This document shows positions 1 to 64,000 of a DNA stretch of 64,000 nucleotides, piece by piece. A program made the position numbers and the translations under genes. Below the pieces are notes generated by a model. It saw only the letters and a list, made by a program, of their open reading frames with translations, made no database searches and was not told the origin of the DNA. The stretch comes from Holophagales bacterium (lineage in GTDB: Bacteria > Acidobacteriota > Thermoanaerobaculia > Multivoradales > Multivoraceae). The stretch lies in assembly GCA_009836625.1 (NCBI GenBank), contig VXVC01000012.1, positions 482,847 to 546,846 of the forward strand, written 5' to 3'. Positions within the stretch are counted from its first letter, which is position 1. Each line of letters opens with the position of its first letter.

Positions 1-1512
<1,512 letters not shown>

Positions 1513-1606
1513 GGCCACGATAGCAGCCGTTGCGCTTTGCACGGGTCCGGCAGGCGCCGCCCGGCGGCGGCCGGCCCGGTCGGGCGAATAGAATCGAAGC
1601 GCCTCG

Positions 1607-4309
1607 GTGCGCGTCGAGATGGACATGGACCCCACAAACAGGCCAAGGACGGACCCGGCCCGCCAGGACGTCGACCCGGCCGAGACGGCCGAATGGCTCG
1701 AAGCCCTGGACGCGGTGATGGAGCGCGAAGGGCCGGAGCGCGCGCACTATCTGCTCGAAACCCTGGTGGACAAGGCTCGGAGGTCGGGCGCCTACCTGCC
1801 CTACAAGGCGACCACCGCCTACCTGAACACGATCCCGGTGCAGGCGCAGGAGCCGTTGCCGGGCGACGCGGACATCGAGTGGCGGATCCGCAGCATCGTC
1901 CGCTGGAACGCGATGGCGATGGTTGTCCGGGCCAACCATGACTACGAGGGGCTGGGCGGGCACATCGCGTCCTTCGCTTCCGCCGCCACCCTCTACGACG
2001 TCGGCTTCAACCACTTCTTCCACGCCCCGTCGGAGCAGCACGGCGGCGACCTGGTCATGGTCCAGGGGCACTCTTCGCCGGGCATCTACGCGCGCGCCTT
2101 TCTGGAGGGCCGGCTGAGCGAGGAGGAACTGCTGCGTTTCCGGCGCGAGGCGCGGCCGGGGGGCCTATCGTCCTACCCCCATCCCTGGCTGATGCCGAGC
2201 TTCTGGCAGTACCCGACCGTGTCCATGGGGCTCGGCCCGTTGATGGCGATCTTCCAGGCGCGGTTCATGAAGTACCTCCACAACCGCGGCCTGGTCGACA
2301 CCGAAGGGCGCAAGGTGTGGGCCTTCATGGGCGACGGCGAGATGGACGAGCCGGAGTCCCTGGGATCGATCTCGCTGGCCTCGCGCGAGAACCTCGACAA
2401 CCTGATCTTCGTCGTCAACTGCAACCTGCAGCGGCTGGACGGGCCGGTCCGAGGCAACGGCAAGATCATCCAGGAGCTCGAGGCCGTGTTCCGGGGCGCC
2501 GGCTGGAACGTGATCAAGCTGGTCTGGGGCTCCTACTGGGATCCGCTGCTCGCCCGCGACCGCCACGGGCTGCTGCGGCGGCGCATGGAGGAAGCGGTCG
2601 ACGGCGAGTACCAGGCATACAAGGCGAGCCAGGACGGCGGCTTCGTGCGCGAGCACTTCTTCGGCAAGTACCCGGAACTCAAGGCCATGGTCGCCCACCT
2701 GACCGACGAGGACATCTGGCGGCTCAATCGCGGCGGCCACGACCCGCACAAGATCTACGCCGCCTATGCGGCGGCGATGAAGCACGCCGGCCAGCCCACC
2801 GTCATTCTGGCCAAGACGGTCAAGGGCTACGGCATGGGCGAAGCGGGCGAGGGGATGAACATCACCCACCAGCAGAAGAAGATGGGACTGCGGGCTCTGA
2901 TGGGTTTCCGCGACCGCCTCGACATCCCCGTCTCGGACGAGGAACTGGAGGAGACGCCCTTCTACCGGCCGCCGGACGACAGTCCGGAGGTCCGCTACCT
3001 GAAGGAGCGCCGCGAGGCGCTGGGCGGCTACCTGCCGGCGCGGGAGGTCGAGGCCGCGCCGCTCGAGGTGCCCGACCTCTCCGCCTTCGACGCCCTGCTG
3101 CGGTCCAGTCGCGGCCGCGCGTTCTCGACCACGATGGCGTTCGTGCGGCTGCTGACCCTGCTCACCAGGGACCCGGCGATCCGCAACCGGCTGGTCCCGA
3201 TCGTCGCCGACGAGGCGCGCACCTTCGGCATGGAGGGAATGTTCCGGCAACTCGGCATCTACGCCCCCACGGGCCAGCTCTACGAGCCGGTGGACGCCCA
3301 CAAGATCGCGCCGTACAAGGAGGCCCGCGACGGCCAGATCCTCCAGGAGGGGATCAACGAGGCGGGAGCGCTCTGCTCCTGGATGGCGGCGGGCACTTCG
3401 GCCGCGAACCACGGCTTCCACATGATCCCGTTCTTCATCTTCTACTCGATGTTCGGGTTCCAGCGCGTCGGCGACCTGATCTGGGCCGCCGCCGACATGC
3501 AGGCGCGAGGTTTCCTGATCGGCGGCACCTCCGGGCGGACGACCCTGAACGGCGAAGGTTTGCAGCACCAGGACGGTCACAGCCATCTGGCCGCGTCGAC
3601 GGTGCCGAACTGCGTCTCCTACGACCCGACCTACGCGTACGAGCTGGCCGTCATCCTCCAGGACGGGTTGCGCCGGATGTACGCGGACGGCGAACCGGTC
3701 TTCTACTACCTGACGACGCTGAACGAGAACTACGAGCACCCGAGGATGCCCGAGGGCGCCGAGGACGGAATCCGGCGCGGGCTCTACCGGATCAGACCTG
3801 GTTCGCGGCACCGCAAGCGCGCCACGCTGCTTGGCTCGGGCGCGATTCTGCGCGAGGCGGAGGCCGCCGCCGAGATGCTGGAGGAGGACTGGAAGGTGTC
3901 CACCGAGGTGTGGTCGGCGACCAGCTTCAACAGGCTGCGGCGCGACGGCATCGAGGTGGAACGCTGGAACCGCCTCCATCCGGGCGAGGAGAAGAGAGTG
4001 TCCTACGTCCGGCAGTGCCTGACGGGCCGCGGCGGCGTCACCGTCGCCGCGAGCGACTACATGAAGGTCTACACGGACCAGATCCGCGCCTTCGTTCCGG
4101 GCCCCTACCGCACGCTCGGCACCGACGGCTTCGGTCGCAGCGACACCCGCGAGGAGTTGCGTGCCTTCTTCGAGGTCGACCGCCGGCACATCGTGGTGGC
4201 GGCGCTGGCCTCGCTGGCCGAGAACGGCGATATCGAATCCGAGGCGCCTGCGAAGGCGATCGAGGCCTACGGCATCGACCCGAACGCACCGAACCCGGCC
4301 ACCGCGTGA
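1607..4309 (+). CDS. aceE: Pyruvate dehydrogenase E1 component, homodimeric type
   Basis: 900-aa ORF. The N-terminus DVDPAETAEWLEALDAVMEREGPERAHYLLETLVDKARRSG parallels the E. coli AceE N-terminus, and the length fits. The true start may be the ATG at 1619 or 1625 rather than the GTG at 1607. A TAGAAT -10-like hexamer lies at 1588-1593. Confidence 0.93.
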   Translation: MRVEMDMDPTNRPRTDPARQDVDPAETAEWLEALDAVMEREGPERAHYLLETLVDKARRSGAYLPYKATTAYLNTIPVQAQEPLPGDADIEWRIRSIVRWNAMAMVVRANHDYEGLGGHIASFASAATLYDVGFNHFFHAPSEQHGGDLVMVQGHSSPGIYARAFLEGRLSEEELLRFRREARPGGLSSYPHPWLMPSFWQYPTVSMGLGPLMAIFQARFMKYLHNRGLVDTEGRKVWAFMGDGEMDEPESLGSISLASRENLDNLIFVVNCNLQRLDGPVRGNGKIIQELEAVFRGAGWNVIKLVWGSYWDPLLARDRHGLLRRRMEEAVDGEYQAYKASQDGGFVREHFFGKYPELKAMVAHLTDEDIWRLNRGGHDPHKIYAAYAAAMKHAGQPTVILAKTVKGYGMGEAGEGMNITHQQKKMGLRALMGFRDRLDIPVSDEELEETPFYRPPDDSPEVRYLKERREALGGYLPAREVEAAPLEVPDLSAFDALLRSSRGRAFSTTMAFVRLLTLLTRDPAIRNRLVPIVADEARTFGMEGMFRQLGIYAPTGQLYEPVDAHKIAPYKEARDGQILQEGINEAGALCSWMAAGTSAANHGFHMIPFFIFYSMFGFQRVGDLIWAAADMQARGFLIGGTSGRTTLNGEGLQHQDGHSHLAASTVPNCVSYDPTYAYELAVILQDGLRRMYADGEPVFYYLTTLNENYEHPRMPEGAEDGIRRGLYRIRPGSRHRKRATLLGSGAILREAEAAAEMLEEDWKVSTEVWSATSFNRLRRDGIEVERWNRLHPGEEKRVSYVRQCLTGRGGVTVAASDYMKVYTDQIRAFVPGPYRTLGTDGFGRSDTREELRAFFEVDRRHIVVAALASLAENGDIESEAPAKAIEAYGIDPNAPNPATA

Positions 4310-5604
4310 GCGACACCGTTCCCGTCGTCGTTCCTGACATCGGCGACTTCGACCAGGTCGACGTGGTCGAGGTGCTGGTCGCCGTGGGCGACGACGTCTC
4401 GATCGACCAGTCCCTCATCACGCTGGAGAGCGACAAGGCCTCGATGGAGGTGCCGTCTCCGGCCGCCGGCCGGGTGGTCGAGATCGCGGTCGAGCTCGGC
4501 GGCCAGGTAGGCGAGGGCGACCTGATCCTGACGATCGAAGCGGCCGAGCCGCCGGCCGAGGAACGGGAAGAGGCGGCCGGGCCGTCCGAAGAGTCGGATC
4601 CGAGCGCCGTGGAGGCGACCGCGCCTGCGCCTTCCCCGGCGCCCCGTCCGTCGCCCTCGCGACGGCGGCCGCCGCCGCCGGCCGCAGGCGGTCTCGCCAC
4701 CTCCACCAGTCCGCCGCACGCCAGCCCCGCGGTGCGAAGGTTCGCCCGCCTGCTTGGCGCCGACCTCACGAAAGTGTCCGGCAGCGGCGCCAGGGGCCGG
4801 ATCCTCCGCGAGGACGTGGAGGCCTTTGTCAAGGACGTCATGACGGGCCGCGGACCGGCGGCGGGCGCGGGCATCCCGCCGGTCCCGGAGATCGACTTCT
4901 CGAAGTTCGGCCCGGTCGAGTCGAAGCCGCTCAGTCGCATCCGCAAGCTCTCGGCGGCCAACCTCCACCGAAGCTGGCTCAACGTCCCGCACGTCACCCA
5001 GCACGACGAGGCGGACATCACGGACCTGGAGGCCTTCCGGCGCGCCCACCTGGACGAAGCGCGCGAACGCGGCGTCCGGCTCACGCTGCTCGCCTTCCTG
5101 ATGAAGGCGGTGGCGGCGTCATTGGCCGAGTTCCCGGAGATGAACTCGTCGCTGGCGCCCGACGGCGAGTCGCTGATCCTCAAGCGCTACTTCCACCTGG
5201 GAGTGGCGGTCGATACGCCGGACGGTCTCGTCGTGCCGGTGGTCCGCGACGTCGACCGCAAGAGCGTCTACGAGCTGGCCGGGGAACTGGGAGAGGTCAG
5301 CGGCCGCGCCAGAGAGCGTAAGCTCCGGCCCGCCGACATCCAGGGCGCCAGCTTCACGGTTTCGAGCCTGGGCGGCATCGGCGGCACCGCCTTCACGCCG
5401 ATCGTCAACGCACCCGAGGTCGGCATCCTGGGCGTCTCGCGCGCCGTGCGGCGGCCGGTCTACATCGGCGCCGGTCTGGCGCCGCGGCTCATGCTGCCGG
5501 TCTCATTGTCGTACGACCACCGGGTGATCGACGGCGCCAGCGCGGTGCGCTTCACGACTCACCTCTGCTCCGCGCTCGCCGACATCCGCCGGGTCGTGCT
5601 TTGA
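4306..5604 (+). CDS. aceF: Dihydrolipoamide acetyltransferase E2 (one lipoyl domain, E3-binding domain, catalytic domain)
   Basis: GTG start at 4306 overlapping the aceE stop (GTGA). N-terminal lipoyl domain VVVPDIGDF...LITLESDKASMEVPS, an Ala/Pro linker, a peripheral subunit-binding region, and a C-terminal catalytic DHRVIDGA motif. The 1095-aa track ORF in this frame is an upstream read-through artefact. Confidence 0.92.
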   Translation: MSDTVPVVVPDIGDFDQVDVVEVLVAVGDDVSIDQSLITLESDKASMEVPSPAAGRVVEIAVELGGQVGEGDLILTIEAAEPPAEEREEAAGPSEESDPSAVEATAPAPSPAPRPSPSRRRPPPPAAGGLATSTSPPHASPAVRRFARLLGADLTKVSGSGARGRILREDVEAFVKDVMTGRGPAAGAGIPPVPEIDFSKFGPVESKPLSRIRKLSAANLHRSWLNVPHVTQHDEADITDLEAFRRAHLDEARERGVRLTLLAFLMKAVAASLAEFPEMNSSLAPDGESLILKRYFHLGVAVDTPDGLVVPVVRDVDRKSVYELAGELGEVSGRARERKLRPADIQGASFTVSSLGGIGGTAFTPIVNAPEVGILGVSRAVRRPVYIGAGLAPRLMLPVSLSYDHRVIDGASAVRFTTHLCSALADIRRVVL

Positions 5605-7433
5605 CCGAACCGATTCGCATCGTCGTACCGGACATCGGCGACTTCGAGTCCGTCGACGTGGTCGAGGTGCTCGTTTCGCCGGGCGAGCACGTCGATGTCG
5701 AAGCCGGGCTGATCACGCTCGAGAGCGACAAGGCGTCGATGGAAGTGCCGTCGACGCACAGCGGCGTCGTGCTGGAGGTCGCCGTGTCGCTCGGCGACAA
5801 GGTGGGGGAAGGAGACCTGATCGCCGTTCTCGACCCCGGCGACGAGTCGCACCCCGATCAGCGGGTGGAGCGGCCGCGGCATCCGCATGCGCCGCCCGAG
5901 CAGACCGGAGCGACTTCCGGCGCGGACGCGGCGCCTGAACCTGCGGCGGAAGAGCAGGCGGCGCCGGTCGAGGCGGCGACTCCTTCGCCATCTTCCGCGC
6001 CGAAGGAAGTGGACGCGGAGGTCCTCGTCCTGGGCGCCGGCCCCGGTGGCTACACCGCCGCTTTTCGCGCCGCGGACCTGGGCCGGCAGGTCGTGCTCGT
6101 TGAACCGCACGCCAACCTCGGCGGCGTGTGCCTGAACGTCGGCTGCATTCCGTCGAAGGCCCTGCTGCACGCCGCGCGTGTGGTGGAGGAGGCCGCCGAG
6201 TTCGCGGCTCACGGCATCGACTTCGGCGCGTCCGCCATCGACCGGGGCAAGCTGGGCCGCTGGAAGGACGGCGTCGTCGGCCGTCTGACCGGCGGGCTTG
6301 CGCAGCTCGCCGAGCGGCGCAACGTGGAGGTGGTGCGCGGCCGCGGCCGCTTCACCGGTCCTCACGAAGTCGAAGTCGAGGACGGCGAGAGAGGCACGCG
6401 CGCGTTGAGCTTCGGTCAGGCGATCGTCGCGGTCGGCTCGCGGCCGGCGATGATCCCCGGTCTGCCGGAGGGCGATCCGCGCGTCTGGGACTCGACCGAC
6501 GCCCTCGAACTCGACCCGGACTTCGAGCCGGGCGGTCGGTTGCTGGTCATCGGCGGCGGCACCATCGGCCTCGAGATGGCGACGGTCTACGCCGCTCTGG
6601 GGTATCGCGTAACCGTTGTTGAGCTGCTGCCGGAACTCCTCACGGGGGTCGATCGGGATCTCGTGCGGCCGTTGCAGCGGCGGCTGGGCGCCCGCCTCGA
6701 GAACGTCCATCTGGCGACACGGGTCACCGGCGTGAAGGCCCAGAAGAACGGCCTGATGGTCTCGATGGAGGGCGAGAACGCCCCGGGCTCCGGCCTGTTC
6801 GGGCGCGTACTGGTCGCGGTCGGCCGCCGCCCGAACAGCGACCGCTTCGGCGCCGGGGCCGCCGGCATCCACGTCGACGAACAGGGCTTCGTGCCGGTCG
6901 ATGACCAGCAGCGCACGAACGTGCCGCACATCTTTGCGATCGGCGACCTCGTGCCCGGGCCGATGCTGGCGCACAAGGCGACCCACGAAGGCAAGGTGGC
7001 GGCCGAGGTGGCGGCGGGAGAGAAGAGCGGCTTCGAGGCGCGGGTCATTCCGTCGGTCGCGTACACGGACCCGGAGGTGGCCTGGGTCGGCCTGACCGAA
7101 ACCGAGGCGCGCGAGAACGGCACCGCCTACAAGAAGGGCGTCTTCCCGTGGTCGGCGTCCGGCCGCGCGCTGACGCTGGGCCGCGCGGAGGGTACGACCA
7201 AGCTCCTGTTCGATCCGGGCACCGGCCGGGTGATCGGCGCCGGCATCGTCGGGGTCAATGCCGGCGACCTGATCGCCGAGGCGACGCTGGCGATCGAGAT
7301 GAACGCCGACGCCGCCGACCTGGCGTTGACCGTCCACCCGCACCCGACCCTCTCCGAGACAGTCGCCTTCGCCGCCGAGGCGTACGAGGGGACGATCACC
7401 GATCTCTACCTGCCGCGGCGCGGGAAGCGGTGA
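5601..7433 (+). CDS. lpdA: Dihydrolipoamide dehydrogenase E3 with N-terminal lipoyl domain
   Basis: TTG start overlapping the aceF stop (TTGA). N-terminal lipoyl domain (IVVPDIGDF...LITLESDKASMEVPS), then an FAD-binding GAGPGGY and a redox-active disulfide CLNVGCIPSK. The C-terminal dimerisation region is typical of Lpd. Confidence 0.93.
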   Translation: MTEPIRIVVPDIGDFESVDVVEVLVSPGEHVDVEAGLITLESDKASMEVPSTHSGVVLEVAVSLGDKVGEGDLIAVLDPGDESHPDQRVERPRHPHAPPEQTGATSGADAAPEPAAEEQAAPVEAATPSPSSAPKEVDAEVLVLGAGPGGYTAAFRAADLGRQVVLVEPHANLGGVCLNVGCIPSKALLHAARVVEEAAEFAAHGIDFGASAIDRGKLGRWKDGVVGRLTGGLAQLAERRNVEVVRGRGRFTGPHEVEVEDGERGTRALSFGQAIVAVGSRPAMIPGLPEGDPRVWDSTDALELDPDFEPGGRLLVIGGGTIGLEMATVYAALGYRVTVVELLPELLTGVDRDLVRPLQRRLGARLENVHLATRVTGVKAQKNGLMVSMEGENAPGSGLFGRVLVAVGRRPNSDRFGAGAAGIHVDEQGFVPVDDQQRTNVPHIFAIGDLVPGPMLAHKATHEGKVAAEVAAGEKSGFEARVIPSVAYTDPEVAWVGLTETEARENGTAYKKGVFPWSASGRALTLGRAEGTTKLLFDPGTGRVIGAGIVGVNAGDLIAEATLAIEMNADAADLALTVHPHPTLSETVAFAAEAYEGTITDLYLPRRGKR

Positions 7434-7446
7434 CGCCGCGGTCGAC

Positions 7447-7812
7447 GTGAGCCGCCTCGACAAGTGGCTGCAGGTGTCGCGGATGTTCCGCGCGCGTTCC
7501 AGGGCGACCGCGGCCTGCTCCGCCGGCCGCGTCACGGTCAACGGCCAGCAGGCCAAGGCCCACCGCCAACTCAAGGTCGGCGACCGGATCGAGTTCAGGA
7601 TCCGCGACTGGAAGCGGATCCTCGTCGTGCGGGAACTGCGGGACCGGCCGCTGCCGAAGGCCGAGGCGCCGCGGCTGTACGAGGATCTGAGCCCGCCCAG
7701 GCCAGAGCCGCCTGACCGTGACGCTCAGGCTGTAGCGGTTCCTGCTCACCGCCGCCGCGGCGCCGGCCGTCCAACCAAGCGGGACCGGCGGCTGATCGAC
7801 CGGCTGCGCTGA
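7447..7812 (+). CDS. S4-domain RNA-binding protein (Hsp15/HslR-like)
   Basis: GTG start. LDKWLQVSRMFRARSRATAACSAGRVTVNGQQAKAHRQLKVGDRIEF matches the S4 / heat-shock protein 15 fold. The Arg-rich C-tail is typical. Confidence 0.7.
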   Translation: MSRLDKWLQVSRMFRARSRATAACSAGRVTVNGQQAKAHRQLKVGDRIEFRIRDWKRILVVRELRDRPLPKAEAPRLYEDLSPPRPEPPDRDAQAVAVPAHRRRGAGRPTKRDRRLIDRLR

Positions 7813-7838
7813 CGCGGGGCGCGCTACAGTCCGGCACT

Positions 7839-9662
7839 ATGCCCACCAGATCGTCCTTGATCCGATTCGCTGCCGTCGTCGCGCTCGTCACGCTGTCCGC
7901 GGCCGCTTGCACCGGTCCGCTGCCGGAGCGCTCCACGGGTCCCTCGGGCCCGGCATACGACCCCGCTACCGACCCGCTCGTCAACCCACCGACGCTGACC
8001 GAGCCGTACCCGTTCGATCGGCCGGAAGTCGTGGCGCGGGACGACACGCTGGTGCGTTACATGCTGGGCGATCCGCGCACGCTGAACCCGATCTTCGCCA
8101 TCTTCTGGGAGGACTACTACCTCTCGGGCGCGCTGTTCCAGGCGCTGACGACGCGCAACGCGGACATGACGACGGTGTGGAACCAGACCATGGTCGAAGA
8201 GGGCGTGATGGCGGACGACTGGAAGAGCGCCCGCGTGCGCATCCGGCCGGGGCTGACCTGGCACGACGGCAGGCCGTGGACGATGCACGACCTGAAGTTC
8301 ACCTACGACATGGTGGCCTCGGACGACGTGCCGGCGGCGATGTACAAGCACGACGTGGACCAGGTCGAACGGATCGACGTGATCGACGACCTGACGGTCG
8401 AGTTTCACTTCAAGGACGCGCTGGTCACGAACATGCTGGCGATGCGGGTCCCGCCGATTCCGCGCCACATCTGGAACAACCCGGAAGAGCTGGCAAACGA
8501 CCCGACGATGCGGAGCAGCGAGTACTTCAACCACTACGCGCGCGAGGAAGTCATCGGCTCGGGCCCCTTCCGGTTCGTGTCCTGGACCCAGACCGACAAG
8601 ATCGTCGTCGAACGCTGGGACGACTTCCCCGACGCCGCCCGCGTGGCACCGTTCAAGAGGGTGATCTACCGGCCCCAGAGCGACCGCAACCTCGGTCTGC
8701 TCCTGTTCAAGAAGGGCGAACTCGACGAGTACTGGTTCACACCGCAGCAGTTCGCCACCCAGAGCAACGACGAGGAGTTCGAGCGGTTTGGCGTCAAGGG
8801 CTGGGCGCCGGCGCGGCGTATCTCGAGGATCGGCTGGAACCAGGACGGCAGCAACCCCTTCTTCACCGATGTCCGCGTGCGGCGGGCGATGACCCACGCG
8901 TACGACCAGAAGCGTGTGATCCGCGACGTGACCTACGGCGTCTACCTCGAGACCGACCAGCTCTGGGACAAGGACCACATGGGCTACAACCCGGACGTCC
9001 CCAAGTACCCGTTCGACCTGGAACGCGCCGGCGAGCTGCTGGACGAGGCCGGCTGGCTACCGGACCCCGATGACGGCTGGCGGTACAAGGAGATCGACGG
9101 CGAGAAGGTGAAGTTCTCGTTCGAGCTGGAGCTCTCCCAGACCTTTGACGACGCGGTCAAGATGGCCGACATCTACCGCGAAGACCTGCGCAGCATCGGC
9201 GTCGAGCTGACGCTTCGCCAGTTCGAGAACGCGACTCACGAACAGCACCTGCTGGAGCACGAGTTCCAGGCCCACGCCGACGCCGACGAGGTGACGACCG
9301 ATCCGGACCAGTGGACGATTCGCCTCCACTCGACGAGCTATGACAATGCCCGCAACTACGTCGGGTACAAGAGCGACCGGGTCGACGACCTGCTTGAGCG
9401 CGGTCGGCGCGAGTTCGACCCCGAGGCCCGCGCCGCGATCTATCGAGAACTGGCCTACGTCGTCGCCGAGGACCAGCCGTTCACGATGATGTGGAACTAC
9501 TCCGAGATCCGGGCTTTCAGCAAGCGCCTCCGCGGCGTCGAGTTCGCGCCCTCCGGCGTTTTCCTGTTCCAGCCGACTCCGCCTCCCGGCAGCGACTGGT
9601 GGACCAGCCCCGGCTGGTGGACGCACCGCGACGACGTCGCCGCGTACGCCTCCGGCGGCTAG
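7839..9662 (+). CDS. ABC transporter substrate-binding lipoprotein, family 5 (peptide/nickel/opine type)
   Basis: 607 aa. Signal peptide plus lipobox (LSAAAC). Conserved SBP_bac_5 blocks (LGDPRTLNP, RPGLTWHDGRPWTMHDLKFTYD, FRFVSW). Confidence 0.8.
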   Translation: MPTRSSLIRFAAVVALVTLSAAACTGPLPERSTGPSGPAYDPATDPLVNPPTLTEPYPFDRPEVVARDDTLVRYMLGDPRTLNPIFAIFWEDYYLSGALFQALTTRNADMTTVWNQTMVEEGVMADDWKSARVRIRPGLTWHDGRPWTMHDLKFTYDMVASDDVPAAMYKHDVDQVERIDVIDDLTVEFHFKDALVTNMLAMRVPPIPRHIWNNPEELANDPTMRSSEYFNHYAREEVIGSGPFRFVSWTQTDKIVVERWDDFPDAARVAPFKRVIYRPQSDRNLGLLLFKKGELDEYWFTPQQFATQSNDEEFERFGVKGWAPARRISRIGWNQDGSNPFFTDVRVRRAMTHAYDQKRVIRDVTYGVYLETDQLWDKDHMGYNPDVPKYPFDLERAGELLDEAGWLPDPDDGWRYKEIDGEKVKFSFELELSQTFDDAVKMADIYREDLRSIGVELTLRQFENATHEQHLLEHEFQAHADADEVTTDPDQWTIRLHSTSYDNARNYVGYKSDRVDDLLERGRREFDPEARAAIYRELAYVVAEDQPFTMMWNYSEIRAFSKRLRGVEFAPSGVFLFQPTPPPGSDWWTSPGWWTHRDDVAAYASGG

Positions 9663-9676
9663 CCGTTCCGCGGCAC

Positions 9677-9857
9677 CCGCCCGTCCAGAGGCCGTGGGAA
9701 GGGGTCCCTGCGGACGCTCGCTCCGGCTTGGTGGATGAGAAGTTGGGCGCTCGCTTCGGTCGACTGCGCTCCGCTAGGTTGTGGGTTACTGGGGGTTGGC
9801 CGGCAGTCGCTTGTCTCCAGCCCGCAGGGACCCCTTCCCACGGCCTCCGCACGGGCT
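9677..9857. repeat. Long inverted repeat (23-bp perfect arms gccgtgggaaggggtccctgcgg / ccgcagggaccccttcccacggc, extending imperfectly to about 35 bp, about 108-bp spacer)
   Basis: Read directly from the sequence: 9691-9713 is the exact reverse complement of 9822-9844. The flanks gcccgtccagagg / cctccgcacgggc extend the pairing with 2-3 mismatches. It sits between the SBP gene stop and vapB. Confidence 0.6.
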
Positions 9858-9955
9858 GAACGCTGTACGCTGCGACGGGCCTCAGCGGCGCTTCGGCTGA
9901 ACATTGGCGAGCCCGCGCAACGGACCGCTGGCGCCTTGCATGGATGACTTGAGTA

Positions 9956-10303
9956 ATGCAGACTAGAGAAATGAACGCACAGCAGCCAACTCGCTTGCCG
10001 GAGTCGACGATTACTTCCCGGGGCCAGACGACCCTTCCCAAGGAGGTGCGTGAAGCGCTTGACCTGAAGGCGGGGGACAAGGTGCGCTACCTCATCTACG
10101 ATGGAGAGGTACGTGTTGCACCGGTTCTGCCGCTTAGTCGGTTGTACGGAGTACTGGAGTACGACGGACCGCCGGTGACTCTGGAGGACATCGAGCGCGG
10201 CATCATCGAGGGTGCCTGCCGCAGTGCACTGGGGGATGACTGGTCGCCGGAGACACCAGAGGAAGCGGAACGGGTCGCCGTCGGAGGCGCCGGTCGTAAG
10301 TGA
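9956..10303 (+). CDS. vapB: AbrB/MazE/SpoVT-family antitoxin (VapB-like)
   Basis: SRGQTTLPKEVREALDLKAGDKVRY is a swapped-hairpin AbrB-type DNA-binding motif. The 3' end overlaps the vapC start (GTGA). The true start may be internal (ATG 9971 or TTG 9995), giving a more typical 100-110 aa or shorter product. Confidence 0.7.
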   Translation: MQTREMNAQQPTRLPESTITSRGQTTLPKEVREALDLKAGDKVRYLIYDGEVRVAPVLPLSRLYGVLEYDGPPVTLEDIERGIIEGACRSALGDDWSPETPEEAERVAVGGAGRK

Positions 10304-10701
10304 TCGCTCTCGACACGAACGTCCTCCTTCGGTTCTTCCTCCGGGATGACGAGGAGCAGGGGGAAGCGGCGGAGAAGCTGCTGCTGCAGTTGACGCTCGA
10401 CGAGCCGGGGTTCGTCAGTCGAGAGGTTCTGGTCGAGCTGGTTTGGGCACTGGAGTACACCTTCCGTTTTGGGCGAGAGCGGATCGCAAGCTTCCTCGAT
10501 CAACTCGTCCACGTTGCGGCGGTCGAGATCGAAAGCGCGAGCGACGTAGCGGAGGCCACAGGCGGCTATCGCCGTGGCGGCGCCGATTTCGCCGACCGGA
10601 TGATCGCGGCCGCGGCGCGGCGCGCTGGCGCAGTGCCGCTCTACACCTTCGACCGGAAGGCGGCGCGGCTGCCGGGCGTCACTCTGGTGGAGCCTCGCTA
10701 G
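10300..10701 (+). CDS. vapC: PIN-domain ribonuclease toxin VapC
   Basis: IALDTNVLLRFF at the N-terminus (first PIN acidic residue), conserved downstream acidic residues, about 133 aa. Coupled to the upstream AbrB-type antitoxin. Confidence 0.85.
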   Translation: MIALDTNVLLRFFLRDDEEQGEAAEKLLLQLTLDEPGFVSREVLVELVWALEYTFRFGRERIASFLDQLVHVAAVEIESASDVAEATGGYRRGGADFADRMIAAAARRAGAVPLYTFDRKAARLPGVTLVEPR

Positions 10702-11629
10702 CCCGCTTCTCGTTGGTCCGCGCGTACTCGAGGATGTTCAGCAGGCCGTAGTTGCCTTCGTGGCAGGCGTACTCGAAGATCGCCTGGTCCGACTTCTTCA
10801 TCTCGACGCGGGCGCTCCAGCGGCGCTCGAAGGACTCCGGATCGTCGATCGTGTACTCGTAGAGGAGGGTGTCCTCGTCGAAGCGGGTGAAGCGTTCGGT
10901 CAGGAGCATGTTGCCGCCCGAGCCCGCGAAGCTGATCCGGGGATCGAAGTTCCGGGTCTCGACGACCAGGGTCTCGCCGTCCCAGTGGCCGCGCGAGTCG
11001 CCCTTGAACTGGCGTACGTGCTCAGGCAGACGGGGCTGGTCGTCGAGGGGGACGATCCGGGTGTCGTGGACCATCTCGTTGAGCAGCGCGACGGTGTCCG
11101 GCGTTACCAGGATCAGCACGTTGTTGTTGTAGCCGCCGGGGTTCATCGGCGGTCCGGCGTTGAAGCCCATCAGGCAGCGTTCCCAGAGGTTGCGGTCCTC
11201 GGGACCGGCCGGCGGGCTGGCGCGCAGGTCGCGGCGTTTCTCAGCTCGGCGCCGGCCGTCTTCGGTCATCGGCGGGATGCGGCCGTTCGGCGGGTCGAAG
11301 ATCAACGAAGTGCGTCGTGACGGTTGCACGTTGCGCCCGTGGTCGAGCCAGTACGGGGCGTGGACGCTCGGGCTCCGCTTCTGGGCCTCGGCGCGGCGCG
11401 CGATCGTGTCGCGTTCGAACTGGGCCGCCTCCTCGACGGTGAAGTACTCCTTTTCGGCATGGGCCGCGGGTCTCTGAAGCGGTGTGGCGGTGGCGAAATC
11501 CCACAGCCCGTCGATATCGCCGGGCGGGGACCAGGTCGAGCCCGCCTGGGCGCAGAGCGGCGCGCTGGAGACCGTGGCCAGTACCAGGACGGCCGGGAAG
11601 AGGTCGCGCTTTCTCCTGGTGGGGAACAC
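10679..11629 (-). CDS. Secreted conserved hypothetical protein (paralog of 55296-56378; unnamed family with DPPNGRxP / TLVVETxNF / YEYACHEGNY motifs)
   Basis: Signal peptide MFPTRRKRDLFPAVLVLATVSSAPLCAQA. Shares multiple colinear motifs with the ORF at 55296-56378. The 3' end overlaps the vapC end convergently by about 20 bp. Confidence 0.6.
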   Translation of the reverse strand: MFPTRRKRDLFPAVLVLATVSSAPLCAQAGSTWSPPGDIDGLWDFATATPLQRPAAHAEKEYFTVEEAAQFERDTIARRAEAQKRSPSVHAPYWLDHGRNVQPSRRTSLIFDPPNGRIPPMTEDGRRRAEKRRDLRASPPAGPEDRNLWERCLMGFNAGPPMNPGGYNNNVLILVTPDTVALLNEMVHDTRIVPLDDQPRLPEHVRQFKGDSRGHWDGETLVVETRNFDPRISFAGSGGNMLLTERFTRFDEDTLLYEYTIDDPESFERRWSARVEMKKSDQAIFEYACHEGNYGLLNILEYARTNEKRASEAPPE

Positions 11630-11692
11630 CAGCGTTCAGAATAGCGCCTGCACCGCCTCCGTCAACTCGGTTGCGTGTAGGCTCCGCCGCCC

Positions 11693-12376
11693 ATGTCGCA
11701 AGCGCTCACCCTCGTCATCGGCAACAAGAACTACTCGTCCTGGTCGCTCCGGCCGTGGGCCCTGATGACCGAACTCGGCATTCCGTTCTCTGAACGGATG
11801 CTGAAGTTCGACTCGGAGGACTGGGAGGCGAACATCGATCGCCTGTCGCCAGCGAGGCTTGTACCCGTGCTCTGGGAGGGGGAACCTGGCGACGGCTTCG
11901 CGACGTTCGACACGGTGGCGATCGTCGAGCGGTTGAACGACCTCCATCCCGCGCGCGGAATCTGGCCGTTCGACGCCCGGGCCCGGGCCCGCGCCCGTTC
12001 ACTGGTCGCGAACTTCCACTCCGGCTATCCGGCGTTGCGCTCGGCGATGCCGATGAACATCCGCTCGCACCATCCGGGCAAGGGCCACGAGCCGGAGGTC
12101 ATGTCCGAGATCGAACGGCTGACGCGCCTCTGGCGCGACACCCGCGCCGAGTTCGGCACCCACAGCCCTTACCTCTTCGGCAACTTCTCGGCCGCCGACG
12201 CCTACTTCCTGCCGGTCGCGTCGCGGTTCGCGACCTACGAGCCGCCGCTGGACCGGGAAGCCCAGGACTATTGCCGCGCCCTGCTCGACACGATGGCGAT
12301 GCGCGAGTGGAGCCGGGCGGCCCGCCTGGAGACGGAGTTCGTGCCCGAGGACGAACCCTACGCCGATCCTCCCTGA
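11693..12376 (+). CDS. Glutathione S-transferase family protein
   Basis: N-terminal thioredoxin-like GST domain (LVIGNKNYSSWSLRPW), a C-terminal helical domain, 227 aa. Confidence 0.8.
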   Translation: MSQALTLVIGNKNYSSWSLRPWALMTELGIPFSERMLKFDSEDWEANIDRLSPARLVPVLWEGEPGDGFATFDTVAIVERLNDLHPARGIWPFDARARARARSLVANFHSGYPALRSAMPMNIRSHHPGKGHEPEVMSEIERLTRLWRDTRAEFGTHSPYLFGNFSAADAYFLPVASRFATYEPPLDREAQDYCRALLDTMAMREWSRAARLETEFVPEDEPYADPP

Positions 12377-12392
12377 GGAGACGGTTCGCCGA

Positions 12393-13070
12393 TCAGGGAA
12401 GAACCAGGGGCCCCAGCACCGAGCCCCACAGGGCGATGCCCAGGGCCACTCCGAGCAACGGCGGCATGACGGCGCGCAACCTCTGGCCGCGAGGAAACGC
12501 GGTCACGAGGAACCAGTAGCTGAGCAGGAAGCAGATGAGGCCGGGCAGAACGGCGAGCGACGCGGGGATTCCCATGATCGCCGCAAAGTTGGCTTCGTCC
12601 TGGTTACCCGTGAATCCGCCGACAAACAGGTCGACGGCGATCACCGGAATCGCCGCTGCGCCCTGCAGTGGCGCGACGAATCCACTTCCGAGAACCAGCG
12701 AAAGGGGACCGGGACCGTATCTCCGGACCCAGAGCACGAAGCCGATCGCCGTCAGGTAGGAGACGAGTGGCCCCGCGGCGGCGCTCAGGGCTACCTGCCA
12801 CGGTTCGGCAATCGCGGCCGCGGCCTCGACGTCTCCCGCACGCCAGAGCCGGCGAAACTCGCTGGAGCCGGTCCAACTGACCGAGGCGTATCGCAGGACG
12901 GTGTCGGGGAACCCGTACGCGACGCCGACGGCGAAGTGCCCCAGTTCGTGGAGCTGGATCCCGATGGGAGCGGCGATCGCACCGCCGGCCAGTCCGGCCA
13001 GCCACTTGCCGCTTCGCAGCCACTGCCGCAACGGGATCTGCGCGGTTCCCTGACGCTCGGTGTCTGACAC
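12393..13070 (-). CDS. Polytopic membrane protein with intramembrane HExxH (putative Zn metalloprotease, S2P/M50-like)
   Basis: Several hydrophobic helices, with HELGH embedded in a predicted TM helix (IQLHELGHFAVGVAYGF). Confidence 0.55.
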   Translation of the reverse strand: MSDTERQGTAQIPLRQWLRSGKWLAGLAGGAIAAPIGIQLHELGHFAVGVAYGFPDTVLRYASVSWTGSSEFRRLWRAGDVEAAAAIAEPWQVALSAAAGPLVSYLTAIGFVLWVRRYGPGPLSLVLGSGFVAPLQGAAAIPVIAVDLFVGGFTGNQDEANFAAIMGIPASLAVLPGLICFLLSYWFLVTAFPRGQRLRAVMPPLLGVALGIALWGSVLGPLVLP

Positions 13071-13079
13071 GGTTCCGGC

Positions 13080-14009
13080 TCAAAGAGCCCCGTCGAGTCC
13101 GAGCACGAGAGCGACGACCAGGTCGTGAAGGTCGTTCATCGCGGCTTCACTGACGTGCTCGATTGTGTCCCTGCTCGAGTGGATGATCCGGAAGACCTCG
13201 GGCATGAAGCCCTCGCGGAGCCCGGACTCGGGCCCCGCGTTCAGGGCGAGCCACATCTGGTGCGACGCCGCGGCGCCGTTCATGGCGAGCGAGACGTTGG
13301 GGATTCCCGCGGCCTGGAAGGGACGATCGTCGCTTGGGGGATAGCGGGGGAAACCCATGCACGTGATCTCGCTCGCGGCGCATGCGACGCGAAGGCTGCG
13401 GTAAACCGTGTCGTTTCCCTCGTGGGAGGTCGGCCCGTACATCAGCGTGCCTTCGCCGACGACCACGTCGACGTTGACCATGGCGGCGACGCGGCCGGTG
13501 TCTTCCACTTGCACGTAGGCCTGAGAGCCGAGGAGCCCGTGTTCCTCGAGGTCGAAGAGAACGATCCGGACGCGGTGGCTCAACTCGTGTCGTTGCAGGG
13601 TCTCCGCGACCCTCGTCAGGACCACCGAGGCCGCGCCGTTGTCCACGGCGCCGCCGACGACCGTGCCGTCCTCTAGGCGGACCACGTCGTAGTGCGCGCC
13701 GACGACGATGTCGCGAGGCCCCTCGCCGACCGTGGCGATCAGGTTCTTCCCGGTTCCTCTCGGCTGCCGCTCCGTTGCGGTGGCCGGGAACTCCTGTTCA
13801 AGGGGTTCGAGTCCGCGCTCCCGGAACATGCGAAGCAGTTCGGCTCCGCGATCCACCGTCTCGCGGCCGACGATCCGACCCAGATCGTCGAGCAGGCCGG
13901 TTAGCGGGGCCTGCCGTGGTTCCGCGGGGGTCGGCGGGCTTTCCGGGCCCGGGGCGGCGATGTTCGAGCACGCCAGCGCCAGGCACGCGCACAGAGCGGC
14001 GCATGCCAA
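13080..14009 (-). CDS. M28-family Zn peptidase (aminopeptidase-like) lipoprotein
   Basis: Lipoprotein signal (LALACSN) and M28 metal-ligand blocks GAHYDVV, DNGAASV, EEHGLLGS. Confidence 0.8.
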   Translation of the reverse strand: MACAALCACLALACSNIAAPGPESPPTPAEPRQAPLTGLLDDLGRIVGRETVDRGAELLRMFRERGLEPLEQEFPATATERQPRGTGKNLIATVGEGPRDIVVGAHYDVVRLEDGTVVGGAVDNGAASVVLTRVAETLQRHELSHRVRIVLFDLEEHGLLGSQAYVQVEDTGRVAAMVNVDVVVGEGTLMYGPTSHEGNDTVYRSLRVACAASEITCMGFPRYPPSDDRPFQAAGIPNVSLAMNGAAASHQMWLALNAGPESGLREGFMPEVFRIIHSSRDTIEHVSEAAMNDLHDLVVALVLGLDGAL

Positions 14010-14077
14010 CCGGCTGTGGCGGGCGCGATGGCCGCCGGGGTGTACTGCGGTCGTGAGAACCTCCCGTGTCGTGGGCG

Positions 14078-14916
14078 TCAGGCGCCCTCTCCCACGATCA
14101 CGTCCACCTGGTCCTGCGGCGCGTAGAAGTACGAGCCCGGCCGGAAGTCGTAGCCGAGGTCGCCGAGCAGACGGCGCTGGCGCGGCGTGCAGCGCTCAAG
14201 GACTTCGGGCGTTGGCTCCGGGTCGTAGGTGCGCAGAAACAGCTGGCAGTAGTTGTACAGGATCGTCTTGCGGGCGCGTGGCGACGCGTTGACGGAGGGG
14301 CCGTGCCAGAGCGAGTGCGGGAAGAGAATGCAGTCGCCGGCCTTGCCCTTGAGCTGGACAGCTCCCGGGGTCTTCGGCCCCGGGGCGGGGTAGGGGCGGT
14401 CGGGGAACGGGCGCATGTGGCTGCCGGGGAAGACGGTGAAGTTGCCGCTGTCTTCGTCCGTGATGTCGGAGAGCAGGTACATCCCCTTCATCGCCAGTGG
14501 CAGGCTGGTTTCGGTGACCCGGATGCGGCGAAGCGCTTCGCCGCCGTCCGTGTGCGTGTAGCCCGGCCACTTGGGGTTGGACGGACGGACGATCGCCTGG
14601 GTCATGCTGAGCACAACGTAGGGCCCCATGATGTCGGTGATCAGGTCGAAGACGGGGGAGGCGTCCATCAGGTCGAGGAACGCCTGGTCGTAGCCGAGCA
14701 GGACCCGGCGGTCCATGAAGCCCTCCGGGTCGCGGTCGACGGCGTGGTCGAGCCAGCCGTAGTGGCCCAGCGGCCCGTCGGGACTTGGTTCCCAACCCGG
14801 GAGTTGCCGGATCCGGTCGAGTTCGGCGTCGAAGAACGTGACCTGGTCCGGCGACAGCGCCTGCTCGACGCGAATGTAGCCGTCGATCGCCCACTGTTCG
14901 CGCTGCGCCTGAGTCA
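14078..14916 (-). CDS. Phytanoyl-CoA dioxygenase (PhyH) family Fe(II)/2OG oxygenase
   Basis: HTDGG (HxD) and a distal His (FPHSLWHGP) of the PhyH fold. The annotated start is the internal ATG (MEKLTQAQREQW), because the upstream part of the track ORF is Pro/Arg-rich with no matching features. Confidence 0.72.
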
Positions 14917-15023
14917 GTTTCTCCATGACGGTTGCCTCCTGCTGCGGGCCCCGTGGGCGGTCCGGGCTGATGTCGGTTTGCCTGTTTGTGGTGCCTGAGA
15001 ATACGCCGGCTCGTCCGCGGCCG

Positions 15024-16076
15024 TCACGGGCCGGGTTCATCGCGGTCGCCGGCGCGTTCCATTGCGCTGCGGGCTCGGTCGGCCGCTGCGGGGTGGCTGG
15101 ACAGCCAGGTGGGGAAGCTGCCAGTTCCGCTTTCGCGCTCAAGTCGCTCCAGGATGTCGCCGAGGCGAGTCGGCGAGACTCCGGCGCGGAGGAGATAGTC
15201 GGCGGCGAACTCGTCGGCGGCTCGCTCGAAATCGCGCGAGTAGCTCTGAGCGATCAACTGGTCCGGACCCAGGACCGAGAGCGCCGCTAGCGACACATCA
15301 CCGGTAACCGCGGTCCACAACGCCAGCAGAGTGGACCTCTGGGCCATCGAGCGAAGCACGTGACGGCCCTCAACGTGCCCCAGTTCGTGGGCGAGTACCG
15401 CGATGATCTCCTCGTCATGCTCGGCGAACTCCACGAGTTCATCCGTGACGACGACGGTGCCGCCCGGCAGGGCAAAGGCGTTCGGAGCGCCCAGGGAGTA
15501 GAACTGGAGGTCTGCGTGTTCTACACCTGCTTCCCGCTTCATCTCTTCGAAGGCGGCCAGCAGGTCGTTTCTGCGATTCGGCTCGAGCGCCGACGTCTCG
15601 AGGACCTCGAGCTGTCGGAGCAGGTTCAACCCGTTCTGACCGAGGAGCGCCTCCGCTTCCTGGGGCGTCGTTGCGACGACCAGACTGGCCACGGCCGGAG
15701 CTCCCCACCTGGTGAACGAGTACATGACGGTCGCTACTACGGCCAGCGCCGCGGCCGCGCCTCGCCAGGTGCTGTCGAGGCGATGGACAAGGCGCCAGAA
15801 CCGATCGCGCCGCGGCTCGGGGTCGTCGCGCCGAAGGCGGACCCGGAGTTCGTCCAGGGCGTCGTTGTCCTGCACCTCGCAGACCGCACCGTCCGGCAGG
15901 TGGATGAAGCGTGGCGTGTCCGCGACGCGGTTCGGTATCCGCACGTCGCGGTAGACGAGGCGCTCTTCGAGTTCGGCACCATCGACAATGAGGTCGCCGG
16001 CGTCGGTGAAGGTGAGAGCGGCGGCTTTCCGTCTGGACGACTTCCCGTCGTAGTACCGGCAGGCGACGGCGTTCAT
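15024..16076 (-). CDS. M48-family Zn metallopeptidase (HtpX/Ste24-like, soluble-domain type)
   Basis: HELGH within AVLAHELGHVEGRHV, a downstream Glu ligand region, and PGGTVVVTDELVE. The start ATG (MNAVACRYY) overlaps the stop of the upstream DUF898 gene (ATGA). The N-terminal 236 aa of the 594-aa track ORF is an alternative-frame artefact. Confidence 0.8.
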   Translation of the reverse strand: MNAVACRYYDGKSSRRKAAALTFTDAGDLIVDGAELEERLVYRDVRIPNRVADTPRFIHLPDGAVCEVQDNDALDELRVRLRRDDPEPRRDRFWRLVHRLDSTWRGAAAALAVVATVMYSFTRWGAPAVASLVVATTPQEAEALLGQNGLNLLRQLEVLETSALEPNRRNDLLAAFEEMKREAGVEHADLQFYSLGAPNAFALPGGTVVVTDELVEFAEHDEEIIAVLAHELGHVEGRHVLRSMAQRSTLLALWTAVTGDVSLAALSVLGPDQLIAQSYSRDFERAADEFAADYLLRAGVSPTRLGDILERLERESGTGSFPTWLSSHPAAADRARSAMERAGDRDEPGP

Positions 16077-17203
16077 ATCCCGATCTCCAGGCCGAACTCG
16101 CCGGCGGCCTCGGCTCCGGTGGCGCCGACACTCTGCCTGTCGCCTGCTTCGTAAGCGTCCGGATCTTCGCGCTGGAGCACGCGGAACTCGCCCACGACGT
16201 ATCGCAGGAAGCGGATTCTGGCGAAGGGAATGAAGAGACCGAACGTAGTGACGATCGCCGCCGCGTTGCTCGCGTACAGCCAGAGCATGGTGGGAAAGGA
16301 GAGAGTTAGCGAGAACTCGTTGCCGCCCAGTCGCGAGGAGTTCCATCGATAGCAGAGCAGGCGCGTTCGGAGATAGGCGGCGACGAAGAGCATGACGAGT
16401 CCGACAATCGCCAGCGTGCCGATCATGAACGCGCCCATGTCCGGAGCCGCGGTTCCCGGATCGGCGCCGGTTGCCATGGAGCGCCCGACTACGACAAGGA
16501 GCACGAAGAACACGCCGCCGACGTAGAGGACGCCAACCACCACCGCGGTGATGACGTACATCCGGTAGTAGGGCCCCGGCCGGCCTGTGAAGCCGAACGT
16601 CCTGTTGCCGAAGCTCGACTCGGTAACCAGGAAACGGTCGCGTCCGAACACGGTCAACGGTCTCACCAGGCCGAGCGTTACGATGGAAGCGGCCCAGGAC
16701 AGCGGATACCAGACGGCGGCGTCCCAGTACCTGCCGCTGAAGTCGAAGGCAAGACTCCGATGTCTGGAGTTGCGCATGTGGAAGGAACGCGCCCGGACCA
16801 CGACCCACGGCACCAGCGGCATGAGAACCAGAAGAGCTGCGTAGTAGTACAGGATGGACACCCGCTGGGCCAGCGAGACGGGTACCAGGACGAGGAGAAG
16901 GACGACCCTCCCCCTGAGGATCGCGACCGGGTTCGCGGTGTAGTCGAAGGCGTCGTCGCCGAGCCAGACGTTCCCGTACAGGTAGCGCCGCGCCCGCACC
17001 TTCGCCCAGGCGGAGTAGATGCCAAGGGTCAGGAGCGTCAGCGCGACGTTGACGATCCAGATGCGGAAGTACTCCCTGCCGTCGCCGGTGAAACGTAGCT
17101 GCCGGGTCTGGGAAGAGGTTTCAGCGGCGCTCTGGCTGGGGAACTCCGGCGGCGACGCGGGCGATTCGCCGCCCGGATCGACAGGCCCAGCGTCGTCCTT
17201 CAT
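16073..17203 (-). CDS. DUF898 (YjgN-like) inner-membrane protein
   Basis: LRFTGDGREYFRIWIVNVALTLLTLGIYSAWAKVRARRYLYGNVWL is the DUF898 signature, and there are multiple TM helices. The probable start is the ATG at 17203 (MKDDAGPV...). The stop overlaps the M48 start. Confidence 0.7.
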   Translation of the reverse strand: MKDDAGPVDPGGESPASPPEFPSQSAAETSSQTRQLRFTGDGREYFRIWIVNVALTLLTLGIYSAWAKVRARRYLYGNVWLGDDAFDYTANPVAILRGRVVLLLVLVPVSLAQRVSILYYYAALLVLMPLVPWVVVRARSFHMRNSRHRSLAFDFSGRYWDAAVWYPLSWAASIVTLGLVRPLTVFGRDRFLVTESSFGNRTFGFTGRPGPYYRMYVITAVVVGVLYVGGVFFVLLVVVGRSMATGADPGTAAPDMGAFMIGTLAIVGLVMLFVAAYLRTRLLCYRWNSSRLGGNEFSLTLSFPTMLWLYASNAAAIVTTFGLFIPFARIRFLRYVVGEFRVLQREDPDAYEAGDRQSVGATGAEAAGEFGLEIGI

Positions 17204-17464
17204 TCCGCGCAGATTACTAGCTGCCGGCCAGGGACAGGCGCGCTTGGCGATCGGCGGTCGCCAACGGACACGGCGACCTGACGTAACTCCTTTGCTGCTA
17301 GGAGTTTGCGAGAAACCCGCAAACGAGTATGCTGGCTCGCGGGGGGCCGTCTGCAACTCTCTTCGCCAGTCCGGTTCGGGGTATCATGCCGGCACAGTTT
17401 GGGGTAGCGAGCCGCCCTGGCGCCCACCGGCGGAACTCGCGGCGGATGGCCAGCGGAGGATGAG

Positions 17465-18934
17465 ATGAAGGGATCTGCACCGATCGGCTCGGCGGCTCGT
17501 GTACGGATGGCTCACTGCGTGACCGTTCTGGCGGTTGTCCTGGGGGCGGCGCCTGCCTGGAGCCAGGAGGAGGCCGAGCCCAGCGAACTCGACCGCGTTC
17601 TAGCCGCGCACTTCGAGGCGCGCGGCGGGCTCGAGCGCCTGCGCGCCGTCACCGGTGTACGCGGCGCGGCCACGATGTCCATGCAGGGAATGGAGGCGTT
17701 GTTCACGGTGCTCCTGCGGGCGCCGAACCAGGTGCGGATGGACGGCGATTTCGGCGGCATGGCCCTGATTCGGGCCTTCGACGGCGAGCAGGCCTGGGCT
17801 CAGCAACCGGGGGAGATGAAACCGGTTCTGCTCGAGGGAGACCTGGCGGCCGTCGCCGCCGCGGACGCCGACGTCAGCGTGCAGGGCCTGGTCGGCCTCG
17901 AGGAGCGCGGCTACGACATCGAACTCGCCGGCCGCGAGGAGATCGAGAGTGGCGAGGCCTGGAAACTCCTCGTCACGGCGCCGAGTGGTGTCGTCCAGCA
18001 GGTCTTCATCGGGGTCGAGGACGGCCTGGAGAGGAAGCGCGTGGCACAGGTGGATCTCGGCTTCGGCCTGCAGGAGACGGCCACCCTGTTCGAGGACTTC
18101 CGCGAGGTCGACGGCCTGATGATCGCCCACCGGCACATGATGATCAGTCCGATGGGGGAGATGCCGCTCCAGTTCGAGTCCTTCGAGATCAATCCGGAGA
18201 TCGACCCCGACGTCTTCTTCATGCCGGGGCAGAAGGCCGACGCTGCGCTCGGCCTGGACGAGGTACTGGCTCGCTACGGAAGCGCCCGCGGCGGTTCGGC
18301 CGCCGAAGTGGAGACACTGAGCGCGGTCGGCACGGCGGTCCTGCTCGGCTTCGAAGTGCCGATGAAGGCGGCATTCGCCCGCCCGAGTTCGTTCCGCATC
18401 GACATCGACCTGCAGGGGCTGTCGATGATCCTGGCCTACGACGGCGAGACGCCGTGGACCCTGTCGCCGATGCAGGGAGTCGTCGAGCCCGCGCCGCTGG
18501 CCGAGGAGACGGTCGGAGCGGCGGAGCTGCTAGGCGAGTTCCTTTGGGGGTTGCTTGCGAGCAGGGAGGAGCGCGGCCTGGACGTGTCGTTCGGGGGCGT
18601 CGGGAAGGTCGCTCGCGACGAGACATACCGGCTCGACATCGTCACCTCGGCAGGCGAGGAGCGCACACTCCACCTGGGCGGCGAGGACTTCCTGGAGCGT
18701 CAGGTCGCCTTCGACGGGGCGCTCTTGGGTTCCACCGGTGAGATCGAGGTGACGCTTGGCGACTACATGGACGCCGGCGGGCTGATGGTGCCGGGGACGA
18801 TCCGGATCGCGGTGGCGGGTCAGGTTGCCGCCGAGTTGAGGATCCGGGAGACCGACACCGGCGCGGACATCGACCCGGCATCGTTTACCATGCCCGCTCC
18901 CGCCGACCCGGAGACGCCGGGTCCGGCCGCCTAG
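17465..18934 (+). CDS. Secreted protein with two tandem LolA-like / outer-membrane-lipoprotein-sorting-like domains (hypothetical)
   Basis: Signal peptide (VLAVVLGAAPAWSQE). Two internally similar halves. Function not recognisable beyond the fold family. Confidence 0.5.
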   Translation: MKGSAPIGSAARVRMAHCVTVLAVVLGAAPAWSQEEAEPSELDRVLAAHFEARGGLERLRAVTGVRGAATMSMQGMEALFTVLLRAPNQVRMDGDFGGMALIRAFDGEQAWAQQPGEMKPVLLEGDLAAVAAADADVSVQGLVGLEERGYDIELAGREEIESGEAWKLLVTAPSGVVQQVFIGVEDGLERKRVAQVDLGFGLQETATLFEDFREVDGLMIAHRHMMISPMGEMPLQFESFEINPEIDPDVFFMPGQKADAALGLDEVLARYGSARGGSAAEVETLSAVGTAVLLGFEVPMKAAFARPSSFRIDIDLQGLSMILAYDGETPWTLSPMQGVVEPAPLAEETVGAAELLGEFLWGLLASREERGLDVSFGGVGKVARDETYRLDIVTSAGEERTLHLGGEDFLERQVAFDGALLGSTGEIEVTLGDYMDAGGLMVPGTIRIAVAGQVAAELRIRETDTGADIDPASFTMPAPADPETPGPAA

Positions 18935-18938
18935 GAGC

Positions 18939-21125
18939 TTGCGCATGTCGAATCTGACTTCCGCCTCGATCACGCGAACATCGGCTCGCCTCGTGAGCGG
19001 CCGCTTCCTCCCCGCCTCCGCGTTCGCTCTGGCGGTTACCGCTTCGGCGGCGTTTGCTGTCGCGTCGGTGGCCGACGACGCCGAGGGTACCGAGCCGGTC
19101 GAGGACCCCGCCCTGGCCGAGACGATCGTCGTCACCGCCTCCCGCGCCGAACAGGAACTGGGCCAGGTGACGTCCAGCGTGTCCGTGCTCTCCGGCGAGG
19201 AACTCCGGGCCAGCGCTTCCCTGGCGCTCGACGACACGATGCGCCGGGTGCCTGGCTTCAGCCTGTTCCGCCGCAACAGCTCGATGGTCGCTCATCCGAC
19301 CAGCCAGGGCGTCTCGCTTCGCGGGATCGGACCGAGCGGCGTCAGCCGCACGCTGGTACTGCTCGACGGCCTGCCGCTCAACGATCCGTTCGGAGGCTGG
19401 ATCTACTGGGGACGCGTCGGGCGCGAGAGCCTGGACCGGATCGAGGTCGTGCGCGGCGGCGGTTCGAGTCTCTGGGGCAACTCCGCCCTGGGCGGCGTGA
19501 TCCATCTGGTCACCGCGACCCCGTCGGAATCGGGACCCGGGTTGAGCCTCTCGGCGCTGGCCGGCGACCACGGCGTGCTCTCGGGCGACGCCTGGTTCGG
19601 GCAGGGATTCGAGAGCGCTTCGTTGACCCTGTCGGCGAGGAGCTTCGACATGGACGGCTACCCGGTCGTGCGGGATGACCAGCGCGGGCCGATCGACGTC
19701 GACGCGTTCTCCGAGCAGACCAGCGTCGGCGGCCGGCTGACGTTCTCTCCCGGCGAGTCGGTGCAGATTGCGATCGGCGGCGACAACCTCTCCGAGGACC
19801 GCGGCAACGGCACGCCGCTCACCGGCAACGACACGGACCTGACCTCCTTCCGTTTCAGCGCGGACGTAGTGAGCGGCCGGGGCGATACCTGGACGGTCCG
19901 CGGCTTCACCCACGAGCAGGAGTTCGCCAGCCGGTTCAGCGCCCAGCAGGTCGACCGGTCGTCCGAGCGGCCGGCCCTCGACCAGTTCCTGGTCGACTCC
20001 GAGGCCACTGGCCTCGGTGCGCAGTGGGAGGGCGAAGTCGGATCCGGCCTGTGGGTCGCCGGCGCCGAGTGGCGGAGCGTCGACGGCGCGACGAACGAGG
20101 ACTTCTTCTACACGACGCAGTTCAACCGTCGCCGCATGGCCGGCGGCGACCAGTCGATTACCGGCGCATACGTCCAGCGACGGGCCGACTTCGGCGATCG
20201 CCTGACGCTCGAAATCGGAGCTCGCATCGACCGTTGGCAGACGGGATCCGGCAGCCGGCTCGAGATCAACAAGGCCGACGGCTCGATTCGCCGCGATGAC
20301 ATGTTCGAGGACCGGGAAGAGACGGCGGCGTCGCCGCGGATCGGCTTCCTCTACGCCCTCGACCTGGGCTGGAGCCTGCGCGGTTCGGTGTACGGGTCGT
20401 TCCGGGCGCCGACCGTCAACGAGCTGTACCGGCCCTTCCGGGTTCGCAACGACATCACCGAGGCGAACGAGGCGCTCGAGCCGGAGCGGCTCTCCGGCAT
20501 CGAGTTCGGCTCCGTGCGCTACCAGGGCGGCTCGCGGCTGTCGCTGAACGCCTTTCTCAACAGGGTCGAGAACCCGATCGCCAACGTGACGCTCGCCTCG
20601 ATTCCGAGCAGCCGCTTCTTCGCGCCCTGCGGCTTCGTGCCAGGCGGCGGATCCTGCCGGCAGCGGCTCAACCTGGACCGCACCCGCATCCAGGGCCTCG
20701 AGGCGGAGCTTCGCCAGCGGCTCGGCGAGGACTGGCGGCTCGATGTCTCCTACCTCTACAGCAATGCGGAAGTCGACAGCGCCGCCGAGTTCCCGGAACT
20801 CGAGGGGAAGCGGCTGGCGCAGACGCCCGAGCAGTCGGCGAGCCTCGGCCTCGAATACTCGAACCCCGAGGTCCTCCAGGCGCGTCTCGGACTTCGGTTC
20901 GTCGGCGAGCAGTACGAGGACGATCTGAACACGAGGCCGCTGTCCAGTTTCGCCGTCGTGGACCTGAGCGCAGCCCGTGCGCTCAGTGACCGTTGGCATG
21001 TCTTCGCCGGTCTCGAGAACCTGCTCGGCGAGGAAGTGCAGGTCGGTATCTCCGGTACCGGGCTGGTCACGATCGGCGCCCCCCGCATGGTGCATGTCGG
21101 AGTGCGCCACGTTCTGAACCCCTGA
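18939..21125 (+). CDS. TonB-dependent outer-membrane receptor
   Basis: Signal peptide, a TonB-box-like ETIVVTAS, a plug domain (RVPGFSLFRRNSSM...SLRGIGPSGVSRTLVLLDGLPLND), a long beta-barrel and a C-terminal aromatic terminus. Confidence 0.9.
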   Translation: MRMSNLTSASITRTSARLVSGRFLPASAFALAVTASAAFAVASVADDAEGTEPVEDPALAETIVVTASRAEQELGQVTSSVSVLSGEELRASASLALDDTMRRVPGFSLFRRNSSMVAHPTSQGVSLRGIGPSGVSRTLVLLDGLPLNDPFGGWIYWGRVGRESLDRIEVVRGGGSSLWGNSALGGVIHLVTATPSESGPGLSLSALAGDHGVLSGDAWFGQGFESASLTLSARSFDMDGYPVVRDDQRGPIDVDAFSEQTSVGGRLTFSPGESVQIAIGGDNLSEDRGNGTPLTGNDTDLTSFRFSADVVSGRGDTWTVRGFTHEQEFASRFSAQQVDRSSERPALDQFLVDSEATGLGAQWEGEVGSGLWVAGAEWRSVDGATNEDFFYTTQFNRRRMAGGDQSITGAYVQRRADFGDRLTLEIGARIDRWQTGSGSRLEINKADGSIRRDDMFEDREETAASPRIGFLYALDLGWSLRGSVYGSFRAPTVNELYRPFRVRNDITEANEALEPERLSGIEFGSVRYQGGSRLSLNAFLNRVENPIANVTLASIPSSRFFAPCGFVPGGGSCRQRLNLDRTRIQGLEAELRQRLGEDWRLDVSYLYSNAEVDSAAEFPELEGKRLAQTPEQSASLGLEYSNPEVLQARLGLRFVGEQYEDDLNTRPLSSFAVVDLSAARALSDRWHVFAGLENLLGEEVQVGISGTGLVTIGAPRMVHVGVRHVLNP

Positions 21126-21141
21126 ACCGAAAGGGGCAGCT

Positions 21142-22887
21142 TTGGCGAAGCGAGTCACAGCCGAGACCCTCTCCCGCCGCCAGCGGGAGATCTCGGTATC
21201 GGAGTTCTTCGCCAAGAACCGGCACCTGCTCGGCTTCGATTCGCTCCGCAAGGCGCTGCTGACGACCGTCAAGGAGGCGGTCGACAACTCGCTCGACGCC
21301 TGCGAGGAGGCGGGCATCCTGCCCGAGATCTGGGTCGAGCTCGAAGCGGCCGAAGGAAACAACCGGTACGTCGTGCGTGTGACCGACAACGGCCCGGGGA
21401 TCGTCGAAACGCAAGCGCCGCGGATCTTCGGGCAACTGCTCTACGGGTCGAAGTTCCACAGCCTGAAGCAGAGCCGCGGCCAGCAGGGGATCGGCATCTC
21501 GGCGGCTGCGATGTACGGCCAGTTGACGACCGGCAAGCCGGTGTCGATCGTGTCGCGCACCGGCCCCCGTTCGCCCGCCTATGCGATGCAGGTCGTCATC
21601 GACACGAACACGAACAAGCCGAAGGCGGTCGGGAAGAAGAAGCTCGACGACTGGGATCTCGATCACGGTACCCGGGTCGAGCTGGAACTCGAGGCGCAGT
21701 ACATGAAGGGCCGCCAGTCGGTCGAGGAGTTCCTGCACCAGGTGGCCGTGGCGAACCCCCACGCAACGTTGCACTACAGGGATCCGCACGGCGAAGAAAC
21801 GGACTACGTCCGGGGCGTCCAGTCGAACCCGGCGGCGCCGAGCGAGATCAAGCCGCATCCGCACGGCGTCGAACTCGGCGTGCTGATGAAGATGCTGCAG
21901 TCGACCCAGCACGCGACGATCAGCCAGTGCCTGTCCCGGGACTTCAGCCGGGTGTCGCCGCAGATGGCGGTGGGCCTCGCCAAACGGGCCGGGATCGATC
22001 CGAAGGCGCGTCCGAACACGGTCGTGCGCAAGGCCGCCGACCAGCTCTACCAGGCGCTGAACGACTCCGCGACCCGCATCCGGCCGCCGTCGACCGACTG
22101 CCTGTCGCCGATCGGCGTGCAGGAGTTGCTGGCCGGCCTGACCCGGGGCATCCGGGCGGAGTTCTACGGGGTCGAGACGCGCCGGCCGGCGGTTTACCGC
22201 GGCAATCCGTTCCAGGTCGAGGTCGGCCTGGCCTGGGGCGGCGACTTGCCCGCGGACGACTTGGCCAAGGTGCTCCGGTTCGCGAACCGCGTTCCGCTGC
22301 AGTACCTCGCCGGCTCCTGCTGCATCACCAAGGCCGTGATGGACGTCTCCTGGCGCAACTACGGCCTGACCCAGTCGCGCGGCGCGCTGCCGTCGGGTCC
22401 GCTGATCGTGCTGGTGCATCTCGCCTCGGTGTGGGTTCCCTTCAGCTCCGAGAGCAAGGTCGCGGTCGCGGACTACGACGAGATCCGCAAGGAGATCAAG
22501 CTCGCCGTGCAGACCTGCGGGCGCCGCCTCGGCCAGTACGTCAAGCGCAAGGCGCGAGCGAAGAGCGAGGCGCGTCGCCGGGAGGTGTTCAACCTCTATA
22601 TCGAGGAGGTCGTCAACTCGGTGGAGGCGATCACCGGCAAGGACCAGAAGCTGTTCCGCGACCGGCTGCTCGCGATCAGCCGAAAGAAGACGGAGCTGGC
22701 GGGAATGCTCGAGGAGCAGGAGGCCTCCAGCGACGAGCTGGAAGCCTGCGAGAACGTCCTCGTCGTCGATCCGAACGCCGGACCGCCTGTTGCCGAAGAC
22801 GCCGAAGCGGCGGCCGCTGAGCACTTGCCGCCGCCGCTTCCCGTGGAGGCCGAGCGTGATCCCGGGTCGCAGTTGGAGCTGGTATGA
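21142..22887 (+). CDS. top6B: DNA topoisomerase VI subunit B
   Basis: TTG start 6 nt after an AAGGGG RBS. Bergerat/GHKL ATPase blocks SVSEFFAKNRHLLGFDS, TTVKEAVDNSLDA, VTDNGPGI. Also IKPHPHGV, CLSPIGVQEL, YRGNPFQVEVGLAWGG, LRFANRVPLQY...WRNYG. These are colinear with archaeal Top6B including the transducer domain. Confidence 0.9.
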   Translation: MAKRVTAETLSRRQREISVSEFFAKNRHLLGFDSLRKALLTTVKEAVDNSLDACEEAGILPEIWVELEAAEGNNRYVVRVTDNGPGIVETQAPRIFGQLLYGSKFHSLKQSRGQQGIGISAAAMYGQLTTGKPVSIVSRTGPRSPAYAMQVVIDTNTNKPKAVGKKKLDDWDLDHGTRVELELEAQYMKGRQSVEEFLHQVAVANPHATLHYRDPHGEETDYVRGVQSNPAAPSEIKPHPHGVELGVLMKMLQSTQHATISQCLSRDFSRVSPQMAVGLAKRAGIDPKARPNTVVRKAADQLYQALNDSATRIRPPSTDCLSPIGVQELLAGLTRGIRAEFYGVETRRPAVYRGNPFQVEVGLAWGGDLPADDLAKVLRFANRVPLQYLAGSCCITKAVMDVSWRNYGLTQSRGALPSGPLIVLVHLASVWVPFSSESKVAVADYDEIRKEIKLAVQTCGRRLGQYVKRKARAKSEARRREVFNLYIEEVVNSVEAITGKDQKLFRDRLLAISRKKTELAGMLEEQEASSDELEACENVLVVDPNAGPPVAEDAEAAAAEHLPPPLPVEAERDPGSQLELV

Positions 22888-23993
22888 CGGCTGACCGGCT
22901 GAAGATCCCGGCCAGCCTCGACGCGAAGGCCAAGATCGAGCACCTGGCGAAGAAGACGATCGCGATGGCGCGCCGCGAGGTCGATCCCTACGTCGACATC
23001 CCGTCGCGCACGCTCTCGAACGTCACCTTCTCGAAGCGCAAGAAGATCATCGAGATGGGCGACGCGACCCAGCGCCGGTCGCTCTTCAACCTGAACCAGG
23101 CGCGCAAGTACATGCAGACGCTACTGGTCGCCCGCGGCTGCTCCCAGCTCCTGGACGAGCAGAAGACGACGAGCATCCGCGACCTCTACTACATGAGCAA
23201 GCACACCCTGGCCGACGGCAAGGAGAACACCTTCGATGGCCAGGAGGAATCGGACCCGATCATCGAGGACCTGGAGGTCACTCTGGGCGCCCTGCGCGAG
23301 GAACTCCACCTGTTCGCGGCCAAGCGCGGCTCGGTCGTCGGCCCGTTGACGCTGGTCGACGCCGGCGACGTGATCGACCTGTCCCGTATGGGCTCAGGGG
23401 GATGGTCGGTTCCCGGGATCGTCGAGCCGGAGACGATCCGCTTCGTCGGCCACGGCGCCAGGTTCATCCTGCTGGTGGAGAAGGAAGCGGTCTGGGCGCG
23501 GCTCAACGAGGACAAGTTCTGGAAGCGGCACAACTGCATCCTCGTTACTGGCCAGGGACAGCCGCCGCGGGGCGTGCGGCGTCTCCTCTACCGGATGGTC
23601 CACGAGCTGGAGCTGCCGCTCTACGTCTTCGTCGACAACGACCCCTGGGGCTACTACATCCACTCCGTCGTCAAACAGGGCTCCATCGGCCTCGCCTTCG
23701 AATCCAGGCGGATGGCGGTGCCCAAGGCCCGCTTCATCGGTCTTTCCAGCTTCGACCCCGCCGCGTACGACCTCTCCGAAGACGTCAGCATCCGCCTGAA
23801 CGACCAGGACCGCTCCCGCGCGAAGGAGATCCTGAACTACGAGTGGTTCAAGGCCAGGGCCTGGCAGAAGGAGATCAAGAACATGCTCAGCGCCGGCGTC
23901 AAGTGGGAACTCGAAGCCCTCTCGAGCAAGGGCCTCTCCTTCGTCACCGAGGAGTTCCTGCCGAAGAAGATCGCCGACCGCGACTGGATCTAG
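22884..23993 (+). CDS. top6A: DNA topoisomerase VI subunit A (Spo11-like)
   Basis: ATG overlaps the top6B stop (ATGA). Winged-helix/CAP region with SIRDLYY (catalytic Tyr context). Toprim Glu (LVEKEAVW) and DxD (VFVDNDPWGYY). Archaeal-typical 369 aa. Confidence 0.88.
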   Translation: MTADRLKIPASLDAKAKIEHLAKKTIAMARREVDPYVDIPSRTLSNVTFSKRKKIIEMGDATQRRSLFNLNQARKYMQTLLVARGCSQLLDEQKTTSIRDLYYMSKHTLADGKENTFDGQEESDPIIEDLEVTLGALREELHLFAAKRGSVVGPLTLVDAGDVIDLSRMGSGGWSVPGIVEPETIRFVGHGARFILLVEKEAVWARLNEDKFWKRHNCILVTGQGQPPRGVRRLLYRMVHELELPLYVFVDNDPWGYYIHSVVKQGSIGLAFESRRMAVPKARFIGLSSFDPAAYDLSEDVSIRLNDQDRSRAKEILNYEWFKARAWQKEIKNMLSAGVKWELEALSSKGLSFVTEEFLPKKIADRDWI

Positions 23994-24000
23994 CGCCTCC

Positions 24001-25065
24001 TTACCACTCGCCCAACTCGACCTCCGGCGTTTTCGGCAACTCCTCCGCAAGCAGCCAGCGGGCGAAGAGAACGCCCTCGTTGTAGCCGGCGGTGCTGATC
24101 CAGTTCTTCGGCGCCTCCCGGTGGCTCAGGTAGATGACGTAGCTGCCGTCCGGCTCGGCGACGGCGGTCTGCTTGTTGACGCACACCTGGAAGTCGTTGT
24201 AGTTCGTCGACTGCATCAGGTAGTTCCACGTCTGGAGACCCCAGTAGCACGCTTCCGGTGACCGGAAACGCACCTTGAGGTACTCGTGCTCCTGCAGCCG
24301 GAAGCGGCAGAAGCAGTAGATGTTGTCGACCGTCCCCCAACCGCCCTGCTCCGGGTCGAACTCCCACGGATCGCAGAACTCGTTGAACGGGAGGTGGACC
24401 GGCAGCGGCGCGATCCACGTCGTGCACATGAAGAACATCGCCATGCTGCGGATTCGCCGTGCCAGCTCGACGTCGTCGAGCGGCAGCGCGGGTGGCTGCG
24501 GCGAGGCGTTCTCGATGCTGAGAATGCTCTCCCGCGCCGTCGCGCGGTCGAGGAAGTACTCGCGCGTGAAGAGCGACACCGAGTCGGGGTCGATCTGGAA
24601 CTCGTTCGGCCCCTTCGGATCGGGCGTCAGCTTGATCTCGAACGACCCGTCGTCGTCGAAGGCGATGTCGCGGTGGTTGACGTTCAATGTCACCCGGTCC
24701 GCCAGCTCGCCGTTCGGATCGCCGCCGTAGAGGCAGAAGCTCAGGTAGCAACTGCCGAAGTGCCGCCCCCGGATGACGTACTCCTGGTCGCCGCGGACCT
24801 GCGAGAAGTAGTAGACCGCGTCCACGTTGTCCCCGTAGAGCTTGCGGGTCCCGTCGGTGAGCCGCATGAGCCGTGGCCGCAGGGGGTCGTTGTGGAGGTA
24901 GAAGTCGATCGTTACCTGCATCAGGTGGAACAGGTGCTGGTAGCCGTCCACGTGGCCCTGGTGGTCGAGTTCTTTCTCGGGGTCGAGGAACGTCTGCTCG
25001 GCGTTGCGGATCACGTCCAGAAACTCGTGCAGCGCCTGCCGACTCTCGAAGTCGCTGTCGCTCAT
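24001..25065 (-). CDS. Conserved hypothetical cytoplasmic protein (possibly DUF1214-like), translationally coupled to the sulfotransferase
   Basis: 354-aa ORF, Cys/Trp-rich, no signal peptide. Its ATG overlaps the stop of the upstream sulfotransferase gene (ATGA). Family not confidently recognised. Confidence 0.55.
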   Translation of the reverse strand: MSDSDFESRQALHEFLDVIRNAEQTFLDPEKELDHQGHVDGYQHLFHLMQVTIDFYLHNDPLRPRLMRLTDGTRKLYGDNVDAVYYFSQVRGDQEYVIRGRHFGSCYLSFCLYGGDPNGELADRVTLNVNHRDIAFDDDGSFEIKLTPDPKGPNEFQIDPDSVSLFTREYFLDRATARESILSIENASPQPPALPLDDVELARRIRSMAMFFMCTTWIAPLPVHLPFNEFCDPWEFDPEQGGWGTVDNIYCFCRFRLQEHEYLKVRFRSPEACYWGLQTWNYLMQSTNYNDFQVCVNKQTAVAEPDGSYVIYLSHREAPKNWISTAGYNEGVLFARWLLAEELPKTPEVELGEW

Positions 25066-26303
25066 CGCTGTGTCTCCAGGAAGTTGAGATAGTGGGCGTA
25101 CTCGTTCTCGATCTCGGCCCGTGTCGTGCCCATCTGGTCCAGCGAGTACTCGTGGACGCCGTGCTTTCCCCGGCGCTCCTGCTGCAGGAATCGCTCCATG
25201 CGGAGCCGGTCCTCCGGCCGGAGGTCCCAGCCGAAGCGGGCATAGATCACGTCGACGACCGACATCTGGTCCTTGACGAAGTCGTCGAAGAACACGTCGA
25301 CCATCTGTTCCTCGCGGTCGAGCTCCCGGCGGTCTCGCAGGAACCGGGCGAAGTAGTCGGCCCAGGTCAGGAGTTGCTCACGCGCCGTTCGCGGCGTGTC
25401 CTCGTGGTCCGAGTAGAACGACCGCATCGACGAGATCAGGCTCCCGACCGAGGGCACCACGTCGGCCGGGTGGCGATGGGTCACGATGACCCGGGCATCG
25501 GGATAGACCTCGAAGAGAGCCCGCAGCCGCATCAGGTGGACGGGCGACTTCAGCAGCCAGCGACGGGCGGGAACGCCGCCCGACTGCAGGAACTGCAGGA
25601 AGCGCCGGTGCCAGCGCAGGTTCTGCGCCTGGTCGGCCTTCGCGAACCAGTCGAGGTACTCGGGCAGCCAGGCCATGGCGACGTACTGGAAGCTCGTGAA
25701 GTTGAGCGCCGTGATGCCGATGCACTCCTGCGGCGAGTCGGCCGTCATGTAGTGCTTGCGGCGGAAGTCGGGCACGAGCCGGAAGATCTGGTCGAACTCC
25801 TTGCGCACCGTCTCGATGCGCTCGTTGTCCCGGTAGTCGTCCGGATTCGGCGCCGGGTGGGGCAGGAGGCACTCCCAGGACAGCGGCGCCCGGTGGTTTC
25901 GGTCCAGGTGCAGCAGAGCGTGGAGGATCGTCGTCCCGCTCCGCGGCATGCCGACGATGAAGACCGGCGCGCGGACCTCTTCGTCGCCGATCTCGGGGTG
26001 TTCCGAGAGCGCTCGCTCGACTTGGGAGCGCGAGTCGGCCGAACGTTGCACCGTGCCGCGCGCGGCCAGCCGACCGAACGTGCTCAGCCGCGCGTGCGTC
26101 TCGAGCCCGTGCACGAGGCGCTCGACGCCGTCGCGGAATATCGGATCGCGCACCTCGAACCCGCTGGCCCGACGCGCGTTCTCCAGAATCCGCTCGGGCG
26201 TCAGCCTGAAGGGCGTCAGTCCGCAGTGGCCGGCAACCGCTCCGACACGGTTGACGGCCTTGAGCGCGACCGGCTGCCGGATCCGGATCGAAGGGTTCGC
26301 CAA
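25062..26303 (-). CDS. Sulfotransferase-family protein (PAPS-dependent)
   Basis: 5'-PSB motif FIVGMPRSGTTILHALL and a 3'-PB-like THRHPADVVPS. 413 aa. Confidence 0.8.
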   Translation of the reverse strand: MANPSIRIRQPVALKAVNRVGAVAGHCGLTPFRLTPERILENARRASGFEVRDPIFRDGVERLVHGLETHARLSTFGRLAARGTVQRSADSRSQVERALSEHPEIGDEEVRAPVFIVGMPRSGTTILHALLHLDRNHRAPLSWECLLPHPAPNPDDYRDNERIETVRKEFDQIFRLVPDFRRKHYMTADSPQECIGITALNFTSFQYVAMAWLPEYLDWFAKADQAQNLRWHRRFLQFLQSGGVPARRWLLKSPVHLMRLRALFEVYPDARVIVTHRHPADVVPSVGSLISSMRSFYSDHEDTPRTAREQLLTWADYFARFLRDRRELDREEQMVDVFFDDFVKDQMSVVDVIYARFGWDLRPEDRLRMERFLQQERRGKHGVHEYSLDQMGTTRAEIENEYAHYLNFLETQR

Positions 26304-26305
26304 GC

Positions 26306-26608
26306 TCAGGTCAGCTTCTTCAGCTTGGCGGCAATCGACATGTCGCCCTTGACCTTGATCTTCCCCGACGCGACGGCCATGAACGGCTTGATCTCCTTGC
26401 GCTGCAGCTTGCCGAAGGTGTCGAGCGACATCCGGACCGTGCAGTCCGTCTCGACCTCCTGGCCCGACACCTTCGAGACGACGTTCGCCTCACCCGTCCC
26501 GTCGATCAGCATCTGCTCCTCGTCCAGCAGGAACAGCAGCCTCTTCCCAAGGGGATCGATACCCCCCGCCTTTACGGCCATGTCGGCAACGAACTCGTCG
26601 ATCGTCAT
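26306..26608 (-). CDS. SCP2 sterol/lipid-carrier domain protein
   Basis: About 100 aa: MTIDEFVADMAVKAGGIDPLGKRLLFLLDEEQMLIDGTGEANVVSKVSG...KGDMSIAAKLKKLT, typical of standalone SCP2. It is the C-terminal end of a 601-aa track ORF whose remainder is an alternative-frame artefact. Confidence 0.75.
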   Translation of the reverse strand: MTIDEFVADMAVKAGGIDPLGKRLLFLLDEEQMLIDGTGEANVVSKVSGQEVETDCTVRMSLDTFGKLQRKEIKPFMAVASGKIKVKGDMSIAAKLKKLT

Positions 26609-26667
26609 CACAAGCTCCTGGTCGTGGAACCCGCGAACCCTAACCCACGCTGAGCCGGCGCCGCTGG

Positions 26668-28122
26668 CTAGTTCAGCGCTGCGGCCGCAGCAGGAAACGC
26701 CTTCAGCACCTCCCGTGTCATGTCCCAGCGGTCGAAGCCCTGGCGCCCCCAGTCGAGGCCGCGGCGGACGATGACGAGGTCGTGGGAGGGGACGATGACG
26801 ACGTACTGGCCGCGGTTGCCGGCGGTGGAGTAGGCGTCTTTGGGGACGTCCCTGCGTTCGTCGGGGACGAGCCAGAACTGGCCGCCGTAGAAGTTGCCGC
26901 GGTTGGCTGTCGAGGGGGCCGGGGTGCGGACGAAGTCGATCCACTCCTCGGAGATGAGGCGTTTGCCGTTCCAGACGCCGTTCTGGAGATAGAGAAGACC
27001 GAAGCGGGCAAGGTCGCGGGTGCTGGTGTAGACCTGACTGCTGAGGATGAAGTCGCCGAAGCGGTCGGTGCTGAGCAGGGTGTTCCGCATGCCGATTCGG
27101 TCGAGCAGGCGCTTGCGCGGGAACTCGTGGTACTTCTTCTCGCTGCCGAGGGCGCGCTTCATCGCGTAGACGGCGAGCAGGGTGTCGTAGTTCTCGTAGT
27201 CCCAGTTGGCGCCCGGCTCGCGGATCAGGGCGCGGCGGCGTGCGCCTTCGACGGAGCTGGCGCCGGCCCAGTAGGACAGGCCGGAGCCGACGGCGTACTC
27301 CTGCCCGCCGTTGTCCACCGTCTGCAGGCCGCTCGACATGTTCAGCGCGTGACGCAGGGTGGTCGCGGAGCGCGGGTCGGTCTCCGCCGCGGCGGCTTCC
27401 TTGGGAAGGAAGTCGAAGCCGAGCGGCTCGTCGAGAGCCAGCTTGCCGTCGTCGACCAGCATGCCGATCAGCGTCGAGGCGATGCTCTTCGCCGTCGACC
27501 AGGTGCGCGTGCGCGTCGTCATGTCGACGCCGTCGGCGTAGCGTTCGTGGACGATCCGGCCGCGATGGACGACGAGCAGGCTCAGCGTGACCTGCTGGGG
27601 TGACTCGCGGTCGAAAGCCCAGTCGGAGGCGGCCTGGAGCGCGGTCGCGTCGACATCGGACGGCGGTGAGATCGGACCGGTCTTGTCTCCGTTGGGCCAG
27701 GGGATCTTCGCCGCATCGCCGGCCGGTGGCGGCATCTCGATGGCGGGCAGGCTGTCTATGTCCTCCAGTGTCTGATCGGGCGCCAGGACGACGCAGCCGA
27801 TTCCCTCGCGGAAGGCGGCCCGCATCTTCGGCACGCCGTGGCCCGATCCGATCGTCACGGCTCTGCGTTCCCAATCGACTTCGTAGTCGCCGCCTTCCGC
27901 GGTTCCGACCGGTTCCGGCAGGTAGGCGAGTTCCTGCGCGAACACCTGCTCGAGGGTCCGGTTGGACGTGAACAGCCCGTTGCACATGAAGATCGCCTGC
28001 TGGCCCAGGCGGACCATCTGCCGCTGCGGTTGCCAGTAGTCGTAGGTTTCCTCCTGCTGGGCGGCGGCGGGGAGAGCAGTCAGCAGGATGGAGGTGGCCA
28101 GAGCGGGACACCAGGACTTCAT
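26668..28122 (-). CDS. Secreted beta-lactamase-fold serine hydrolase (class C / esterase family)
   Basis: Signal peptide, SxxK nucleophile motif (WSTAKS), 484 aa. Confidence 0.8.
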   Translation of the reverse strand: MKSWCPALATSILLTALPAAAQQEETYDYWQPQRQMVRLGQQAIFMCNGLFTSNRTLEQVFAQELAYLPEPVGTAEGGDYEVDWERRAVTIGSGHGVPKMRAAFREGIGCVVLAPDQTLEDIDSLPAIEMPPPAGDAAKIPWPNGDKTGPISPPSDVDATALQAASDWAFDRESPQQVTLSLLVVHRGRIVHERYADGVDMTTRTRTWSTAKSIASTLIGMLVDDGKLALDEPLGFDFLPKEAAAAETDPRSATTLRHALNMSSGLQTVDNGGQEYAVGSGLSYWAGASSVEGARRRALIREPGANWDYENYDTLLAVYAMKRALGSEKKYHEFPRKRLLDRIGMRNTLLSTDRFGDFILSSQVYTSTRDLARFGLLYLQNGVWNGKRLISEEWIDFVRTPAPSTANRGNFYGGQFWLVPDERRDVPKDAYSTAGNRGQYVVIVPSHDLVIVRRGLDWGRQGFDRWDMTREVLKAFPAAAAALN

Positions 28123-28138
28123 GGGTTGCGATCCTCCT

Positions 28139-28975
28139 TCAGCTCAAAGTAGCAGCACCGTCGCGAGCGCCAAGCCAGTACAGGTTCTGCCGGCCCCCGG
28201 GTCCGTCGGAGCGGTAGCGGGCGACTTCGGTCAACGGGAAGCCTTCGACCAGACGATCGAGTTCCGGTTCGCCGGCGTGGTGGCAGTAGCGGCGGGCCTG
28301 GTGCGCGGGTCTTCCGACCCGCTGCCGCCGGAGGCGGCGGGAGGATCGTCGCCGGCTTTGCCGGCGGCCTTCGGTGTCGGCCGGCCCCCAGCGGAGCAGG
28401 TGATCTCCGGGCTCGAGTTCCGCAGGGTCGACGCCGGCTTCCGAGGCCCAATCGAGCCGGCGGCGCTCGAAGCCGGGGTCGTCCGCGAACTGCCAGCAGG
28501 TGAGGGCGAGGAGGCCGCCGGGCGCCACGGCTGATGCGGCGCGTTCGAGGGTGCGGCGGCGCATGTCGAAGCCCGGGATGTGGTGGAGGACGCCGAAGAG
28601 GGTGACGAGGTCGTAGGTCGCTTCGGCGAGGGTGCAGTTCTCGATGTCGTTGGCCTCGAAGCGGATGTGGTCGAGGCCGGCGGCGGCCGCTCGGGCGTGG
28701 TCGATCAGCTCGCTGCTGAGGTCGATGCCCTGGTAGGTGAAGCGTCGGTCGCTGAGCAGTTCGGGGTTGTGCTGCAGGAACAGGGCGAAGCGGCCGTTCC
28801 CGCAGCCGAGGTCGAGGACACGTAGGGGGCGGTCCGTGGCCGGTGCCGCGGTTTCGACAACCCGCTGCCAGCCCGGCCAGCCGCCCGGGTGGCGGGTACG
28901 GTCGAAGTCGGCCGCGTGGCGGCTGTAGAAGTTGCGGTTGATCCGGCGGAGGGCGGCTTGCGTGAAGGCGTCCAA
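28139..28975 (-). CDS. Class I SAM-dependent methyltransferase
   Basis: SAM motif I VLDLGCGNGR and motif II/III spacing. The C-terminal third is Arg-rich, so a frameshift or mis-assigned end is possible. Confidence 0.65.
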   Translation of the reverse strand: MDAFTQAALRRINRNFYSRHAADFDRTRHPGGWPGWQRVVETAAPATDRPLRVLDLGCGNGRFALFLQHNPELLSDRRFTYQGIDLSSELIDHARAAAAGLDHIRFEANDIENCTLAEATYDLVTLFGVLHHIPGFDMRRRTLERAASAVAPGGLLALTCWQFADDPGFERRRLDWASEAGVDPAELEPGDHLLRWGPADTEGRRQSRRRSSRRLRRQRVGRPAHQARRYCHHAGEPELDRLVEGFPLTEVARYRSDGPGGRQNLYWLGARDGAATLS

Positions 28976-28981
28976 CCGGCT

Positions 28982-29794
28982 CTATCCAGAACCCAGGCTG
29001 AGCCCGCCGTCGACGGCGAGCAGGGCTCCGGTGATCCAGTCGTTCGCCGGGTCGCAGAGGAAGACGACGGCTCGCGCGACGTCGTCCGGTTCGCCGACGC
29101 GGCCCAGCGGCACCTCGTCGCCGAAGCCTTCGAGGAAGGCGGCGGCCTCGTCCGGCGGCATGATCGTCTCGAAGATCGGGGTGCGCACCACCCCGGGAAG
29201 CACCGCGTTTACCCGAATCCGGTCGCCGGCGAGTTCGGCCGCGAGGCTGCGGGTCAGCGCGTCGACGCCGGCCTTCGCGGCCGTGTAGACGGAGCAGTTG
29301 GCGAGCGGCGACTGAGTGAGCGACGAGGAGATGTTGACGATCGAGGCGCCGCCGCGACCCGCGCGGAGATGGGGGATCGTGGCCCGGGTCGCGAACAGCA
29401 CGCCCTTCAGGTCGACGTCGATGACGAGGTCGACCGGGTCGGGTTCGGTCTCGTCGCTCTCGGCCGCGAGCGGCCCGGCGCGGTAGACGCCGGCGCAGTT
29501 GACGAGGATGTCCAGCCCTCCGAGTTCGCGGGCCGCTTCTTCCACCATCTGCCGCGCGCCGTCCGCGCTCGAGACGTCGCCGGCGACGGCGACGGCGCGA
29601 AGGCCGAGCGCGCGCAGGTCGGCGGCGGCTGTTTCGACCACCTCCCGGCGGCGGCCGCCGAGGGCGATGCCGCATCCGCCCCGGGCAAGGGCACGGCCGA
29701 TCGCCAGTCCGATGCCGCTGCCGCCGCCCGTGATCAGGGCCGCCCGCCCCTGGAACAGTGTCCAGGTGGCCGTCTCGCCGGCTGTGGTCGTCAT
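28982..29794 (-). CDS. SDR-family oxidoreductase
   Basis: TGGGSGIG dinucleotide-binding motif and YxxxK (YTAAK). The start is taken at the internal ATG (MTTTAGETATW). Confidence 0.8.
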   Translation of the reverse strand: MTTTAGETATWTLFQGRAALITGGGSGIGLAIGRALARGGCGIALGGRRREVVETAAADLRALGLRAVAVAGDVSSADGARQMVEEAARELGGLDILVNCAGVYRAGPLAAESDETEPDPVDLVIDVDLKGVLFATRATIPHLRAGRGGASIVNISSSLTQSPLANCSVYTAAKAGVDALTRSLAAELAGDRIRVNAVLPGVVRTPIFETIMPPDEAAAFLEGFGDEVPLGRVGEPDDVARAVVFLCDPANDWITGALLAVDGGLSLGSG

Positions 29795-29842
29795 CGCCTC
29801 GTTGCCCGCAAGCGCCCGGTGCCGCCGTAGTAGGTTCCTGTC

Positions 29843-31678
29843 ATGGCGGCGACAATAGCCCCGAAGCGTTTCTCGTTCGAGCCCGAAGAGCACGCGGCGG
29901 AGCTCGACGCGATCATCGGCGCCATCGAGAGCGCGTCACGCTTCGAGGAGCGCGATCTCGACGATCTGCTGCGCCGCCACCCGAAGAACGGCAGGGGCTT
30001 CTTCTCGAAGAGCGAGTTGATCCGCGGCTATCGCGCGCTTCGACCCGGTTCGGCGGGCGAGCAGACTTTCGTCGACCGGGTGCGGATGAAGCCGGTCCGA
30101 ACGCGGAGCGGCGTGGCGCCGGTGACCGTGCTGACCAAGCCCTTCCCGTGCCCGGGCCGGTGCATCTTCTGCCCCAGCGACGTGCGGATGCCGAAGAGCT
30201 ACCTGTCGTCCGAGCCCGGCGCCCAGCGGGCCGCCGAACACCAGTTCGATCCCTACCGGCAGACCCTCTCCCGCCTCCGCTCCTACCGCCACACCGGGCA
30301 TCCGGTCGACAAGGTGGAGTTGATCGTCCTCGGCGGCACCTGGTCGAGCTATCCGGAGGGCTACCAGGTCTGGTTCATTCTGCGCTGTCTCCAGGCGATG
30401 AACGAGTTTTTCGACGTGTCGTCCGGGCCGGCGGCGGATCCGCTGCTGGCGCTCGATCCCGCGGTGGACTTTCGGCACCTCGAGGAGACGGTGCGGGGCG
30501 CGGAGGTCGACTCGTCGGACGCGGCAGCCGGCCGCAGCTACAACCAGGTCGTCTCCGACTGGACCGCCGCCCATCCACGGGCGGCCGCCGAGGCGCGCGA
30601 GCAGCACGCTGGCTGGGACGACCTGCTGGCGGCGCAGCGCGAGAACGAGACGTCGCCGGTCCGCTGCGTCGGGTTGTCGCTCGAGACCCGGCCCGACCGG
30701 CTCGACGCGGCGGAGGCGCTGCGCATGCGGCGGCTCGGAGCGACCAAAGTCCAGATCGGCATCCAGAGCATGGACGACGACGTTCTGGCCCTCAACGGCC
30801 GCGGCCACGATACGGCCCGGTCGCGGCGCGCCGTGCGCTTCCTGCGCCAGGCCGGCTTCAAGATCCAGGCGCACTGGATGCCGAATCTCCACGGTTCCAC
30901 GCCGGCCAGGGACCGGGAGGACTTCGACCGGCTGTTCGCGGATCCCGACGTACGTCCGGACGAACTCAAGGTCTATCCGTGCTCCTTGATCGAGAGTGCC
31001 GAACTCATGGCGTACCACCGCCGCGGCGAGTGGCTTCCGTACGAGACGGACGAGCTGCTCGACGTCCTGGTCTACGGTCTGGGCGGCGCGCCGCGCTACT
31101 GCCGCCTCAGCAGGGTGATCCGCGACATTCCCGGCACGGACATCGTCACCGGCAACCGCACGACGAACCTGCGTCAGGTGGCTGAGGCCGAGGCGGCGGC
31201 GCGCGGGATCCGCTGCCGGGACATCCGCGCCCGCGAGGTCGGCGGCCGCCCGGTCGAGCCGCGCCGGCTGCGCCTGCGGCGCACCGACTACGAGGCGTCG
31301 GGCGGCCGGGAGATCTTCCTCGAGTTCGTGACCGCGAATGACCGGATCGCGGGGTTCCTGCGGCTTCGCCTGCCCGGGCGGTCCGCCGCGGACGACATCT
31401 CGCTCCCGGAGCTGGCGAACAGGGCGATCATCCGCGAGGTTCACGTCTACGGAGCGGTCGTCGGCCTGGGTGAGCGGGAGGAGGGACGGTCGCAGCACGT
31501 CGGCCTCGGCCGGCGCCTGATCGCCGAGGCGCTGGACATCGCGGCCGGCGCCGGGTTTGGTCAGGTGGCCGTCATCTCCTCGGTCGGCACCCGCGAGTAC
31601 TACCGCCGGCTCGGCTTCGAGGACGGCGAGCTGTACCAGCACCGGTCGGCGCGGGAGCCGCTGGAGACTCCGACGTGA
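29843..31678 (+). CDS. elp3: Elp3-family radical-SAM / GNAT enzyme (tRNA wobble-uridine modification homologue)
   Basis: KPVRTRSGVAPVTVLTKPFPCPGRCIFCP matches the Elp3 N-terminal and CxxxxCxxC radical-SAM blocks. A central TIM-barrel region follows, then a C-terminal KAT/GNAT block (QHVGLGRRLIAEA). 611 aa. Confidence 0.85.
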   Translation: MAATIAPKRFSFEPEEHAAELDAIIGAIESASRFEERDLDDLLRRHPKNGRGFFSKSELIRGYRALRPGSAGEQTFVDRVRMKPVRTRSGVAPVTVLTKPFPCPGRCIFCPSDVRMPKSYLSSEPGAQRAAEHQFDPYRQTLSRLRSYRHTGHPVDKVELIVLGGTWSSYPEGYQVWFILRCLQAMNEFFDVSSGPAADPLLALDPAVDFRHLEETVRGAEVDSSDAAAGRSYNQVVSDWTAAHPRAAAEAREQHAGWDDLLAAQRENETSPVRCVGLSLETRPDRLDAAEALRMRRLGATKVQIGIQSMDDDVLALNGRGHDTARSRRAVRFLRQAGFKIQAHWMPNLHGSTPARDREDFDRLFADPDVRPDELKVYPCSLIESAELMAYHRRGEWLPYETDELLDVLVYGLGGAPRYCRLSRVIRDIPGTDIVTGNRTTNLRQVAEAEAAARGIRCRDIRAREVGGRPVEPRRLRLRRTDYEASGGREIFLEFVTANDRIAGFLRLRLPGRSAADDISLPELANRAIIREVHVYGAVVGLGEREEGRSQHVGLGRRLIAEALDIAAGAGFGQVAVISSVGTREYYRRLGFEDGELYQHRSAREPLETPT

Positions 31679-33090
31679 GCGCGCTCACGACCGACCTCTA
31701 CCAGTTGACGATGGCCCAGGGGTACTGGCGGCACGGCCGCCACCTGGACCGGGCCAGCTTCTACCTGTCCATTCGCCACACTCCGTTCGACGGCGGCTTC
31801 GCCGTCGCGGCGGGCCTCGAGCAGGTCGTGGATTTCCTGGTCGATCTTCGTTTCGAGCCCGAGGACCTCGAGTACCTGCGAAGCCTTGCCGGAAGCGACG
31901 GCAGGCCCCTGTTCGCCCCTGACTTCCTCGCGGCGCTGCCGACGCTCGACCTCTCCGTCTCGCTGGCCGCCGTCCCGGAGGGAACGGCCGTCTTCGCGCG
32001 AGAACCGCTACTCCGGATCGAGGCGCCGCTGCTGGTCGGCCAGTTGATCGAGACGCCCGTCCTCAACATATTCAACTTCCAGACGCTGGTGGCGACGAAG
32101 GCTGCCAGGCTTTGCCACATCGCCGCGCCGGGCCAGCCGGTGCTGGAGTTCGGTCTGCGCCGGGCGCAGGGCTTCGACGGCGGTTTGAGCGCCAGCCGCG
32201 CCGCCTACGTCGGCGGCTGCTTCGCGACCTCGAACGTCGAGGCGGGACAGCGCTTCGGCATTCCGGTGCGCGGTACTCACGCGCACAGTTGGGTCCAGGC
32301 CTTCGACTCGGAGCGTGAAGCGTTCGACGCGTTCGCGGAGACGATGCCGAACAACTGCGTCCTCCTGGTCGATACCTACGACGTGGAGCGGGGGATCGAG
32401 AACGCGATCGCCACCGCGCGGGTGCTCGAGCGGCGCGGCAAGCGGCTGCTCGGCATCCGTCTCGACTCGGGCGACCTGCTGCTGCAGAGCCGCGCGGCGC
32501 GGCGGCGGCTCAACGAGGAGGGGCTCGAGGACGTCGCCATCGTCGTCAGTGACAACCTGGACGAGAAGAAGATTCTGGCGTTGCGGCGGGCGGGCGCGGC
32601 GATCGACATCTGGGGCGTCGGCACCGCGCTGGTGACGGCGGCGGGCGCGGGCGCGCTGGGAGGCGTGTACAAGCTGTCGGCCATCCGGCGGAGCGGCGAG
32701 GAGGCGTGGCGGCCAGTGTTCAAGTTCGGCGCCGGCGTCGGCAAGGCCTCCCTGCCGGGGCGCCTGCAGGTGCGGCGCTACCGCGACGGCGCCGGCGGCC
32801 TGGAGCGGGACGTGATCCACGCGCTCGACGAGGGCGGGGAGGCCTCCGGCCTGGACGATCCGGGTGGCCAGAATCTGCTCGTGCCGGTGCTGGAGGACGG
32901 CCGGCTGATCGAGTCGCTGCCGTCGCTCGACGCCGCTCGCGAGACGGCGGGGCGCGAGGTGGCTTCACTGCCGTCGGCGTTGCAGGACCTCGAGGCTCAC
33001 GGGCCGGCGCCGGTCGAGGTCACGGCGAGCCTGATGGAGCAGTGCGACCGGCTGGCGGCCTCGCACGCACCGCCCGCCCGCTCGGCCTGA
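31675..33090 (+). CDS. pncB: Nicotinate phosphoribosyltransferase
   Basis: GTG start overlapping the elp3 stop (GTGA). N-terminal LTTDLYQLTMAQGYW and HAHS blocks of NAPRTase. 471 aa. Confidence 0.9.
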   Translation: MSALTTDLYQLTMAQGYWRHGRHLDRASFYLSIRHTPFDGGFAVAAGLEQVVDFLVDLRFEPEDLEYLRSLAGSDGRPLFAPDFLAALPTLDLSVSLAAVPEGTAVFAREPLLRIEAPLLVGQLIETPVLNIFNFQTLVATKAARLCHIAAPGQPVLEFGLRRAQGFDGGLSASRAAYVGGCFATSNVEAGQRFGIPVRGTHAHSWVQAFDSEREAFDAFAETMPNNCVLLVDTYDVERGIENAIATARVLERRGKRLLGIRLDSGDLLLQSRAARRRLNEEGLEDVAIVVSDNLDEKKILALRRAGAAIDIWGVGTALVTAAGAGALGGVYKLSAIRRSGEEAWRPVFKFGAGVGKASLPGRLQVRRYRDGAGGLERDVIHALDEGGEASGLDDPGGQNLLVPVLEDGRLIESLPSLDAARETAGREVASLPSALQDLEAHGPAPVEVTASLMEQCDRLAASHAPPARSA

Positions 33091-33136
33091 ACCTCCGGAA
33101 ACCGGCGCTTCGGAGGCCGGTCGTTCATAATCCCGC

Positions 33137-35230
<2,094 letters not shown>

Positions 35231-35234
35231 GCGG

Positions 35235-36287
35235 TCAGCTCCAGTCCGAGGCGTCGTCTTCGGAACCTGCAATGTGGACGCCGGCTTCCTGCCAGCGCTT
35301 CATCGAGGCTTCGACTTCAGGTGTGAAGTCGGCGAGGAAGCGCCCGGGCTTCGCCGGGTCGGGCACGGCGACCGCCGACATGCAGTCGGCCAGCACATGC
35401 AGCCTGCTTGCCGGGACGTCGCGGGACTGCATCTCGGCCAGCAGATCGTCGACCGTGTGACGAACGCAGTGGCTGGCCGCCTGGCCGGCCACGATGATTG
35501 CGTCGGCCTCGAGCAGCGAGTCGATCAGCGTCTCGTTGCGCCGATCGAGCTGCTCGCCGTCGTGTCGGACCAGCACTTCGGGCGCGAGCAGGGAGTAGAA
35601 CTCGGTCAGGGAGTTTGCGCCCTTGATCAGGATCGGCGTTTCGGCGCCGCGCGCGTAGCTGAAGAACAGCCGCGCTTCCTGCACCGCGCCGACCAGGCCG
35701 TGGCCCTCGCTGCCGAGAAAACAGTGCGGTGGCCACAGGTAGAGGCTGTACTTCCCGGTGGCTTCGAGCCGCCGGCAGTAGTCCAGGGCCTGGCGTCGCA
35801 GCCAGTCGTAGGTGCCGTCGCCGAACCAGCCGGCGAGAGCCGGGTTGGGCACCGCCTTGCCGGCTTCGACCTCGGAGGCGAGCACCTCACGGTAGCCGTC
35901 GAGCTGTTTGCCGGAGGCGTCGAGCCAGAACGAAGAGAAGAAGATCTGCTGCGGTGTGTGGCTGTCGAGGCTGGAGGCGATCTCGGTCAGGTTGCCGAGG
36001 TTGCGGTAGATGAAGCGGACCACGCGGTCGGTGTCCTCGATCGCGCCGCGGCCCGAACGGCCGCCGACGTAGAGCGCGCCTTCGGGCAGGCAGAAGTCCC
36101 GCTGTTCGTCGACCAGCAGGAGGATGCGGCGGGTCTCGTCGGTCGTCGCCGGGGTGAGCTCGTGGCGGCTTCGCCATTCGGCGGCCGCGGCCGCGACCCG
36201 GTTCGGGTCGGGGTTGTATGACCACTCGCCGCTCCGGTACGGATCGCTCTTCGGACCGGCGGCGGCTGGCAAGGGTAGGAGCGCCAT
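35235..36287 (-). CDS. Isochorismatase-family cysteine hydrolase, long form (putative nicotinamidase PncA-like)
   Basis: LLLVDEQRDF (catalytic Asp) and AGQAASHCVRHTVDD (catalytic Cys). The length of 350 aa resembles long eukaryote-like nicotinamidases. The context is pncB/nadE. Confidence 0.68.
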   Translation of the reverse strand: MALLPLPAAAGPKSDPYRSGEWSYNPDPNRVAAAAAEWRSRHELTPATTDETRRILLLVDEQRDFCLPEGALYVGGRSGRGAIEDTDRVVRFIYRNLGNLTEIASSLDSHTPQQIFFSSFWLDASGKQLDGYREVLASEVEAGKAVPNPALAGWFGDGTYDWLRRQALDYCRRLEATGKYSLYLWPPHCFLGSEGHGLVGAVQEARLFFSYARGAETPILIKGANSLTEFYSLLAPEVLVRHDGEQLDRRNETLIDSLLEADAIIVAGQAASHCVRHTVDDLLAEMQSRDVPASRLHVLADCMSAVAVPDPAKPGRFLADFTPEVEASMKRWQEAGVHIAGSEDDASDWS

Positions 36288-36378
36288 GTCAGGTGGAACG
36301 CTAGCAAGGGACTGCTACTCTCGCGCCCTTCCACGAAACGGCCATGCAACGGCCCCGCAAGCGAACAGGAGCAGGCAA

Positions 36379-37170
36379 GTGAGTTACGAGTTTCTCCAGG
36401 TCGAGAAGAACGATCACGTCTGGGAAGTGACCCTCAACCGGCCGGAGCGCATGAACGCGATCCACCCGCCGACGAGCCAGGAGCTCGACTCGGTGTTCAA
36501 CGACTTCGCGGCCGATGACGACGCCTGGGTGGCGATCCTCACCGGCGCCGGCGATCGCGCGTTCTCGGCCGGCAACGACCTGAAGTACCAGGCCGAGCAC
36601 GGCAGCAAGACGGTCCGGGCCGGGATGAGAGGCGTACGCGGCGGTTTCGGCGGCATCACGGCCCGCTTCGACCTGCACAAGCCGATGATCGCGGCGGTCA
36701 ACGGCTTCGCGCTCGGCGGCGGCTTCGAGCTGGTGCTCGCCTGCGACATCATCATCGCCTCCGAGAAGGCGACCTTCGGGCTGCCGGAGCCCCGTGTCGG
36801 CCTGATGGCGGGAGCGCTTGGCGTGCACCGCCTGCCGCGGCAGATCCCCTACCACCAGGCGATGGGCATGCTGCTGACCGGCCGCCACATCACGCCGCAG
36901 GAGGCGAAGGAACTGGGGATCGTCAACGAGGTCTGCGCCCACGACGAGCTGCTCGACCGGGCCCGGGCCTGGGCGGCGCAGATCCTGGAGTGCGCGCCGC
37001 TCTCGGTGCGTGCGAGCAAGGAGGCCGCGAACAAGGGCCTCGGCATGGCGCTCGAACAGGCAGCGGGTTCGATCTTCCCGTGGACGGCGCAGATGAACCA
37101 GTCGGAGGACCTGGTCGAGGGTCCGAAGGCTTTCGCCGAGAAGCGACCACCGAACTGGAAGGGCCGGTAG
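36379..37170 (+). CDS. Enoyl-CoA hydratase/isomerase (crotonase) family
   Basis: GTG start after AGGAGCAGG. Oxyanion-hole blocks AGNDL and FALGGGFELVLACDI. Confidence 0.85.
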   Translation: MSYEFLQVEKNDHVWEVTLNRPERMNAIHPPTSQELDSVFNDFAADDDAWVAILTGAGDRAFSAGNDLKYQAEHGSKTVRAGMRGVRGGFGGITARFDLHKPMIAAVNGFALGGGFELVLACDIIIASEKATFGLPEPRVGLMAGALGVHRLPRQIPYHQAMGMLLTGRHITPQEAKELGIVNEVCAHDELLDRARAWAAQILECAPLSVRASKEAANKGLGMALEQAAGSIFPWTAQMNQSEDLVEGPKAFAEKRPPNWKGR

Positions 37171-37184
37171 ACCGCCAGGGCGCC

Positions 37185-37952
37185 TGGTCCGTGGAGATCG
37201 AAGGCAAGGTCGCCGTCGTCACCGGCTCCTCGTCGGGTGTCGGCGAGGCGACGGCCGAACTGCTGGCGGGGCTGGGCGCGTCGGTGGTCGTCAACTACCA
37301 CAGCGGCGCCGAAGCCGCCGAGCGGATCGTCGGCGGCATCCGCGACCGTGGCGGCAACGCCGTTGCCGTTCAGGCCGACATGCGGAAGGACGCCGACTGC
37401 CGGCGGCTCATCGCATCGGCTGTCGAGGCCTTCGGCGCGCTGCACATCCTCGTGAACAACGCGGGAGTGACCCGTTTCATCGCCCATGACGACCTCGAGG
37501 GCGTCACCGATGAGGTCTGGGACGACATCCTCGGCGCCAACCTTCGCGGCGTCTTCAACTGCACGCGCGCGGCCGCGCCGCACATGAAGGAGGCGGGCGA
37601 AGGCGCCGTGGTCAACGTCGCCTCGATTGCCGGAATCGGTGGCGGCGGCAGCAGCATCCCCTATGCCGCGTCGAAGGCCGCGGTCATCGTGATGACGAAG
37701 TCGCTGGCGCGGGTGCTCGGTCCGGAGATCCGGGTCAACACGATCGCCCCCGGCTTCATCGAGGGGCGCTGGCTACGCGGCGGGCTCGGCGACGAGAACT
37801 ATGACAAGGCCCAGCAGCACGTGAGCGCGGGGTCGCCGCTCAGGGGCGTGGCGACTTCCGAAACCTGCGCCGACGCGATCCTCGCCCTGATCGAGCGCAA
37901 CGTGTTCGTGACCGGCCACACGGTGACCGTCGACGGCGGCTGGAGCCTCTAG
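37185..37952 (+). CDS. SDR-family oxidoreductase (3-oxoacyl-ACP reductase-like)
   Basis: TGSSSGVG, NNAG and YAASKAA motifs. GTG start chosen downstream of the crotonase stop. The 320-aa track ORF begins inside the previous gene. Confidence 0.8.
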   Translation, partial: WSVEIEGKVAVVTGSSSGVGEATAELLAGLGASVVVNYHSGAEAAERIVGGIRDRGGNAVAVQADMRKDADCRRLIASAVEAFGALHILVNNAGVTRFIAHDDLEGVTDEVWDDILGANLRGVFNCTRAAAPHMKEAGEGAVVNVASIAGIGGGGSSIPYAASKAAVIVMTKSLARVLGPEIRVNTIAPGFIEGRWLRGGLGDENYDKAQQHVSAGSPLRGVATSETCADAILALIERNVFVTGHTVTVDGGWSL

Positions 37953-37967
37953 GCCGGGCCGGCGCCG

Positions 37968-39095
37968 CTAGCTCGCCCGCAGCGTTTCCCGCTGCACCGT
38001 CAGCGCCTCGATCCGGTCGCGGTCGACCTCGACGCCGAGGCCGGTGCCGACCGGCACGTCGACCCAGCCGTCGCCGTCCATCGTCCACTCCGGCGACACG
38101 ACATCGCGCGCCCAGTAGCGGTTGCTAGGGCTCACGTCGCCGGGGATCGTGAAGTTCGGCAGGGAAGCCAGGGCGACGTTGTAGGCGCGACCGATGCCGC
38201 TTTCCAGCATGCCGCCGCACCAGACCGGGATGTCGTTCGCCTCGCACAGGTCGTGGATGGCCTTCGAGGCCGTGAACCCGGCGACCCGGCCCGGCTTGAT
38301 GTTGACGATCCGGCCGGCTTGGAGGCGGATCATGTCCTCGGCGCGAGCGATGTTGGTGATCGATTCGTCGAGGCAGACCGGGGTCCGCATCCGTCGCTGG
38401 AGTTCGGCGTGCCGGGCGACGTCGTCCCAGGCCAGGGGCTGTTCGACCATCACCAGGTCGAGGTCGTCTAGTTGGACGAGGTGGTCGGTGTCGTCCAGGG
38501 TGTAGGCGTTGTTCGCGTCGGCCATCAACGGCGCGTCCGGCCCGAGGCGCTCGCGGACGGCGTGCAGGTAGTCGAGGTCCTGGCCGGGCTTGATCTTCAG
38601 TTTGATCTTCCGGTAGCCCTCGGCCAGCGCCTTCTCGGCCTTGTCGGCGAGCTCCGCCGGCGAGCTCTGGATGCCGATCGAAATGCCGGTGCCGATCCGT
38701 TTTCGCGTGCCGCCGAGTAGTGACGAGAGGCTCTGGCCCGCCTTCGTTGCCGCCAGCGCCCAGGCCCCCATCTCGATCGCGGCCTGTGCCATCTCGTGGC
38801 CGCGGAGATCCTCGGACAGGGCGGCTGACACGTCCCGGGGCGTCTCGAAGCGGCGGCCAAGCACCCGCGGCGCCAGCCACTCGCGGATCGCCAGGGTCGC
38901 CGTGTCGATGCTCTCGGGAGAGTAGTTCGGGAAGTCGCCGGCGACACACTCGGACCAGGTCGAGGCCCCGTCCGCGTCGACCAGCTCCAGCAGCAGGATG
39001 CGGCGGGTCGTCGTGACGCCGGACGAGATCCGGAACGGCTCGACCAGGGGCAGTTGGATCTCGCGCAGGGTGATCGAGTCGATCTGAAGGCTCAT
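37968..39095 (-). CDS. Enolase-superfamily enzyme, mandelate racemase/muconate lactonizing (MR/MLE) family (OSBS / N-acylamino-acid racemase-like)
   Basis: The KxK general base (KIKLKIK) and metal ligands (DANNAY, EQP, LDES) are present. The start is ATG at 39095 (MSLQIDSITL), overlapping the upstream gene's stop (ATGA). Confidence 0.8.
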   Translation of the reverse strand: MSLQIDSITLREIQLPLVEPFRISSGVTTTRRILLLELVDADGASTWSECVAGDFPNYSPESIDTATLAIREWLAPRVLGRRFETPRDVSAALSEDLRGHEMAQAAIEMGAWALAATKAGQSLSSLLGGTRKRIGTGISIGIQSSPAELADKAEKALAEGYRKIKLKIKPGQDLDYLHAVRERLGPDAPLMADANNAYTLDDTDHLVQLDDLDLVMVEQPLAWDDVARHAELQRRMRTPVCLDESITNIARAEDMIRLQAGRIVNIKPGRVAGFTASKAIHDLCEANDIPVWCGGMLESGIGRAYNVALASLPNFTIPGDVSPSNRYWARDVVSPEWTMDGDGWVDVPVGTGLGVEVDRDRIEALTVQRETLRAS

Positions 39096-39970
39096 TGCTT
39101 CTCCGTTTCTTCGAGCTTCTCGAGCCGGTAGTAGTAGCGCCGGTTCAGCAACGTGTGGGCGCCGGCGTCCTCGCCGGCATCCGGCTCGGGATCTTCGCGC
39201 CAGGTGAACCCGGTCACTTCGTAGCCAGCCTCCAGGCACTCCTGGAACTGCGCCCGGGTGCGCCGCCGCCAGGCGGAGGCGTGTTCGGGCGCGGAGCGCA
39301 GGATGGAGCCGATGTTCGGCGGCACCTCCACCCAGGCGGTGTCCACCAGCGCCTCGTCGACCGGGCAGGGCGCCGTGTCCCGGGTCGGCCCTGCGGTCGG
39401 GCCGCCCTCCATCAGGCGTTCGACCCGCTCGCTCCCGATCGCCCAGGCGACGATGAAGCGGTCCGTTCCCAGTCCACTGTGCAGGATGCTGCCCGTGTCC
39501 TCGCCGTACATGTCCACGACGTACTCGACCGGCAGCGCGCCGAGCCGGTTCAGGTTGAGGTTCGCGTTCCGGGCGACCAGGGGGTCGTAGGTCCAGTACA
39601 CGGTCTCGACGTCGAGTTCCAGCAGGAGTTCGCGCTGGAACGCCTTGAGCTCGCGACCGAGCCCAAGGCCGCGGGCGTCCCGCGCTACTGCCAGCATGTG
39701 GGACCAGTGGGCCCGCTGCCCGAAGCGGAAGCCGCTCATGCCGTAGATGAAGCCCAGCATCCGGCCGGCCCCGTCGTAGGCGCCGGCGACCACGCCGCCG
39801 ATCTTCTGGGAGATCTTGAGCATCGGCGGCGGCACCGCGTCGTCGAAGCTGTCGCCCCAGGTCTCGCGCTGGAGATCGACGATCGCAGCGTAGTCCTCCT
39901 CGGAACTCGCGTTCCGGAGCTCGATGCCGGAAGCCAGCCGTTTGCGCATGGTGGGCGATCGTACAGCCAC
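39092..39970 (-). CDS. GNAT-like acyltransferase (hypothetical)
   Basis: RARDARGLGLGRELKAFQRELLLE resembles GNAT motif A. Translationally coupled to the downstream MR/MLE gene. Confidence 0.5.
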   Translation of the reverse strand: MAVRSPTMRKRLASGIELRNASSEEDYAAIVDLQRETWGDSFDDAVPPPMLKISQKIGGVVAGAYDGAGRMLGFIYGMSGFRFGQRAHWSHMLAVARDARGLGLGRELKAFQRELLLELDVETVYWTYDPLVARNANLNLNRLGALPVEYVVDMYGEDTGSILHSGLGTDRFIVAWAIGSERVERLMEGGPTAGPTRDTAPCPVDEALVDTAWVEVPPNIGSILRSAPEHASAWRRRTRAQFQECLEAGYEVTGFTWREDPEPDAGEDAGAHTLLNRRYYYRLEKLEETEKQ

Positions 39971-40005
39971 GCGCGGGCGGGAGATGCTGGTGCGCGACTG
40001 GGTCG

Positions 40006-41436
40006 CTACCCGACCTCCGCTTCCTGGAACGCCCTCGCCCGGAACAGGAAGTCGATGATGTTCCCTTCGTGCGGCTGCAGCCAGTTGAGCTGAATCGTCG
40101 GCACCGGGCCGAGGTTCAGGCGGTCGACGTGGGTTGCGTCGACCAGTTGGCGTCGCCAGCGCTCGTCACTCGTGATCGCGCTGCACACGAGGGTGTCGCC
40201 AATCGCACTCAGCATCTTCTCTTGCGGGCACTCGACGACGGAGACGAAGGGGAACATGTACTCGACGTTCGCCGCTTCGATGTCGGCGTCGGCGCAGTGG
40301 AGGACGGTCGGCAGCAGGTAGTCGCAGCGCTCGCGTTCGTCGAGCCGTCCGTTTCCCCGCATCTCGGACGTCAGGTCGCGGACGCCGGGAACGTCGACCT
40401 GCCGCTCGATCATGCCGTCGATCGCTTTCGCCATGCCCGGCACGGTGAAGGCGGCGAGCGGTGACTCGGGGTCGTCGGCCGGCTTGGGCAGCACGGGCGC
40501 CAGCCGCTCGGCGAGAGCCTGGGCGATCTCTTCCGTGTGGCGTGAGGCCCAGACGCCGGAACAGGAGATGCAGCTCCGGCCGCTGTTGACCAACACGCTG
40601 TCGACCATCACGTCGAGGTACTGCTCCCAGTCGTCGACCACGTCGTCGCCGAGCAGGATCTTGCTGAATCCGGGGCCGTGCGGCTGGACGCGGGGGTCGT
40701 TCTGGTAGCGGGCGACGGTGTCCGCGCCGCCGAAGATCATGCTGCGCGAGCAGGAGGCGAGAACCGCCGCGCCGATGTCGCCTTCGCCCGGGTAGATGGA
40801 GATGGCTTCGCGTGGCACGCCGGCTTGGGCGAAGGCCTCGGTCATCCGGTAGGGCGTCCACGGTTCCTGCGGTCCGGGCTTGAACACGAGGCCGACCTGG
40901 AGCGGGATGACCGGCATCCACAGCGTGTGCACTCCCGGCGAGTTGGACGGCAGCACCAGGCCGATCACCGGCGCCTGCGCCTGGTAGCTGACCGGCACGC
41001 CGCGCTCTTCGACGCCGTGGCCGCGGGCCAGGATGTCGAGGTCGAGACCGCGGGTCAGGGCCTCCAGGACCTCGCCCATGTTCGTCAGCACGAAGTGGTT
41101 CTTGTCCATGTTCGCCCGGCACATGTGCTCCGGCAGGCCGGTGGTCGCCGACTGGTAGTGGACGAAGTCCTCCGGGGTCTGACTGCCGCTGCCGAGGGGG
41201 AGGTTGGCGTTCAGGTAGAGGTCGGCGGCCTCGATCACCATGGAGATCAGTTCGCTGGACGGGATCTCGCGCAGGATGTCGCGGGCGCGCTGGGCGCGGC
41301 GCATGTCGCGCTGGACCAGGCCGGGGTTGGTCTGGTGCAGCGTGGCCAGCTCGTCGCCGGACTCGAAGTGAACGATCGTCGCCTTCTCGAGCGACTCGTA
41401 GGGCTTGCCCCAACGGATGGCGGGGATGTCGATCAT
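40006..41436 (-). CDS. Aldehyde dehydrogenase family protein
   Basis: 476 aa, Rossmann-like LVLPSNSPGV, and an active-site Cys context GRSCISCSG. Confidence 0.72.
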   Translation of the reverse strand: MIDIPAIRWGKPYESLEKATIVHFESGDELATLHQTNPGLVQRDMRRAQRARDILREIPSSELISMVIEAADLYLNANLPLGSGSQTPEDFVHYQSATTGLPEHMCRANMDKNHFVLTNMGEVLEALTRGLDLDILARGHGVEERGVPVSYQAQAPVIGLVLPSNSPGVHTLWMPVIPLQVGLVFKPGPQEPWTPYRMTEAFAQAGVPREAISIYPGEGDIGAAVLASCSRSMIFGGADTVARYQNDPRVQPHGPGFSKILLGDDVVDDWEQYLDVMVDSVLVNSGRSCISCSGVWASRHTEEIAQALAERLAPVLPKPADDPESPLAAFTVPGMAKAIDGMIERQVDVPGVRDLTSEMRGNGRLDERERCDYLLPTVLHCADADIEAANVEYMFPFVSVVECPQEKMLSAIGDTLVCSAITSDERWRRQLVDATHVDRLNLGPVPTIQLNWLQPHEGNIIDFLFRARAFQEAEVG

Positions 41437-41533
41437 GCTGGTTACCTGTACGCGGCCGGTGGGTGGCCGGAGGATGAATCGAGCGTTATGAAGCGGCGGA
41501 ATGGTAGCACCGGGCTGCTAGCCTTCGCCGGCC

Positions 41534-42097
41534 ATGGAGGACCGTCGCACCGTTCTGAAATCGGCCCTGGCGCTGGGTCTGGGTGTGCGTGGCCTGAACG
41601 TACTGCACGCGCAATCCGACGATCCGCGGAGGGCTCGACCGCGGGAAGGCGACCACTTCGTGTTCGCCTTCGGGCCGCGCCAGGGCCAGACGATCCGGGT
41701 CGACGACGTTCCCCTCGCGAGCAAGCAGCTCATCTGCTACGCGGTGGACCCGTCATCCGGCGCCGTGCGTGACGGCTCGCGCCTCAACCAGGTGCTGCTG
41801 CTGCGCTTCGAGCCCGACTCGTTGACACGGGAGACGCGGGAAGCGTCCGCGGACGGCGTCGTCGCCTACTCGGGCATCTGCCCCCATACCGGCTGCGACA
41901 TCGAGGACTGGTCCGAGGAGGCGGAGTTCCTGGTCTGTTCCTGCCACGAATCGGAGTTCGATCCGCGAGACGGCGCCGAGGTCATCTCGGGCCCGGCTCC
42001 GCGCCGGCTGCCGTCGCTGCCGCTTCGCTCGGAAGAGGGCGTGCTCGTTGCTGCGGGCGCTTTCAGCGCGACGATCCGGTTCGAGAGGGAGTTCTGA
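41534..42097 (+). CDS. Tat-exported Rieske [2Fe-2S] protein
   Basis: Tat-like N-terminus (RRTVLKSALALGLG) and Rieske boxes CPHTGC ... CSCHESEF. Confidence 0.85.
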   Translation: MEDRRTVLKSALALGLGVRGLNVLHAQSDDPRRARPREGDHFVFAFGPRQGQTIRVDDVPLASKQLICYAVDPSSGAVRDGSRLNQVLLLRFEPDSLTRETREASADGVVAYSGICPHTGCDIEDWSEEAEFLVCSCHESEFDPRDGAEVISGPAPRRLPSLPLRSEEGVLVAAGAFSATIRFEREF

Positions 42098-42099
42098 CG

Positions 42100-43815
42100 A
42101 TGATGGATCGGCAAGCAGTTCTGCGACGGACGGTGGCCCTCCTCGTTTTCGTCGCCGCGGTGGCGCCGGCGATCGGCCAGGAACGCGCCTACCGCGCGGT
42201 GACCCAGGAGCGCCTTCTCGCGCCCGAGCCGGAGAACTGGCTGATGTACCGGCGCACCTACGACGGCTGGGGCTACAGCCCGCTCGATCGGATCGACACC
42301 TCGAACGTCGCCTCGCTCGCGCCGGCGTGGACGTTCTCGACCAGCATCAACGAGGGCCACCAGGCGCCGCCGATCGTCAACGACGGGACACTGTTCATCA
42401 CGACGCCGGGGAGCCGCGTGCTGGCGCTGGACGCGCGGTCTGGCGAGTTGCTGTGGCGCTTCGTGCCCGAGCTGCCGGAGGACCTGCAGCAGATGCACCC
42501 GACGAACCGCGGCGTCGCGCTGTGGGGCGACCGGGTCTACGTCGCCACGGTCGATGCGCGCCTCTTCGCGCTCGACGCGCGGACGGGAAGGGTGGCCTGG
42601 GAGACGGCGGTCGAGAACTACGCCCGCGGCTACTACATGACGCTCGCGCCCCTGGCCGTCGAGGGGAAGGTGATGGTCGGCGTGTCAGGAGGGGAGTGGG
42701 GTATCCGCGGTTTCGTCGCCGCCTACGACGCGGCCAGCGGGGACGAACTCTGGAAGACGTACACGATTCCCGGTCCAGGCGAGCCCGGCCATGACAGTTG
42801 GCCCGGCGACACTTGGCGGACCGGCGGCGTGCCGGTCTGGGTCACCGGCACTTACGACCCGGAACTGCGGCTGACCTACTGGGGTACCGGCAACGGCGGC
42901 CCGTGGATGGGCGACGCCCGGCCGGGCGACAACCTCTACGCCACGTCGGTGCTGGCGCTCGACGTCGACACCGGCGAGTTGAGGGCGCACCACCAATACC
43001 ACTGGAACGACAGTTGGGACTGGGACGAGGTCGACCCGCCGCTCCTGATCGACGTGGAGCGCGGCGGCTCGACTCGCAAGGCGCTCGTCCATCCGGGGCG
43101 GAACGCGTATCTCTGGGTGCTCGAGCGGAGCGCCGACGCGATCGACTTCCTGGACGCCACGCCCTTCGTCCACCAGGACGTGTTCACCTCGATCGATCCT
43201 GAAACCGGCCGGCCGGAGTACGACCCGGAGAAGACGCCCGCGACGGGAGAAGGAGCGGTGTTCTGTCCGTCGTGGTCCGGCGCCAAGAACTGGCCTCCGG
43301 CTGCTTATAGCCCGGACACGAAGCTGCTCTACGTCCCGGCCAACGAGAACACGTGCTCCTACCTCGAGGGAGTCGAGGCGGACTATCGGCCCGGGCGCAC
43401 GTTCATGGGCATGGAGGGGCGATTCGTGTCGCGCGAAGGCGCGGAGCACTACGGCGAACTCCAGGCCTGGAACCTCGACACCCGGGAGAAGGTGTGGACG
43501 GTCGAGTTCGAGCGCAAGCTCTGGGGACCGGTGCTGACCACCGGCGGCGGTCTCGTCTTCGCCGGCGGCACGAGCGACCGCTACTTCCGGGCCTTCGACG
43601 CGGCGACGGGCGAACTCCTGTGGCGGCAGCGGACGAACTCGGGCATCAGCGGCGTCCCCACGTCCTTCGAAGTCGACGGCGTGCAGTACATCGCGGTCCA
43701 GTCGGGCTGGGGCGTCGACGCGCAGCGCGGCACGGCTCACCTGGACGGGGCGATCGGCACGAACACCTACGTGCCGCAGGGCGGCGTGCTCTGGGTCTTC
43801 GCGTTGCCTGACTAG
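42100..43815 (+). CDS. PQQ-dependent quinoprotein dehydrogenase (8-bladed beta-propeller, alcohol/methanol dehydrogenase family)
   Basis: Signal peptide. Repeated Trp-docking/PQQ repeats (GTLFITTPGSRVLALDARSGELLWR, RVYVATVDARLFALDARTGRVAWE, RYFRAFDAATGELLWR). 571 aa. Starts 3 nt after the Rieske gene. Confidence 0.88.
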   Translation: MMDRQAVLRRTVALLVFVAAVAPAIGQERAYRAVTQERLLAPEPENWLMYRRTYDGWGYSPLDRIDTSNVASLAPAWTFSTSINEGHQAPPIVNDGTLFITTPGSRVLALDARSGELLWRFVPELPEDLQQMHPTNRGVALWGDRVYVATVDARLFALDARTGRVAWETAVENYARGYYMTLAPLAVEGKVMVGVSGGEWGIRGFVAAYDAASGDELWKTYTIPGPGEPGHDSWPGDTWRTGGVPVWVTGTYDPELRLTYWGTGNGGPWMGDARPGDNLYATSVLALDVDTGELRAHHQYHWNDSWDWDEVDPPLLIDVERGGSTRKALVHPGRNAYLWVLERSADAIDFLDATPFVHQDVFTSIDPETGRPEYDPEKTPATGEGAVFCPSWSGAKNWPPAAYSPDTKLLYVPANENTCSYLEGVEADYRPGRTFMGMEGRFVSREGAEHYGELQAWNLDTREKVWTVEFERKLWGPVLTTGGGLVFAGGTSDRYFRAFDAATGELLWRQRTNSGISGVPTSFEVDGVQYIAVQSGWGVDAQRGTAHLDGAIGTNTYVPQGGVLWVFALPD

Positions 43816-43914
43816 CGGTTCCACCGGGGGAGTCGCCGCGGCGGCTGGTGCTGTAGTCTGCCGCCGCTTCAGGCCGCCGATCACAGCAGGACCTAGCCCG
43901 ATTGGAGTTCGCAG

Positions 43915-45009
43915 ATGGAAGTCGCCAGCGCTGACGCCCAGGCCCAGGCCAGGGAACGACTCGATGCCCACGTTCGGGACATGATGGAGTGGCACTTCAG
44001 CCCGGAGACCGGAACGCCGTTCTGGCTGGACTTCGCCTCGAAGCTCGACTTCGACCCGCGCAGCGACGTCGCCTGCTACGCGGACTTGCGCAAGTTCCCG
44101 CCCTTCGAGGACGAGTGGCTGCGCGGCGGACCGGTGCGGCGCTGGGTGCCGAAGGCGATGGCCGACGATCCGATCTACGTGTTCGAGACCGGAGGCACGA
44201 CGGGTATCCCGAAGAGCCGGGTGGCACTCAACGACTTCCGCACGGACTACGAGCTGTTCAGCGGGAGCCTGCCGGACGAGCACTTCCCGCCGGGTTCCAA
44301 CTGGCTGATGCTGGGGCCGTCGGGTCCGCGCCGCCTGCGTCTGGCGGTGGAGCACCTCTGCCAGTACCGCGGCGGCATCTGCTTCTGCGTCGACCTCGAC
44401 CCGCGCTGGGTGATCAAGCTGATCAAGAAGGGCTGGATGGAGCACCTGGAGGCGTACAAGGACCATGTGATCGACCAGGCGCTGACGGTGCTCTCTGCCG
44501 GTCACGACATCCAGGCCATGTTCGCGACGCCGAAGCTGCTCGAGTCCCTTTGCCTGGCGCTCGAGGACCGCGGCCAGACCCTCGCGGACACCGGGATCAA
44601 GGGCATCTTCTCGGGCGGTACCGAGTTCACGCCGCAATGGACCCGCTTCGCGGTCGAGGAGTTGCTCGACGGCGTCTACATGACGCCCACCTACGGCAAC
44701 ACGCTAATGGGCCTGGCCGCCTCGCGGCCGGTCACGGCCGGCGACGGCTACACGATCGCCTACTACGCGCCGCAGCCGCGGGCCGTACTCGAGGTCGTCG
44801 ACCCCGACGACCCGGACCAGGTCGTCGACTACGGCGCCACCGGCCGCGTCCGGCTGACGACGCTCACCCGCGAGTTCTTCGTCCCCGGCTTCCTCGAGCG
44901 CGACGAGGGCGAGCGGGAGCAACCCTACGTCGACTATCCCTGGGATGGCGTCAGCGGCGTGCGGCCGTTCGCGAGGCTGGCCTCGGCGACGACGGTCGGG
45001 GTGTACTAG
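43915..45009 (+). CDS. Putative adenylate-forming enzyme (PaaK / F390-synthetase-like), hypothetical
   Basis: FETGGTTGIPKS resembles the [ST]SGTTGxPK AMP-binding P-loop of PaaK-like ligases. 364 aa. Confidence 0.45.
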   Translation: MEVASADAQAQARERLDAHVRDMMEWHFSPETGTPFWLDFASKLDFDPRSDVACYADLRKFPPFEDEWLRGGPVRRWVPKAMADDPIYVFETGGTTGIPKSRVALNDFRTDYELFSGSLPDEHFPPGSNWLMLGPSGPRRLRLAVEHLCQYRGGICFCVDLDPRWVIKLIKKGWMEHLEAYKDHVIDQALTVLSAGHDIQAMFATPKLLESLCLALEDRGQTLADTGIKGIFSGGTEFTPQWTRFAVEELLDGVYMTPTYGNTLMGLAASRPVTAGDGYTIAYYAPQPRAVLEVVDPDDPDQVVDYGATGRVRLTTLTREFFVPGFLERDEGEREQPYVDYPWDGVSGVRPFARLASATTVGVY

Positions 45010-45019
45010 GAGTCTCCCG

Positions 45020-45628
45020 CTAGGGCGCGGCGCGGTTGCGGTAGAGCGCCGGATCGACCACCTCGGCCATCGCCCTTTCGTTGAGGCCGTCCACGAGACG
45101 GGCGATGCGCGTGGCCGCCGCGGCCGGCTCGCGCAGCGCCTCGCCGTACTCGATCTCGATCCACTCGAACTGCGGCGCGTGGCGGAGAAGGTAGTTCACC
45201 CGCCAGAGCTGGTCCTGCCACAGTTCCATCATCCGCTCGTCCGGCGTGTCGTCGGTCTCGCCCCGGCGGTCCAGCATCTTGCGTTGCGAGGCCAGCACCT
45301 CCCCGAGGTCGCGGCGCATCAGGATGACCCTGTAGTTCAGGTTCGGCGGCAGGTCCTTGAGCAGGAAGGAGATGACCTTGACCGCGCGGCCGCGTGAGGC
45401 GCGGAGCCAGGATTTGTCGGGAGCGGTCGCGAGGTCCTTGACCCGCTCGTCCTCGTAGTAGCCGCGCGGGTTGTCCACGTCGGCCTCGCGCTCGCCGTCG
45501 GTCACGATCTCCATGCCGCCGGCCTCGAGCATCTTCATCGCCATCGAGGTGCCGGAGCGGGGGAGACCGGAAACGACGACGATGGGCCGGCCGTAGCGGA
45601 ATCGTCTCCAGAGTGTTCTGGCGCTCAT
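45020..45628 (-). CDS. Small sulfotransferase-like protein (Stf0-like PAPS-binding P-loop)
   Basis: IVVVSGLPRSGTSM (5'-PSB) and a downstream RRD...S. Start at the internal ATG (MSARTLWRRFRYGRP). Confidence 0.62.
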   Translation of the reverse strand: MSARTLWRRFRYGRPIVVVSGLPRSGTSMAMKMLEAGGMEIVTDGEREADVDNPRGYYEDERVKDLATAPDKSWLRASRGRAVKVISFLLKDLPPNLNYRVILMRRDLGEVLASQRKMLDRRGETDDTPDERMMELWQDQLWRVNYLLRHAPQFEWIEIEYGEALREPAAAATRIARLVDGLNERAMAEVVDPALYRNRAAP

Positions 45629-45725
45629 GGCGAAGGGGATGCTACCCCCGGCTTGGTATGCTCCGCGGCGCTTCGCGAGCCGCCGCACTCCTGCGCTCGG
45701 GCGGCGCCAGCACTTGGAGAAACCG

Positions 45726-47852
45726 TTGCCAGCTCAGCGTCTCGTAACCGTCGCGCTGGCGCTTCTGGCGGCGCTCTTCGCCGCCGCGCCGGCGGCCGCC
45801 TACATCGGTCCGGGGGCGGGGTTCGCGCTCATGTCGTCGTTCCTGGTGCTGCTGGCGACGGTGGCGCTGGCCTTCCTCTCGCTGCTCGCGTGGCCGGTTC
45901 GGACCCTGTGGCGGGTCGTGCGGCGCAAGAAGCCGCCGAAGGCGCACGTCAGGCGGCTCGTGTTCGTCGGACTCGACGGTCAGGACCCGCGGTTGACGGA
46001 GCGGATGATGAAGGAGGGCAAGCTGCCCAACTTCAAGCGTCTCAGCAAGCAGGGGAGCTATCGCCGGATCGCCAGTACGTATCCCGCGCTGTCCCCGGTT
46101 GCCTGGTCGACCTTCGCGACCGGCGCCAATCCGGGCAAGCACAACATCTTCGACTTCCTGGACCGCGACCTCCGAAGCTACCTGCCGAAGCTGTCGTCGG
46201 CCCACATCGGTCGCGTGGAGCGCTTCCTGAAGCTGGGCAAGTGGAAGATCCCGCTGCAGAAGCCGGAGATTCGCATGCTGCGGCGGTCGAAGCCGTTCTG
46301 GACCGTGCTCGGCGAGCGGAACGTCTGGAGCACCGTGCTGCGGGTGCCGATCACCTTTCCGCCGGATCGGTTCTACGGCGCGCAACTGGCGGCGATGTGC
46401 GTGCCGGACCTGGTGGGCAGTCAGGGCACCTTCCTGCTCTACACGACGCGTCCGGCGAGGGACGCGATCCGGGAGGGGGGCGTGCGCGTGCCGCTGAGTT
46501 CCAACGGTTCCGGCCCCGACCACTTCGACTGCGTGGTCGAGGGGCCCGAGAACAGCTTCCTGGAGGGCGATCCGCCGCCTCCTCTCCGCGCGCCGATGAC
46601 GATCGAAGTAGACCGCGAGGAGAAGACCGCGACGGTCAGCGTGGCGGGAGAGACGGTGGACCTCCAGCAGGGACAGCTCTCCGACTGGGTGCGTCTCGAG
46701 TTCCGGGCCGCGCCCGGGATCAAGGTCCACGGCCTGACCCGGATGCTGCTGACGGAAGCCGCCGAGCACACATCGCTCTACCTGACCGCGATCCACATCG
46801 ACCCCGAGAAGCCCGCGATGCCGATCTCGCACCCGTCCTACTACGCCCCGTACCTGGCGAAGCGGGTCGGCGACTTCGCGACTCTGGGCCTGGCCGAGGA
46901 CACGACGGCTCTGAACGAGGGAGTGACCGACGACGCGACCTTCCTCCGGCAGTCCTACGACATCGACCGCGAGCGCGAGGAGATGTTCTTCGCCGCGCTC
47001 GAGCGACTGCGCAAGGGCTCCCTGACCTGCGTCTTCGACGCCACCGACCGGATCCAGCACATGTTCTGGCGCTACATGGAAGACGGACACCCGGCTGCGA
47101 ACGGCCGCAAGACGGGCAAGCAGCGCCGGACGATCGAGGAGCACTACCGGCACAACGACGCCCTGGTCGGCCGGGTGATGGAGAAGCTGGCCGACGACGA
47201 CCTGCTCATCGTCCTCTCGGACCACGGCTTCGCCTCCTTCCGGCGAGGCGTGAACCTGAACCGATGGCTTCTCGACCACGGCTACCTGGTGTTGCGCGAG
47301 GACGCGGACGGCACGGAGGAGTGGCTGGAGGGTGTGGACTGGACGCGCACCCGGGCCTACGCGCTCGGTCTCGCCGGCGTGTTCTTGAATCTCAGGGGCC
47401 GCGAGGCGGGTGGCATCGTCGAGCCCGGCGAGGAGGCGCGGGCGCTCAAACGCGAACTGATCGCCGCCTGGGACGGTCTGCGCGACGAGGAGCGAAGCGC
47501 GGTCGGCATCAACGCCGCCTTCGACGCCGAGGATCTGTACACCGGTCCCTACAAGGGGAACGCCCCCGACCTGATCGTCGGCTACAACGACGGCTACCGG
47601 GTGTCCTGGGACTGCGCCGTCGGCGTGGTCGCGGGCCCGGTCTTCTCCGACAACACGAAGGCCTGGAGCGGCGACCACTGTGTCGACCCGCGGCTGGTCC
47701 CGGGCATCTTCTTCAGCAGCCGCCCGGTCGACCGCGACGACGACCTGTCGCTACTCGACATGGCGCCCACCGCGCTGGCCCTGTTCGGCATCGACAAGCC
47801 GGACTACATGGAGGGAGAGTCGGTGTTCGACCCAGCGGGAATGGCGGCGTGA
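45726..47852 (+). CDS. Alkaline-phosphatase-superfamily enzyme, nucleotide pyrophosphatase/phosphodiesterase (NPP)-like, membrane-anchored (paralog 1)
   Basis: TTG start 6 nt after GGAGA, which leaves a divergent intergenic region. The first in-frame start at 45627 would abut the sulfotransferase start. N-terminal TM helices. NPP-type core LVFVGLDGQDPRL...LPNFKRL...YPALSPVAWSTFATGANPGKHNIFDF and VLSDHGF. Confidence 0.72.
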   Translation: MPAQRLVTVALALLAALFAAAPAAAYIGPGAGFALMSSFLVLLATVALAFLSLLAWPVRTLWRVVRRKKPPKAHVRRLVFVGLDGQDPRLTERMMKEGKLPNFKRLSKQGSYRRIASTYPALSPVAWSTFATGANPGKHNIFDFLDRDLRSYLPKLSSAHIGRVERFLKLGKWKIPLQKPEIRMLRRSKPFWTVLGERNVWSTVLRVPITFPPDRFYGAQLAAMCVPDLVGSQGTFLLYTTRPARDAIREGGVRVPLSSNGSGPDHFDCVVEGPENSFLEGDPPPPLRAPMTIEVDREEKTATVSVAGETVDLQQGQLSDWVRLEFRAAPGIKVHGLTRMLLTEAAEHTSLYLTAIHIDPEKPAMPISHPSYYAPYLAKRVGDFATLGLAEDTTALNEGVTDDATFLRQSYDIDREREEMFFAALERLRKGSLTCVFDATDRIQHMFWRYMEDGHPAANGRKTGKQRRTIEEHYRHNDALVGRVMEKLADDDLLIVLSDHGFASFRRGVNLNRWLLDHGYLVLREDADGTEEWLEGVDWTRTRAYALGLAGVFLNLRGREAGGIVEPGEEARALKRELIAAWDGLRDEERSAVGINAAFDAEDLYTGPYKGNAPDLIVGYNDGYRVSWDCAVGVVAGPVFSDNTKAWSGDHCVDPRLVPGIFFSSRPVDRDDDLSLLDMAPTALALFGIDKPDYMEGESVFDPAGMAA

Positions 47853-49849
47853 AGCGGCCCCTCCTGGCAGCGGCGGCGCTCGTCCCGGTCGTCCTGGCGA
47901 TCGGGTGCGGCGGCGGTGGCGTCGGCCCGTCCGAGGGGCCGAAGGTCATCGTGCTCGGCTTCGACGGCCTGGACCCTGAGCTCACCAGGCAGTTGATCGA
48001 CGAAGGGAGGCTGCCGAACTTCGCCCGGCTCGAGGCGATGGGTGGCTTCACGGAGCTGGAGACGACGATCCCGCCGCACAGCCCGGTGGCCTGGTCGAGC
48101 TTCGTCACCGGCATGGACCCGGGCGGCCACGGCATCTTCGACTTCCTGCACCGGGACCCGGAGACGATGATCCCGTACTCGTCGACGGCCGCGGCGTCCT
48201 CCGGCGGACGTTTCCTGGAGGTGGGACCCTGGCAGTTTCCGCTCACCAGCGGGGACTACGTGCAGTTCCGGCACGGCACGCCGTTCTGGGAGGTGCTGGA
48301 GGAGCACGGCGTGCGCACGACCGTCGTCCGCATGCCGGCGAACTTCCCGGTCTCGGGCACGGCCAGCCGCGAACTCTCGGGCATGGGCACGAGCGACCTC
48401 CTCGGCACCGACGGCACCTTCACCTTCTACACCTCGGAGCTGTTCGCGGACCGGGACATCAGCGGCGGCGACATCGTCGAGCTCGACATCTACGACAACG
48501 TGGTCGAGGCCGAGTTGCTCGGACCCGACAACCCGCTGCTGCGGGAGCCGGTCAAGCTGACCGCGCCATTCACCGTCTACCTCGATCCGGAGACGGAGAG
48601 CGCCAAGATCGAGTTGGGCGACCAGCAGATCGTGCTCCGGGTGGGGGAGTGGAGCGACTGGCTGGAGGTCGACTTCGAGATGATGCCGACCCAGCACCTG
48701 CGCGGCATCTGCCGGATGTACCTGCGCGCGCTCGAGCCGGAGTTCGAGCTCTACGTCAGCCCGATCGACCACGATCCGATGTCGCCCGCGGCGCCGATCT
48801 CGACGCCGCCCGACTTCGCGGCCGAGCTGGCGGAGGCGGTCGACCGCTTCTACACGGAGGGGATGCCCGAGGACACGAAAACCCTGACGGAGGGCGTCTT
48901 TACCCCGGAGGAGTTCCTGGTCCAGGCCAGGATCGCCGGCGACGAGGTCGCCGAGCAGTACGGCTACGTGCTGGACCGCTACCTGGAACAGCAGGGAGGC
49001 TTCCTGTTCTACTATTTCGGCAACGTGGATCAGATCGGCCACGTCCGCTGGCGGTCGCGCGATCCGGAGCACCCCGTCTACGACCCGGAAGTCGACGCCG
49101 TGCACGAGGACCTGATCCCGACGCTCTACGAGGGACTCGACGCGGTCGTCGGGCAGACGCTGGACCGGCTCGGGGCCGAAGCCGGCCTCGGCGACGGCGA
49201 CGCGGACGAACCGCTGCTGATCGTCATGTCGGACCACGGCTTCGCCTCCTGGCGCCGCGCCTTTCACCTGAACGCCTGGCTCGCCGAGAAGGGCTACCTG
49301 ACGGCGAGAAACCCGGACCCCTACGCGGACGAGGGTTTCCTGCTGAACGTCGACTGGGACGAGACCCGGGCCTACGGGATCGGCTTCTCGGGTCTCTACG
49401 TCAACCTGCGCGGCCGCGAGCGCGACGGCACGGTGACGGCGGCGGAGCGCCTCGATCTGGTCCGGGAGCTGAAGCGGGAACTGCTGGCGGTCGTCGATCC
49501 GGAGACGGGCGAACCCGCGATCACGGAAGTCCACCTTCGCGAGGACTACGCCTTCCAGGGACAGACAGCGATCGGTCCCGACCTCGTCGTCGGCTACGCG
49601 AAGGGCTACCGGGGGGCGACGGAATCGGCGTCGGGCGAGGTCGTGGGTGAGGTCTTCAGCGACAACGACAGCGCCTGGAGCGGCGATCACATGATGGACC
49701 ACCGGACCGTGCCCGGCGTGCTCCTGGTCAGCCGTCCGCTCGGCCGTCCCGCTCGGGGCATCGTCGACCTGGCGGCCTCGATTCTGGCCGAGTACGGCGT
49801 GGAAGAGTTCCCGCCGCTTCAGGGCGGCGCGGCGACGGGCTCGCCCTGA
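47849..49849 (+). CDS. Alkaline-phosphatase-superfamily NPP-like lipoprotein (paralog 2)
   Basis: GTG start overlapping the paralog-1 stop (GTGA). Lipobox LAIGCGGGG. Colinear with paralog 1 (VIVLGFDGLDPEL...LPNFARL...HSPVAWSSFVTGMDPGGHGIFDF, VMSDHGF, WSGDH). Confidence 0.75.
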   Translation: MKRPLLAAAALVPVVLAIGCGGGGVGPSEGPKVIVLGFDGLDPELTRQLIDEGRLPNFARLEAMGGFTELETTIPPHSPVAWSSFVTGMDPGGHGIFDFLHRDPETMIPYSSTAAASSGGRFLEVGPWQFPLTSGDYVQFRHGTPFWEVLEEHGVRTTVVRMPANFPVSGTASRELSGMGTSDLLGTDGTFTFYTSELFADRDISGGDIVELDIYDNVVEAELLGPDNPLLREPVKLTAPFTVYLDPETESAKIELGDQQIVLRVGEWSDWLEVDFEMMPTQHLRGICRMYLRALEPEFELYVSPIDHDPMSPAAPISTPPDFAAELAEAVDRFYTEGMPEDTKTLTEGVFTPEEFLVQARIAGDEVAEQYGYVLDRYLEQQGGFLFYYFGNVDQIGHVRWRSRDPEHPVYDPEVDAVHEDLIPTLYEGLDAVVGQTLDRLGAEAGLGDGDADEPLLIVMSDHGFASWRRAFHLNAWLAEKGYLTARNPDPYADEGFLLNVDWDETRAYGIGFSGLYVNLRGRERDGTVTAAERLDLVRELKRELLAVVDPETGEPAITEVHLREDYAFQGQTAIGPDLVVGYAKGYRGATESASGEVVGEVFSDNDSAWSGDHMMDHRTVPGVLLVSRPLGRPARGIVDLAASILAEYGVEEFPPLQGGAATGSP

Positions 49850-49886
49850 ACCGGGTCGGACGACCGCTAACGCAAGGAGGACGAGG

Positions 49887-50081
49887 ATGTTCGGTGGCGG
49901 CAAGGTCAAGCTCGACAAGGAACTCATCGCGCGGGTGAAGCGCTACAGCGACATCGCGGGCTACTCGTCCGTCGAGGAGTTCATCACCCACGCCCTGGAG
50001 AAGGAGCTGGCCAAGCTCGAAGGCGCCGAGTCGAGGGAGGAGATCGAGAAGCGGCTGCGCGGCCTGGGGTACATCTCCTAG
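49887..50081 (+). CDS. Small ribbon-helix-helix-like protein (hypothetical)
   Basis: AAGGAGG RBS. 64 aa. KVKLDKELIARVKRYSDIAGYSSVEEFITHALEKEL fits a beta-alpha-alpha RHH pattern. Confidence 0.5.
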   Translation: MFGGGKVKLDKELIARVKRYSDIAGYSSVEEFITHALEKELAKLEGAESREEIEKRLRGLGYIS

Positions 50082-50099
50082 CGCCGCCAGAGCTCGTCG

Positions 50100-50966
50100 A
50101 TGTCCCTTCTGAACGCCGCCCTCCGCGCCGTCTTCGACGTGGCGCTCCGGCCCTTCGCGGCCTTGCCGCCGATCCTGCCGGTGGCCATCGTGGCGCTGGT
50201 CTCGGGCATCTTCGCGCTGTTGGTCTATCGCTGGACGTCGAACCAGACGGCGATCGCCGCGGTCAAGCGGCGGCTGTTCGGGCACCTGCTCGAGGTGCGG
50301 CTGTTCAACGACGACCTGCGGGCGGTGCTGGCGGCCCAGCTTCGGCTGCTGCGCGAGAACCTGACCTACCTGCGGCTGAACCTGGTTCCGCTCCTGTGGA
50401 TGATCGTGCCGTTCATGCTGCTGATCGCCCAGTTGCAGTTCCACTACGGCTACGACGGCCTCGAAGTAGGCGAACGCACACTGCTCGTCGTCGACCTGGC
50501 GCCGGCGGAGCCGGGGGCCGCGGGCGGGGATGAGGCGGCGCCGCGCCCGCCGATCGAGCTGGAGGCGCCGGCCGGCGTCGCGGTGGAGACGGCCGGCGTT
50601 TGGGTGCCGCGCCTGCGGCAGGTCGTGTGGCGGCTGCGGCCGGACGAGCCGGGGCGACACGAACTCGTCGTGCGCGCGGACGGTGCTACGTTCACGAAGA
50701 GCCTCTTCGTCGTGGATCCGGAGGGTGGCGCCAGGTGGGTGCGCCGCTCGCCGACGAGGCGCCGGGCGGCGATTCTCGACCAGTTGCTCTACCCGGCCGA
50801 GCCCTCGCTGCCGCGCGGCGGACCGATCGAGCGGATCGACGTGCGGTACGGCACCGCCGCGATCTCGTTCTTCGGGCTGTTCGACGTCCACTGGCTGATC
50901 GCCTTCCTGATCCTCTCCCTCGCGTTCGCGTTCGCGCTGCGGAACCGCTTCGGCGTCACCCTGTGA
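50100..50966 (+). CDS. Hypothetical membrane protein (N- and C-terminal TM helices)
   Basis: Hydrophobic segments at both ends. The stop overlaps the GT2 start (GTGA). Confidence 0.5.
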   Translation: MSLLNAALRAVFDVALRPFAALPPILPVAIVALVSGIFALLVYRWTSNQTAIAAVKRRLFGHLLEVRLFNDDLRAVLAAQLRLLRENLTYLRLNLVPLLWMIVPFMLLIAQLQFHYGYDGLEVGERTLLVVDLAPAEPGAAGGDEAAPRPPIELEAPAGVAVETAGVWVPRLRQVVWRLRPDEPGRHELVVRADGATFTKSLFVVDPEGGARWVRRSPTRRRAAILDQLLYPAEPSLPRGGPIERIDVRYGTAAISFFGLFDVHWLIAFLILSLAFAFALRNRFGVTL

Positions 50967-51664
50967 CCGCGCCGTCGATCGACGTCGTCATTCCCGCCTA
51001 CAACGAGGAGGAGTCGATCGGCCTGGTGCTCGCCGACATGCCGGCCGACCTGGTGCGCCGGGTCGTCGTCGCCGACAACAACTCGCGGGACGCGACGGCG
51101 GCGCGGGCGCGCGAGGCCGGGGCCGAGGTCGTGCCGGCGCCGGTGCAGGGCTATGGCAGCGCCTGTCTGGCCGGGCTCGGTCATCTGCGGCGGATCGGAC
51201 CACCCGAGATCGTCGTCTTCCTGGACGCCGACTACTCGGATCACCCCGAGGAGATGCCGCGGCTGGTGGAGCCGATCGCGCGCGGCGAGGCGGACCTGGT
51301 CATCGGCTCGCGGGTGCTGGGAAAGGCCGAACCAGGCGCACTGCTGCCCCAGGCGCGATGGGGCAACCGGTTCGCCTGCCTGCTCGTGCGCATGCTCTAC
51401 GGCCACCGCTACACCGACCTGGGGCCGTTCCGCGCCGTCTCGTGGCAGGCGCTCGAGTCGCTCGGCATGCGCGATCCGAACTTCGGCTGGACCGCGGAGA
51501 TGCAGGTCAAGGCGCTGCGGCGGCGTCTGCGGGTCGTCGAGGCGCCGGTCAGCTACCGCCGCCGGACCGGCGTCTCGAAGATCACCGGCACGGTCTCGGG
51601 CACCGTGCGGGCCGGCTGGAAGATCATCGCCACCATACTTCGCTACAGTCGCGGGCCGACATGA
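50963..51664 (+). CDS. Family 2 glycosyltransferase (polyprenol-phosphate sugar synthase / Dpm1-like)
   Basis: IDVVIPAYNEE, the DAD-like FLDADYSD (DxD), and a C-terminal amphipathic tail. Confidence 0.8.
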   Translation: MTAPSIDVVIPAYNEEESIGLVLADMPADLVRRVVVADNNSRDATAARAREAGAEVVPAPVQGYGSACLAGLGHLRRIGPPEIVVFLDADYSDHPEEMPRLVEPIARGEADLVIGSRVLGKAEPGALLPQARWGNRFACLLVRMLYGHRYTDLGPFRAVSWQALESLGMRDPNFGWTAEMQVKALRRRLRVVEAPVSYRRRTGVSKITGTVSGTVRAGWKIIATILRYSRGPT

Positions 51665-52110
51665 ACGGGATGACGGGTACTGCCGTGAACGCCGCCGGCG
51701 GGGAAGTGCCGGCCAGCGAGATCGAGGTCGAGGTTCGCTACAAGGAAACGGACCAGATGGCTGTGGTCCACCACTCGAACTACCTCGTGTGGTTCGAGCT
51801 CGCCCGCACTCATCATTGCCGCGTCGCGGGCATGGCCTACCGGAAGATCGAGGACGAGGGCTACTGGCTGATGGTCACCGGGGTCCAGCTCAAGTACCGG
51901 GGCGGCGCTCGCTACGGCGACAGGGTTCGCGTCGTCTGCTGGCTCGATCGGCTGAAGAGCCGCGCGATGAGCTTCGGCTACCGGGTGGAGGTCGACGAGC
52001 GGGTACTGGTCGAGGGCCGGACGGACCACGTCTGGGTGGACAAGGCGTCCGGCAACCACTGCCGGATGCCGGAGGTCGTCGTCCCGATCTTCCGCTCGAT
52101 GGAAAACTAG
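51661..52110 (+). CDS. Hotdog-fold acyl-CoA thioesterase (4HBT/YbgC-like)
   Basis: ATG overlapping the GT2 stop (ATGA). YKETDQMAVVHHSNYLVWFELAR and the YbgC catalytic region. Confidence 0.8.
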   Translation: MNGMTGTAVNAAGGEVPASEIEVEVRYKETDQMAVVHHSNYLVWFELARTHHCRVAGMAYRKIEDEGYWLMVTGVQLKYRGGARYGDRVRVVCWLDRLKSRAMSFGYRVEVDERVLVEGRTDHVWVDKASGNHCRMPEVVVPIFRSMEN

Positions 52111-52877
52111 AAACAGGCGTAGCCGCCGTCGATCACGAACTCGTCGCCGGTGTGGTAGCTCGACGCCCTGCTCGCCAGGTAGACGGCGATGCCGCTGAAG
52201 TCCTCGCCGACGCCCCAGCGGCGCACCGGAACCCGCCGCAGGACCTTCGTCTGGAACGCTTCCGTGTTGATCGCCCGCTCGGTCATGGCGGTGGCGATCC
52301 AGCCGGGCAGGACCGAGTTGACCCGGATCCTGTGGCGCGCGTGCTCGACCGCCAGGCCCCGCACCATCGCGTTGAGCCCCGCCTTCGTCGACGCGTAGTG
52401 CTCGCTGCGCGGCGCGCCGAAGACCGCCGAGAGGCTGCTGGTCGCGACCAGGGAGCCCCCCTCGCCGCGCTCGACCATGTGCCGGATCGCCTGTTGGAAG
52501 GTCTGGAAGACGCCTTCCATGTTGACCTGGAAGATCCGTCGCCACTCCTCCATCGACATGTCGATGAACGGCGTGCCGCGGCCGCCGATTCCGGCGTTGG
52601 CGAAGCAGGAGTCAACCTTGCCCAGCAACTCGACGGTCCGTGCGAACGAGGCCGCCACCGCATCGGCGTCGCCGACGTCGCAGCGCAGGGCTTCCACCCG
52701 CGTGCCGTGCCGCGCCAGTTGCTCCCGCGCGTTCGCGTTCTTCTCCTCGTTCGTGCCCCAGATGCAGACATCGGCGCCCGCCTGCGCGAGTCCTTCGGCA
52801 AAGCCGAGGCCGATTCCGGAGTTGCCGCCGGTGACGAGAGCCACCGTTCCGCTCAGGTCGAATGCGTCGTAAGCCAA
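52107..52877 (-). CDS. SDR-family oxidoreductase
   Basis: TGGNSGIG, NAG and YASTKAG motifs. TTG start 7 nt after AAGGAGA (MAYDAFDLSG). Confidence 0.8.
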   Translation of the reverse strand: MAYDAFDLSGTVALVTGGNSGIGLGFAEGLAQAGADVCIWGTNEEKNANAREQLARHGTRVEALRCDVGDADAVAASFARTVELLGKVDSCFANAGIGGRGTPFIDMSMEEWRRIFQVNMEGVFQTFQQAIRHMVERGEGGSLVATSSLSAVFGAPRSEHYASTKAGLNAMVRGLAVEHARHRIRVNSVLPGWIATAMTERAINTEAFQTKVLRRVPVRRWGVGEDFSGIAVYLASRASSYHTGDEFVIDGGYACF

Positions 52878-52955
52878 GGTCGTTCTCCTTCGTCCGTCCC
52901 GTGCGTCGTTCGTCGATGCGGCGCGGAGCATAGCGCCGCCGGGCGGTCCCCGGGC

Positions 52956-53699
52956 TCAGCCGAACCAGAGCCGGACCGCGAACAGGATGACGGTGACTGT
53001 GACGACGCGCTGGACCCAGGCGTGACCCTTGAGCACGGTGAGCCGCACGCCCAGCCAGCCGCCGGCCATGTTCCCGACCGCGAGCGCGAGACCGAAGCTC
53101 CAGTCGACCCGGCCGGAGAGCGCGAACAGGAGCAGTGACAGGCCGGTGAAGCAGAGGATGCTGAGCACCTTCACCGCGTTGCCGCGGACCAGGTCCAGGC
53201 CGGCCAGCGAGGTCGCGGCGAGGATGAAGAACCCGACCCCTGCCTGGACGAAGCCGCCGTAGACGCCGACGCCGAAGAAGCCGAGAGCGAGGAGGCCCAC
53301 CCGGAGCGTCGCTGGTTGCCCTTCGGGTTCTGCTCGCCGCGAGATCAGGGTCCAGAGGGTCACTACGACCATCAGAGCCGCCAGCACGCGGCGGAAGGCG
53401 TCGTCGCTGATGACGAGAGCCGCCCAGGCGCCCAGCCCGGCGCCGGCGGTTGCGGGCAGCGCCGCCCACAGGATCGCCCGCCGGTCGAGGACGCCGTGAC
53501 GGTGGAAGCCCCAGGAGGCGACGACGTTCTGGAGGAGGATCGCGACCCGGTTCGTGCCGTTGGCTACGCCGGGAGGGAGACCGAAGAAGATGAGGATCGG
53601 CAGCGTGAGAAACGAGCCGCCGCCCGCGACCACGTTCAAGGCGCCGGCGACGCAGCCGGCGAGCGCAAGCGCTGGGTAGACGATCGCCGGCTCGTTCAC
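52956..53699 (-). CDS. TSUP-family (TauE/SafE, DUF81) sulfite/organosulfonate exporter-like membrane protein
   Basis: Two GGGSFLTLP-type repeats (AGGGSFLTLPILIFFGLPP... / ...GVGFFIL). The start is uncertain; GTG at 53699 was chosen. Confidence 0.72.
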   Translation of the reverse strand: MNEPAIVYPALALAGCVAGALNVVAGGGSFLTLPILIFFGLPPGVANGTNRVAILLQNVVASWGFHRHGVLDRRAILWAALPATAGAGLGAWAALVISDDAFRRVLAALMVVVTLWTLISRRAEPEGQPATLRVGLLALGFFGVGVYGGFVQAGVGFFILAATSLAGLDLVRGNAVKVLSILCFTGLSLLLFALSGRVDWSFGLALAVGNMAGGWLGVRLTVLKGHAWVQRVVTVTVILFAVRLWFG

Positions 53700-53735
53700 G
53701 GCGAGGAGGTTAACGCTCCGAAGATAGACTCCGAA

Positions 53736-53987
53736 ATGATGGCCGATCAGACGACGCCGAGCCGTGGCTCCAGCAACTCGTCGCTGGTCTCCTTCCTGGG
53801 CGGCCTGCGTTTCCCGCAACTGTTCGTCGTTCTGGCGGTCGTCTTCCTCATCGACCTGTTCATTCCCGACGTTCTTCCCTTCGTCGACGAGTTGATCCTG
53901 GGGCTACTGACCCTGATGACAGGCACCTGGCGCGATCGTCGACGTCCCCCGGAAAAGAACGTGACGCCGCCGGAGACGCCTGGATGA
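53736..53987 (+). CDS. Possible small membrane protein (hypothetical), translationally coupled to the downstream secreted protein
   Basis: 83-aa ORF with a hydrophobic core FPQLFVVLAVVFLIDLFIPDVLPFVDELILGLLTLM. Its stop overlaps the next ATG (ATGA). Weakly supported. Confidence 0.35.
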   Translation: MMADQTTPSRGSSNSSLVSFLGGLRFPQLFVVLAVVFLIDLFIPDVLPFVDELILGLLTLMTGTWRDRRRPPEKNVTPPETPG

Positions 53988-55231
53988 CGATCGGCCGGCT
54001 CCTCCTGGCGCTGTTGGCGGTCCTCACGGCCGCCGCCCCGGCAGGGGCCCAGGAGTGGAGCGGCAGCAACGGCTTTCAGGTCGTGGTGACGGATGACGCC
54101 GGGCAGCCGTTGCCGGGGGTCACGGTCATGGTTCTTCTGGCCGAGCCCGATCGCTCCGGCGGACCGCCGCCGCTGCTGACGGACGCATCCGGCGTGACGG
54201 AAGTCAGCGGCCTGTCGGCAGGCGAGTGGCAGGTCGAACTGCGGCGCGAGGGGTTCATGATCGTGAGCTCCTACCTGAAGCTGGAAGACGGGAAGCGGCC
54301 GCAGGTCGGGTTCACCTCACGCCAGCGCACGGGTCCCTTCTGGGCGCCGATGAACGTCGGCTACTCGAGCCTGGGCATAGACACGTCGGCGGTCAGTGCG
54401 GGCTCGGCGCGGGCGATGACCCGGGCCCAGCGACGGGCCGAGCGACGGGCCGAGCAACGGGCGCGCCGGCTGCGCAGTGAGAACGTGGCACGGGTGGTGG
54501 AGCCGCCGCCGGAACCGCCGCCGGAACCTCCGGAGGCGCCTGCCGCGCAGCCTGTGGCTGTAGCGGAACAGCCGGCCGCTGAGCCGCCGGCGGAGAAGCG
54601 GCCTGCCGCTGCGCTGCCCGAGCCCGTACCCGAGCCCGAACCGGCCGTGGTCCGCCTGCTTCCGAACCGCACTCTGCTGCGCGCCGGCGCCTGCCCCGAG
54701 TGCGGGCCCGGCGAGTGGTCGGTGGCGAGTAACTGGACCGCCGAGCCGAGGACGGCCGAGACCGTCGCTTGCGCCCCTGATCTCGCCGCGCGGATGGAGC
54801 GCGTGGCCAGGATCGTCGAGGAGTCGTTGTCTGTCGACTTCCGGGTCTACGCCGGGGCGCTCGCCGAGCCCACCGGCAACGACGTGCTGAGGTTGCTGCC
54901 GGACGTGGTTCGGAGCGAAGTCCAGGAACTGTTGTTGCCGATCCTCGATCCGGAACGGTCCTGCCAGGTCCTGGGCATCTTTCTGCCTGAAGGGGCGCGG
55001 TTCATCGGCTTCCAGTACGAGGCTGCGGACCTCGAGAGTCGGGGCAGCTGTCTCCCGGAGCAGCCGTGCGGGATCGGCGAAGCTGCCTGGCGCGGCAACC
55101 CGGTGATTCACAGTCACCAGCACGGCACCTTCGTCTACGGTGTGTTCGAGAACCTGTCCCCCGAGCGTAGGCGGGAAGCGAACTTCAAGGCGTACTTCCG
55201 CCCCCCTCGCGGCTGGCTTCCGCCGCGCTGA
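53984..55231 (+). CDS. Secreted protein with N-terminal carboxypeptidase-regulatory-like beta-sandwich and Pro-rich linker (hypothetical)
   Basis: Signal peptide. GFQVVVTDDAGQPLPGVTV...SGVTEVSGLSAGEWQVE resembles the CarboxypepD_reg fold. PEPPPEPPPEPPEAP linker. Cys-containing C-terminal domain. Confidence 0.55.
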   Translation: MTIGRLLLALLAVLTAAAPAGAQEWSGSNGFQVVVTDDAGQPLPGVTVMVLLAEPDRSGGPPPLLTDASGVTEVSGLSAGEWQVELRREGFMIVSSYLKLEDGKRPQVGFTSRQRTGPFWAPMNVGYSSLGIDTSAVSAGSARAMTRAQRRAERRAEQRARRLRSENVARVVEPPPEPPPEPPEAPAAQPVAVAEQPAAEPPAEKRPAAALPEPVPEPEPAVVRLLPNRTLLRAGACPECGPGEWSVASNWTAEPRTAETVACAPDLAARMERVARIVEESLSVDFRVYAGALAEPTGNDVLRLLPDVVRSEVQELLLPILDPERSCQVLGIFLPEGARFIGFQYEAADLESRGSCLPEQPCGIGEAAWRGNPVIHSHQHGTFVYGVFENLSPERRREANFKAYFRPPRGWLPPR

Positions 55232-55295
55232 CCGTCGTTCCGCCGGTCTCCTGCGGTAGTCTCGGCGCAGCCATTCCCCTGCAAGGAGAGCCACC

Positions 55296-56378
55296 ATGCC
55301 GTTTCGTGGAAACGTCTCCAGCCTGTTCGTCGTCCTCGTCTTTCTGTCGCTTCTCGCCACGCCCGCCATGGCGGCCGGGGACGACGACATCCGGCGCACG
55401 GTGAGCGGCCGGCCGGACCTGTCCGGCAACTACGATGTCGCGAACCTGACCCCGTACGAGCGGGATCCCCGCCTCGGCGACAAGCAGTTCATGACCGCCG
55501 AGGAGGCGGAGCGGATCGCTGCGGGGATGGCGGCAGCCAGCGCAGGCGCCAACGCCGTCAGCGACCCGGACCGTGAGGCGCCGCCGGCTGGCGGGGACGG
55601 TTCCGCGGGCGCGTCCGGCGCGGTCGGCGGCTACAACTTCTTCTGGCTCGACTTTGGTAACCGGGCGTACCCGATCGATGGTCAATACCGGACGTCGGTC
55701 CTCACCGACCCGCCGAACGGCCGCATGCCGGAACTCACCGAGGCCGGAAAGGCGCGGCGGGCCAGGGTGAACCCGTACCTCTACAAGAACACCGGCGACG
55801 CCTGGTGGCTCGAGGCCGGGGACGATCCCTACGACGGTCCCGAGACGCTGACTCCCGGAGACCGCTGCATCTACACCGGCGTGGCCACCACCCCGGTGCG
55901 TTCCCTGCCCTACAACAACCTGAAGACGATCACGCAGACCGAGGATCACGTCGTCATCCTGGTCGAGTGGATGCACTGGGCGAAGGTGGTCCGCCTGAAC
56001 GCCGAGCACGCGCCGGCCGACTACCGCTCAATGGGCGGCGACTCGATCGGTTGGTGGGAAGACGACACCCTGGTCGTGGAGACGACCAACTTCCTCGACA
56101 GCCAGAGCGACCCGCGGGATGGCCTGAGGGTGATCGAGCGCTTCAGCCGCCACGGCGACAGGGACCTGCTCTACGGATTCACCGTCCATGACACGGACTA
56201 CGCCGCCCCCTACAGCGGCGAACTCGTCTGGCCGGGAACCGACGACCTTCTGTACGAGTACGCCTGCCACGAAGGCAACTACGCGATGGGCAACATTCTC
56301 CGCGGCGCCCGGCTGCTGGAGAAGGAGTACTACGAGAAGAAGGCCCAAGGCGCGAGCACGGGTTCCGGCAGCGAGTAG
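55296..56378 (+). CDS. Secreted conserved hypothetical protein (paralog of 10679-11629)
   Basis: Signal peptide. Shares DPPNGRMP, ERC/DRC, TLVVETTNF and LLYEYACHEGNY blocks with the ORF at 10679-11629. Confidence 0.6.
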   Translation: MPFRGNVSSLFVVLVFLSLLATPAMAAGDDDIRRTVSGRPDLSGNYDVANLTPYERDPRLGDKQFMTAEEAERIAAGMAAASAGANAVSDPDREAPPAGGDGSAGASGAVGGYNFFWLDFGNRAYPIDGQYRTSVLTDPPNGRMPELTEAGKARRARVNPYLYKNTGDAWWLEAGDDPYDGPETLTPGDRCIYTGVATTPVRSLPYNNLKTITQTEDHVVILVEWMHWAKVVRLNAEHAPADYRSMGGDSIGWWEDDTLVVETTNFLDSQSDPRDGLRVIERFSRHGDRDLLYGFTVHDTDYAAPYSGELVWPGTDDLLYEYACHEGNYAMGNILRGARLLEKEYYEKKAQGASTGSGSE

Positions 56379-56382
56379 ACGC

Positions 56383-57108
56383 CTACTGCAGCGAGAAGTT
56401 GACGGTCAGGTTGATGTAGACCGGAACCGGTTCGCCGTTCAGGGTGGCGGGTTCGTAGCGCCATTCCTGGACGACCTGGACGGCGGACTCGGTGAGGCCT
56501 TCCGGCAGGCCCTTGAGCACCTTGACGTAGCCGACGTTGCCCAGGGTATCGACGACGGCCTGCAGGATGACGACGCCCTGGATGCGTGCCTGGCGCGCCT
56601 CTTCGGTGTAGTTGGGCAGCGGAGCGTAGGTCTTCTTTGGCGGCAGGACGTCGCCCTCGACCCACATGGTGCCGGGCGGTCCGGCGGGCGAGGGGGCTTC
56701 GGGGAGGTCGAACAGGACGTCGGCAATGCCGTCGATCTCCAGTTGCGGCGCCTCGAAGAGCTGTTCCCGGATCAGCGGTTCGGGTTCGTCGGGAGTCGGA
56801 TCGGGAATCGGGATCTTCTTCGTCTTGCGCTGGGGGACGGGCTCCGCCTTGGCGGGGGGCGGCGGCTTGAATCGCACGGCCTGGACGACGAAGGCCTTCG
56901 GCGCCTGCGCGGCCTGTAGGGCCCGCGGCCTCATGCTGGGGAAGCTGATGACGAACAGCAGCGCGTGGAAGGCGATCGTCGCGATGACGGCGATTCGCAG
57001 CGGGGTCCGGTTCTCGGGCTCCAACTCGTATGGCGATCCACCGAGATGGAGGGAACCGGGTGCGAACTTCGACCGGGTGGTCTCGCGTCGCTCGAGCTTG
57101 AAGGCCAT
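56383..57108 (-). CDS. TonB-family energy transducer (C-terminal TonB domain)
   Basis: N-terminal TM anchor, a Pro-rich spacer, and a C-terminal domain ARIQGVVILQAVVDTLGNVGYVKVLKG...PATLNGEPV. Confidence 0.75.
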   Translation of the reverse strand: MAFKLERRETTRSKFAPGSLHLGGSPYELEPENRTPLRIAVIATIAFHALLFVISFPSMRPRALQAAQAPKAFVVQAVRFKPPPPAKAEPVPQRKTKKIPIPDPTPDEPEPLIREQLFEAPQLEIDGIADVLFDLPEAPSPAGPPGTMWVEGDVLPPKKTYAPLPNYTEEARQARIQGVVILQAVVDTLGNVGYVKVLKGLPEGLTESAVQVVQEWRYEPATLNGEPVPVYINLTVNFSLQ

Positions 57109-57156
57109 GGTGCTAGCGGTTTACAACGCGCCGGGTGCCGTTTCGCTTCCAGGATT

Positions 57157-58056
57157 CTACGCGTCGGGCGACAATTCGCGATCGAGCGCGGCGTCGAGAG
57201 TAGAGAAGCGGTACCGGAAGTTGCTGTTCCGCAGGACCGTGGGAACGACTCTGGCGCTGGCAAGCAGCGTCTCCCGGGCCATGGCCCCGAAGGCCAGGCG
57301 GAGTGCTGATGAAGGCACCGGGAGCAGAGCCGGACGCCCCAGCGTGGCGGCGATGGCTCTGGTCAAGTCGGCGTTCGTGACCTGTTCCGGAGCGACGATG
57401 TTCACGGGTCCCCGGATGTCGCGTTTCATCACGTGAAGGATCGCGGCCACCGCGTCGTCGATGTGGATCCAGGGGAAGTACTGGCGCCCGGATCCGAGCC
57501 GGCCGCCCAAGCCCAGCCGGAAGGGCGTCAGCATCCTGGCCAGGGCGCCGCCGCGTGCCGAGAGCACGACCCCGAACCGGAGGATCGCGACGCGCTCGCA
57601 AACCGCGCCCGCGGTCAGGGCGGCGGACTCCCACTCCCGGCATACCGAGGCGAGGAAGCCGCCCCCGGACGTCGAGTCCTCGTCCAGCAGCTCGTCGCCC
57701 CGGTCGCCGTAGTAGCCGACCGCGGAGGCGCAGACGAAGACCCGCGGTGCCTGCTCGAGGCGGCTCAGCGACTCGACCAGCCGCCGGGTTGCGGGGCCGC
57801 GCGAGGCGCCGATCCTGCTGCGGCGCTCGGTGGTCCATCGGCCACCGGCGACGTTCTCGCCGGCCAGGTGGACCAGGACATCGAGCCCGGACGCGGCCTC
57901 CGAATCCGCCAGACCGTGTTCAGGCCGCCATTCGAGTTCATCCGCCCGCGACGGCGTGCGGCGCACGAGCCGGTGGCAACGACTACCCGCGGCCTCGAGG
58001 CTGCGGGTGAGCGCGCTGCCGATGAGTCCCGACGCGCCGCTAAGGGCCACGTTCAT
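57157..58056 (-). CDS. TIGR01777/YfcH-family NAD-dependent epimerase/dehydratase (DUF1731 C-terminal)
   Basis: MNVALSGASGLIGSAL Rossmann start and a C-terminal DUF1731-like tail. Confidence 0.78.
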   Translation of the reverse strand: MNVALSGASGLIGSALTRSLEAAGSRCHRLVRRTPSRADELEWRPEHGLADSEAASGLDVLVHLAGENVAGGRWTTERRSRIGASRGPATRRLVESLSRLEQAPRVFVCASAVGYYGDRGDELLDEDSTSGGGFLASVCREWESAALTAGAVCERVAILRFGVVLSARGGALARMLTPFRLGLGGRLGSGRQYFPWIHIDDAVAAILHVMKRDIRGPVNIVAPEQVTNADLTRAIAATLGRPALLPVPSSALRLAFGAMARETLLASARVVPTVLRNSNFRYRFSTLDAALDRELSPDA

Positions 58057-58149
58057 CACACCAAGGTAACAGCCGCGCCGAGCGGCGCTATTCTCGCGGC
58101 CACCGTGCCCGCGCTGCCGACGCCGCCGACGAACCGCCGCCTGGCCGCG

Positions 58150-58782
58150 ATGCTCCGTCGCATCCGGCGGCACCTGGAGGGCTCGGAACTGCCGATCGTG
58201 ACCCTGATCGCGGAGACCGAGCGCGACCCCTTCAAGGTGCTGGTGTCGACGATCCTGAGCGCGCGGACCAAGGACGAGGCGACGGCGGGGGCAACGAGGC
58301 GGTTGTTCCAGGCGGCGTCGACGGCGGAAGAGATCGGCAACCTGCCGCTAGCGGAACTGGAGCGGCTCATCTTCCCGGTCGGCTTCTACCGCACGAAAGC
58401 GAAGAACCTGAAGCTCGCGATGACGGTGCTGCGCGAGCGGTTCGGCGGTGAGGTGCCCCGTACGGTCGATGAGCTGGTCGAACTCCCCGGCGTCGGCCGC
58501 AAGACGGCGAACCTGGTCGTCACCGAGGGGTTTCGCCGCCCCGGCATCTGCGTCGACACCCACGTGCACCGGATCACGAACCTCTGGGGTTACGTGGAGA
58601 CGAAAACCCCGCTCGAGACGGAGATGGCGCTGCGCCGGAAGCTGCCGCGCAGCCAGTGGATCGGCTTGAACAAGACGCTGGTCAGCTTCGGCCAGAAGCT
58701 GTGCCTGCCGGTGAGTCCCTGGTGTTCCCGCTGTCCGGTCGAGGAGTGGTGTCCCAAACTCGGGGTTGGACGGAGCCGCTGA
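58150..58782 (+). CDS. nth: Endonuclease III (HhH-GPD DNA glycosylase with [4Fe-4S])
   Basis: LVELPGVGRKTANLV (HhH-GPD), a catalytic Lys/Asp context, and a C-terminal CxxxxxxCxxCxxxxxC (CLPVSPWCSRCPVEEWC). ATG at 58150 gives 211 aa. Confidence 0.88.
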   Translation: MLRRIRRHLEGSELPIVTLIAETERDPFKVLVSTILSARTKDEATAGATRRLFQAASTAEEIGNLPLAELERLIFPVGFYRTKAKNLKLAMTVLRERFGGEVPRTVDELVELPGVGRKTANLVVTEGFRRPGICVDTHVHRITNLWGYVETKTPLETEMALRRKLPRSQWIGLNKTLVSFGQKLCLPVSPWCSRCPVEEWCPKLGVGRSR

Positions 58783-58785
58783 CCG

Positions 58786-60936
58786 CTACGAGCCGCCCGC
58801 CTGGTCTTCGAGCGACCACAGCCGTTCCCACTCGCTGAGCAGGCTGCTGTCGACGCGTGTCAGCAGGGCGTGGAAGTAGCCGAGCTGGTCGAACACCGCG
58901 TCCGTCTTGAAACGGTCCGGAACACCGCGACTCAGGACCTTGAACAGCCGGCTCAGGTAGCGCAGAACGACGCCTTCGGACCGCTGCAGGTCATAGCGCC
59001 TGATGAACTCGTTGAAGCTCAGGGAGCCCTCGTAGACCTCGCGGCCGACCCGTTTCGGCCGGATCGAGTCGCCGCGCACCCACGGATGGGAACGGCGGAA
59101 CTCATCGAACGTCGGTTCGATCAGGTCGACCAGGGGTCGTGGATGGGTGACCTCGCGCAGCCGTTCCATCCGTTCCTCGAACGGCACCCGCTTCGCCTTG
59201 AGCCGTGCCGCGAGTTCGTCCCGCAGCTTGGCGGCCTGACGCCGTAGCACGATCCCGGGATCCTCCAGGATCGCCTCGACCAGGCTGAGCAGGTCCAGGG
59301 CGTAGTCCGGGTCCTCGCGGTCGAGCAGTTCCAGGGTCGAGACGAGGTAGAGCGACAGGTTCTGGTGCATCGAGAACTCGATCTGCAGTTCCCGGTCGGC
59401 CTTGACGACGTAGCCGCCGGCCCGCGCCGCCATCCGCAGGATGCCGGCGCGGTGCAGCGCCCGGACGAGTTCGGCCGACTGGCCGATCAGACGGTCCCTG
59501 GTTGCGGCAGGTTCGTGGCAGGCGGCGATCAACCGTCGCAGCGATGCGAAGTTCGTCCGGCGTCCGCCGTTGCGGGACGACTCGTCGGCCTGGATCAGGT
59601 CGAACACCATGCCGTGACGGAGGCGGAAACGGGATTCCAGCGTCTCGGGGGGGTGGGTCACGAGACGCTCGAAGGTGCGCTCGTCCCAGGGCACGAAACC
59701 GCGCGGCGGCCGTTTGCGGACCTGCCTGCGGCCCCTGCCGCGCGGCGAGGTCCTGGCTTTCAGACTCCTGCGCCGGTTCTCTATCTCGTGCGCCGGCGCC
59801 TGACAGACCACCCAGCCCAGGTCATCGAACCCCTTGCGGCCGGCGCGACCGGCGATCTGCTGGAAGTCCCGTACCTTGAGGATCGTGTCCTTCTCGCCGT
59901 CGAACTTGCAGAGCTGGCTGAACAGGACGGTGCGGATCGGCACGTTGACGCCCACGCCCAGCGTGTCCGTGCCGGCGATGACCTTGAGCAGCCCCGACTG
60001 GGCGAGCTTCTCGACGAGCAACCGGTACTTCGGCAGCAGGCCCGCGTGGTGGACGCCGACGCCGAAGCCAAGGAAGCGCCGCATCTCCTTGCCGTAGGCC
60101 GTGTCGAAACGGAAGTCACCGATCTCCCTGAAGATCGCCTTCTTCTCCTCCCTCGAACAGAGTCTGAGGCTGGTCAGGCTCTGGGCGAGCCGCGCGCAGT
60201 CCCGCTGGGTGAAGTTGACGACGTAGATGGGCGCCCGGCCGGCGTTTGCGAGTTCCTCGATCGTGACGTGCAGCGGTGTCTCGCGGTACTCGTACTCGAG
60301 CGGCACCGGCCGATCCCTGCTGCTGATGAGCGCCACGGGGCGGCCTGTCGCGCGCTCCAGGGCCTCGCTGATCGGCGCCATGTTGCCGAGCGTCGCCGAC
60401 ATCAGGAGGAAGGTCGTGCCGGGAAGCGTGATCAGGGGCACCTGCCACGACACGCCGCGCTCCGGGTCCGCGTAGAAGTGGAACTCGTCCATCACCACGT
60501 AGTCGACGGGCAGGTCCGCGCCCCGCCGCAGCGCCATGTTCGCGAGCACTTCGGCTGTGCAGCAGACGATCGGCGCCTTCGGGTTGATGCTGGCGTCGCC
60601 GGTGAGCATGCCCACCCGTTCTGCGCCGAACTCGTTGCACATGCGGAAGAACTGCTCGGAAGCGAGGGCCTTGACCGGCGCCGTGTAGAAGCCGGTTCTG
60701 CCCTCGCACAGCCCCTTCCACAGCATCGCCATCGCGACCAGCGACTTGCCCGAGCCGGTCGGCGTGTCGAGGACCACGTGGCGGCCGGCCATCACTTCGA
60801 GCAGCGCTTCCCCCTGGGCGGGGAACAGCTCGAAACCGAGCCCGGCGACCCAGTCGAGGAAGCGGGCCAGGATGATCTCGGATGAGACCGCTCCCGGGCT
60901 CTCGGGCAACCGATCGGCCAGGCGAGCACCAGTCAC
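58786..60936 (-). CDS. DEAD/DEAH-box helicase with DUF3516 C-terminal domain
   Basis: Walker A TPTGSGKS, DEFH box (VVMDEFHF), SAT, and a helicase C-domain with QxxGRAGR. A long C-terminal extension typical of the DUF3516 family. Confidence 0.8.
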   Translation of the reverse strand: MTGARLADRLPESPGAVSSEIILARFLDWVAGLGFELFPAQGEALLEVMAGRHVVLDTPTGSGKSLVAMAMLWKGLCEGRTGFYTAPVKALASEQFFRMCNEFGAERVGMLTGDASINPKAPIVCCTAEVLANMALRRGADLPVDYVVMDEFHFYADPERGVSWQVPLITLPGTTFLLMSATLGNMAPISEALERATGRPVALISSRDRPVPLEYEYRETPLHVTIEELANAGRAPIYVVNFTQRDCARLAQSLTSLRLCSREEKKAIFREIGDFRFDTAYGKEMRRFLGFGVGVHHAGLLPKYRLLVEKLAQSGLLKVIAGTDTLGVGVNVPIRTVLFSQLCKFDGEKDTILKVRDFQQIAGRAGRKGFDDLGWVVCQAPAHEIENRRRSLKARTSPRGRGRRQVRKRPPRGFVPWDERTFERLVTHPPETLESRFRLRHGMVFDLIQADESSRNGGRRTNFASLRRLIAACHEPAATRDRLIGQSAELVRALHRAGILRMAARAGGYVVKADRELQIEFSMHQNLSLYLVSTLELLDREDPDYALDLLSLVEAILEDPGIVLRRQAAKLRDELAARLKAKRVPFEERMERLREVTHPRPLVDLIEPTFDEFRRSHPWVRGDSIRPKRVGREVYEGSLSFNEFIRRYDLQRSEGVVLRYLSRLFKVLSRGVPDRFKTDAVFDQLGYFHALLTRVDSSLLSEWERLWSLEDQAGGS

Positions 60937-60955
60937 CTGTGTAGCCTAGGGGGCT

Positions 60956-61792
60956 GTGGTTCGGGAACGCAACGGTGCCGCGGTGTCCGACATCCGGTCG
61001 CCCGTGATCGTCCTGGTCGGTCCGCAGATGGGCGAGAACGTCGGCGCCGCGGCCCGGGCGATGCTGAACTGCGGGCTGACGGAACTGCGGCTGGTCTCTC
61101 CGCGCGATGGCTGGCCGAACGAGCGGGCGCAGGCGATGGCCACCGGCGCCTCGCTTGACGTCATCGACCGGGCGCGGGTCTTCGAAAGCACGGCGGCGGC
61201 GGTCGCGGACCTGCACCGCGTGTACGCCACGACCGCCCGCCGCCGCGACATGCTCAAGCCGGCAATCGGACCGCGGGATCTGGCCTCCGGGATCCGGGAC
61301 TGCGCCGCTGAGGGACTGCGTTCCGGCGTTCTGTTCGGTCCGGAGCGGGCGGGTCTCGACAACGACGACGTCGCGCTGGCCTCGCACATCGTCCACATCC
61401 CGCTGAACCCCGGATACTCGTCCCTCAATCTGGCCCAGGCCGTGTTGCTGGTTGGCTACGCCTGGTTCGAGGCCGGTTCCGGCCCCTCCGCGCCGCGCGA
61501 GCAGGCTTCCGTGACGCCTCCGGCCACGTTGGCGCAGCTCGTCAACCTGTTCGAGCACCTGGAACAGGAGCTCGACGCCTCCGGCTTCCTGCGGGTGGCG
61601 GAGAAGCGTGGCATCATGGTTCGCAACCTGAGGAGCATCCTCCACCGCGCCGAACTCAGGGAACACGAGGTGCGGGCGCTGCACGGCGTGGTCAGTTCGT
61701 TGGCCGGCCGGCGCAAGGACGGCAGACCGGTGCGGCAACCGGCACTCACGGCCGAGGCGATCGGGGAAGATGGCGAGTCTGGATCGGGTTGA
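60956..61792 (+). CDS. SpoU/TrmH-class tRNA/rRNA 2'-O-methyltransferase (TrmJ-like)
   Basis: IVLVGPQMGENVGAAARAMLNCG and SLNLAQAV SPOUT motifs. GTG start (60956 or 60983). Confidence 0.75.
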   Translation: MVRERNGAAVSDIRSPVIVLVGPQMGENVGAAARAMLNCGLTELRLVSPRDGWPNERAQAMATGASLDVIDRARVFESTAAAVADLHRVYATTARRRDMLKPAIGPRDLASGIRDCAAEGLRSGVLFGPERAGLDNDDVALASHIVHIPLNPGYSSLNLAQAVLLVGYAWFEAGSGPSAPREQASVTPPATLAQLVNLFEHLEQELDASGFLRVAEKRGIMVRNLRSILHRAELREHEVRALHGVVSSLAGRRKDGRPVRQPALTAEAIGEDGESGSG

Positions 61793-63696
61793 ACCGGACG
61801 ATGAAGCTGCGTAGCCAACTCATCCTCGCCTTTCTGGTGCTGGCGGTGCTGCCGCTGGCCGGCATCGTCGGCTACACGTACGTCTCCTCGGCAAGGGCGT
61901 TCCGGGCCGCGGTCGAGGCGGAATCGCTTGAGGTCACGAGGCAGATATCGGTCGGCCTCCTCCGGACCAGGGACGATGTGCGGGGGTACATGCGGAGGCT
62001 TGGCACGATTCTCCCCTTCGACGACCCCCAGTACGCCGATCCGGAAGCCCTTGTGGAGTTCCTCTGGAGCACCATGGGCGATGGCGCGGACTTCGTCGAT
62101 GCGCTGGAACTGGTTCCCGCGGTCCCGCCGGGACGGGCATCGGGTGCTGAGCGTCGCCGCAGTCCCGGGAGCGGAGGTCCCGGTCAACGGGGGCGCAGGC
62201 CGCGTGACTGGGTCGCTCGCGTCTTCGGTGGCCCCGTCTCGACTCCCGTCCACCGGGACGGCGACGTGGTGGCGCACCTGGAAGCCGCGATCCGGCCCGA
62301 GAATCTGATGCGAGATGTCCTGCGACGCATTCCACGGAGCGGCGGCGCGGTGCCGTTCGCACTGGACGCGGAGGGTGACATCTACACCTCCGAGCCGGAG
62401 GAACTGGAACTCCTCGAGGAAGTGCACTGCGCCGGCGACGAACCCCTTCTTGACGCGCTCGCTGCGGGGCACGAGGACCTCTGTCAGGGCATGAGCGAAT
62501 GGGTGGTCGCGACGCAGGCTGCCGCGGAAGGCGAGTTGATCTACGGCATCGTGCGTCCGATCGGGCCGTCCCTGGCCGAAATGAGGAACGCGTCGCTACG
62601 CAACCTGGGCGTCGGCGTGGGGATCCTCAGCCTGTCGATGCTGGCGGTGGCGCCGCTCTCGAACCGCCTGACCCGGAGGCTCAGCCACCTGACCAGGCAG
62701 GTCGACCGGCTGGCCCGCGGCGACGCTGCCGCCCGGGCGCGACTCGGCGGCCGGGATGAGGTCGGCAAGCTGGGCGAAGCGTTCAACCGCATGGCCCGCG
62801 ACCAGGAAAAGAGCCGGCAGCAGTTGCTCGAGCAGGAGCGGGAGCGGCGTCGTCAGGAAGTCGACCGTCGCCTGCTGGAGGCGGAGAACGAGCGGCAGAC
62901 GAGCGAACTCGAGGAGGCGCGCACGTTCCAGCTCTCGCTGCTGCCCGCCGGCATCCCCGAGCACCCGGACCTGGAGATCGCCGTGTTCCTGCGCACGGCC
63001 TCGGAGGTCGGGGGCGATTACTACGACTTCAGCCGCCTCCGGCCGGACGGTTTGCTGACCATCGCGGTCGGCGACGCAACCGGCCACGGCGCCCGCGCGG
63101 GGACGATGGTGACGGTGGTGAAGTCGCTGCTGTCGTCGGCGGACATGGGCCACTTCCGCTCGGTCAGCGGCACGGCCTCGCCGGCGCCCGGGGCGCCCGG
63201 TGCGCCCGGTGCACCCGCACTGCTTGACCTGGCCGACTTCCTGTCCCACGCGACAGCGACGATCCGCTCGATGAACCTGGGGCGGCGGGCGATGGCTCTG
63301 GTGCTGGCGCGCTACCGGGACGGGGCGCTCGACCTGGCGTCGGCCGGCATGCCGCCGGTGCTGGTCAGCCGCTTTCCGGCGGGTGAGGTCGAGGAGATCA
63401 TGACGTCCGGCGTGCCGCTCGGCACTCTGGCGAACGCGTCCTACGAGAATCGCCGGGTGCGGCTTGAACCCGGCGACGCGGTCCTGCTGATGAGCGACGG
63501 TTTGCCGGAGATGCTCGGCGAGGACGGCGAGCCGATCGGCTACGCGGCGGTCGCCGAGCGCTGGCGGGAGGTCGGGCAACGTCCGGCGGCGGAGGCGGTG
63601 ATGGAGTTCGAACGCTGGGTGGAGGAGCTGTCGCCGCAGGGAGTTCCCGCCGACGACGTGACCTTCGTCGTGATCAGGCGCCGGCCGCTCGAGTAG
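61789..63696 (+). CDS. Membrane sensor serine phosphatase: N-terminal periplasmic/sensor region, HAMP, coiled coil, PP2C (SpoIIE/RsbU) domain
   Basis: TM segment (LILAFLVLAVLPLAGIV), a HAMP-like LSNRLTRRLSHLTRQVDRLARGD...LGEAFNRMA, and a PP2C block LRTASEVGGDYYDF...IAVGDATGHG. The start overlaps the trmJ-like stop (TTGA). An alternative ATG lies at 61801. Confidence 0.8.
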   Translation: MNRTMKLRSQLILAFLVLAVLPLAGIVGYTYVSSARAFRAAVEAESLEVTRQISVGLLRTRDDVRGYMRRLGTILPFDDPQYADPEALVEFLWSTMGDGADFVDALELVPAVPPGRASGAERRRSPGSGGPGQRGRRPRDWVARVFGGPVSTPVHRDGDVVAHLEAAIRPENLMRDVLRRIPRSGGAVPFALDAEGDIYTSEPEELELLEEVHCAGDEPLLDALAAGHEDLCQGMSEWVVATQAAAEGELIYGIVRPIGPSLAEMRNASLRNLGVGVGILSLSMLAVAPLSNRLTRRLSHLTRQVDRLARGDAAARARLGGRDEVGKLGEAFNRMARDQEKSRQQLLEQERERRRQEVDRRLLEAENERQTSELEEARTFQLSLLPAGIPEHPDLEIAVFLRTASEVGGDYYDFSRLRPDGLLTIAVGDATGHGARAGTMVTVVKSLLSSADMGHFRSVSGTASPAPGAPGAPGAPALLDLADFLSHATATIRSMNLGRRAMALVLARYRDGALDLASAGMPPVLVSRFPAGEVEEIMTSGVPLGTLANASYENRRVRLEPGDAVLLMSDGLPEMLGEDGEPIGYAAVAERWREVGQRPAAEAVMEFERWVEELSPQGVPADDVTFVVIRRRPLE

Positions 63697-63735
63697 TCCG
63701 AGCAAGCCGAAACCAGTGTAGAATCAACAGTTACC

Positions 63736-64000
63736 GTGGCGAACCCGGTAAATGCCTTGACGAATCCAAAAGGCGCAGCCGCTGAAGATCTGATCGAGCC
63801 GTCGACCGCGACGGTTCCGGTCGAACCACTGGAGGCGGCTGAACCATTGGAGGCGGAGGGGGACCCGCCCGCGAAGCGGCACGTGCCGGCCATTGTGCCG
63901 GGTCTCGCCGAGCACTACATCAACCGGGAGCTGAGCTGGCTGCGCTTCAACAGCCGGGTTCTCGAAGAGGCTCGCGATTCCCGGCATCCGCTGCTCGAGC
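63736..64000 (+). CDS. ppk: Polyphosphate kinase 1, N-terminus (continues beyond window)
   Basis: Open frame from 63721 to the window end. [29 protein letters not shown] matches the canonical PPK1 N-terminal block ([16 protein letters not shown]). The start is approximate (GTG 63736 or TTG 63757). Not in the ORF track because it is partial. Confidence 0.7.

What the first reader, a model, noticed from the sequence alone, without database searches (positions are those of the whole stretch)
21142..23993. Complete archaeal-type DNA topoisomerase VI (top6B-top6A, ATGA-coupled) in a bacterial chromosome context, directly downstream of a TonB-dependent receptor
Both subunits are intact and colinear with archaeal Topo VI. 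The B subunit has the GHKL Bergerat fold and the transducer domain. The A subunit has the winged helix with the RDLYY Tyr context and the Toprim E...DxD. The flanking genes are unmistakably bacterial (TonB-dependent receptor, aceEF-lpd, TonB). Base composition and codon style look the same as the neighbours, which suggests a long-resident gene rather than contamination. Topo VI is the archaeal/plant type IIB enzyme and is patchily distributed in bacteria. The gene order B then A with a 4-nt overlap indicates co-translation. It is unclear whether it replaces or supplements gyrase/Topo IV here, or serves a specialised role such as decatenation under a particular physiological state.
Basis: partly seen in the sequence, partly recalled or inferred. 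Interest (0 to 1): 0.65.

Follow-up and report, generated by a model that had tools for sequence, protein, structure and literature searches.

The report
Bacterial topoisomerase VI gene pair
This is an intact, long-resident copy of the "archaeal" DNA-untangling enzyme topoisomerase VI in the chromosome of an uncultured acidobacterium; such bacterial copies are already documented in other phyla, so it extends a known pattern and is not a new kind of system.

Summary
top6B (21142-22887) and top6A (22884-23993) are intact, overlap by ATGA, and pass the curated equivalog cut-offs for Topo VI B and A. All catalytic residues are present (A: R99, Y103, E199, D251, D253; B: E45, N49, D82xGxG, G113-G118, K439). 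A predicted Top6B structure (pLDDT 91) matches only Topo VI-B among solved structures.

The host is an uncultured Acidobacteriota lineage (Thermoanaerobaculia, "Ca. Multivorans"). The pair is not chimeric, mobile or recent. Independent assemblies reproduce the junctions. The block hyp489-TBDR-top6B-top6A is syntenic in at least 14 related species. GC3 matches the neighbours. dN/dS is the lowest in the neighbourhood (A 0.06-0.13).

Topo VI in bacteria is already published for 17 families, though not for Acidobacteriota, and databases already annotate these proteins. Trees place this clade apart from the Vicinamibacteria copies, which nest inside Anaeromyxobacter.

The most likely role is a decatenase/relaxase working beside gyrase, probably in place of Topo IV. 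The genome's gyrase/Topo IV complement could not be checked here.

The one non-routine feature is a disordered Top6B tail ending in a conserved QLEL[V] peptide. It partly resembles a beta-clamp-binding motif and also carries top6A's ribosome-binding site. Verdict: new member of a known kind, low to moderate interest.

The parts
21142..22887 (+). top6B, DNA topoisomerase VI subunit B (581 aa, TTG start)
   Evidence: ORF. NCBIfam NF003218 670 bits and TIGR01052 515 bits, both above cut-off. PDB M. mazei 2q2e_B E 5.9e-147, colinear over residues 6-487. AF2 pLDDT 91.3; Foldseek top 16 hits are all Topo VI-B. The start position is conserved in relatives with TTG/GTG/ATG.
21129..21136 (+). purine-rich ribosome-binding stretch (gaaagggg), 5 nt before the top6B TTG
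   Evidence: Read directly from the sequence. Similar aagggg/aggag strings occur at the same place in relatives. Inferred, not tested.
21142..21816 (+). GHKL (Bergerat-fold) ATPase domain of Top6B, with E45, N49, D82-x-G84-x-G86 and G113/G116/G118
   Evidence: Pfam HATPase_c matches aa 37-136. These columns are invariant or at least 90% conserved in a 57-sequence alignment.
21829..22086 (+). helix-two-turn-helix (H2TH) region of Top6B (aa about 230-315), the module specific to type IIB enzymes
   Evidence: Gap-free alignment to M. mazei Top6B across this region. Helices 245-254, 260-267, 273-282 and 296-306 in the AF2 model. Boundaries are approximate.
22087..22575 (+). transducer domain of Top6B (aa 316-478), with the switch lysine K439 (codon 22456-22458)
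   Evidence: Pfam Topo-VIb_trans 3.3e-56. K439 is invariant in 57 sequences and aligns with the SESK/AGK lysine of the solved structures.
22732..22884 (+). disordered acidic/Pro-rich C-terminal tail of Top6B (aa 531-581). It contains ENVLVVD (aa 537-543, nt 22750-22770) and the conserved terminal LPPPLPVEAERDPGSQLELV, of which QLELV is aa 577-581 (nt 22870-22884)
   Evidence: pLDDT 39-70 and no folded domain. Not aligned to any PDB chain. The conservation pattern is: helices, then ENVLVVDP, then a hypervariable linker, then a conserved end. Q, L, E and L are invariant despite synonymous codon changes.
22875..22878 (+). Shine-Dalgarno GGAG for top6A, embedded in the Leu-Glu codons of the Top6B C-terminus, 5 nt before the ATG
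   Evidence: Read directly from the sequence. Equivalent SD-in-C-terminus arrangements occur in other phyla. Function is inferred.
22884..22887 (+). ATGA start/stop overlap (top6A ATG and top6B TGA), implying translational coupling
   Evidence: An overlap or a gap of 5 nt or less is common across bacterial top6 loci.
22884..23993 (+). top6A, DNA topoisomerase VI subunit A (369 aa)
   Evidence: NCBIfam NF003333 545.5 bits, above the cut-off of 465. PDB S. shibatae 2zbk_A E 2.5e-83. dN/dS 0.06-0.13.
23103..23312 (+). winged-helix (TP6A_N) domain, with R99 and the catalytic Y103 (codon 23190-23192)
   Evidence: Pfam TP6A_N matches aa 74-143. RDLYY aligns with IRDLYY of S. shibatae and REAYY of M. 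jannaschii, where the second Tyr is the catalytic residue.
23463..23972 (+). Toprim domain, with E199 (23478), D251 (23634) and D253 (23640), the metal-binding acidic residues
   Evidence: Pfam TOP6A-Spo11_Toprim 1.1e-59, aa 194-363. The residues align with the E...DxD of the solved structures.
17465..21125 (+). upstream co-directional genes: a secreted 489-aa protein of no known family (17465-18934) and a TonB-dependent receptor (18945-21125). They are packed against top6B and syntenic with it throughout the family. They are context only and probably not functionally part of the enzyme
   Evidence: Gaps are about 10 nt and 7-30 nt within the genus but 156 and 317 nt in L014. No suppression of synonymous change at the receptor's 3' end.

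Best explanation
The two genes encode a functional type IIB DNA topoisomerase, Topo VI, an A2B2 enzyme. Its mechanism is inferred from the solved archaeal homologues. ATP binding dimerises the GHKL domains of two B subunits and captures one DNA duplex. The transducer, through the switch lysine K439, relays this to the A dimer. Y103 of each A subunit, helped by Mg2+ held by E199, D251 and D253, cuts the second duplex. The captured duplex passes through the break, which is then resealed. The net effect is relaxation of supercoils and, preferentially, unlinking of catenated chromosomes.

The pair was acquired long ago by the ancestor of an acidobacterial family (Thermoanaerobaculia, 'Ca. Multivoraceae'), from within a bacterial plus DPANN-type archaeal cluster of Topo VI sequences. 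It has since been inherited vertically as a chromosomal housekeeping operon. B is translated first, and A is translationally coupled through the ATGA overlap and a GGAG inside the last B codons.

Shown here: the identity of the genes, intact active sites, the fold of B, long residence and vertical descent, and strong purifying selection.

Inferred: the enzymatic activity, and that it works beside gyrase as the cell's decatenase, probably in place of Topo IV. For that last step alone I give about 0.55-0.6.
For: Identity: curated equivalog cut-offs are passed for both subunits and the Pfam architecture is complete. Solved archaeal Topo VI chains match at E 2.5e-83 (A) and 5.9e-147 (B). All catalytic and nucleotide-binding residues are present. 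The AF2 model of B has pLDDT 91.3, and its best 16 PDB matches are all Topo VI-B.

Residence: independent assemblies give the same junctions. hyp489-TBDR-top6B-top6A synteny holds in 14 GTDB species loci of the family, 13 in the genus plus L014 at family level, down to 77% Top6A, 50% TBDR and 40% hyp489 identity. GC3 equals that of the neighbours. There are no integrase, transposase or tRNA genes nearby, and no bacterial plasmid or phage relatives.

Function retained: dN/dS is 0.06-0.13 for A and 0.11-0.19 for B at genus level, the lowest of 12 neighbouring genes.

Phylogeny: a 100%-supported family clade appears in both the A and B trees with concordant topology.

Role: the literature reports that all Topo VI-bearing bacteria have gyrase, that those outside Pseudomonadota and Terrabacteria lack Topo IV, and that M. 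mazei Topo VI is a preferential decatenase (PMC11302465; PMC8837201, abstract).
Against: No enzymatic or expression data exist for this or, as far as the searched literature shows, for any bacterial Topo VI. The genome's gyrA/gyrB/parC/parE complement could not be examined, so 'replaces Topo IV' rests on a published rule derived from 17 families that did not include Acidobacteriota. None of these genes lies in the 64-kb window or in the flanks of the 15 related loci. The trees are neighbour-joining on a sample biased to the best hits, and the deep nodes are unresolved (bootstrap below 50), so the donor lineage is not established. The tight packing behind a TonB-dependent receptor, with no detectable promoter of its own, is odd for a housekeeping enzyme.
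Confidence: 0.85

Rival explanations
1. It is a functional Topo VI, but it is a third type II topoisomerase alongside both gyrase and Topo IV, with a specialised or conditional job. Examples would be decatenation in a particular growth state, or a task targeted by its C-terminal tail.
For: [quoted passage not shown] The lineage-specific conserved tail and the apparent co-transcription with a nutrient receptor could hint at specialisation or regulation.
Against: In the published survey the three-enzyme state is confined to Pseudomonadota and Terrabacteria. The very low dN/dS and universal retention in at least 15 species of the family fit an essential core function better than an accessory one.
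Confidence: 0.3
2. The locus is an assembly chimera, a contaminant, or a recent or mobile acquisition such as a genomic island, plasmid or prophage cargo.
For: Bulk GC of 21-24 kb is slightly lower (0.646-0.685) than the window average of about 0.69. The cassette just downstream (DUF1214, sulfotransferase, SCP2, beta-lactamase; 24001-28122) is variably present among relatives.
Against: The same junctions appear in independent ENA, Logan and NCBI assemblies. Synteny holds in closed chromosomes of many species. GC3 is 0.91-0.94, like the neighbours, and the lower bulk GC comes from codon positions 1 and 2. No mobility genes or tRNAs are present. There are no bacterial plasmid or phage homologues.
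Confidence: 0.02
3. The proteins belong to a different GHKL/Toprim system: a MutL or gyrase fragment, a plasmid-type Topo VIII/Mini-A, or a defence nuclease of the Wadjet JetD/MksG kind.
For: Top6A shows a marginal JetD match (15.7 bits, E 1.4e-3). The GHKL domain gives weak hits to MutL, histidine kinases and a phage topo II.
Against: Those scores are 30-40 times lower than the Topo VI equivalog scores and far below their own cut-offs. There are no JetABC/MksBEF neighbours. The subunits are separate genes with the full H2TH and transducer, not a fused Topo VIII. Fold matches to GyrB/ParE reach TM about 0.4 against 0.78 for Topo VI-B.
Confidence: 0.01
4. The conserved Top6B C-terminus (QLELV) is conserved only because its codons carry the ribosome-binding site and overlap needed to translate top6A. 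On this reading it is not a protein interaction motif.
For: GGAG (22875-22878) lies inside the Leu-Glu codons, 5 nt before the ATG. In other phyla the B C-terminus (for example ...EE-stop, GAG GAG TAG) likewise encodes the SD. The last residue varies (V/A/L/G), as expected if it is not under peptide-level constraint.
Against: Q, L, E and L stay invariant while their codons vary synonymously: CAA/CAG, CTG/TTG, GAA/GAG and CTC/CTG/TTG. The motif persists in L004, L005, L007, L008 and L015, where top6A starts 5-18 nt downstream. A further roughly 15 conserved residues upstream (E..PP.P.E.ER) lie outside any SD.
Confidence: 0.35

Closest known systems
Archaeal DNA topoisomerase VI (Methanosarcina mazei 2Q2E/9O0G; Saccharolobus shibatae 2ZBK)
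   Same: Two-subunit A2B2 type IIB architecture. A has a winged helix with the catalytic Tyr plus a Toprim E/DxD. B has GHKL, H2TH and a transducer with the switch Lys. Alignments are colinear and full-length, and the fold of B matches at TM 0.78.
   Different: The host is a bacterium. Top6B lacks the Ig-like C-terminal domain of M. mazei-type enzymes and instead has a roughly 50-residue disordered acidic tail with conserved short motifs. Subunit similarities are discordant: A scores best against S. shibatae (283 vs 183 bits) and B against M. mazei (494 vs 285 bits). This is probably rate heterogeneity and was not resolved.
Bacterial Topo VI as surveyed by Allen & Maxwell 2024 (PMC11302465): 17 families in Myxococcota, Planctomycetota, Pseudomonadota, Nitrospirota, Bdellovibrionota, Actinomycetota and Cyanobacteriota
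   Same: Adjacent top6B-top6A genes. The sequences fall in the bacterial cluster that sits next to DPANN/Euryarchaeota-type archaeal sequences. There is no Ig-like CTD. The presumed role is beside gyrase.
   Different: Acidobacteriota does not appear in that survey (0 occurrences). Here the phylum shows two separate lineages of the genes. The Multivoraceae clade stands on its own deep branch, and the Vicinamibacteria genes are nested within Anaeromyxobacter.
Bacterial Topo IV (ParC/ParE), a functional analogue and not a homologue of the same subfamily
   Same: The expected cellular job is the same: ATP-dependent decatenation and relaxation of positive supercoils next to gyrase (inference from PMC11302465 and PMC8837201).
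   Different: Topo IV is type IIA: three gates, a 4-nt stagger and different domain order. The ParE/GyrB ATPase folds match the model only weakly.
Bacterial beta-sliding-clamp-binding motifs: QL[S/D]LF, and Q-phi-x-[L/M]-[F/L] (PMC9690074; bioRxiv 10.1101/2025.08.20.671105)
   Same: A short C-terminal peptide at the end of a disordered tail beginning Q-L-x-L. Related bacterial Top6B tails end in Q[NQS]DLF, QQELF or QNLNLF.
   Different: The window's last residue is V (A, L or G in relatives), not the required F/L. Only 1 of 16 family members meets the strict consensus. No binding evidence exists, and an RNA-level constraint overlaps the motif.

Membership tests
DNA topoisomerase VI (type IIB), subunit A | Curated family model passed over the full length | tested here: met
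   NF003333 545.5 bits against a cut-off of 465, residues 16-369 on profile 13-366/367. All three Pfam domains are above gathering score.
DNA topoisomerase VI (type IIB), subunit A | Winged-helix domain carrying the catalytic tyrosine (and the preceding Arg) | tested here: met
   R99-D-L-Y102-Y103 aligns with IRDLYY (S. shibatae) and REAYY (M. jannaschii, catalytic second Tyr).
DNA topoisomerase VI (type IIB), subunit A | Toprim fold with the metal-binding Glu and DxD | tested here: met
   E199, D251 and D253 align with the corresponding residues of 2ZBK_A and 1D3Y_A. Pfam PF21180 1.1e-59.
DNA topoisomerase VI (type IIB), subunit B | Curated family model passed over the full length | tested here: met
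   NF003218 670.3 bits against 274; TIGR01052 515 bits against 380.7.
DNA topoisomerase VI (type IIB), subunit B | GHKL/Bergerat ATP-binding motifs: N-box Glu/Asn, DxGxG and the Gly-rich lid | tested here: met
   E45, N49, D82-N-G84-P-G86 and G113-Q-Q-G116-I-G118. These columns are at least 90% conserved or invariant in 57 diverse homologues.
DNA topoisomerase VI (type IIB), subunit B | H2TH module between GHKL and transducer (specific to type IIB) | tested here: met
   Continuous alignment to M. mazei Top6B through residues about 230-315. Helical bundle at 245-306 in the AF2 model, and whole-chain TM 0.78 to 9O0G_B.
DNA topoisomerase VI (type IIB), subunit B | Transducer domain with the ATP-sensing switch lysine | tested here: met
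   PF09239 3.3e-56, residues 316-478. K439 is invariant.
DNA topoisomerase VI (type IIB), holoenzyme | Separate, adjacent A and B genes (unlike the fused Topo VIII) | tested here: met
   Two ORFs with a 4-nt overlap. The same order holds in at least 60 loci from several phyla.
DNA topoisomerase VI (type IIB), holoenzyme | ATP-dependent strand passage (relaxation, decatenation) with 2-nt staggered cleavage | not testable with these tools
   Needs purified enzyme. Only sequence and fold evidence is available here.
M. mazei-type Topo VI-B (gyrase-associated subtype) | Folded immunoglobulin-like C-terminal domain after the transducer | tested here: not met
   Residues 531-581 have pLDDT 39-70 and no domain. 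The PDB alignment stops at residue 487. This agrees with PMC11302465, which finds that bacterial Top6B lacks the fold.
Topo VIII / Mini-A (mobile-element type IIB) | Single fused B-A polypeptide, or a lone A-like protein, carried on plasmids or integrated elements | tested here: not met
   Two full-length subunits. No mobility genes nearby. No bacterial plasmid or phage relatives.
Wadjet/MksBEFG defence nuclease (JetD/MksG) | JetD-family model match and neighbouring JetABC/MksBEF genes | tested here: not met
   JetD scores only 15.7 bits, E 1.4e-3. The neighbours are a TonB-dependent receptor and metabolic genes.
Bacterial beta-clamp-binding proteins | Clamp-binding motif Q-phi-x-[L/M]-[F/L] or Q-phi-x-[L/M]-x-[F/L], typically C-terminal and in a disordered region | tested here: not met
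   The window ends Q-L-E-L-V: positions 1-4 fit and the last does not. The strict consensus is met in 1 of 16 family members. A relaxed pattern is met in 10 of 16, against 0.15 expected from shuffled tails.
Bacterial beta-clamp-binding proteins | Physical binding to the DnaN hydrophobic cleft | not testable with these tools
   No complex modelling or binding assay is available, and dnaN is not in the window.

The most novel reading that the evidence does not exclude
The disordered C-terminal tail that bacterial Top6B proteins carry, in place of the archaeal Ig-like domain, may be a lineage-specific targeting device that adapted an archaeal enzyme to bacterial cells. In this lineage and in Planctomycetota and Fibrobacterota, its conserved terminal peptide (QLEL[V]; Q-x-D-L-F; QNLNLF) would tether Topo VI to the beta sliding clamp, placing the decatenase directly behind the replication fork. 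Other lineages would use Lys-rich DNA-binding tails instead. No bacterial type II topoisomerase appears among the bacterial clamp partners listed in the sliding-clamp review consulted here (PMC9690074), and no paper in the searched library links Topo VI to the bacterial clamp.
Probability: 0.15. Interest if true: 0.6.

Novelty: new member of a known kind. Interest (0 to 1): 0.25.

Why it matters
It adds a whole phylum, Acidobacteriota, to the list of bacteria that stably maintain the "archaeal" type IIB topoisomerase. There are at least two separate gene lineages in the phylum: Multivoraceae on its own deep branch, and Vicinamibacteria nested within Anaeromyxobacter.

The genome scan found at least 577 bacterial and archaeal loci. 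This shows the enzyme is far more widespread in uncultured bacteria than the 17 families so far published.

That matters for three questions. How do bacteria without Topo IV segregate chromosomes? How transferable are core DNA-topology enzymes between domains? Could Topo VI inhibitors have unexpected bacterial targets?

For this particular window, however, the finding is a clean, already-annotated example of a documented phenomenon. Only the conserved tail motif offers a new testable idea.

Tried and rejected
1. Gyrase/Topo IV complement. I scanned the window and all 86 fetched loci (1.46 Mb) by motif regex and by tblastn with a verified GyrB and an E. coli GyrA probe. Only one gyrB turned up, in a Phycisphaerae locus (L032), and none in the window or in any Multivoraceae locus. 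I judged that walking the 347-kb contig with the look-up of encoding contigs would yield too little.

2. Promoter/terminator consensus scan of 16.8-24.6 kb. It found no promoter-like sites, and terminator-like sites at chance level, so it was uninformative.

3. Embedded promoter in the receptor's 3' end. Synonymous variation there is not suppressed, so there is no support.

4. tRNA and Rfam scans of the whole window found nothing.

5. Mobile-element origin. There are no phage matches, and the only plasmid matches are three haloarchaeal megaplasmids at about 35% identity. Rejected.

6. Defence-system reading. PADLOC gives only a marginal JetD hit. Rejected.

7. hyp489, the conserved upstream neighbour, has no Pfam, NCBIfam or PDB match, so it was left uncharacterised.

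8. Clamp-binding reading of the tail. It failed the strict published consensus, and a broader 50%-identity sample shows such endings are uncommon. I kept it only as a low-probability hypothesis.

9. Literature on Topo VI or Topo IV in Acidobacteria gave only incidental co-mentions. A name search for 'Multivorans azotirespirans' found nothing, and a topic search for a sponge-microbiome MAG study did not confirm the suspected sponge source. The habitat therefore rests only on my memory of the MAG naming.

Full report
OBSERVATION. top6B runs 21142..22887 (+ strand, TTG start, 581 aa) and top6A runs 22884..23993 (+ strand, ATG start, 369 aa). They share the four bases ATGA at 22884-22887. A TonB-dependent receptor (Plug plus beta-barrel) ends at 21125, 16 nt before top6B. 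The wider window is ordinary bacterial chromosome. It holds aceE-aceF-lpd, ThiC, ABC-transporter parts, peptidases, NAD biosynthesis genes, a TonB_C protein, a DEAD helicase and polyphosphate kinase. It has no tRNA, no Rfam hit and no mobility genes.

IDENTITY. Pfam gives HATPase_c plus Topo-VIb_trans (3.3e-56) for B. For A it gives TP6A_N, Topo_VI_alpha and TOP6A-Spo11_Toprim (1.1e-59). NCBIfam equivalog models are passed with wide margins. For B, NF003218 scores 670 bits against a cut-off of 274, and TIGR01052 scores 515 against 380.7. For A, NF003333 scores 545.5 against 465. MutL and the histidine kinases score about 16 bits.

Against solved structures, A matches S. shibatae 2ZBK_A at E 2.5e-83. 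B matches M. mazei 2Q2E_B at E 5.9e-147, colinear over residues 6-487.

The functional residues are all present. In A these are R99, the catalytic Y103 (second Tyr of RDLYY), E199 and D251-N-D253. In B they are E45, N49, D82-N-G-P-G86, G113-Q-Q-G-I-G118 and the switch lysine K439. In a 57-sequence alignment of diverse homologues these B positions are invariant or at least 90% conserved.

An AlphaFold2 model of B (pLDDT 91.3, pTM 0.87) is well folded to about residue 530. Its 16 best PDB matches are all Topo VI-B chains (E 1.8e-67 to 1.8e-44, TM 0.72-0.78). GyrB and ParE ATPase fragments trail at E about 1e-15 and TM about 0.4. The defence and phage libraries give only a marginal JetD hit (15.7 bits) and weak GHKL hits.

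HOST AND RESIDENCE. The nearest relatives are MAGs labelled Thermoanaerobaculia, 'Candidatus Multivorans', Holophagales or Acidobacteriota, at 90-98% Top6A identity. Several are closed 3.7-5.4 Mb chromosomes. The window's exact proteins lie on a 347-kb metagenome scaffold (SAMN12347672), on an NCBI MAG contig (GCA_009844385.1), and on independently assembled Logan contigs that reproduce the junctions TBDR/top6B and top6A/DUF1214. The contig is therefore not an archaeal-bacterial chimera.

The block hyp489-TBDR-top6B-top6A is syntenic in 14 species-level loci of the family: 13 genus-level loci plus L014. L013 is cut off upstream of top6B and cannot be judged. In L014, Top6A is 77%, the receptor 50% and hyp489 40% identical to the window. 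Outside the family only the B-to-A pair is shared.

GC3 is 0.91 for top6B and 0.94 for top6A, against 0.81-0.93 for the neighbours. The slightly lower bulk GC of the region comes from codon positions 1 and 2, which reflects amino-acid composition.

At genus level, dN/dS against family orthologues is 0.06-0.13 for top6A and 0.11-0.19 for top6B, the lowest among 12 neighbouring genes. No bacterial plasmid or phage carries a relative. Together these results show an old, vertically inherited gene pair under strong selection.

PHYLOGENETIC PLACEMENT. I built neighbour-joining trees (Kimura distances, 50 bootstraps) of A (72 sequences) and B (64 sequences), taken from the fetched loci plus solved archaeal references. 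In both trees the Multivoraceae form a 100%-supported clade. The other Acidobacteriota sampled (Vicinamibacteria) form a separate 100% clade nested within an Anaeromyxobacter/Myxococcota clade that is itself 100% supported. The whole bacterial set sits beside DPANN-type archaeal sequences, as published for one of the two bacterial clusters (PMC11302465).

Deep nodes are unresolved, and the sample is biased towards the best hits. I therefore claim only that the family's genes are not sister to the Vicinamibacteria genes, and that A and B share the same history within the family.

WHAT IS KNOWN. Forterre & Gadelle (2009) knew of three bacterial cases. Allen & Maxwell (2024) list 17 bacterial families. 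They report that all have gyrase, that only those in Pseudomonadota and Terrabacteria also have Topo IV, that bacterial Top6B lacks the Ig-like C-terminal domain, and that the role in bacteria is unresolved. Acidobacteriota is not mentioned there, and the searched literature does not link the phylum with Topo VI except incidentally.

Public annotation, however, already names these proteins. It often does so under the misleading NCBIfam label 'DNA topoisomerase IV subunit A'. The representative library holds 714 clusters at E of 1e-30 or better. The enzyme is therefore much more common in uncultured bacteria than the literature suggests.

MECHANISM AND ROLE. By homology the enzyme should act as an A2B2 two-gate type IIB topoisomerase. 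ATP-driven dimerisation of the B GHKL domains captures one duplex. Cleavage of the second duplex by Y103 with Toprim-bound Mg2+ opens a gate. The captured duplex passes through and the break is resealed.

Expression appears to be coupled. A purine-rich stretch precedes the TTG start of B. A GGAG at 22875-22878, inside the last B codons, sits 5 nt before the A start. Tight B-to-A coupling is the rule across phyla.

Within the genus, the gaps hyp489-TBDR (about 10 nt) and TBDR-top6B (7-30 nt) leave no room for a promoter. Synonymous variation in the receptor's 3' end is not suppressed. No consensus promoter or terminator stands out. Read-through co-transcription with the receptor genes is therefore plausible. 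In L014, though, the corresponding gaps are 156 and 317 nt, so I regard the association as inherited gene order and not a functional link.

The cellular role is inferred: decatenation and relaxation beside gyrase, probably in place of Topo IV. I put that last step at about 0.55-0.6. I could not interrogate the genome for gyrA/gyrB/parC/parE. None lies in the window or in the flanks of the 15 related loci.

THE C-TERMINAL TAIL. The only part of the pair without an archaeal structural counterpart is Top6B residues about 531-581. It is predicted disordered. Across the family the layout is as follows: conserved helices come first, then the motif ENVLVVDP, then a hypervariable indel-rich acidic/Pro/Ala linker (total tail length 92-194 aa), and finally a conserved end, LPPPIPxEAERxxxSQLEL[V].

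The ending resembles the bacterial beta-clamp-binding motif. The published forms are QL[S/D]LF, and Q-phi-x-[L/M]-[F/L] with a critical terminal F/L. Related tails in Phycisphaerae and Planctomycetaceae end in Q[NQS]DLF or QQELF, and one in Fibrobacteria ends in QNLNLF. The three DPANN-type archaea and the Anaeromyxobacter/Vicinamibacteria clade have nothing similar.

A relaxed pattern occurs in 10 of 16 and 8 of 17 members of the two groups, against 0.15 and 0.14 expected from shuffled tails, and in none of the Top6A C-termini.

Several points weigh against the clamp reading. Only 1 of 16 family members meets the strict consensus. The terminal residue varies (V/A/L/G). Such endings are uncommon in a more diverse sample, where many bacterial tails are Lys-rich instead. 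The Leu-Glu codons also carry top6A's GGAG.

The RNA-only explanation is not sufficient either. Q, L, E and L are invariant despite synonymous codon changes. They persist where top6A does not overlap. About 15 further conserved residues lie upstream of any ribosome-binding site.

I conclude that the tail carries a real, protein-level conserved short motif of unknown partner. Clamp binding is a hypothesis with roughly 0.15 probability. It parallels the published idea that gyrase-bearing archaea evolved Top6B C-terminal extensions to specialise or sequester the enzyme (PMC9348778).

VERDICT. The finding is a new member, and a new phylum-level record in the literature, of a known and already-annotated kind of system. 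It is not surprising to a specialist. Interest is 0.25. The open points are the type II topoisomerase complement of the genome, the donor lineage, and the function of the tail motif.

Noticed in passing
window 22732-22884 (Top6B aa 531-581); also L029, L035, L040, L048, L049, L055, L057 and P0131, P0134, P0211: Bacterial Top6B tails are disordered and differ by lineage. Multivorans tails end LPPPIPxEAERxxxSQLEL[V]. Phycisphaerae and Planctomycetaceae tails end Q[NQS]DLF or QQELF. A Fibrobacteria tail ends QNLNLF, and a Myxococcota-like representative ends GQLDLVK. All resemble a beta-clamp-binding motif. A second motif, [DE]N[VT][LVI][VI][VI][DE] (ENVLVVD here), recurs in Planctomycetota and in a Nanoarchaeia Top6B.
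   Followed up: partly
window 22870-22887: The last Top6B codons (cag ttg gag ctg gta tga) contain top6A's Shine-Dalgarno GGAG and the ATGA overlap, so one stretch is under both protein-level and RNA-level constraint. In Anaeromyxobacter-type loci the acidic B C-terminus (GAG GAG TAG) likewise encodes the SD.
   Followed up: yes
window 17465-18934: A 489-aa secreted protein with a signal-peptide-like N-terminus has no Pfam, NCBIfam or PDB match. It sits immediately upstream of the TonB-dependent receptor and is syntenic with it and with top6BA across the whole family (40-96% identity). It may be a receptor-associated surface or periplasmic partner.
   Followed up: partly
window 24001-28122 (compare L007-L011): The cassette just downstream of top6A (DUF1214 protein, sulfotransferase, SCP2, beta-lactamase-family protein) is present in only some relatives. 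L001, L002 and L012 have an extra insertion of about 2.2 kb between top6A and DUF1214. This is a variable accessory spot next to a conserved core.
   Followed up: no
L032 15816-18368: In a Phycisphaerae MAG a bona fide gyrB (NF011501, 986 bits) lies about 5 kb downstream of top6A. This echoes the gyrase/Topo VI gene adjacency described for haloarchaea and Methanosarcina.
   Followed up: partly
L019-L023, L037, L039, L041, L043 versus L025-L062: Vicinamibacteria (Acidobacteriota) Top6A and Top6B nest with 100% bootstrap inside the Anaeromyxobacter/Myxococcota clade. This suggests bacterium-to-bacterium inter-phylum transfer, separate from the Multivoraceae lineage.
   Followed up: partly
NCBIfam models NF003332-NF003337 except NF003335; protein names: Five of the six NCBIfam models that hit Top6A (NF003335 is the exception) are titled 'DNA topoisomerase IV subunit A'. 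This misnomer for Topo VI subunit A propagates into GenBank and RefSeq product names for bacterial and archaeal proteins, and it could hide bacterial Topo VI from keyword searches or inflate Topo IV counts.
   Followed up: no
L016, L018; P0121, P0122, P0132, P0172, P0200, P0222, P0260: Many Myxococcota-like and Planctomycetota-like Top6B proteins end in long Lys/Ala/Pro-rich (AKKK-repeat, histone-H1-like) tails. This looks like an alternative, probably DNA-binding, appendage.
   Followed up: no
P0123, P0127, P0128, P0147, P0153, P0162, P0169, P0184, P0201 and others: Numerous Top6B representatives are 1000-1570 aa long and match the query in 2-3 separated stretches, as expected for intein insertions. 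The window's Top6B has none.
   Followed up: no
window 22884-23993 versus 21142-22887: Similarities to the solved archaeal enzymes are discordant. Subunit A scores 283 bits against S. shibatae and 183 against M. mazei. Subunit B scores 494 bits against M. mazei and 285 against S. shibatae. This is probably unequal evolutionary rates, but a mixed origin of the pair was not excluded.
   Followed up: no
window about 9956-10701: A MazE/PrlF-type antitoxin gene and a PIN-domain toxin gene form an overlapping toxin-antitoxin pair between the SBP_bac_5 gene and an uncharacterised 316-aa ORF.
   Followed up: no

What the first reader, a model, noticed from the sequence alone, without database searches (positions are those of the whole stretch)
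24001..29794. Six-gene minus-strand operon centred on a sulfotransferase: SDR, SAM-methyltransferase, beta-lactamase-fold hydrolase, SCP2 lipid carrier, sulfotransferase, ATGA-coupled unknown protein
The genes are tightly packed (gaps of 0-60 bp, one 4-nt overlap). The combination of an SCP2 lipid-binding module with a PAPS-type sulfotransferase and tailoring enzymes (SDR, methyltransferase, esterase-like hydrolase) looks like a small biosynthetic or modification pathway for a sulfated lipid or hydrophobic metabolite. The last gene (354 aa, Cys/Trp-rich) has no recognisable function and is co-translated with the sulfotransferase.
Basis: inference. Interest (0 to 1): 0.5.

Follow-up and report, generated by a model that had tools for sequence, protein, structure and literature searches.

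The report
Conserved three-gene lipid sulfation operon
The six tightly packed genes are real, but only the last three (a small lipid-carrier protein, a sulfate-transferring enzyme and a protein of unknown function) form a unit kept together across four bacterial phyla. The same enzyme/unknown-protein pairing also sits next to cholesterol-degradation genes in mycobacteria, which gives a testable lead on two orphan protein families.

Summary
All six minus-strand genes exist at the stated coordinates with the stated domains and spacing. The "six-gene pathway" reading holds for only half of them.

**Conserved core.** SCP2 -> Stf1-like PAPS sulfotransferase -> DUF1214-like protein keeps its order and strand, with median gaps of 2 and 1 nt. 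Across 80 species-level genomes of Acidobacteriota, Gammaproteobacteria, Bacteroidota and Chlorobiota, 76 have the sulfotransferase and 73 have SCP2. The flanking genes differ between lineages.

**The other three genes.** SDR, methyltransferase and the secreted beta-lactamase-fold hydrolase adjoin the trio only in the window's own acidobacterial clade. There the unrelated neighbours (TopoVI, Elp3) are equally syntenic, and insertions split the six in several members. Hydrolase orthologues elsewhere stand alone.

**Distant relatives.** Homologues of the DUF1214-like protein (PDB 6ANS type, 25-29% identity) also pair with Stf-type sulfotransferases in other lineages:
- Mycobacteriales: DUF1214-like -> SDR -> Stf1 orthologue, beside kshA.
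- Sphingomonadales.
- Paraburkholderia: in one operon with cysQ, cysD and cysN.

In three marine genomes a KshA-like Rieske oxygenase replaces SCP2.

**Best reading.** This is a self-contained cytoplasmic module that sulfates a hydrophobic, possibly steroid-like, alcohol. The substrate and the role of the DUF1214-like protein are unproven. I found no published description of the module.

The parts
26306..26608 (-). SCP2 single-domain lipid carrier (100 aa), first gene of the conserved trio. AGGAG lies 8 nt upstream of the ATG.
   Evidence: Pfam SCP2, E 6e-12. Sequence read. Found directly upstream of the sulfotransferase in 73 of 77 assessable loci.
25062..26303 (-). Stf1/Stf9-type PAPS sulfotransferase (413 aa, TTG start 2 nt after the SCP2 stop), with an N-terminal helical extension.
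   Evidence: Sulfotransfer_3, E 4e-42. PDB 2ZQ5 (M. tuberculosis Stf1), E 1e-42, and 2Z6V (Stf9), E 3e-40. Residues invariant in 77 sequences include PRSGTT (120-124), E193, K252, H256, H276, R277, P279 and S285.
24001..25065 (-). DUF1214-like protein of the 6ANS type (354 aa). It has no signal peptide and overlaps the sulfotransferase stop by ATGA. It is the most conserved gene of the trio.
26609..26667 (-). 59-nt spacer between the hydrolase stop and the SCP2 start. It is the largest gap in the array and the junction where related genomes carry 0.5-4.5 kb insertions.
   Evidence: L008, L013, L016, L023, L024. No sigma-70-like promoter or terminator was found.
26668..28122 (-). Class-C beta-lactamase-related serine hydrolase (484 aa) with a putative signal peptide. 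It is an adjacent gene, not part of the conserved module.
   Evidence: PF00144, E 6e-31. Orthologues in other Acidobacteria stand alone.
28139..28975 (-). Class I SAM methyltransferase (278 aa). It is a lineage-specific neighbour.
   Evidence: Methyltransf_23/25/11. Present next to the trio only in the acidobacterial clade.
28982..29794 (-). Classical SDR oxidoreductase (270 aa). It is a lineage-specific neighbour. SDRs recur near DUF1214-like/SULT pairs elsewhere, but orthology is not shown.
   Evidence: adh_short_C2, E 2e-57. Only 28% identical to the SDR of the Tsukamurella Stf1 operon. A second SDR lies at 52107-52931.

Best explanation
The functional unit is a self-contained, cytoplasmic three-gene operon at 24001-26608 on the minus strand: SCP2 -> Stf1-type sulfotransferase -> DUF1214-like protein.

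Proposed mechanism:
- The small SCP2 protein solubilises or delivers a hydrophobic molecule that carries a free hydroxyl (inferred).
- The sulfotransferase binds PAPS through its PRSGTT 5'-phosphosulfate loop and its HRHP...S 3'-phosphate motif, and transfers the sulfo group to that hydroxyl. This follows from homology and intact motifs.
- The DUF1214-like protein is a soluble protein of two beta-sandwich domains plus helices. It handles the same molecule before or after sulfation, as a pathway partner rather than a catalytic subunit (inferred from gene linkage only).

The acceptor is most likely a lipid-like alcohol. A steroid-like or polycyclic compound is the leading candidate and a hydroxy-fatty or isoprenoid lipid is the alternative. 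The SDR, methyltransferase and secreted beta-lactamase-fold hydrolase upstream are lineage-specific neighbours, not shown to belong to the pathway.

My sub-confidences are 0.85 that the trio is the unit, 0.65 that the acceptor is hydrophobic and 0.4 that it is steroid-like.
For: **Linkage of the trio.**
- Same order and strand in 80 species-level loci from Acidobacteriota (23), Gammaproteobacteria (41), Bacteroidota (15) and Chlorobiota (1). SULT is present in 76 and SCP2 in 73.
- Median gaps are 2 and 1 nt.
- Clustering of flanking ORFs finds no other conserved neighbour.
- The contexts are unrelated housekeeping genes.

**The enzyme looks intact.** Sulfotransfer_3, homology to Stf1/Stf9, and invariant PAPS-binding residues. 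None of the three proteins has a signal peptide, judged by eye from the sequences.

**Independent re-occurrence of the DUF1214-like/Stf-type SULT pair at 25-30% identity.**
- Mycobacterium/Mycolicibacterium and Tsukamurella: DUF1214-like -> SDR -> Stf1 orthologue (2ZQ5, E 5e-190). In the mycobacterial loci it lies beside a KshA orthologue (2ZYL, E 2e-223) and steroid-catabolism-type genes. In Tsukamurella it lies beside cysD and an adenylyl-sulfate kinase gene (annotated cysC).
- Sphingobium: SnoaL -> SULT -> DUF1214-like.
- Paraburkholderia: ADH -> DUF1214-like -> SULT -> VOC -> CysQ -> CysD -> CysN.
- 26 of 28 plasmids with a DUF1214-like gene also carry a Stf-type SULT, against 52 of 72,556 plasmids overall.

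**Clues to a hydrophobic or steroid-like acceptor.**
- The SCP2 domain itself.
- A KshA_C-type Rieske oxygenase replaces SCP2 in L066, L076 and L082.
- A bona fide KshA sits directly upstream of a DUF1214-like gene in Prescottella.
- NTF2/SnoaL, SDR, P450 and beta-oxidation genes surround distant homologues.
- Characterised Sulfotransfer_3 enzymes act on cholesterol (BtSULT) and on hydroxy fatty acids (ErSULT, which is structurally closest to Stf1) (PMC13449962).
- A Stf-type domain ends a Planktothrix type I PKS.
Against: - No substrate, product or activity has been shown for any member. The Stf1 substrate is still unknown (PMC13449962).
- The trio has no biosynthetic genes beside it, so the acceptor cannot be read from context.
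- The KshA-like Rieske protein of the variant loci scores about equally against the saxitoxin hydroxylases SxtT/SxtDIOX, so "steroid" is only suggestive.
- Two gammaproteobacterial genomes (L026, L031) have SCP2 -> DUF1214-like with no sulfotransferase between them. Four of ten inspected distant homologues have no SULT within 6-7 kb. The DUF1214-like function is therefore not strictly sulfation-dependent.
- Stf-type SULTs also occur without any DUF1214-like gene, and ErSULT is active alone in vitro.
- In L052/L053 an alpha/beta-hydrolase gene on the opposite strand separates SULT from the DUF1214-like gene.
- The 80 loci were chosen by similarity to the DUF1214-like protein, so the counts are conditional on its presence.
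- Many of the genomes are sponge or marine MAGs that may have shared the cassette by transfer, so the loci are not all independent.
Confidence: 0.6

Rival explanations
1. First reader's model. All six genes form one biosynthetic or modification pathway for a sulfated lipid, with SDR, methyltransferase and esterase-like hydrolase as tailoring enzymes around the sulfotransferase.
For: - All six are on one strand with gaps of 59 nt or less, and no terminator-like site lies between them in the window.
- The arrangement is kept in about 20 related acidobacterial genomes.
- SDR genes recur close to DUF1214-like/SULT pairs in Mycobacteriales, Sphingomonas, N. aromaticivorans and three Bacteroidota loci.
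Against: - Conservation is confined to a clade in which unrelated flanking genes (TopoVI A/B, Elp3, NAPRTase) are equally syntenic.
- Insertions split hydrolase from SCP2 (L013 and L023 about 2 kb, L024 4.5 kb) and methyltransferase from hydrolase (L019 4 kb, L017 1 kb).
- One clade member (L083) lost SCP2, SULT and the 5' part of the DUF1214-like gene but kept the other three.
- Hydrolase orthologues in other Acidobacteria have different neighbours.
- None of the three genes accompanies the trio in 57 non-acidobacterial loci.
- The window SDR is only 28% identical to the mycobacterial-type operon SDR, and SDRs are common (two in this window).
- The hydrolase has a signal-peptide-like N-terminus.
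Confidence: 0.12
2. Sulfation is an activating step rather than the end product. The sulfotransferase installs sulfate as a leaving group on a steroid or lipid hydroxyl. The DUF1214-like protein is then an undescribed enzyme that eliminates, displaces or rearranges the sulfate ester, as part of catabolism or remodelling of hydrophobic compounds.
For: - The DUF1214-like protein is more conserved than the enzyme (61-67% against 45-52% between Bacteroidota and the window).
- It keeps about 16 polar residues down to 25% identity: D79, N80, D82, Y85, R168, D173, N228, Q278, N281, N297, D306, N321, T325, R336. That pattern looks more like an active site than a lipid pocket.
- Distant homologues sit in catabolic clusters, with KshA, NTF2, acyl-CoA dehydrogenase, thiolase, MaoC and alpha/beta hydrolases. 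Some sit near phosphotransferase or "ecdysteroid 22-kinase family" genes.
- One family member is fused to an Abhydrolase_3 esterase.
- From my own knowledge, sulfation followed by elimination is established for the CurM/olefin-synthase ST-TE pair, and kinase plus lyase activation is known in anaerobic sterol side-chain degradation.
Against: - No SULT-DUF1214 fusion was found among the long family members scanned.
- The trio lies in housekeeping contexts without catabolic genes.
Confidence: 0.2
3. The trio has nothing to do with lipids. The sulfotransferase modifies a polar metabolite, glycan or peptide, and SCP2 and the DUF1214-like protein are co-transcribed for unrelated reasons.
For: - Another mycobacterial sulfotransferase, Stf0, acts on trehalose (from my own knowledge).
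- No lipid-synthesis genes flank the trio.
Against: - SCP2 is a dedicated hydrophobic-ligand domain and is kept in 73 of 77 assessable loci.
- When SCP2 is absent, a Rieske monooxygenase of the KshA_C type takes its place.
- The characterised relatives in Sulfotransfer_3 act on cholesterol and hydroxy fatty acids.
- The contexts of distant homologues are dominated by lipid and steroid-type catabolic genes.
Confidence: 0.08

Closest known systems
Mycobacterial stf1 locus (M. tuberculosis Rv3531c-Rv3530c-Rv3529c, beside kshA Rv3526 in the cholesterol-catabolism region)
   Same: It pairs a Stf-type Sulfotransfer_3 enzyme with a 6ANS-type DUF1214-like protein in one operon. The window proteins are 28-30% (SULT) and 25-28% (DUF1214-like) identical to the Mycolicibacterium and Tsukamurella versions. 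Both are cytoplasmic and neither has a known substrate (PMC13449962).
   Different: - Gene order is DUF1214-like -> SDR -> SULT.
- There is no SCP2.
- An SDR lies inside the operon.
- The locus is embedded in steroid-catabolic genes with an IclR regulator.
- Identification of Rv3531c itself as the DUF1214-like gene is inferred from orthologous Mycolicibacterium loci, gene lengths and the gene list in PMC6429209. The H37Rv sequence was not read directly.
Bacteroides thetaiotaomicron cholesterol sulfotransferase BtSULT (BT_0416) and Eubacterium ramulus ErSULT
   Same: Both are PAPS-dependent bacterial enzymes of Pfam Sulfotransfer_3 that act on hydrophobic alcohols (cholesterol; 3- and 16-hydroxy fatty acids). 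ErSULT's nearest structure is Stf1 (PMC13449962).
   Different: No sequence comparison with the window enzyme was possible here. Neither is reported with SCP2 or DUF1214-like partners, and ErSULT works alone in vitro.
Hydroxylase-plus-sulfotransferase pairs such as M. tuberculosis Cyp128-Stf3 (sulfomenaquinone S881)
   Same: The logic is to oxygenate a lipid and then sulfate the new hydroxyl. The variant loci L066, L076 and L082 have a Rieske oxygenase directly upstream of SULT -> DUF1214-like.
   Different: The oxygenase is a Rieske protein rather than a P450, and the window itself has SCP2 instead of an oxygenase. Stf3 is cited in PMC3141025. The Cyp128 link is from my own knowledge.
Sulfotransferase domains of type I PKS (CurM/olefin-synthase type; Planktothrix PKS found here)
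   Same: A Planktothrix agardhii type I PKS ends in a domain 29% identical to the window enzyme over 99% of its length. This shows that the family acts on hydroxy-acyl chains.
   Different: That version is a domain of a megasynthase rather than a free enzyme. The role of sulfate as a leaving group is known for CurM (my own knowledge) and has not been shown for this clade.
DUF1254/DUF1214 proteins (VPA0735, PDB 2P3Y; VPA0106, 3U07)
   Different: The window protein has no DUF1254 domain. It belongs to the 6ANS-type architecture, in which both halves resemble DUF1214.

Membership tests
PAPS-dependent sulfotransferase, Pfam Sulfotransfer_3 (Stf1/Stf9 type) | Profile match above the curated threshold | tested here: met
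   PF13469, 145.5 bits against a cut-off of 27.
PAPS-dependent sulfotransferase, Pfam Sulfotransfer_3 (Stf1/Stf9 type) | 5'-phosphosulfate-binding loop (PxxGTT) and 3'-phosphate-binding motif (R...S) | tested here: met
   PRSGTT at 120-125 and HRHPADVVPS at 276-285. P120, R121, G123, T124, H276, R277, P279 and S285 are invariant in 77 sequences, including Stf1 orthologues. Assignment of the motifs rests on general knowledge of the fold.
PAPS-dependent sulfotransferase, Pfam Sulfotransfer_3 (Stf1/Stf9 type) | Full-length homology to solved Stf1/Stf9, including the N-terminal helical extension | tested here: met
   2ZQ5, E 1.4e-42, query 49-402. 2Z6V, E 2.9e-40, query 40-409.
PAPS-dependent sulfotransferase, Pfam Sulfotransfer_3 (Stf1/Stf9 type) | PAPS-dependent sulfo-transfer activity and identity of the acceptor | not testable with these tools
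   Needs an enzyme assay.
SCP2 sterol/lipid carrier domain | Profile match covering the domain | tested here: met
   PF02036, 46.1 bits against a cut-off of 21.3, covering profile positions 23-99 of 101.
SCP2 sterol/lipid carrier domain | Binding of a hydrophobic ligand | not testable with these tools
   No assay was possible. The only weak NCBIfam match is UbiJ, far below its cut-off.
DUF1214 family, 6ANS-type architecture | Profile match and homology to a solved member | tested here: met
DUF1254+DUF1214 two-domain proteins (VPA0735 type) | N-terminal DUF1254 domain | tested here: not met
Mycobacterial-type stf1 operon (DUF1214-like -> SDR -> Stf1) | Adjacent DUF1214-like gene and Stf-type sulfotransferase | tested here: met
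   ATGA overlap in the window. The same pairing occurs in L086 and L099-L102.
Mycobacterial-type stf1 operon (DUF1214-like -> SDR -> Stf1) | Same gene order with an SDR between the two genes, and orthology to Stf1 | tested here: not met
   The order is reversed and no SDR lies between them. The window SULT is 30% identical to the Stf1 orthologue and scores about equally against Stf9. The upstream SDR is only 28% identical to the operon SDR.
   Only three of the six are co-localised outside one clade.
   The consensus scans were uninformative. RNA data are needed.
Class C beta-lactamase-related serine hydrolase (upstream neighbour) | PF00144 match with SxxK and YxN motifs | tested here: met
   108 bits. 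STAK and YEN are visible in the translation. The best NCBIfam match, 3-succinylated cholic acid synthase, scores 72 bits against a cut-off of 800, so it is not a member of that equivalog.

The most novel reading that the evidence does not exclude
6ANS-type DUF1214 proteins are the missing enzymatic partner of Stf1-type sulfotransferases. The sulfotransferase puts sulfate on a steroid-like or lipid hydroxyl as a leaving group, and the DUF1214-like protein carries out the follow-up elimination or rearrangement. SCP2 (or a KshA-like oxygenase) feeds the substrate. The same two-step chemistry would operate at Rv3531c/Stf1 in the M. tuberculosis cholesterol locus. If so, it would assign a first function to DUF1214 and a substrate class to Stf1.
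Probability: 0.17. Interest if true: 0.75.

Novelty: new variant of a known kind. Interest (0 to 1): 0.5.

Why it matters
Bacterial PAPS-dependent sulfation of small molecules is only now being mapped, with cholesterol sulfation by Bacteroides and hydroxy-fatty-acid sulfation by E. ramulus as the first cases. The substrate of M. tuberculosis Stf1 is still described as unknown (PMC13449962), and DUF1214 has no assigned function.

This locus shows that a Stf-type sulfotransferase and a 6ANS-type DUF1214 protein are linked in at least seven phylum- or class-level lineages, in three different operon layouts. Their companions point to hydrophobic, possibly steroid-like, substrates: SCP2, KshA-like oxygenases, SDRs, and CysQ/CysD/CysN. 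That turns two orphans into one concrete, testable hypothesis.

It also suggests that many marine and sponge-associated bacteria could make or process sulfated lipids. Marine animals are known for sulfated sterols (from my own knowledge).

If the link is only a pathway neighbourhood with a mundane detoxifying role, the finding is a modest annotation improvement.

Tried and rejected
- **Literature.** No paper holds DUF1214 together with sulfotransferase, and the few papers mentioning DUF1214 or DUF1254 give no function. Nothing was found for sponge symbiont + sulfotransferase + sterol carrier, or for "Candidatus Multivorans" + sponge. The one SCP2/sulfotransferase co-mention (Iyer et al. 2010) concerns unrelated dioxygenase neighbourhoods.
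- **Promoter/terminator scan of 23800-30000.** No promoter-like site, and the terminator-like sites are at chance level and on the wrong strand. It gives no information on operon boundaries.
- **Rfam and tRNA scans of the window.** Nothing found.
- **Foldseek against AFDB.** The library was unavailable.
- **Domain fusions as a Rosetta stone.** Among the long family members, one is fused to an Abhydrolase_3 esterase and one carries DUF1254. None is fused to a sulfotransferase.
- **PAPS-synthesis genes.** None lie near the trio in the 80 loci or in the window. They are adjacent only in the Tsukamurella and Paraburkholderia versions.
- **Orthology of the window SDR with the SDR of the mycobacterial-type operon.** Only generic 28% identity, so rejected.
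- **Hydrolase as a bile-acid-type enzyme.** Its best NCBIfam match is 3-succinylated cholic acid synthase, but the score is far below the family cut-off, so rejected.
- **Recent horizontal acquisition in this genome.** GC3 of the trio (0.91-0.94) matches its neighbours, so there is no composition signal.

Full report
**1. The observation**

The window is about 68-70% G+C, so raw ORF lists are full of shadow frames. Third-position GC of 0.86-0.94 singles out one minus-strand frame for each of six genes between 24001 and 29794.

| Gene | Coordinates (-) | Pfam evidence |
|---|---|---|
| SDR | 28982-29794 | adh_short_C2, E 2e-57 |
| SAM methyltransferase | 28139-28975 | Methyltransf_23/25 |
| Beta-lactamase-fold hydrolase | 26668-28122 | PF00144, E 6e-31 |
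| SCP2 | 26306-26608 | PF02036, E 6e-12 |
| Sulfotransferase | 25062-26303 | Sulfotransfer_3, E 4e-42 |
| DUF1214-like | 24001-25065 | PF06742, 28.9 bits (cut-off 25) |

The gaps are 6, 16, 59 and 2 nt, followed by a 4-nt ATGA overlap. Gene callers on the public source contig give the same six genes. The source is a MAG, GCA_009844385.1. Its closest relatives are Acidobacteriota MAGs labelled Thermoanaerobaculia, Holophagales or Ca. Multivorans. The array is flanked by topoisomerase VI B/A, convergent with 7 nt between the stop codons, and by a divergent Elp3-like radical-SAM/GNAT gene.

**2. Which genes belong together**

I used an alignment of 17 homologues of the last gene to scan one genome per GTDB species. 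This gave 163 confirmed relatives, of which the best 80 loci were fetched with 10-kb flanks. I then ran tblastn with all six window proteins and four flanking proteins against these loci. The result is clear.

- SCP2 -> sulfotransferase -> DUF1214-like occurs in that order and orientation in Acidobacteriota (23 loci), Gammaproteobacteria, mostly Pseudomonadales (41), Bacteroidota (15) and Chlorobiota (1).
- The sulfotransferase is present in 76 of the 80 loci. SCP2 is present in 73, with three further loci cut by contig ends.
- Median spacings are 2 and 1 nt.
- SDR, methyltransferase and hydrolase accompany the trio only in the acidobacterial clade. There TopoVI, Elp3 and NAPRTase are equally conserved in place, so this is lineage synteny and not evidence of shared function.

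Even within that clade the six are interrupted.
- Insertions of 0.5-4.5 kb lie between the hydrolase and SCP2 (L008, L013, L016, L023, L024).
- Insertions of 1-4 kb lie between the methyltransferase and the hydrolase (L017, L019, L020, L021).
- L083 has lost SCP2, the sulfotransferase and the 5' third of the DUF1214-like gene but keeps the other three.

All-against-all clustering of ORFs from the 57 non-acidobacterial loci found no further gene family shared by more than nine loci, apart from shadow ORFs of the trio. Pfam-annotated neighbourhoods show the trio beside leucine-biosynthesis genes in a Bacteroidota genome, beside groES/EL and type II secretion genes in a Pseudomonadales genome, and among unrelated genes in Pseudohongiella. 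Orthologues of the hydrolase at 76-79% identity in other Acidobacteria stand alone next to an EVE-domain gene.

The unit is therefore three genes, not six.

**3. The three proteins**

*Sulfotransferase.* Its only solved relatives are 2ZQ5 (M. tuberculosis Stf1; identity of the entry confirmed in PMC13449962) and 2Z6V (Stf9). The match is full-length and includes the N-terminal extension. In an alignment of 77 sequences that includes Stf1-type proteins, the following are invariant:
- PRSGTT, the 5'-phosphosulfate loop;
- H276, R277, P279 and S285, the 3'-phosphate motif;
- E193, K252 and H256.

The enzyme looks intact.

*SCP2.* This is a 100-aa single-domain protein.

*DUF1214-like protein.* It matches the uncharacterised Burkholderia cenocepacia structure 6ANS (E 3e-36).
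- It lacks DUF1254.
- It is the most conserved of the three. Against Bacteroidota and Chlorobiota loci it is 61-67% identical, compared with 45-52% for the enzyme and 44-54% for SCP2.
- About 16 polar residues are kept even in homologues at 25% identity.

A profile search of 1.84 billion representatives finds 2268 family members at E <= 1e-3. The trio-type orthologues form a tight, separate clade, because the best full-length representative scores only 377 bits. None of the three proteins shows a signal peptide, which fits a PAPS-dependent cytoplasmic reaction. The upstream hydrolase does show one.

**4. Independent support for the sulfotransferase/DUF1214-like link**

I ran tblastn against annotated plasmids and found 28 records with distant homologues of the DUF1214-like protein, at 24-29% identity.
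- *Tsukamurella:* DUF1214-like -> SDR -> sulfotransferase, divergent from a regulator, cysD and an adenylyl-sulfate kinase gene annotated cysC. That sulfotransferase is an Stf1 orthologue (2ZQ5, E 2e-171).
- *Mycobacterium and Mycolicibacterium:* 375-aa orthologues of the Tsukamurella protein occur throughout. There the operon DUF1214-like (375 aa) -> SDR (260 aa) -> Stf1 orthologue (2ZQ5, E 5e-190) lies next to a KshA orthologue (2ZYL, E 2e-223), thiolase, SnoaL and ChsH2-type genes. This matches the order Rv3531c-Rv3530c-Rv3529c near kshA listed for the M. tuberculosis cholesterol region (PMC6429209). The H37Rv sequence itself was not read, so that last step is an inference.
- *Sphingobium:* SnoaL -> SULT -> DUF1214-like.
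- *Sphingomonas and N. aromaticivorans:* the two genes lie 4-6 kb apart among NTF2, SDR and FAD genes.
- *Paraburkholderia sprentiae:* alcohol dehydrogenase -> DUF1214-like -> SULT -> VOC -> CysQ -> CysD -> CysN on one strand. This ties the pair directly to PAPS supply and PAP removal.

All these sulfotransferases are of the same Stf type, 26-30% identical to the window enzyme over nearly its full length. At record level, 26 of the 28 plasmids with a DUF1214-like gene also carry a Stf-type sulfotransferase, whereas only 52 of 72,556 plasmids have one. At least 10 of the 28 have it within 10 kb. Most of these records are related sphingomonad megaplasmids, so this is not a clean statistic.

**5. 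Clues to the substrate**

The evidence is circumstantial.
- SCP2 is a hydrophobic-ligand carrier.
- In the three Pseudomonadales loci without SCP2 (L066, L076, L082), a Rieske oxygenase with a KshA_C catalytic domain sits directly upstream. In L082 an FAD amine-oxidase-like gene follows it. The best solved relatives of this Rieske protein are KshA enzymes, but the saxitoxin hydroxylases score almost as well.
- A genuine KshA (KshA_C, E 8e-88) precedes a DUF1214-like gene in Prescottella.
- The mycobacterial operon adjoins kshA.
- Distant homologues sit among NTF2/SnoaL, SDR, P450, alpha/beta-hydrolase and beta-oxidation genes.
- One family member is fused to an Abhydrolase_3 esterase.
- Characterised members of Sulfotransfer_3 act on cholesterol (BtSULT) and on 3- and 16-hydroxy fatty acids (ErSULT, whose fold is closest to Stf1). 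The Stf1 substrate is stated to be unknown (PMC13449962).
- A Planktothrix type I PKS ends in a Stf-type domain.

Together these favour a hydrophobic alcohol. Steroid-like compounds are the leading candidate and hydroxy-fatty or isoprenoid lipids are the alternative.

**6. Mechanism and its limits**

The most likely mechanism is as follows.
- SCP2 presents a hydrophobic hydroxylated molecule.
- The Stf-type enzyme sulfates it from PAPS.
- The DUF1214-like protein acts on or binds the same molecule.

Several observations show that the DUF1214-like protein is a pathway partner rather than a subunit needed for catalysis.
- ErSULT is active alone.
- Stf-type enzymes occur without DUF1214-like genes, in Streptomyces clavuligerus and cyanobacteria.
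- DUF1214-like genes occur without adjacent sulfotransferases (L026, L031).

Its strong conservation and many invariant polar residues leave open that it is an enzyme that uses the sulfate ester (the activation model). No catalytic relative supports this. Nothing here identifies the product.

**7. Comparison and novelty**

The parts are members of known families: Sulfotransfer_3 (Stf type), SCP2 and DUF1214. The conserved combination was not found in any searchable paper, and neither was the recurrence of the sulfotransferase/DUF1214-like pair from marine bacteria to the mycobacterial stf1 locus. I classify it as a new variant of a known kind, namely bacterial PAPS-dependent lipid sulfation modules. 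The six-gene interpretation is only partly right.

**8. Verdict**

| Question | Result |
|---|---|
| Observation | Confirmed |
| Interest | 0.5 |

The finding does not overturn anything. It does give a concrete, cheap experimental route to two orphan families and to the still-unknown substrate of Stf1.

Noticed in passing
window 21142-23993 (+), junction at 23994-24000: Topoisomerase VI B and A subunit genes lie in an acidobacterial genome. The top6A stop and the DUF1214-like stop are convergent with only 7 nt between them, which leaves no room for terminator hairpins.
   Followed up: partly
L066 7701-11059; L076 7718-11065; L082 4696-9431: Variant operon in three Pseudomonadales/Azotimanducus-type genomes. 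A KshA_C-type Rieske oxygenase replaces SCP2 upstream of SULT -> DUF1214-like. In L082 an FAD amine-oxidase-like gene follows the Rieske gene.
   Followed up: partly
L026 9644-11062; L031 9673-11062: Two gammaproteobacterial MAGs have SCP2 directly followed by the DUF1214-like gene, with no sulfotransferase between them or elsewhere in the 21 kb held.
   Followed up: partly
L083 9412-10768: One Ca. Multivorans genome has lost SCP2, the sulfotransferase and the first 98 codons of the DUF1214-like gene. It retains SDR, methyltransferase, hydrolase and the flanking synteny.
   Followed up: no
L105 5967-13472 (Paraburkholderia sprentiae plasmid): A single-strand array of alcohol dehydrogenase -> DUF1214-like -> sulfotransferase -> VOC -> CysQ -> CysD -> CysN. 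An "ecdysteroid 22-kinase family" phosphotransferase and an SDR lie just upstream.
   Followed up: partly
L107 2737-10269 (Planktothrix agardhii plasmid p1): A type I polyketide synthase next to an NRPS ends in a Stf-type sulfotransferase domain (locus 9001-10227). It is 29% identical to the window enzyme over 99% of its length.
   Followed up: no
L052 9102-9905 (-); L053 3723-4523 (-): An alpha/beta-hydrolase gene is inserted on the opposite strand between the sulfotransferase and the DUF1214-like gene in two related Pseudomonadales genomes.
   Followed up: no
window 28139-28975 (-): The methyltransferase carries an Arg-rich low-complexity stretch (…RRQSRRRSSRRLRRQR…). The L005 match spans about 24 fewer codons than the window gene, and the protein diverges faster (63-86% identity) than its neighbours within the clade. 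I did not map where the length difference falls.
   Followed up: no
window 26668-28122 (-): The best NCBIfam match of the secreted beta-lactamase-fold hydrolase is 3-succinylated cholic acid synthase (E 4e-20). At 72 bits against a cut-off of 800 it is not a member. The protein is 76-95% conserved across many Acidobacteria.
   Followed up: partly
window 29843-35230 (+): An Elp3-like radical-SAM/GNAT gene overlaps by 4 nt a nicotinate phosphoribosyltransferase gene, which is followed by a glutamine-dependent NAD synthase gene. The arrangement is conserved across the clade.
   Followed up: no
L094 10637-12007 (-): A Na+/sulfate symporter-family gene lies 1.6 kb downstream of the trio in one Pseudomonadales genome. 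It is probably coincidental.
   Followed up: no

Follow-up and report, generated by a model that had tools for sequence, protein, structure and literature searches.

The window, a 64,000-nucleotide stretch of DNA from a Holophagales bacterium (GCA_009836625.1 VXVC01000012.1:482847-546846), has its nearest public relatives in Candidatus Multivorans MAGs (Thermoanaerobaculia, Acidobacteriota). Genes for a methyltransferase (-), a short-chain dehydrogenase/reductase (SDR) (-), Elp3 (+), PncB (+), NadE (+), and a nicotinamidase (-) follow one another in this order. A reading made from the sequence alone (the sequence-only reading) had described elp3, pncB, nadE, and a 350-aa amidase here, and all four are present where it placed them. 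The features of the locus are as follows.

28139..28975, minus strand: class-I S-adenosylmethionine (SAM) methyltransferase, candidate Trm9-like enzyme for cm5U to mcm5U (278 aa, TTG start; family profile, synteny)
28982..29794, minus strand: SDR (likely start ATG at 29794; adh_short_C2, NF005559)
29824..29868, plus strand: near-invariant 45-nt island, GCCGTAGTAGGTTCCYGTC-ATG-GCGGCGACAATAGCCCCGAARCG, which includes the elp3 start codon (alignment across 13 loci)
29843..31678, plus strand: Elp3, predicted radical SAM plus KAT/GNAT tRNA uridine-34 carboxymethyl (cm5U) synthase (611 aa; TIGR01211, Pfam, and structure matches)
31675..31678, plus strand: GTGA, 4-nt overlap of the pncB GTG start with the elp3 TGA stop (direct sequence reading)
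31675..33090, plus strand: nicotinate phosphoribosyltransferase PncB (471 aa; TIGR01513, NF006695)
33137..35230, plus strand: glutamine-dependent NAD+ synthetase, the large NadE with CN-hydrolase and NAD synthase parts (697 aa; NF002730)
35235..36287, minus strand: long-form bacterial nicotinamidase, PncA-like (350 aa; convergent on nadE)

The window is high in GC and as a result holds many long spurious open reading frames (ORFs).

The elp3 product matches NCBIfam TIGR01211 at 473.1 bits (cut-off, 350), with residues 73 to 598 corresponding to model positions 48 to 517 of 522, and exceeds the cut-offs of the Pfam profiles Radical_SAM (PF04055, 44.4 bits) and Radical_SAM_C (PF16199, 42 bits). 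Its C-terminal 157 aa (residues 455 to 611) match Acetyltransf_1 at 21.8 bits (cut-off, 20.7), and this C-terminal region aligns with the KAT domain of 6ia8. Two solved Elp3 structures match the protein closely (6ia8, E = 7e-104; 5l7j, E = 4.6e-100), and a public protein 99% identical to it already bears the name Elp3 at NCBI. The profile matches to TIGR01211, Radical_SAM, and Acetyltransf_1 bear out the proposal of a full-length Elp3 with radical SAM and KAT parts. The block KPVRTRSGVAPVTVLTKPFPCPGRCIFCP is present as the sequence-only reading quoted it; within it, C103-x3-C107-x2-C110, the cysteine motif of the radical SAM [4Fe-4S] cluster, does not vary among 13 relatives, and Q551-H552-x-G554-x-G556, which corresponds to the acetyl-CoA binding motif Q/R-x-x-G-x-G/A, is also invariant among relatives. 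This N-terminal block had been called eukaryote/archaeon-like, a description that holds in part: the KPVRT...CIFCP block is common to all Elp3, while the extension of approximately 80 aa that precedes it does resemble archaeal and eukaryotic Elp3.

We compared the protein with the stand-alone Elp3 of Dehalococcoides mccartyi (DmcElp3; 5L7J) and Methanocaldococcus infernus (MinElp3; 6IA8), with which it shares the radical SAM plus KAT architecture and the absence of other Elongator subunits. The extension of approximately 80 aa before KPVRT is a likeness to MinElp3 and a difference from DmcElp3 (PMC6367351); the first 73 residues nonetheless do not align to the MinElp3 N terminus. Unlike both structures, the window protein carries an insertion of approximately 70 aa (residues ~190 to 260) within the radical SAM domain, and its gene differs from theirs in that its stop codon overlaps the start of pncB. 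Bacterial and archaeal Elp3 are reported to conserve a CxCxxC zinc motif in the inter-domain linker (PMC6367351). The window protein does not have it, reading CRDIRA where MinElp3 has CRCIRC and thus lacking two of the three cysteines, and the one that remains varies across the clade. To our knowledge, eukaryotic Elp3 is also without the motif, so its absence does not exclude the window protein from Elp3. Placement of cm5U on U34 is established for archaeal and Dehalococcoides Elp3, and from family membership it follows that the window protein would synthesize cm5U. The further statement that Elp3 is rare in bacteria needs qualifying, since relatives are encoded by at least 599 stretches in a collection of 185,579 species-representative genomes; recent literature refers to "numerous bacteria" with Elp3 (PMC13315578).

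Direct reading of the elp3-pncB junction (...ccgacGTGAgcg) confirmed that the elp3 stop (TGA, 31676 to 31678) overlaps the GTG start of pncB (31675 to 31677), as had been claimed. This GTG, which has GGAG 8 nt upstream, is the sole start codon that retains the conserved NAPRTase N terminus (TIGR01513 model position 1 is residue 3). All 12 Multivoraceae loci that extend to the junction, the window included, have an NTGA overlap, which takes the form GTGA in the window and nine other loci, ATGA in L009, and TTGA in L010. It is kept despite a variable Elp3 C-terminal tail, and the 4-nt overlap and upstream GGAG(G) are preserved exactly down to 66% Elp3 identity, which counts against a reading of pure inheritance. 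The overlap and the internal Shine-Dalgarno sequence indicate that elp3 and pncB are almost certainly cotranscribed, with pncB translation coupled to that of elp3.

The genes downstream of elp3 encode a recognizable set of NAD salvage enzymes. PncB matches TIGR01513 at 492.8 bits (cut-off, 297.4), NF006695 at 481.3 bits (cut-off, 469), and the Pfam profiles NAPRTase_N, NAPRTase, and NAPRTase_C (PF17767, PF04095, and PF17956). After a gap of 46 nt comes the large nadE, as the sequence-only reading had it; the product scores 1016.1 bits against NF002730 (cut-off, 473) and matches both CN_hydrolase (PF00795) and NAD_synthase (PF02540). The convergent 350-aa protein, whose stop codon lies 4 nt from that of nadE, falls below the cut-offs of the general profiles (Isochorismatase, PF00857, 19.7 bits versus 27; NF008623, 29.1 versus 174). 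Its D60/K222/C274 triad and D108/H110/H188 metal site are invariant in 28 family members, its motifs VDEQRDF, WPPHC, and SHCV align to Mycobacterium tuberculosis PncA, and the top 10 Foldseek matches of its AF2 model (pLDDT, 87.6) in the PDB are all nicotinamidases (2wta, 2h0r, 3r2j, 9u8m, 1ilw, and 3pl1). The protein is a member of a divergent long-form nicotinamidase subfamily.

The length, convergent orientation, and PncA-like character claimed for this protein stand; its likening to eukaryotic enzymes does not, since it belongs to a large bacterial family of members of approximately 350 aa that NCBI names nicotinamidase. The long Drosophila nicotinamidase (9U8M) is of similar length (327 aa, versus 350 here) and shares the nicotinamidase core fold, yet the match gives a TM score of only 0.49 by query and 0.52 by target, whereas short bacterial and yeast enzymes give target TM scores of 0.72 to 0.77. 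Because the Drosophila match is no better than those to short enzymes, homology of the extra length is not shown. Like bacterial Preiss-Handler clusters (pncA, pncB, and nadE), the window places genes for PncB and a glutamine-dependent NadE together with one for a nicotinamidase whose Asp-Lys-Cys triad and metal site are complete. It differs from them in that a tRNA modification gene stands at the head of the cluster and is translationally coupled to it, nadD is not part of the cluster, and the nicotinamidase is of the 350-aa long form, extended at the N terminus and interrupted by an insertion.

How far the association between elp3 and NAD salvage extends was assessed in approximately 68 Elp3 loci outside Multivoraceae, drawn from Acidobacteriota, Myxococcota, Chloroflexota, Patescibacteria, and Verrucomicrobiota. 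pncB adjoins elp3 in only two of these (L028 and L081, both from Thermoanaerobaculia relatives), and tblastn (E ≤ 0.01; fetched flanks of up to 8 kb) detected neither a PncB-like sequence in any other outside locus nor a NadE- or nicotinamidase-like sequence in any of them. In a neighbor-joining tree, L028 and L081 are among the nearest Elp3 relatives of Multivoraceae; three other tree neighbors (L014, L021, and L035) are without pncB. Identities to the window proteins fall in parallel for PncB and Elp3 (46% and 58% in L028; 51 to 55% and 61% in L081), which fits one origin followed by vertical divergence. Within Multivoraceae, conservation of the flanking genes for SDR, methyltransferase, and enoyl-CoA hydratase is about equal to that of the elp3-pncB link, and the link to NAD genes decays about as fast as the surrounding neutral synteny. 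The elp3-pncB link does outlast the links to nadE and nicotinamidase in L028 and L081, a persistence compatible with some selection for coexpression.

The divergently transcribed methyltransferase gene, which is co-oriented with the SDR gene, is the only elp3 neighbor conserved across phyla: it is present at 56 of 82 Elp3 loci, 55 times on the opposite strand, at a median distance of 102 bp from the elp3 start. The intervening SDR gene (adh_short_C2, 194 bits; NF005559, 219 bits [cut-off, 215]), whose stop lies 6 nt from the methyltransferase start, occupies this position only in Multivoraceae, L081, and L035. The methyltransferase matches only generic Pfam profiles (Methyltransf_23, Methyltransf_25, and Methyltransf_11); its class-I Rossmann fold includes the SAM-binding motif D-x-G-C-G-N-G, and fold searches (AF2 model pLDDT, 90.3) do not discriminate among class-I methyltransferases. 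When its family profile was run against the PDB, the best match was Yarrowia Trm9 (5cm2_Z; E = 2.9e-13, 52.7 bits, with the next at 45.7 bits), in an alignment that spans the TRxxPWP, DxGCGNG, HH, and W motifs.

Five residues of Saccharomyces cerevisiae (Sc) Trm9, R29, D72, H115, H116, and W145, are experimentally important (PMC4678810), and all five pair with invariant residues of the bacterial family. R29, H115, H116, and W145 correspond in the HMM alignment to R28, H131, H132, and W161 of the window protein, which are invariant in two alignments of 27 and 30 family members; the conserved set thus comprises the arginine, the SAM-binding aspartate, the HH dyad, and the tryptophan of Trm9. For the C-terminal Sc residues W168, R241, Y243, and N271, the candidates W196, R229-Y230-C231, and N264 are invariant or nearly so and are assigned by motif order and spacing only: HMMER gives no alignment there, a profile of the C-terminal part has no Trm9 match, and the counterpart of Y243 would be a cysteine, the window protein having RYCH where Trm9 has R-Y-Y. 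Two homologs are named TRM9 by JGI.

Like the Elp3-Trm9 pathway of yeast (Trm9-Trm112; PDB 5CM2) and Haloferax (Trm9-Trm112), the window thus pairs a class-I methyltransferase with Elp3, here genomically, and genes for Elp3 and a Trm9 ortholog cluster in the archaeon Sulfolobus solfataricus (PMC5372719, PMC6144793). The pair in the window differs from those of yeast and Haloferax in being bacterial, in having the SDR gene between methyltransferase and elp3, and in having no adjacent Trm112 gene, for which small gene there is no room beside the methyltransferase in the window. According to a 2017 review, genes resembling those for Trm112-partner methyltransferases had not been detected in bacteria (PMC5372719). 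The methyltransferase might instead have a different substrate (another nucleoside, a protein, or a small molecule), with some other reason for its link to elp3. We regard this as somewhat unlikely: Trm9 is the top PDB match of the family profile, in an alignment that takes in the N-terminal arginine motif; the residues that match functional residues of Trm9 do not vary; tight divergent pairing with elp3 extends across phyla in 55 loci; and JGI gives the name TRM9 to two members.

The SDR and elp3 genes are separated by a divergent intergenic region of 48 bp, and the 45-nt island at the elp3 start has no second copy in the window and is found a single time in each family locus. In five loci (L004, L006, L008, L009, and L010), its ATG opens an upstream ORF of 32 to 50 codons whose TGA overlaps the elp3 start, coupling the two translationally, and three metagenome matches to the island all lie in the same context. 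The island has no Rfam match at E ≤ 10 and shows no sign of RNA structure, and the elp3 leader holds no NAD riboswitch or other Rfam element. Candidate readings are a translation initiation or promoter module, or an operator.

The sequence-only reading took the gene arrangement to suggest either that wobble modification is coregulated with NAD status or that this Elp3 has a role outside tRNA. If the former were true, wobble-uridine modification and NAD salvage would be deliberately coexpressed, for instance so that translation is tuned in step with NAD or nutrient status, with the elp3-pncB coupling setting a fixed protein ratio. The overlap with its upstream Shine-Dalgarno-like GGAG in every family locus, the persistence of the elp3-pncB pair in L028 and L081, two loci in which the genes for NadE and nicotinamidase are either absent or not seen, and the strongly conserved island at the operon start, which suggests controlled expression, all speak for such coupling. 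We nonetheless consider it unlikely. The link does not recur independently, as approximately 66 other Elp3 loci in at least five phyla have no NAD gene nearby; it is missing from close relatives (L014, L021, and L035), whether lost or never acquired; unrelated flanking genes are equally conserved within the family; the leader lacks a recognizable riboswitch; and a literature search found no paper linking Elp3 with NAPRTase. Four-nucleotide overlaps are, moreover, the commonest same-strand junction in compact high-GC genomes, whatever the functions of the genes.

A non-tRNA role, in which the Elp3 KAT domain would have an NAD-pathway protein or metabolite as its substrate, for example as the acetyltransferase counterpart to a sirtuin that consumes NAD and yields nicotinamide for recycling by PncA and PncB, is very unlikely. 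The adjacency of a GNAT/KAT domain to NAD salvage genes is circumstantial evidence for it, as is the missing zinc motif in this clade. Against it, conservation covers the radical SAM cysteines, the acetyl-CoA motif, and the entire Elp3 architecture, and an Elp3-specific model scores the protein at 473 bits; the cluster has no sirtuin gene; and only one partner of elp3 is deeply conserved, a Trm9-like tRNA methyltransferase, which favors the canonical function on tRNA. Lin et al. (2019) found acetyl-CoA hydrolysis by bacterial, archaeal, and eukaryotic Elp3 to be triggered only by tRNAs and not by histone or tubulin peptides or other nucleic acids (PMC6367351). Mis-assembly or mis-called ORFs in a high-GC MAG were also considered as the source of the adjacency and overlap, given the spurious ORFs that high GC produces and an apparent Elp3-NAPRTase "fusion" protein (P0080), which comes from a 4×-coverage contig with a frameshift. 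This explanation is refuted: 11 independent assemblies of relatives, of which several are complete chromosomes, share the gene order and the NTGA overlap, so that the adjacency is not peculiar to one assembly, and full-length profile matches confirm both reading frames.

Together, these results favor, as the likely explanation, a canonical stand-alone Elp3 and Trm9-like pair that was fused into an operon with NAD salvage genes in a lineage-specific manner and has been kept by inheritance. Elp3 would use its radical SAM site and KAT-bound acetyl-CoA to carboxymethylate wobble uridine 34 at C5, and the divergent Trm9-like methyltransferase would probably then methyl-esterify cm5U to mcm5U. In the adjoining Preiss-Handler salvage genes, the nicotinamidase would convert nicotinamide to nicotinate, PncB would make NaMN, and NadE would amidate NaAD to NAD. 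One acidobacterial lineage would thus have joined two ordinary modules into a single divergent gene cluster, and we do not read this operon fusion of housekeeping genes as Elp3 acting in NAD metabolism.

Considered alone, a bacterial mcm5U module of Elp3 and a Trm9-like methyltransferase, which many uncultured bacteria (Acidobacteriota, Myxococcota, Chloroflexota, and others) may carry, has slightly better than even chances of being real. A more elaborate version, in which this archaeal/eukaryote-type wobble-uridine pathway has in Multivoraceae been deliberately wired to NAD salvage through the 45-nt start module and serial coupling from leader ORF to elp3 to pncB, appears quite improbable. 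If it were true, wobble modification and NAD recycling would be expressed in a fixed ratio in these bacteria, for a physiological reason.

The region has a GC content of about 70% and therefore carries many spurious long open reading frames (ORFs) on both strands; genuine genes were told from these by profile searches. The genes around elp3 are as follows.

28139-28975, minus strand: class-I SAM methyltransferase (Pfam matches only generic methyltransferase)
28982-29794, minus strand: short-chain dehydrogenase (SDR), whose stop lies 6 nt from the methyltransferase start
29843-31678, plus strand: Elp3 (TIGR01211, 473 bits; cut-off, 350)
31675-33090, plus strand: nicotinate phosphoribosyltransferase, PncB (TIGR01513, 493 bits)
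33137-35230, plus strand: glutamine-dependent NAD synthetase, NadE (NF002730, 1016 bits)
35235-36287, minus strand: isochorismatase-fold protein of 350 amino acids (aa), a nicotinamidase (general profiles score below their cut-offs)

The outer genes are unrelated (a sulfotransferase, a beta-lactamase-family hydrolase, an enoyl-CoA hydratase, a second SDR, and an enolase-superfamily protein). The window contains no tRNA genes, and cmscan found no Rfam match across it at gathering thresholds. Between positions 28000 and 36600, a sigma-70 scan returned no promoter-like sites, and a terminator scan returned a single terminator-like site, inside the nicotinamidase gene and below shuffle expectation.

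The sequence-only reading had taken the elp3 product for a full-length Elp3 with a C-terminal KAT (GNAT) domain, and the protein bears this out. Profile searches find a radical SAM core, Radical_SAM_C, and a GNAT domain (which exceeds its Pfam cut-off in a scan limited to the last 157 residues), and alignments to solved archaeal and bacterial Elp3 proteins reach E values of about 1e-100. Its relatives all keep the CxxxCxxC cluster cysteines and the QHxGxG acetyl-CoA motif unchanged, and a public protein 99% identical to it is already called Elp3 by NCBI; the nearest genomes are metagenome-assembled genomes of Candidatus Multivorans and Multivoraceae (Thermoanaerobaculia, Acidobacteriota). Elp3 of this clade differs from that of Methanocaldococcus infernus in reading CRDIRA instead of CRCIRC at residues 459 to 464, and so lacks two of the three CxCxxC zinc-motif cysteines; it also carries an insertion of about 70 aa and variable length in the radical SAM domain (residues ~190 to 260). 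Archaeal and Dehalococcoides Elp3 proteins make cm5U34 on tRNA (PMC6367351, PMC13315578), and the window enzyme would be expected to do the same. A collection with one genome per species contains at least 599 stretches that encode a relative of Elp3, and the best 80 of these represent Acidobacteriota, Myxococcota, Chloroflexota, Patescibacteria, Verrucomicrobiota, and other groups. Though uncommon in bacteria, Elp3 is thus not the rarity it had been called, and stand-alone Elp3 is no mere Dehalococcoides curiosity.

The layout of the NAD genes was also read correctly. The elp3 stop and the pncB start share GTGA at 31675 to 31678, with GGAG 8 nt upstream; this GTG is the first start codon of its frame and the sole one that keeps the NAPRTase N terminus TDLYQLTM. 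nadE follows after 46 nt, and the 350-aa gene converges on it, the two ending 4 nt apart (35230 to 35235) with no terminator-like hairpin between them. We compared seven window proteins by tblastn with 80 genomic loci (the best 80 of at least 599) plus one further locus on a metagenomic contig, L081. In the 11 other Multivoraceae loci (L001 to L011), the order methyltransferase-SDR, elp3-pncB-nadE, and nicotinamidase is kept as far as the contigs extend, except that L010 has no nicotinamidase. The 4-nt overlap is present in the window and in all 11 (GTGA in the window and nine others, ATGA in L009, TTGA in L010), usually with GGAG(G) 8 to 10 nt upstream of the pncB start, and it is kept despite variation in the final residues of Elp3. 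Complete chromosomes account for several of the records that show it; this is thus a real and inherited arrangement.

Outside the family, elp3-pncB was found at two of the loci searched, L028, where sbcD-sbcC follows, and L081. In a neighbor-joining tree of Elp3, both fall beside the Multivoraceae clade, interleaved with L014, L021, and L035, which have no pncB, and the link probably had a single origin. No PncB-, NadE-, or nicotinamidase-like sequence was detected by tblastn (E ≤ 0.01) in the fetched flanks of the remaining loci. The L081 pair is called as an 827-aa Elp3-NAPRTase fusion (P0080; L081 8001 to 10484); with 4x contig coverage and a PncB part that runs on in a different frame, this fusion probably reflects an error of sequencing or assembly, and we took it as evidence of adjacency alone. 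In the nearest outgroups, elp3 or elp3-pncB is followed by a nuclease gene pair resembling sbcD-sbcC, with matches to Metallophos and SMC_N/AAA_23 (L028, 11218 to 15004; L014, 10065 to 14118; L035, 10914 to 14827); this may represent the ancestral downstream context. Upstream of methyltransferase-SDR-elp3, the L081 contig also carries genes for both archaeal-type topoisomerase VI subunits (602 to 3641), one matching Topo-VIb_trans/HATPase_c and the other TP6A_N/Toprim.

Within the family, the unrelated neighbors (methyltransferase, SDR, and enoyl-CoA hydratase) are kept as well as elp3-pncB, and among the five nearest outgroups pncB is present in two, the SDR gene in two, and the methyltransferase gene in four. 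The elp3-pncB link thus follows the pattern of ordinary synteny within a single lineage. We consider it likely that the junction is a fusion of housekeeping genes into an operon: elp3-pncB(-nadE) would lie on one transcript, translation of pncB would be coupled to termination of elp3, and the NAD genes would run the Preiss-Handler route, with nadD encoded elsewhere. The sequence-only reading had seen in the same junction either co-regulation of tRNA wobble modification with NAD status or a non-tRNA role for this Elp3; its observation stands, and its interpretation is supported in part. Independent recurrence of elp3-pncB or NAD-responsive expression would strengthen the case for co-regulation; neither is seen, the former among the loci searched, and we consider co-regulation unlikely. 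Nothing supports a role for this Elp3 outside tRNA, which we regard as highly improbable. Literature searches turned up nothing relevant on Candidatus Multivorans or on any connection between Elp3 and NAPRTase. The feature is thus a set of genes of known kinds (Elp3, PncB, NadE, and nicotinamidase) in a lineage-specific operon arrangement.

Neither the general isochorismatase cut-off nor that for PncA is reached by the 350-aa protein, which belongs to a large bacterial family of ~350-aa members that NCBI names nicotinamidase, as it does the close homologs (88 to 89% identical). An Asp-Lys-Cys catalytic triad and an Asp/His/His metal site are invariant in this family, and all 10 top PDB matches of the predicted structure (pLDDT 87.6) are solved nicotinamidases. 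A long, PncA-like amidase had thus been recognized rightly; its proposed likeness to eukaryotic enzymes did not hold. The long Drosophila nicotinamidase gives a TM score of ~0.5 against the window protein, no better than the short enzymes (target TM scores of 0.72 to 0.77), and "eukaryote-type" by length alone is therefore unjustified; these scores and the bacterial distribution of the family rule the label out. Adjoining the nicotinamidase gene is the enoyl-CoA hydratase gene (crotonase family; ~36.3 to 37.17 kb, plus strand), whose product is unusually strongly conserved across loci (94 to 97% identity, versus 66 to 81% for Elp3). Its best NCBIfam match is DpgD-like (320 bits; cut-off, 400), and its longest ORF runs into the 5' end of the nicotinamidase gene, so its start is ambiguous.

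The starts of the SDR gene (29794) and elp3 (29843) are only 48 bp apart, and here lies an island of 45 nt (29824 to 29868, plus strand), GCCGTAGTAGGTTCCYGTC-ATG-GCGGCGACAATAGCCCCGAARCG, that is nearly invariant in 13 family loci with variable flanks and was also noted at L082 to L084. The island ATG serves as the Elp3 start in the window and at six more loci, where MAATIAPKR is joined to the conserved RFSFEPEEH. In five loci it opens instead a leader ORF of 32 to 50 codons, M[A/V]ATIAPKR plus a variable tail (L004, 7831 to 7983; L006, 7879 to 7983; L008 and L009, 7885 to 7983; L010, 7858 to 7983), whose TGA forms an ATGA or GTGA overlap with the Elp3 start; these five loci therefore carry a serial chain of overlaps from leader ORF to elp3 to pncB. 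The window has no second copy of the island, and each family locus has just one; a genome-wide regulatory motif was rejected on this copy number and on three metagenome matches, all to the same locus type. No NAD or other riboswitch was matched in the elp3 leader (cmscan, 29600 to 30100, E ≤ 10), RNAalifold gave short invariant helices with no covariation, and the single-sequence fold had a z-score of 0.04. Several readings are possible: GTAGGT, located 7 nt before the ATG, may be a Shine-Dalgarno-like sequence; TAGGTT may be a -10-like element, the AUG then being leaderless; or the island may hold an operator or, on the minus strand, a promoter of the SDR-methyltransferase pair. Two loci outside Multivoraceae carry, in the SDR-elp3 interval and in the orientation of elp3, a gene X (L035, 6997 to 7947; L081, 6928 to 7884) encoding a conserved protein of 316 to 318 aa with a signal-peptide-like N terminus and no Pfam match; a derivation of the island from this gene was rejected, as the N termini of X are unrelated.

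Clustering of all ORFs within 5 kb of elp3 at 82 loci identified a single neighbor family that crosses phyla, that of the window methyltransferase (28139 to 28975). It is present in 56 of the 82 loci, on the strand opposite elp3 in 55, and its median distance to the elp3 start is 102 bp. Counted against the roughly 75 loci whose upstream sequence extends for 1 kb or more, the pairing frequency is approximately three quarters. The gene directly adjoins elp3 in 36 loci; in Multivoraceae, the SDR gene is inserted between them. A single-sequence search returned generic methyltransferases only. Against solved structures, the best match of a 27-member family profile was Yarrowia Trm9 (5cm2_Z; E = 2.9e-13, 52.7 bits; next match, 45.7 bits). 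Fold searches, which do not distinguish among class-I methyltransferases, gave no proof that it is Trm9. In the profile alignment, the family-invariant R28, D55, H131, H132, and W161 correspond to R29, D72, H115, H116, and W145 of Saccharomyces cerevisiae Trm9, in which mutation of R29, D72, H116, or W145 abolishes or strongly reduces activity and H115A lowers it about fourfold (PMC4678810). The C-terminal half has an invariant RYCH and N-x-Y in the order and spacing of Trm9 R241-Y242-Y243 and N271; used alone as a profile, this half gave no meaningful PDB match and no statistical alignment to Trm9. Two homologs are called TRM9 by JGI. By sequence, then, the methyltransferase paired with Elp3 looks like Trm9, and it may turn cm5U into mcm5U.

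Genes for Elp3 and a Trm9 ortholog are clustered in Sulfolobus solfataricus (PMC5372719, PMC6144793), and according to a 2017 review no bacterial genes similar to Trm112-partner methyltransferases had been detected (PMC5372719); no account of an Elp3-Trm9 pair in bacteria came up in our literature search. The methyltransferases of 278 to 279 aa (P0121 to P0127 and P0129) carry an arginine-rich insertion, ADTEGRRQSRRRSSRRLRRQRVGRPAHQA, at residues ~198 to 226 that is missing from the 254- to 255-aa forms of close relatives; it is real, not an assembly error, and is modeled with low confidence (pLDDT 54 to 59). The homolog at L028 (7222 to 7971, minus strand) lacks the conserved RYCH motif, and its C-terminal sequence is unrelated, probably through an assembly frameshift or gene decay.

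Taken alone, the elp3-pncB junction joins known genes in an arrangement specific to one lineage, and the island with its leader ORF offers a small, clean case for translational coupling in Acidobacteriota. The main value of these results lies in the widespread and testable pairing of bacterial Elp3 with a Trm9-like methyltransferase. If this methyltransferase makes mcm5U, wobble-uridine chemistry held to be archaeal and eukaryotic would be widespread in bacteria, where it would accompany or replace the MnmE/MnmG pathway.
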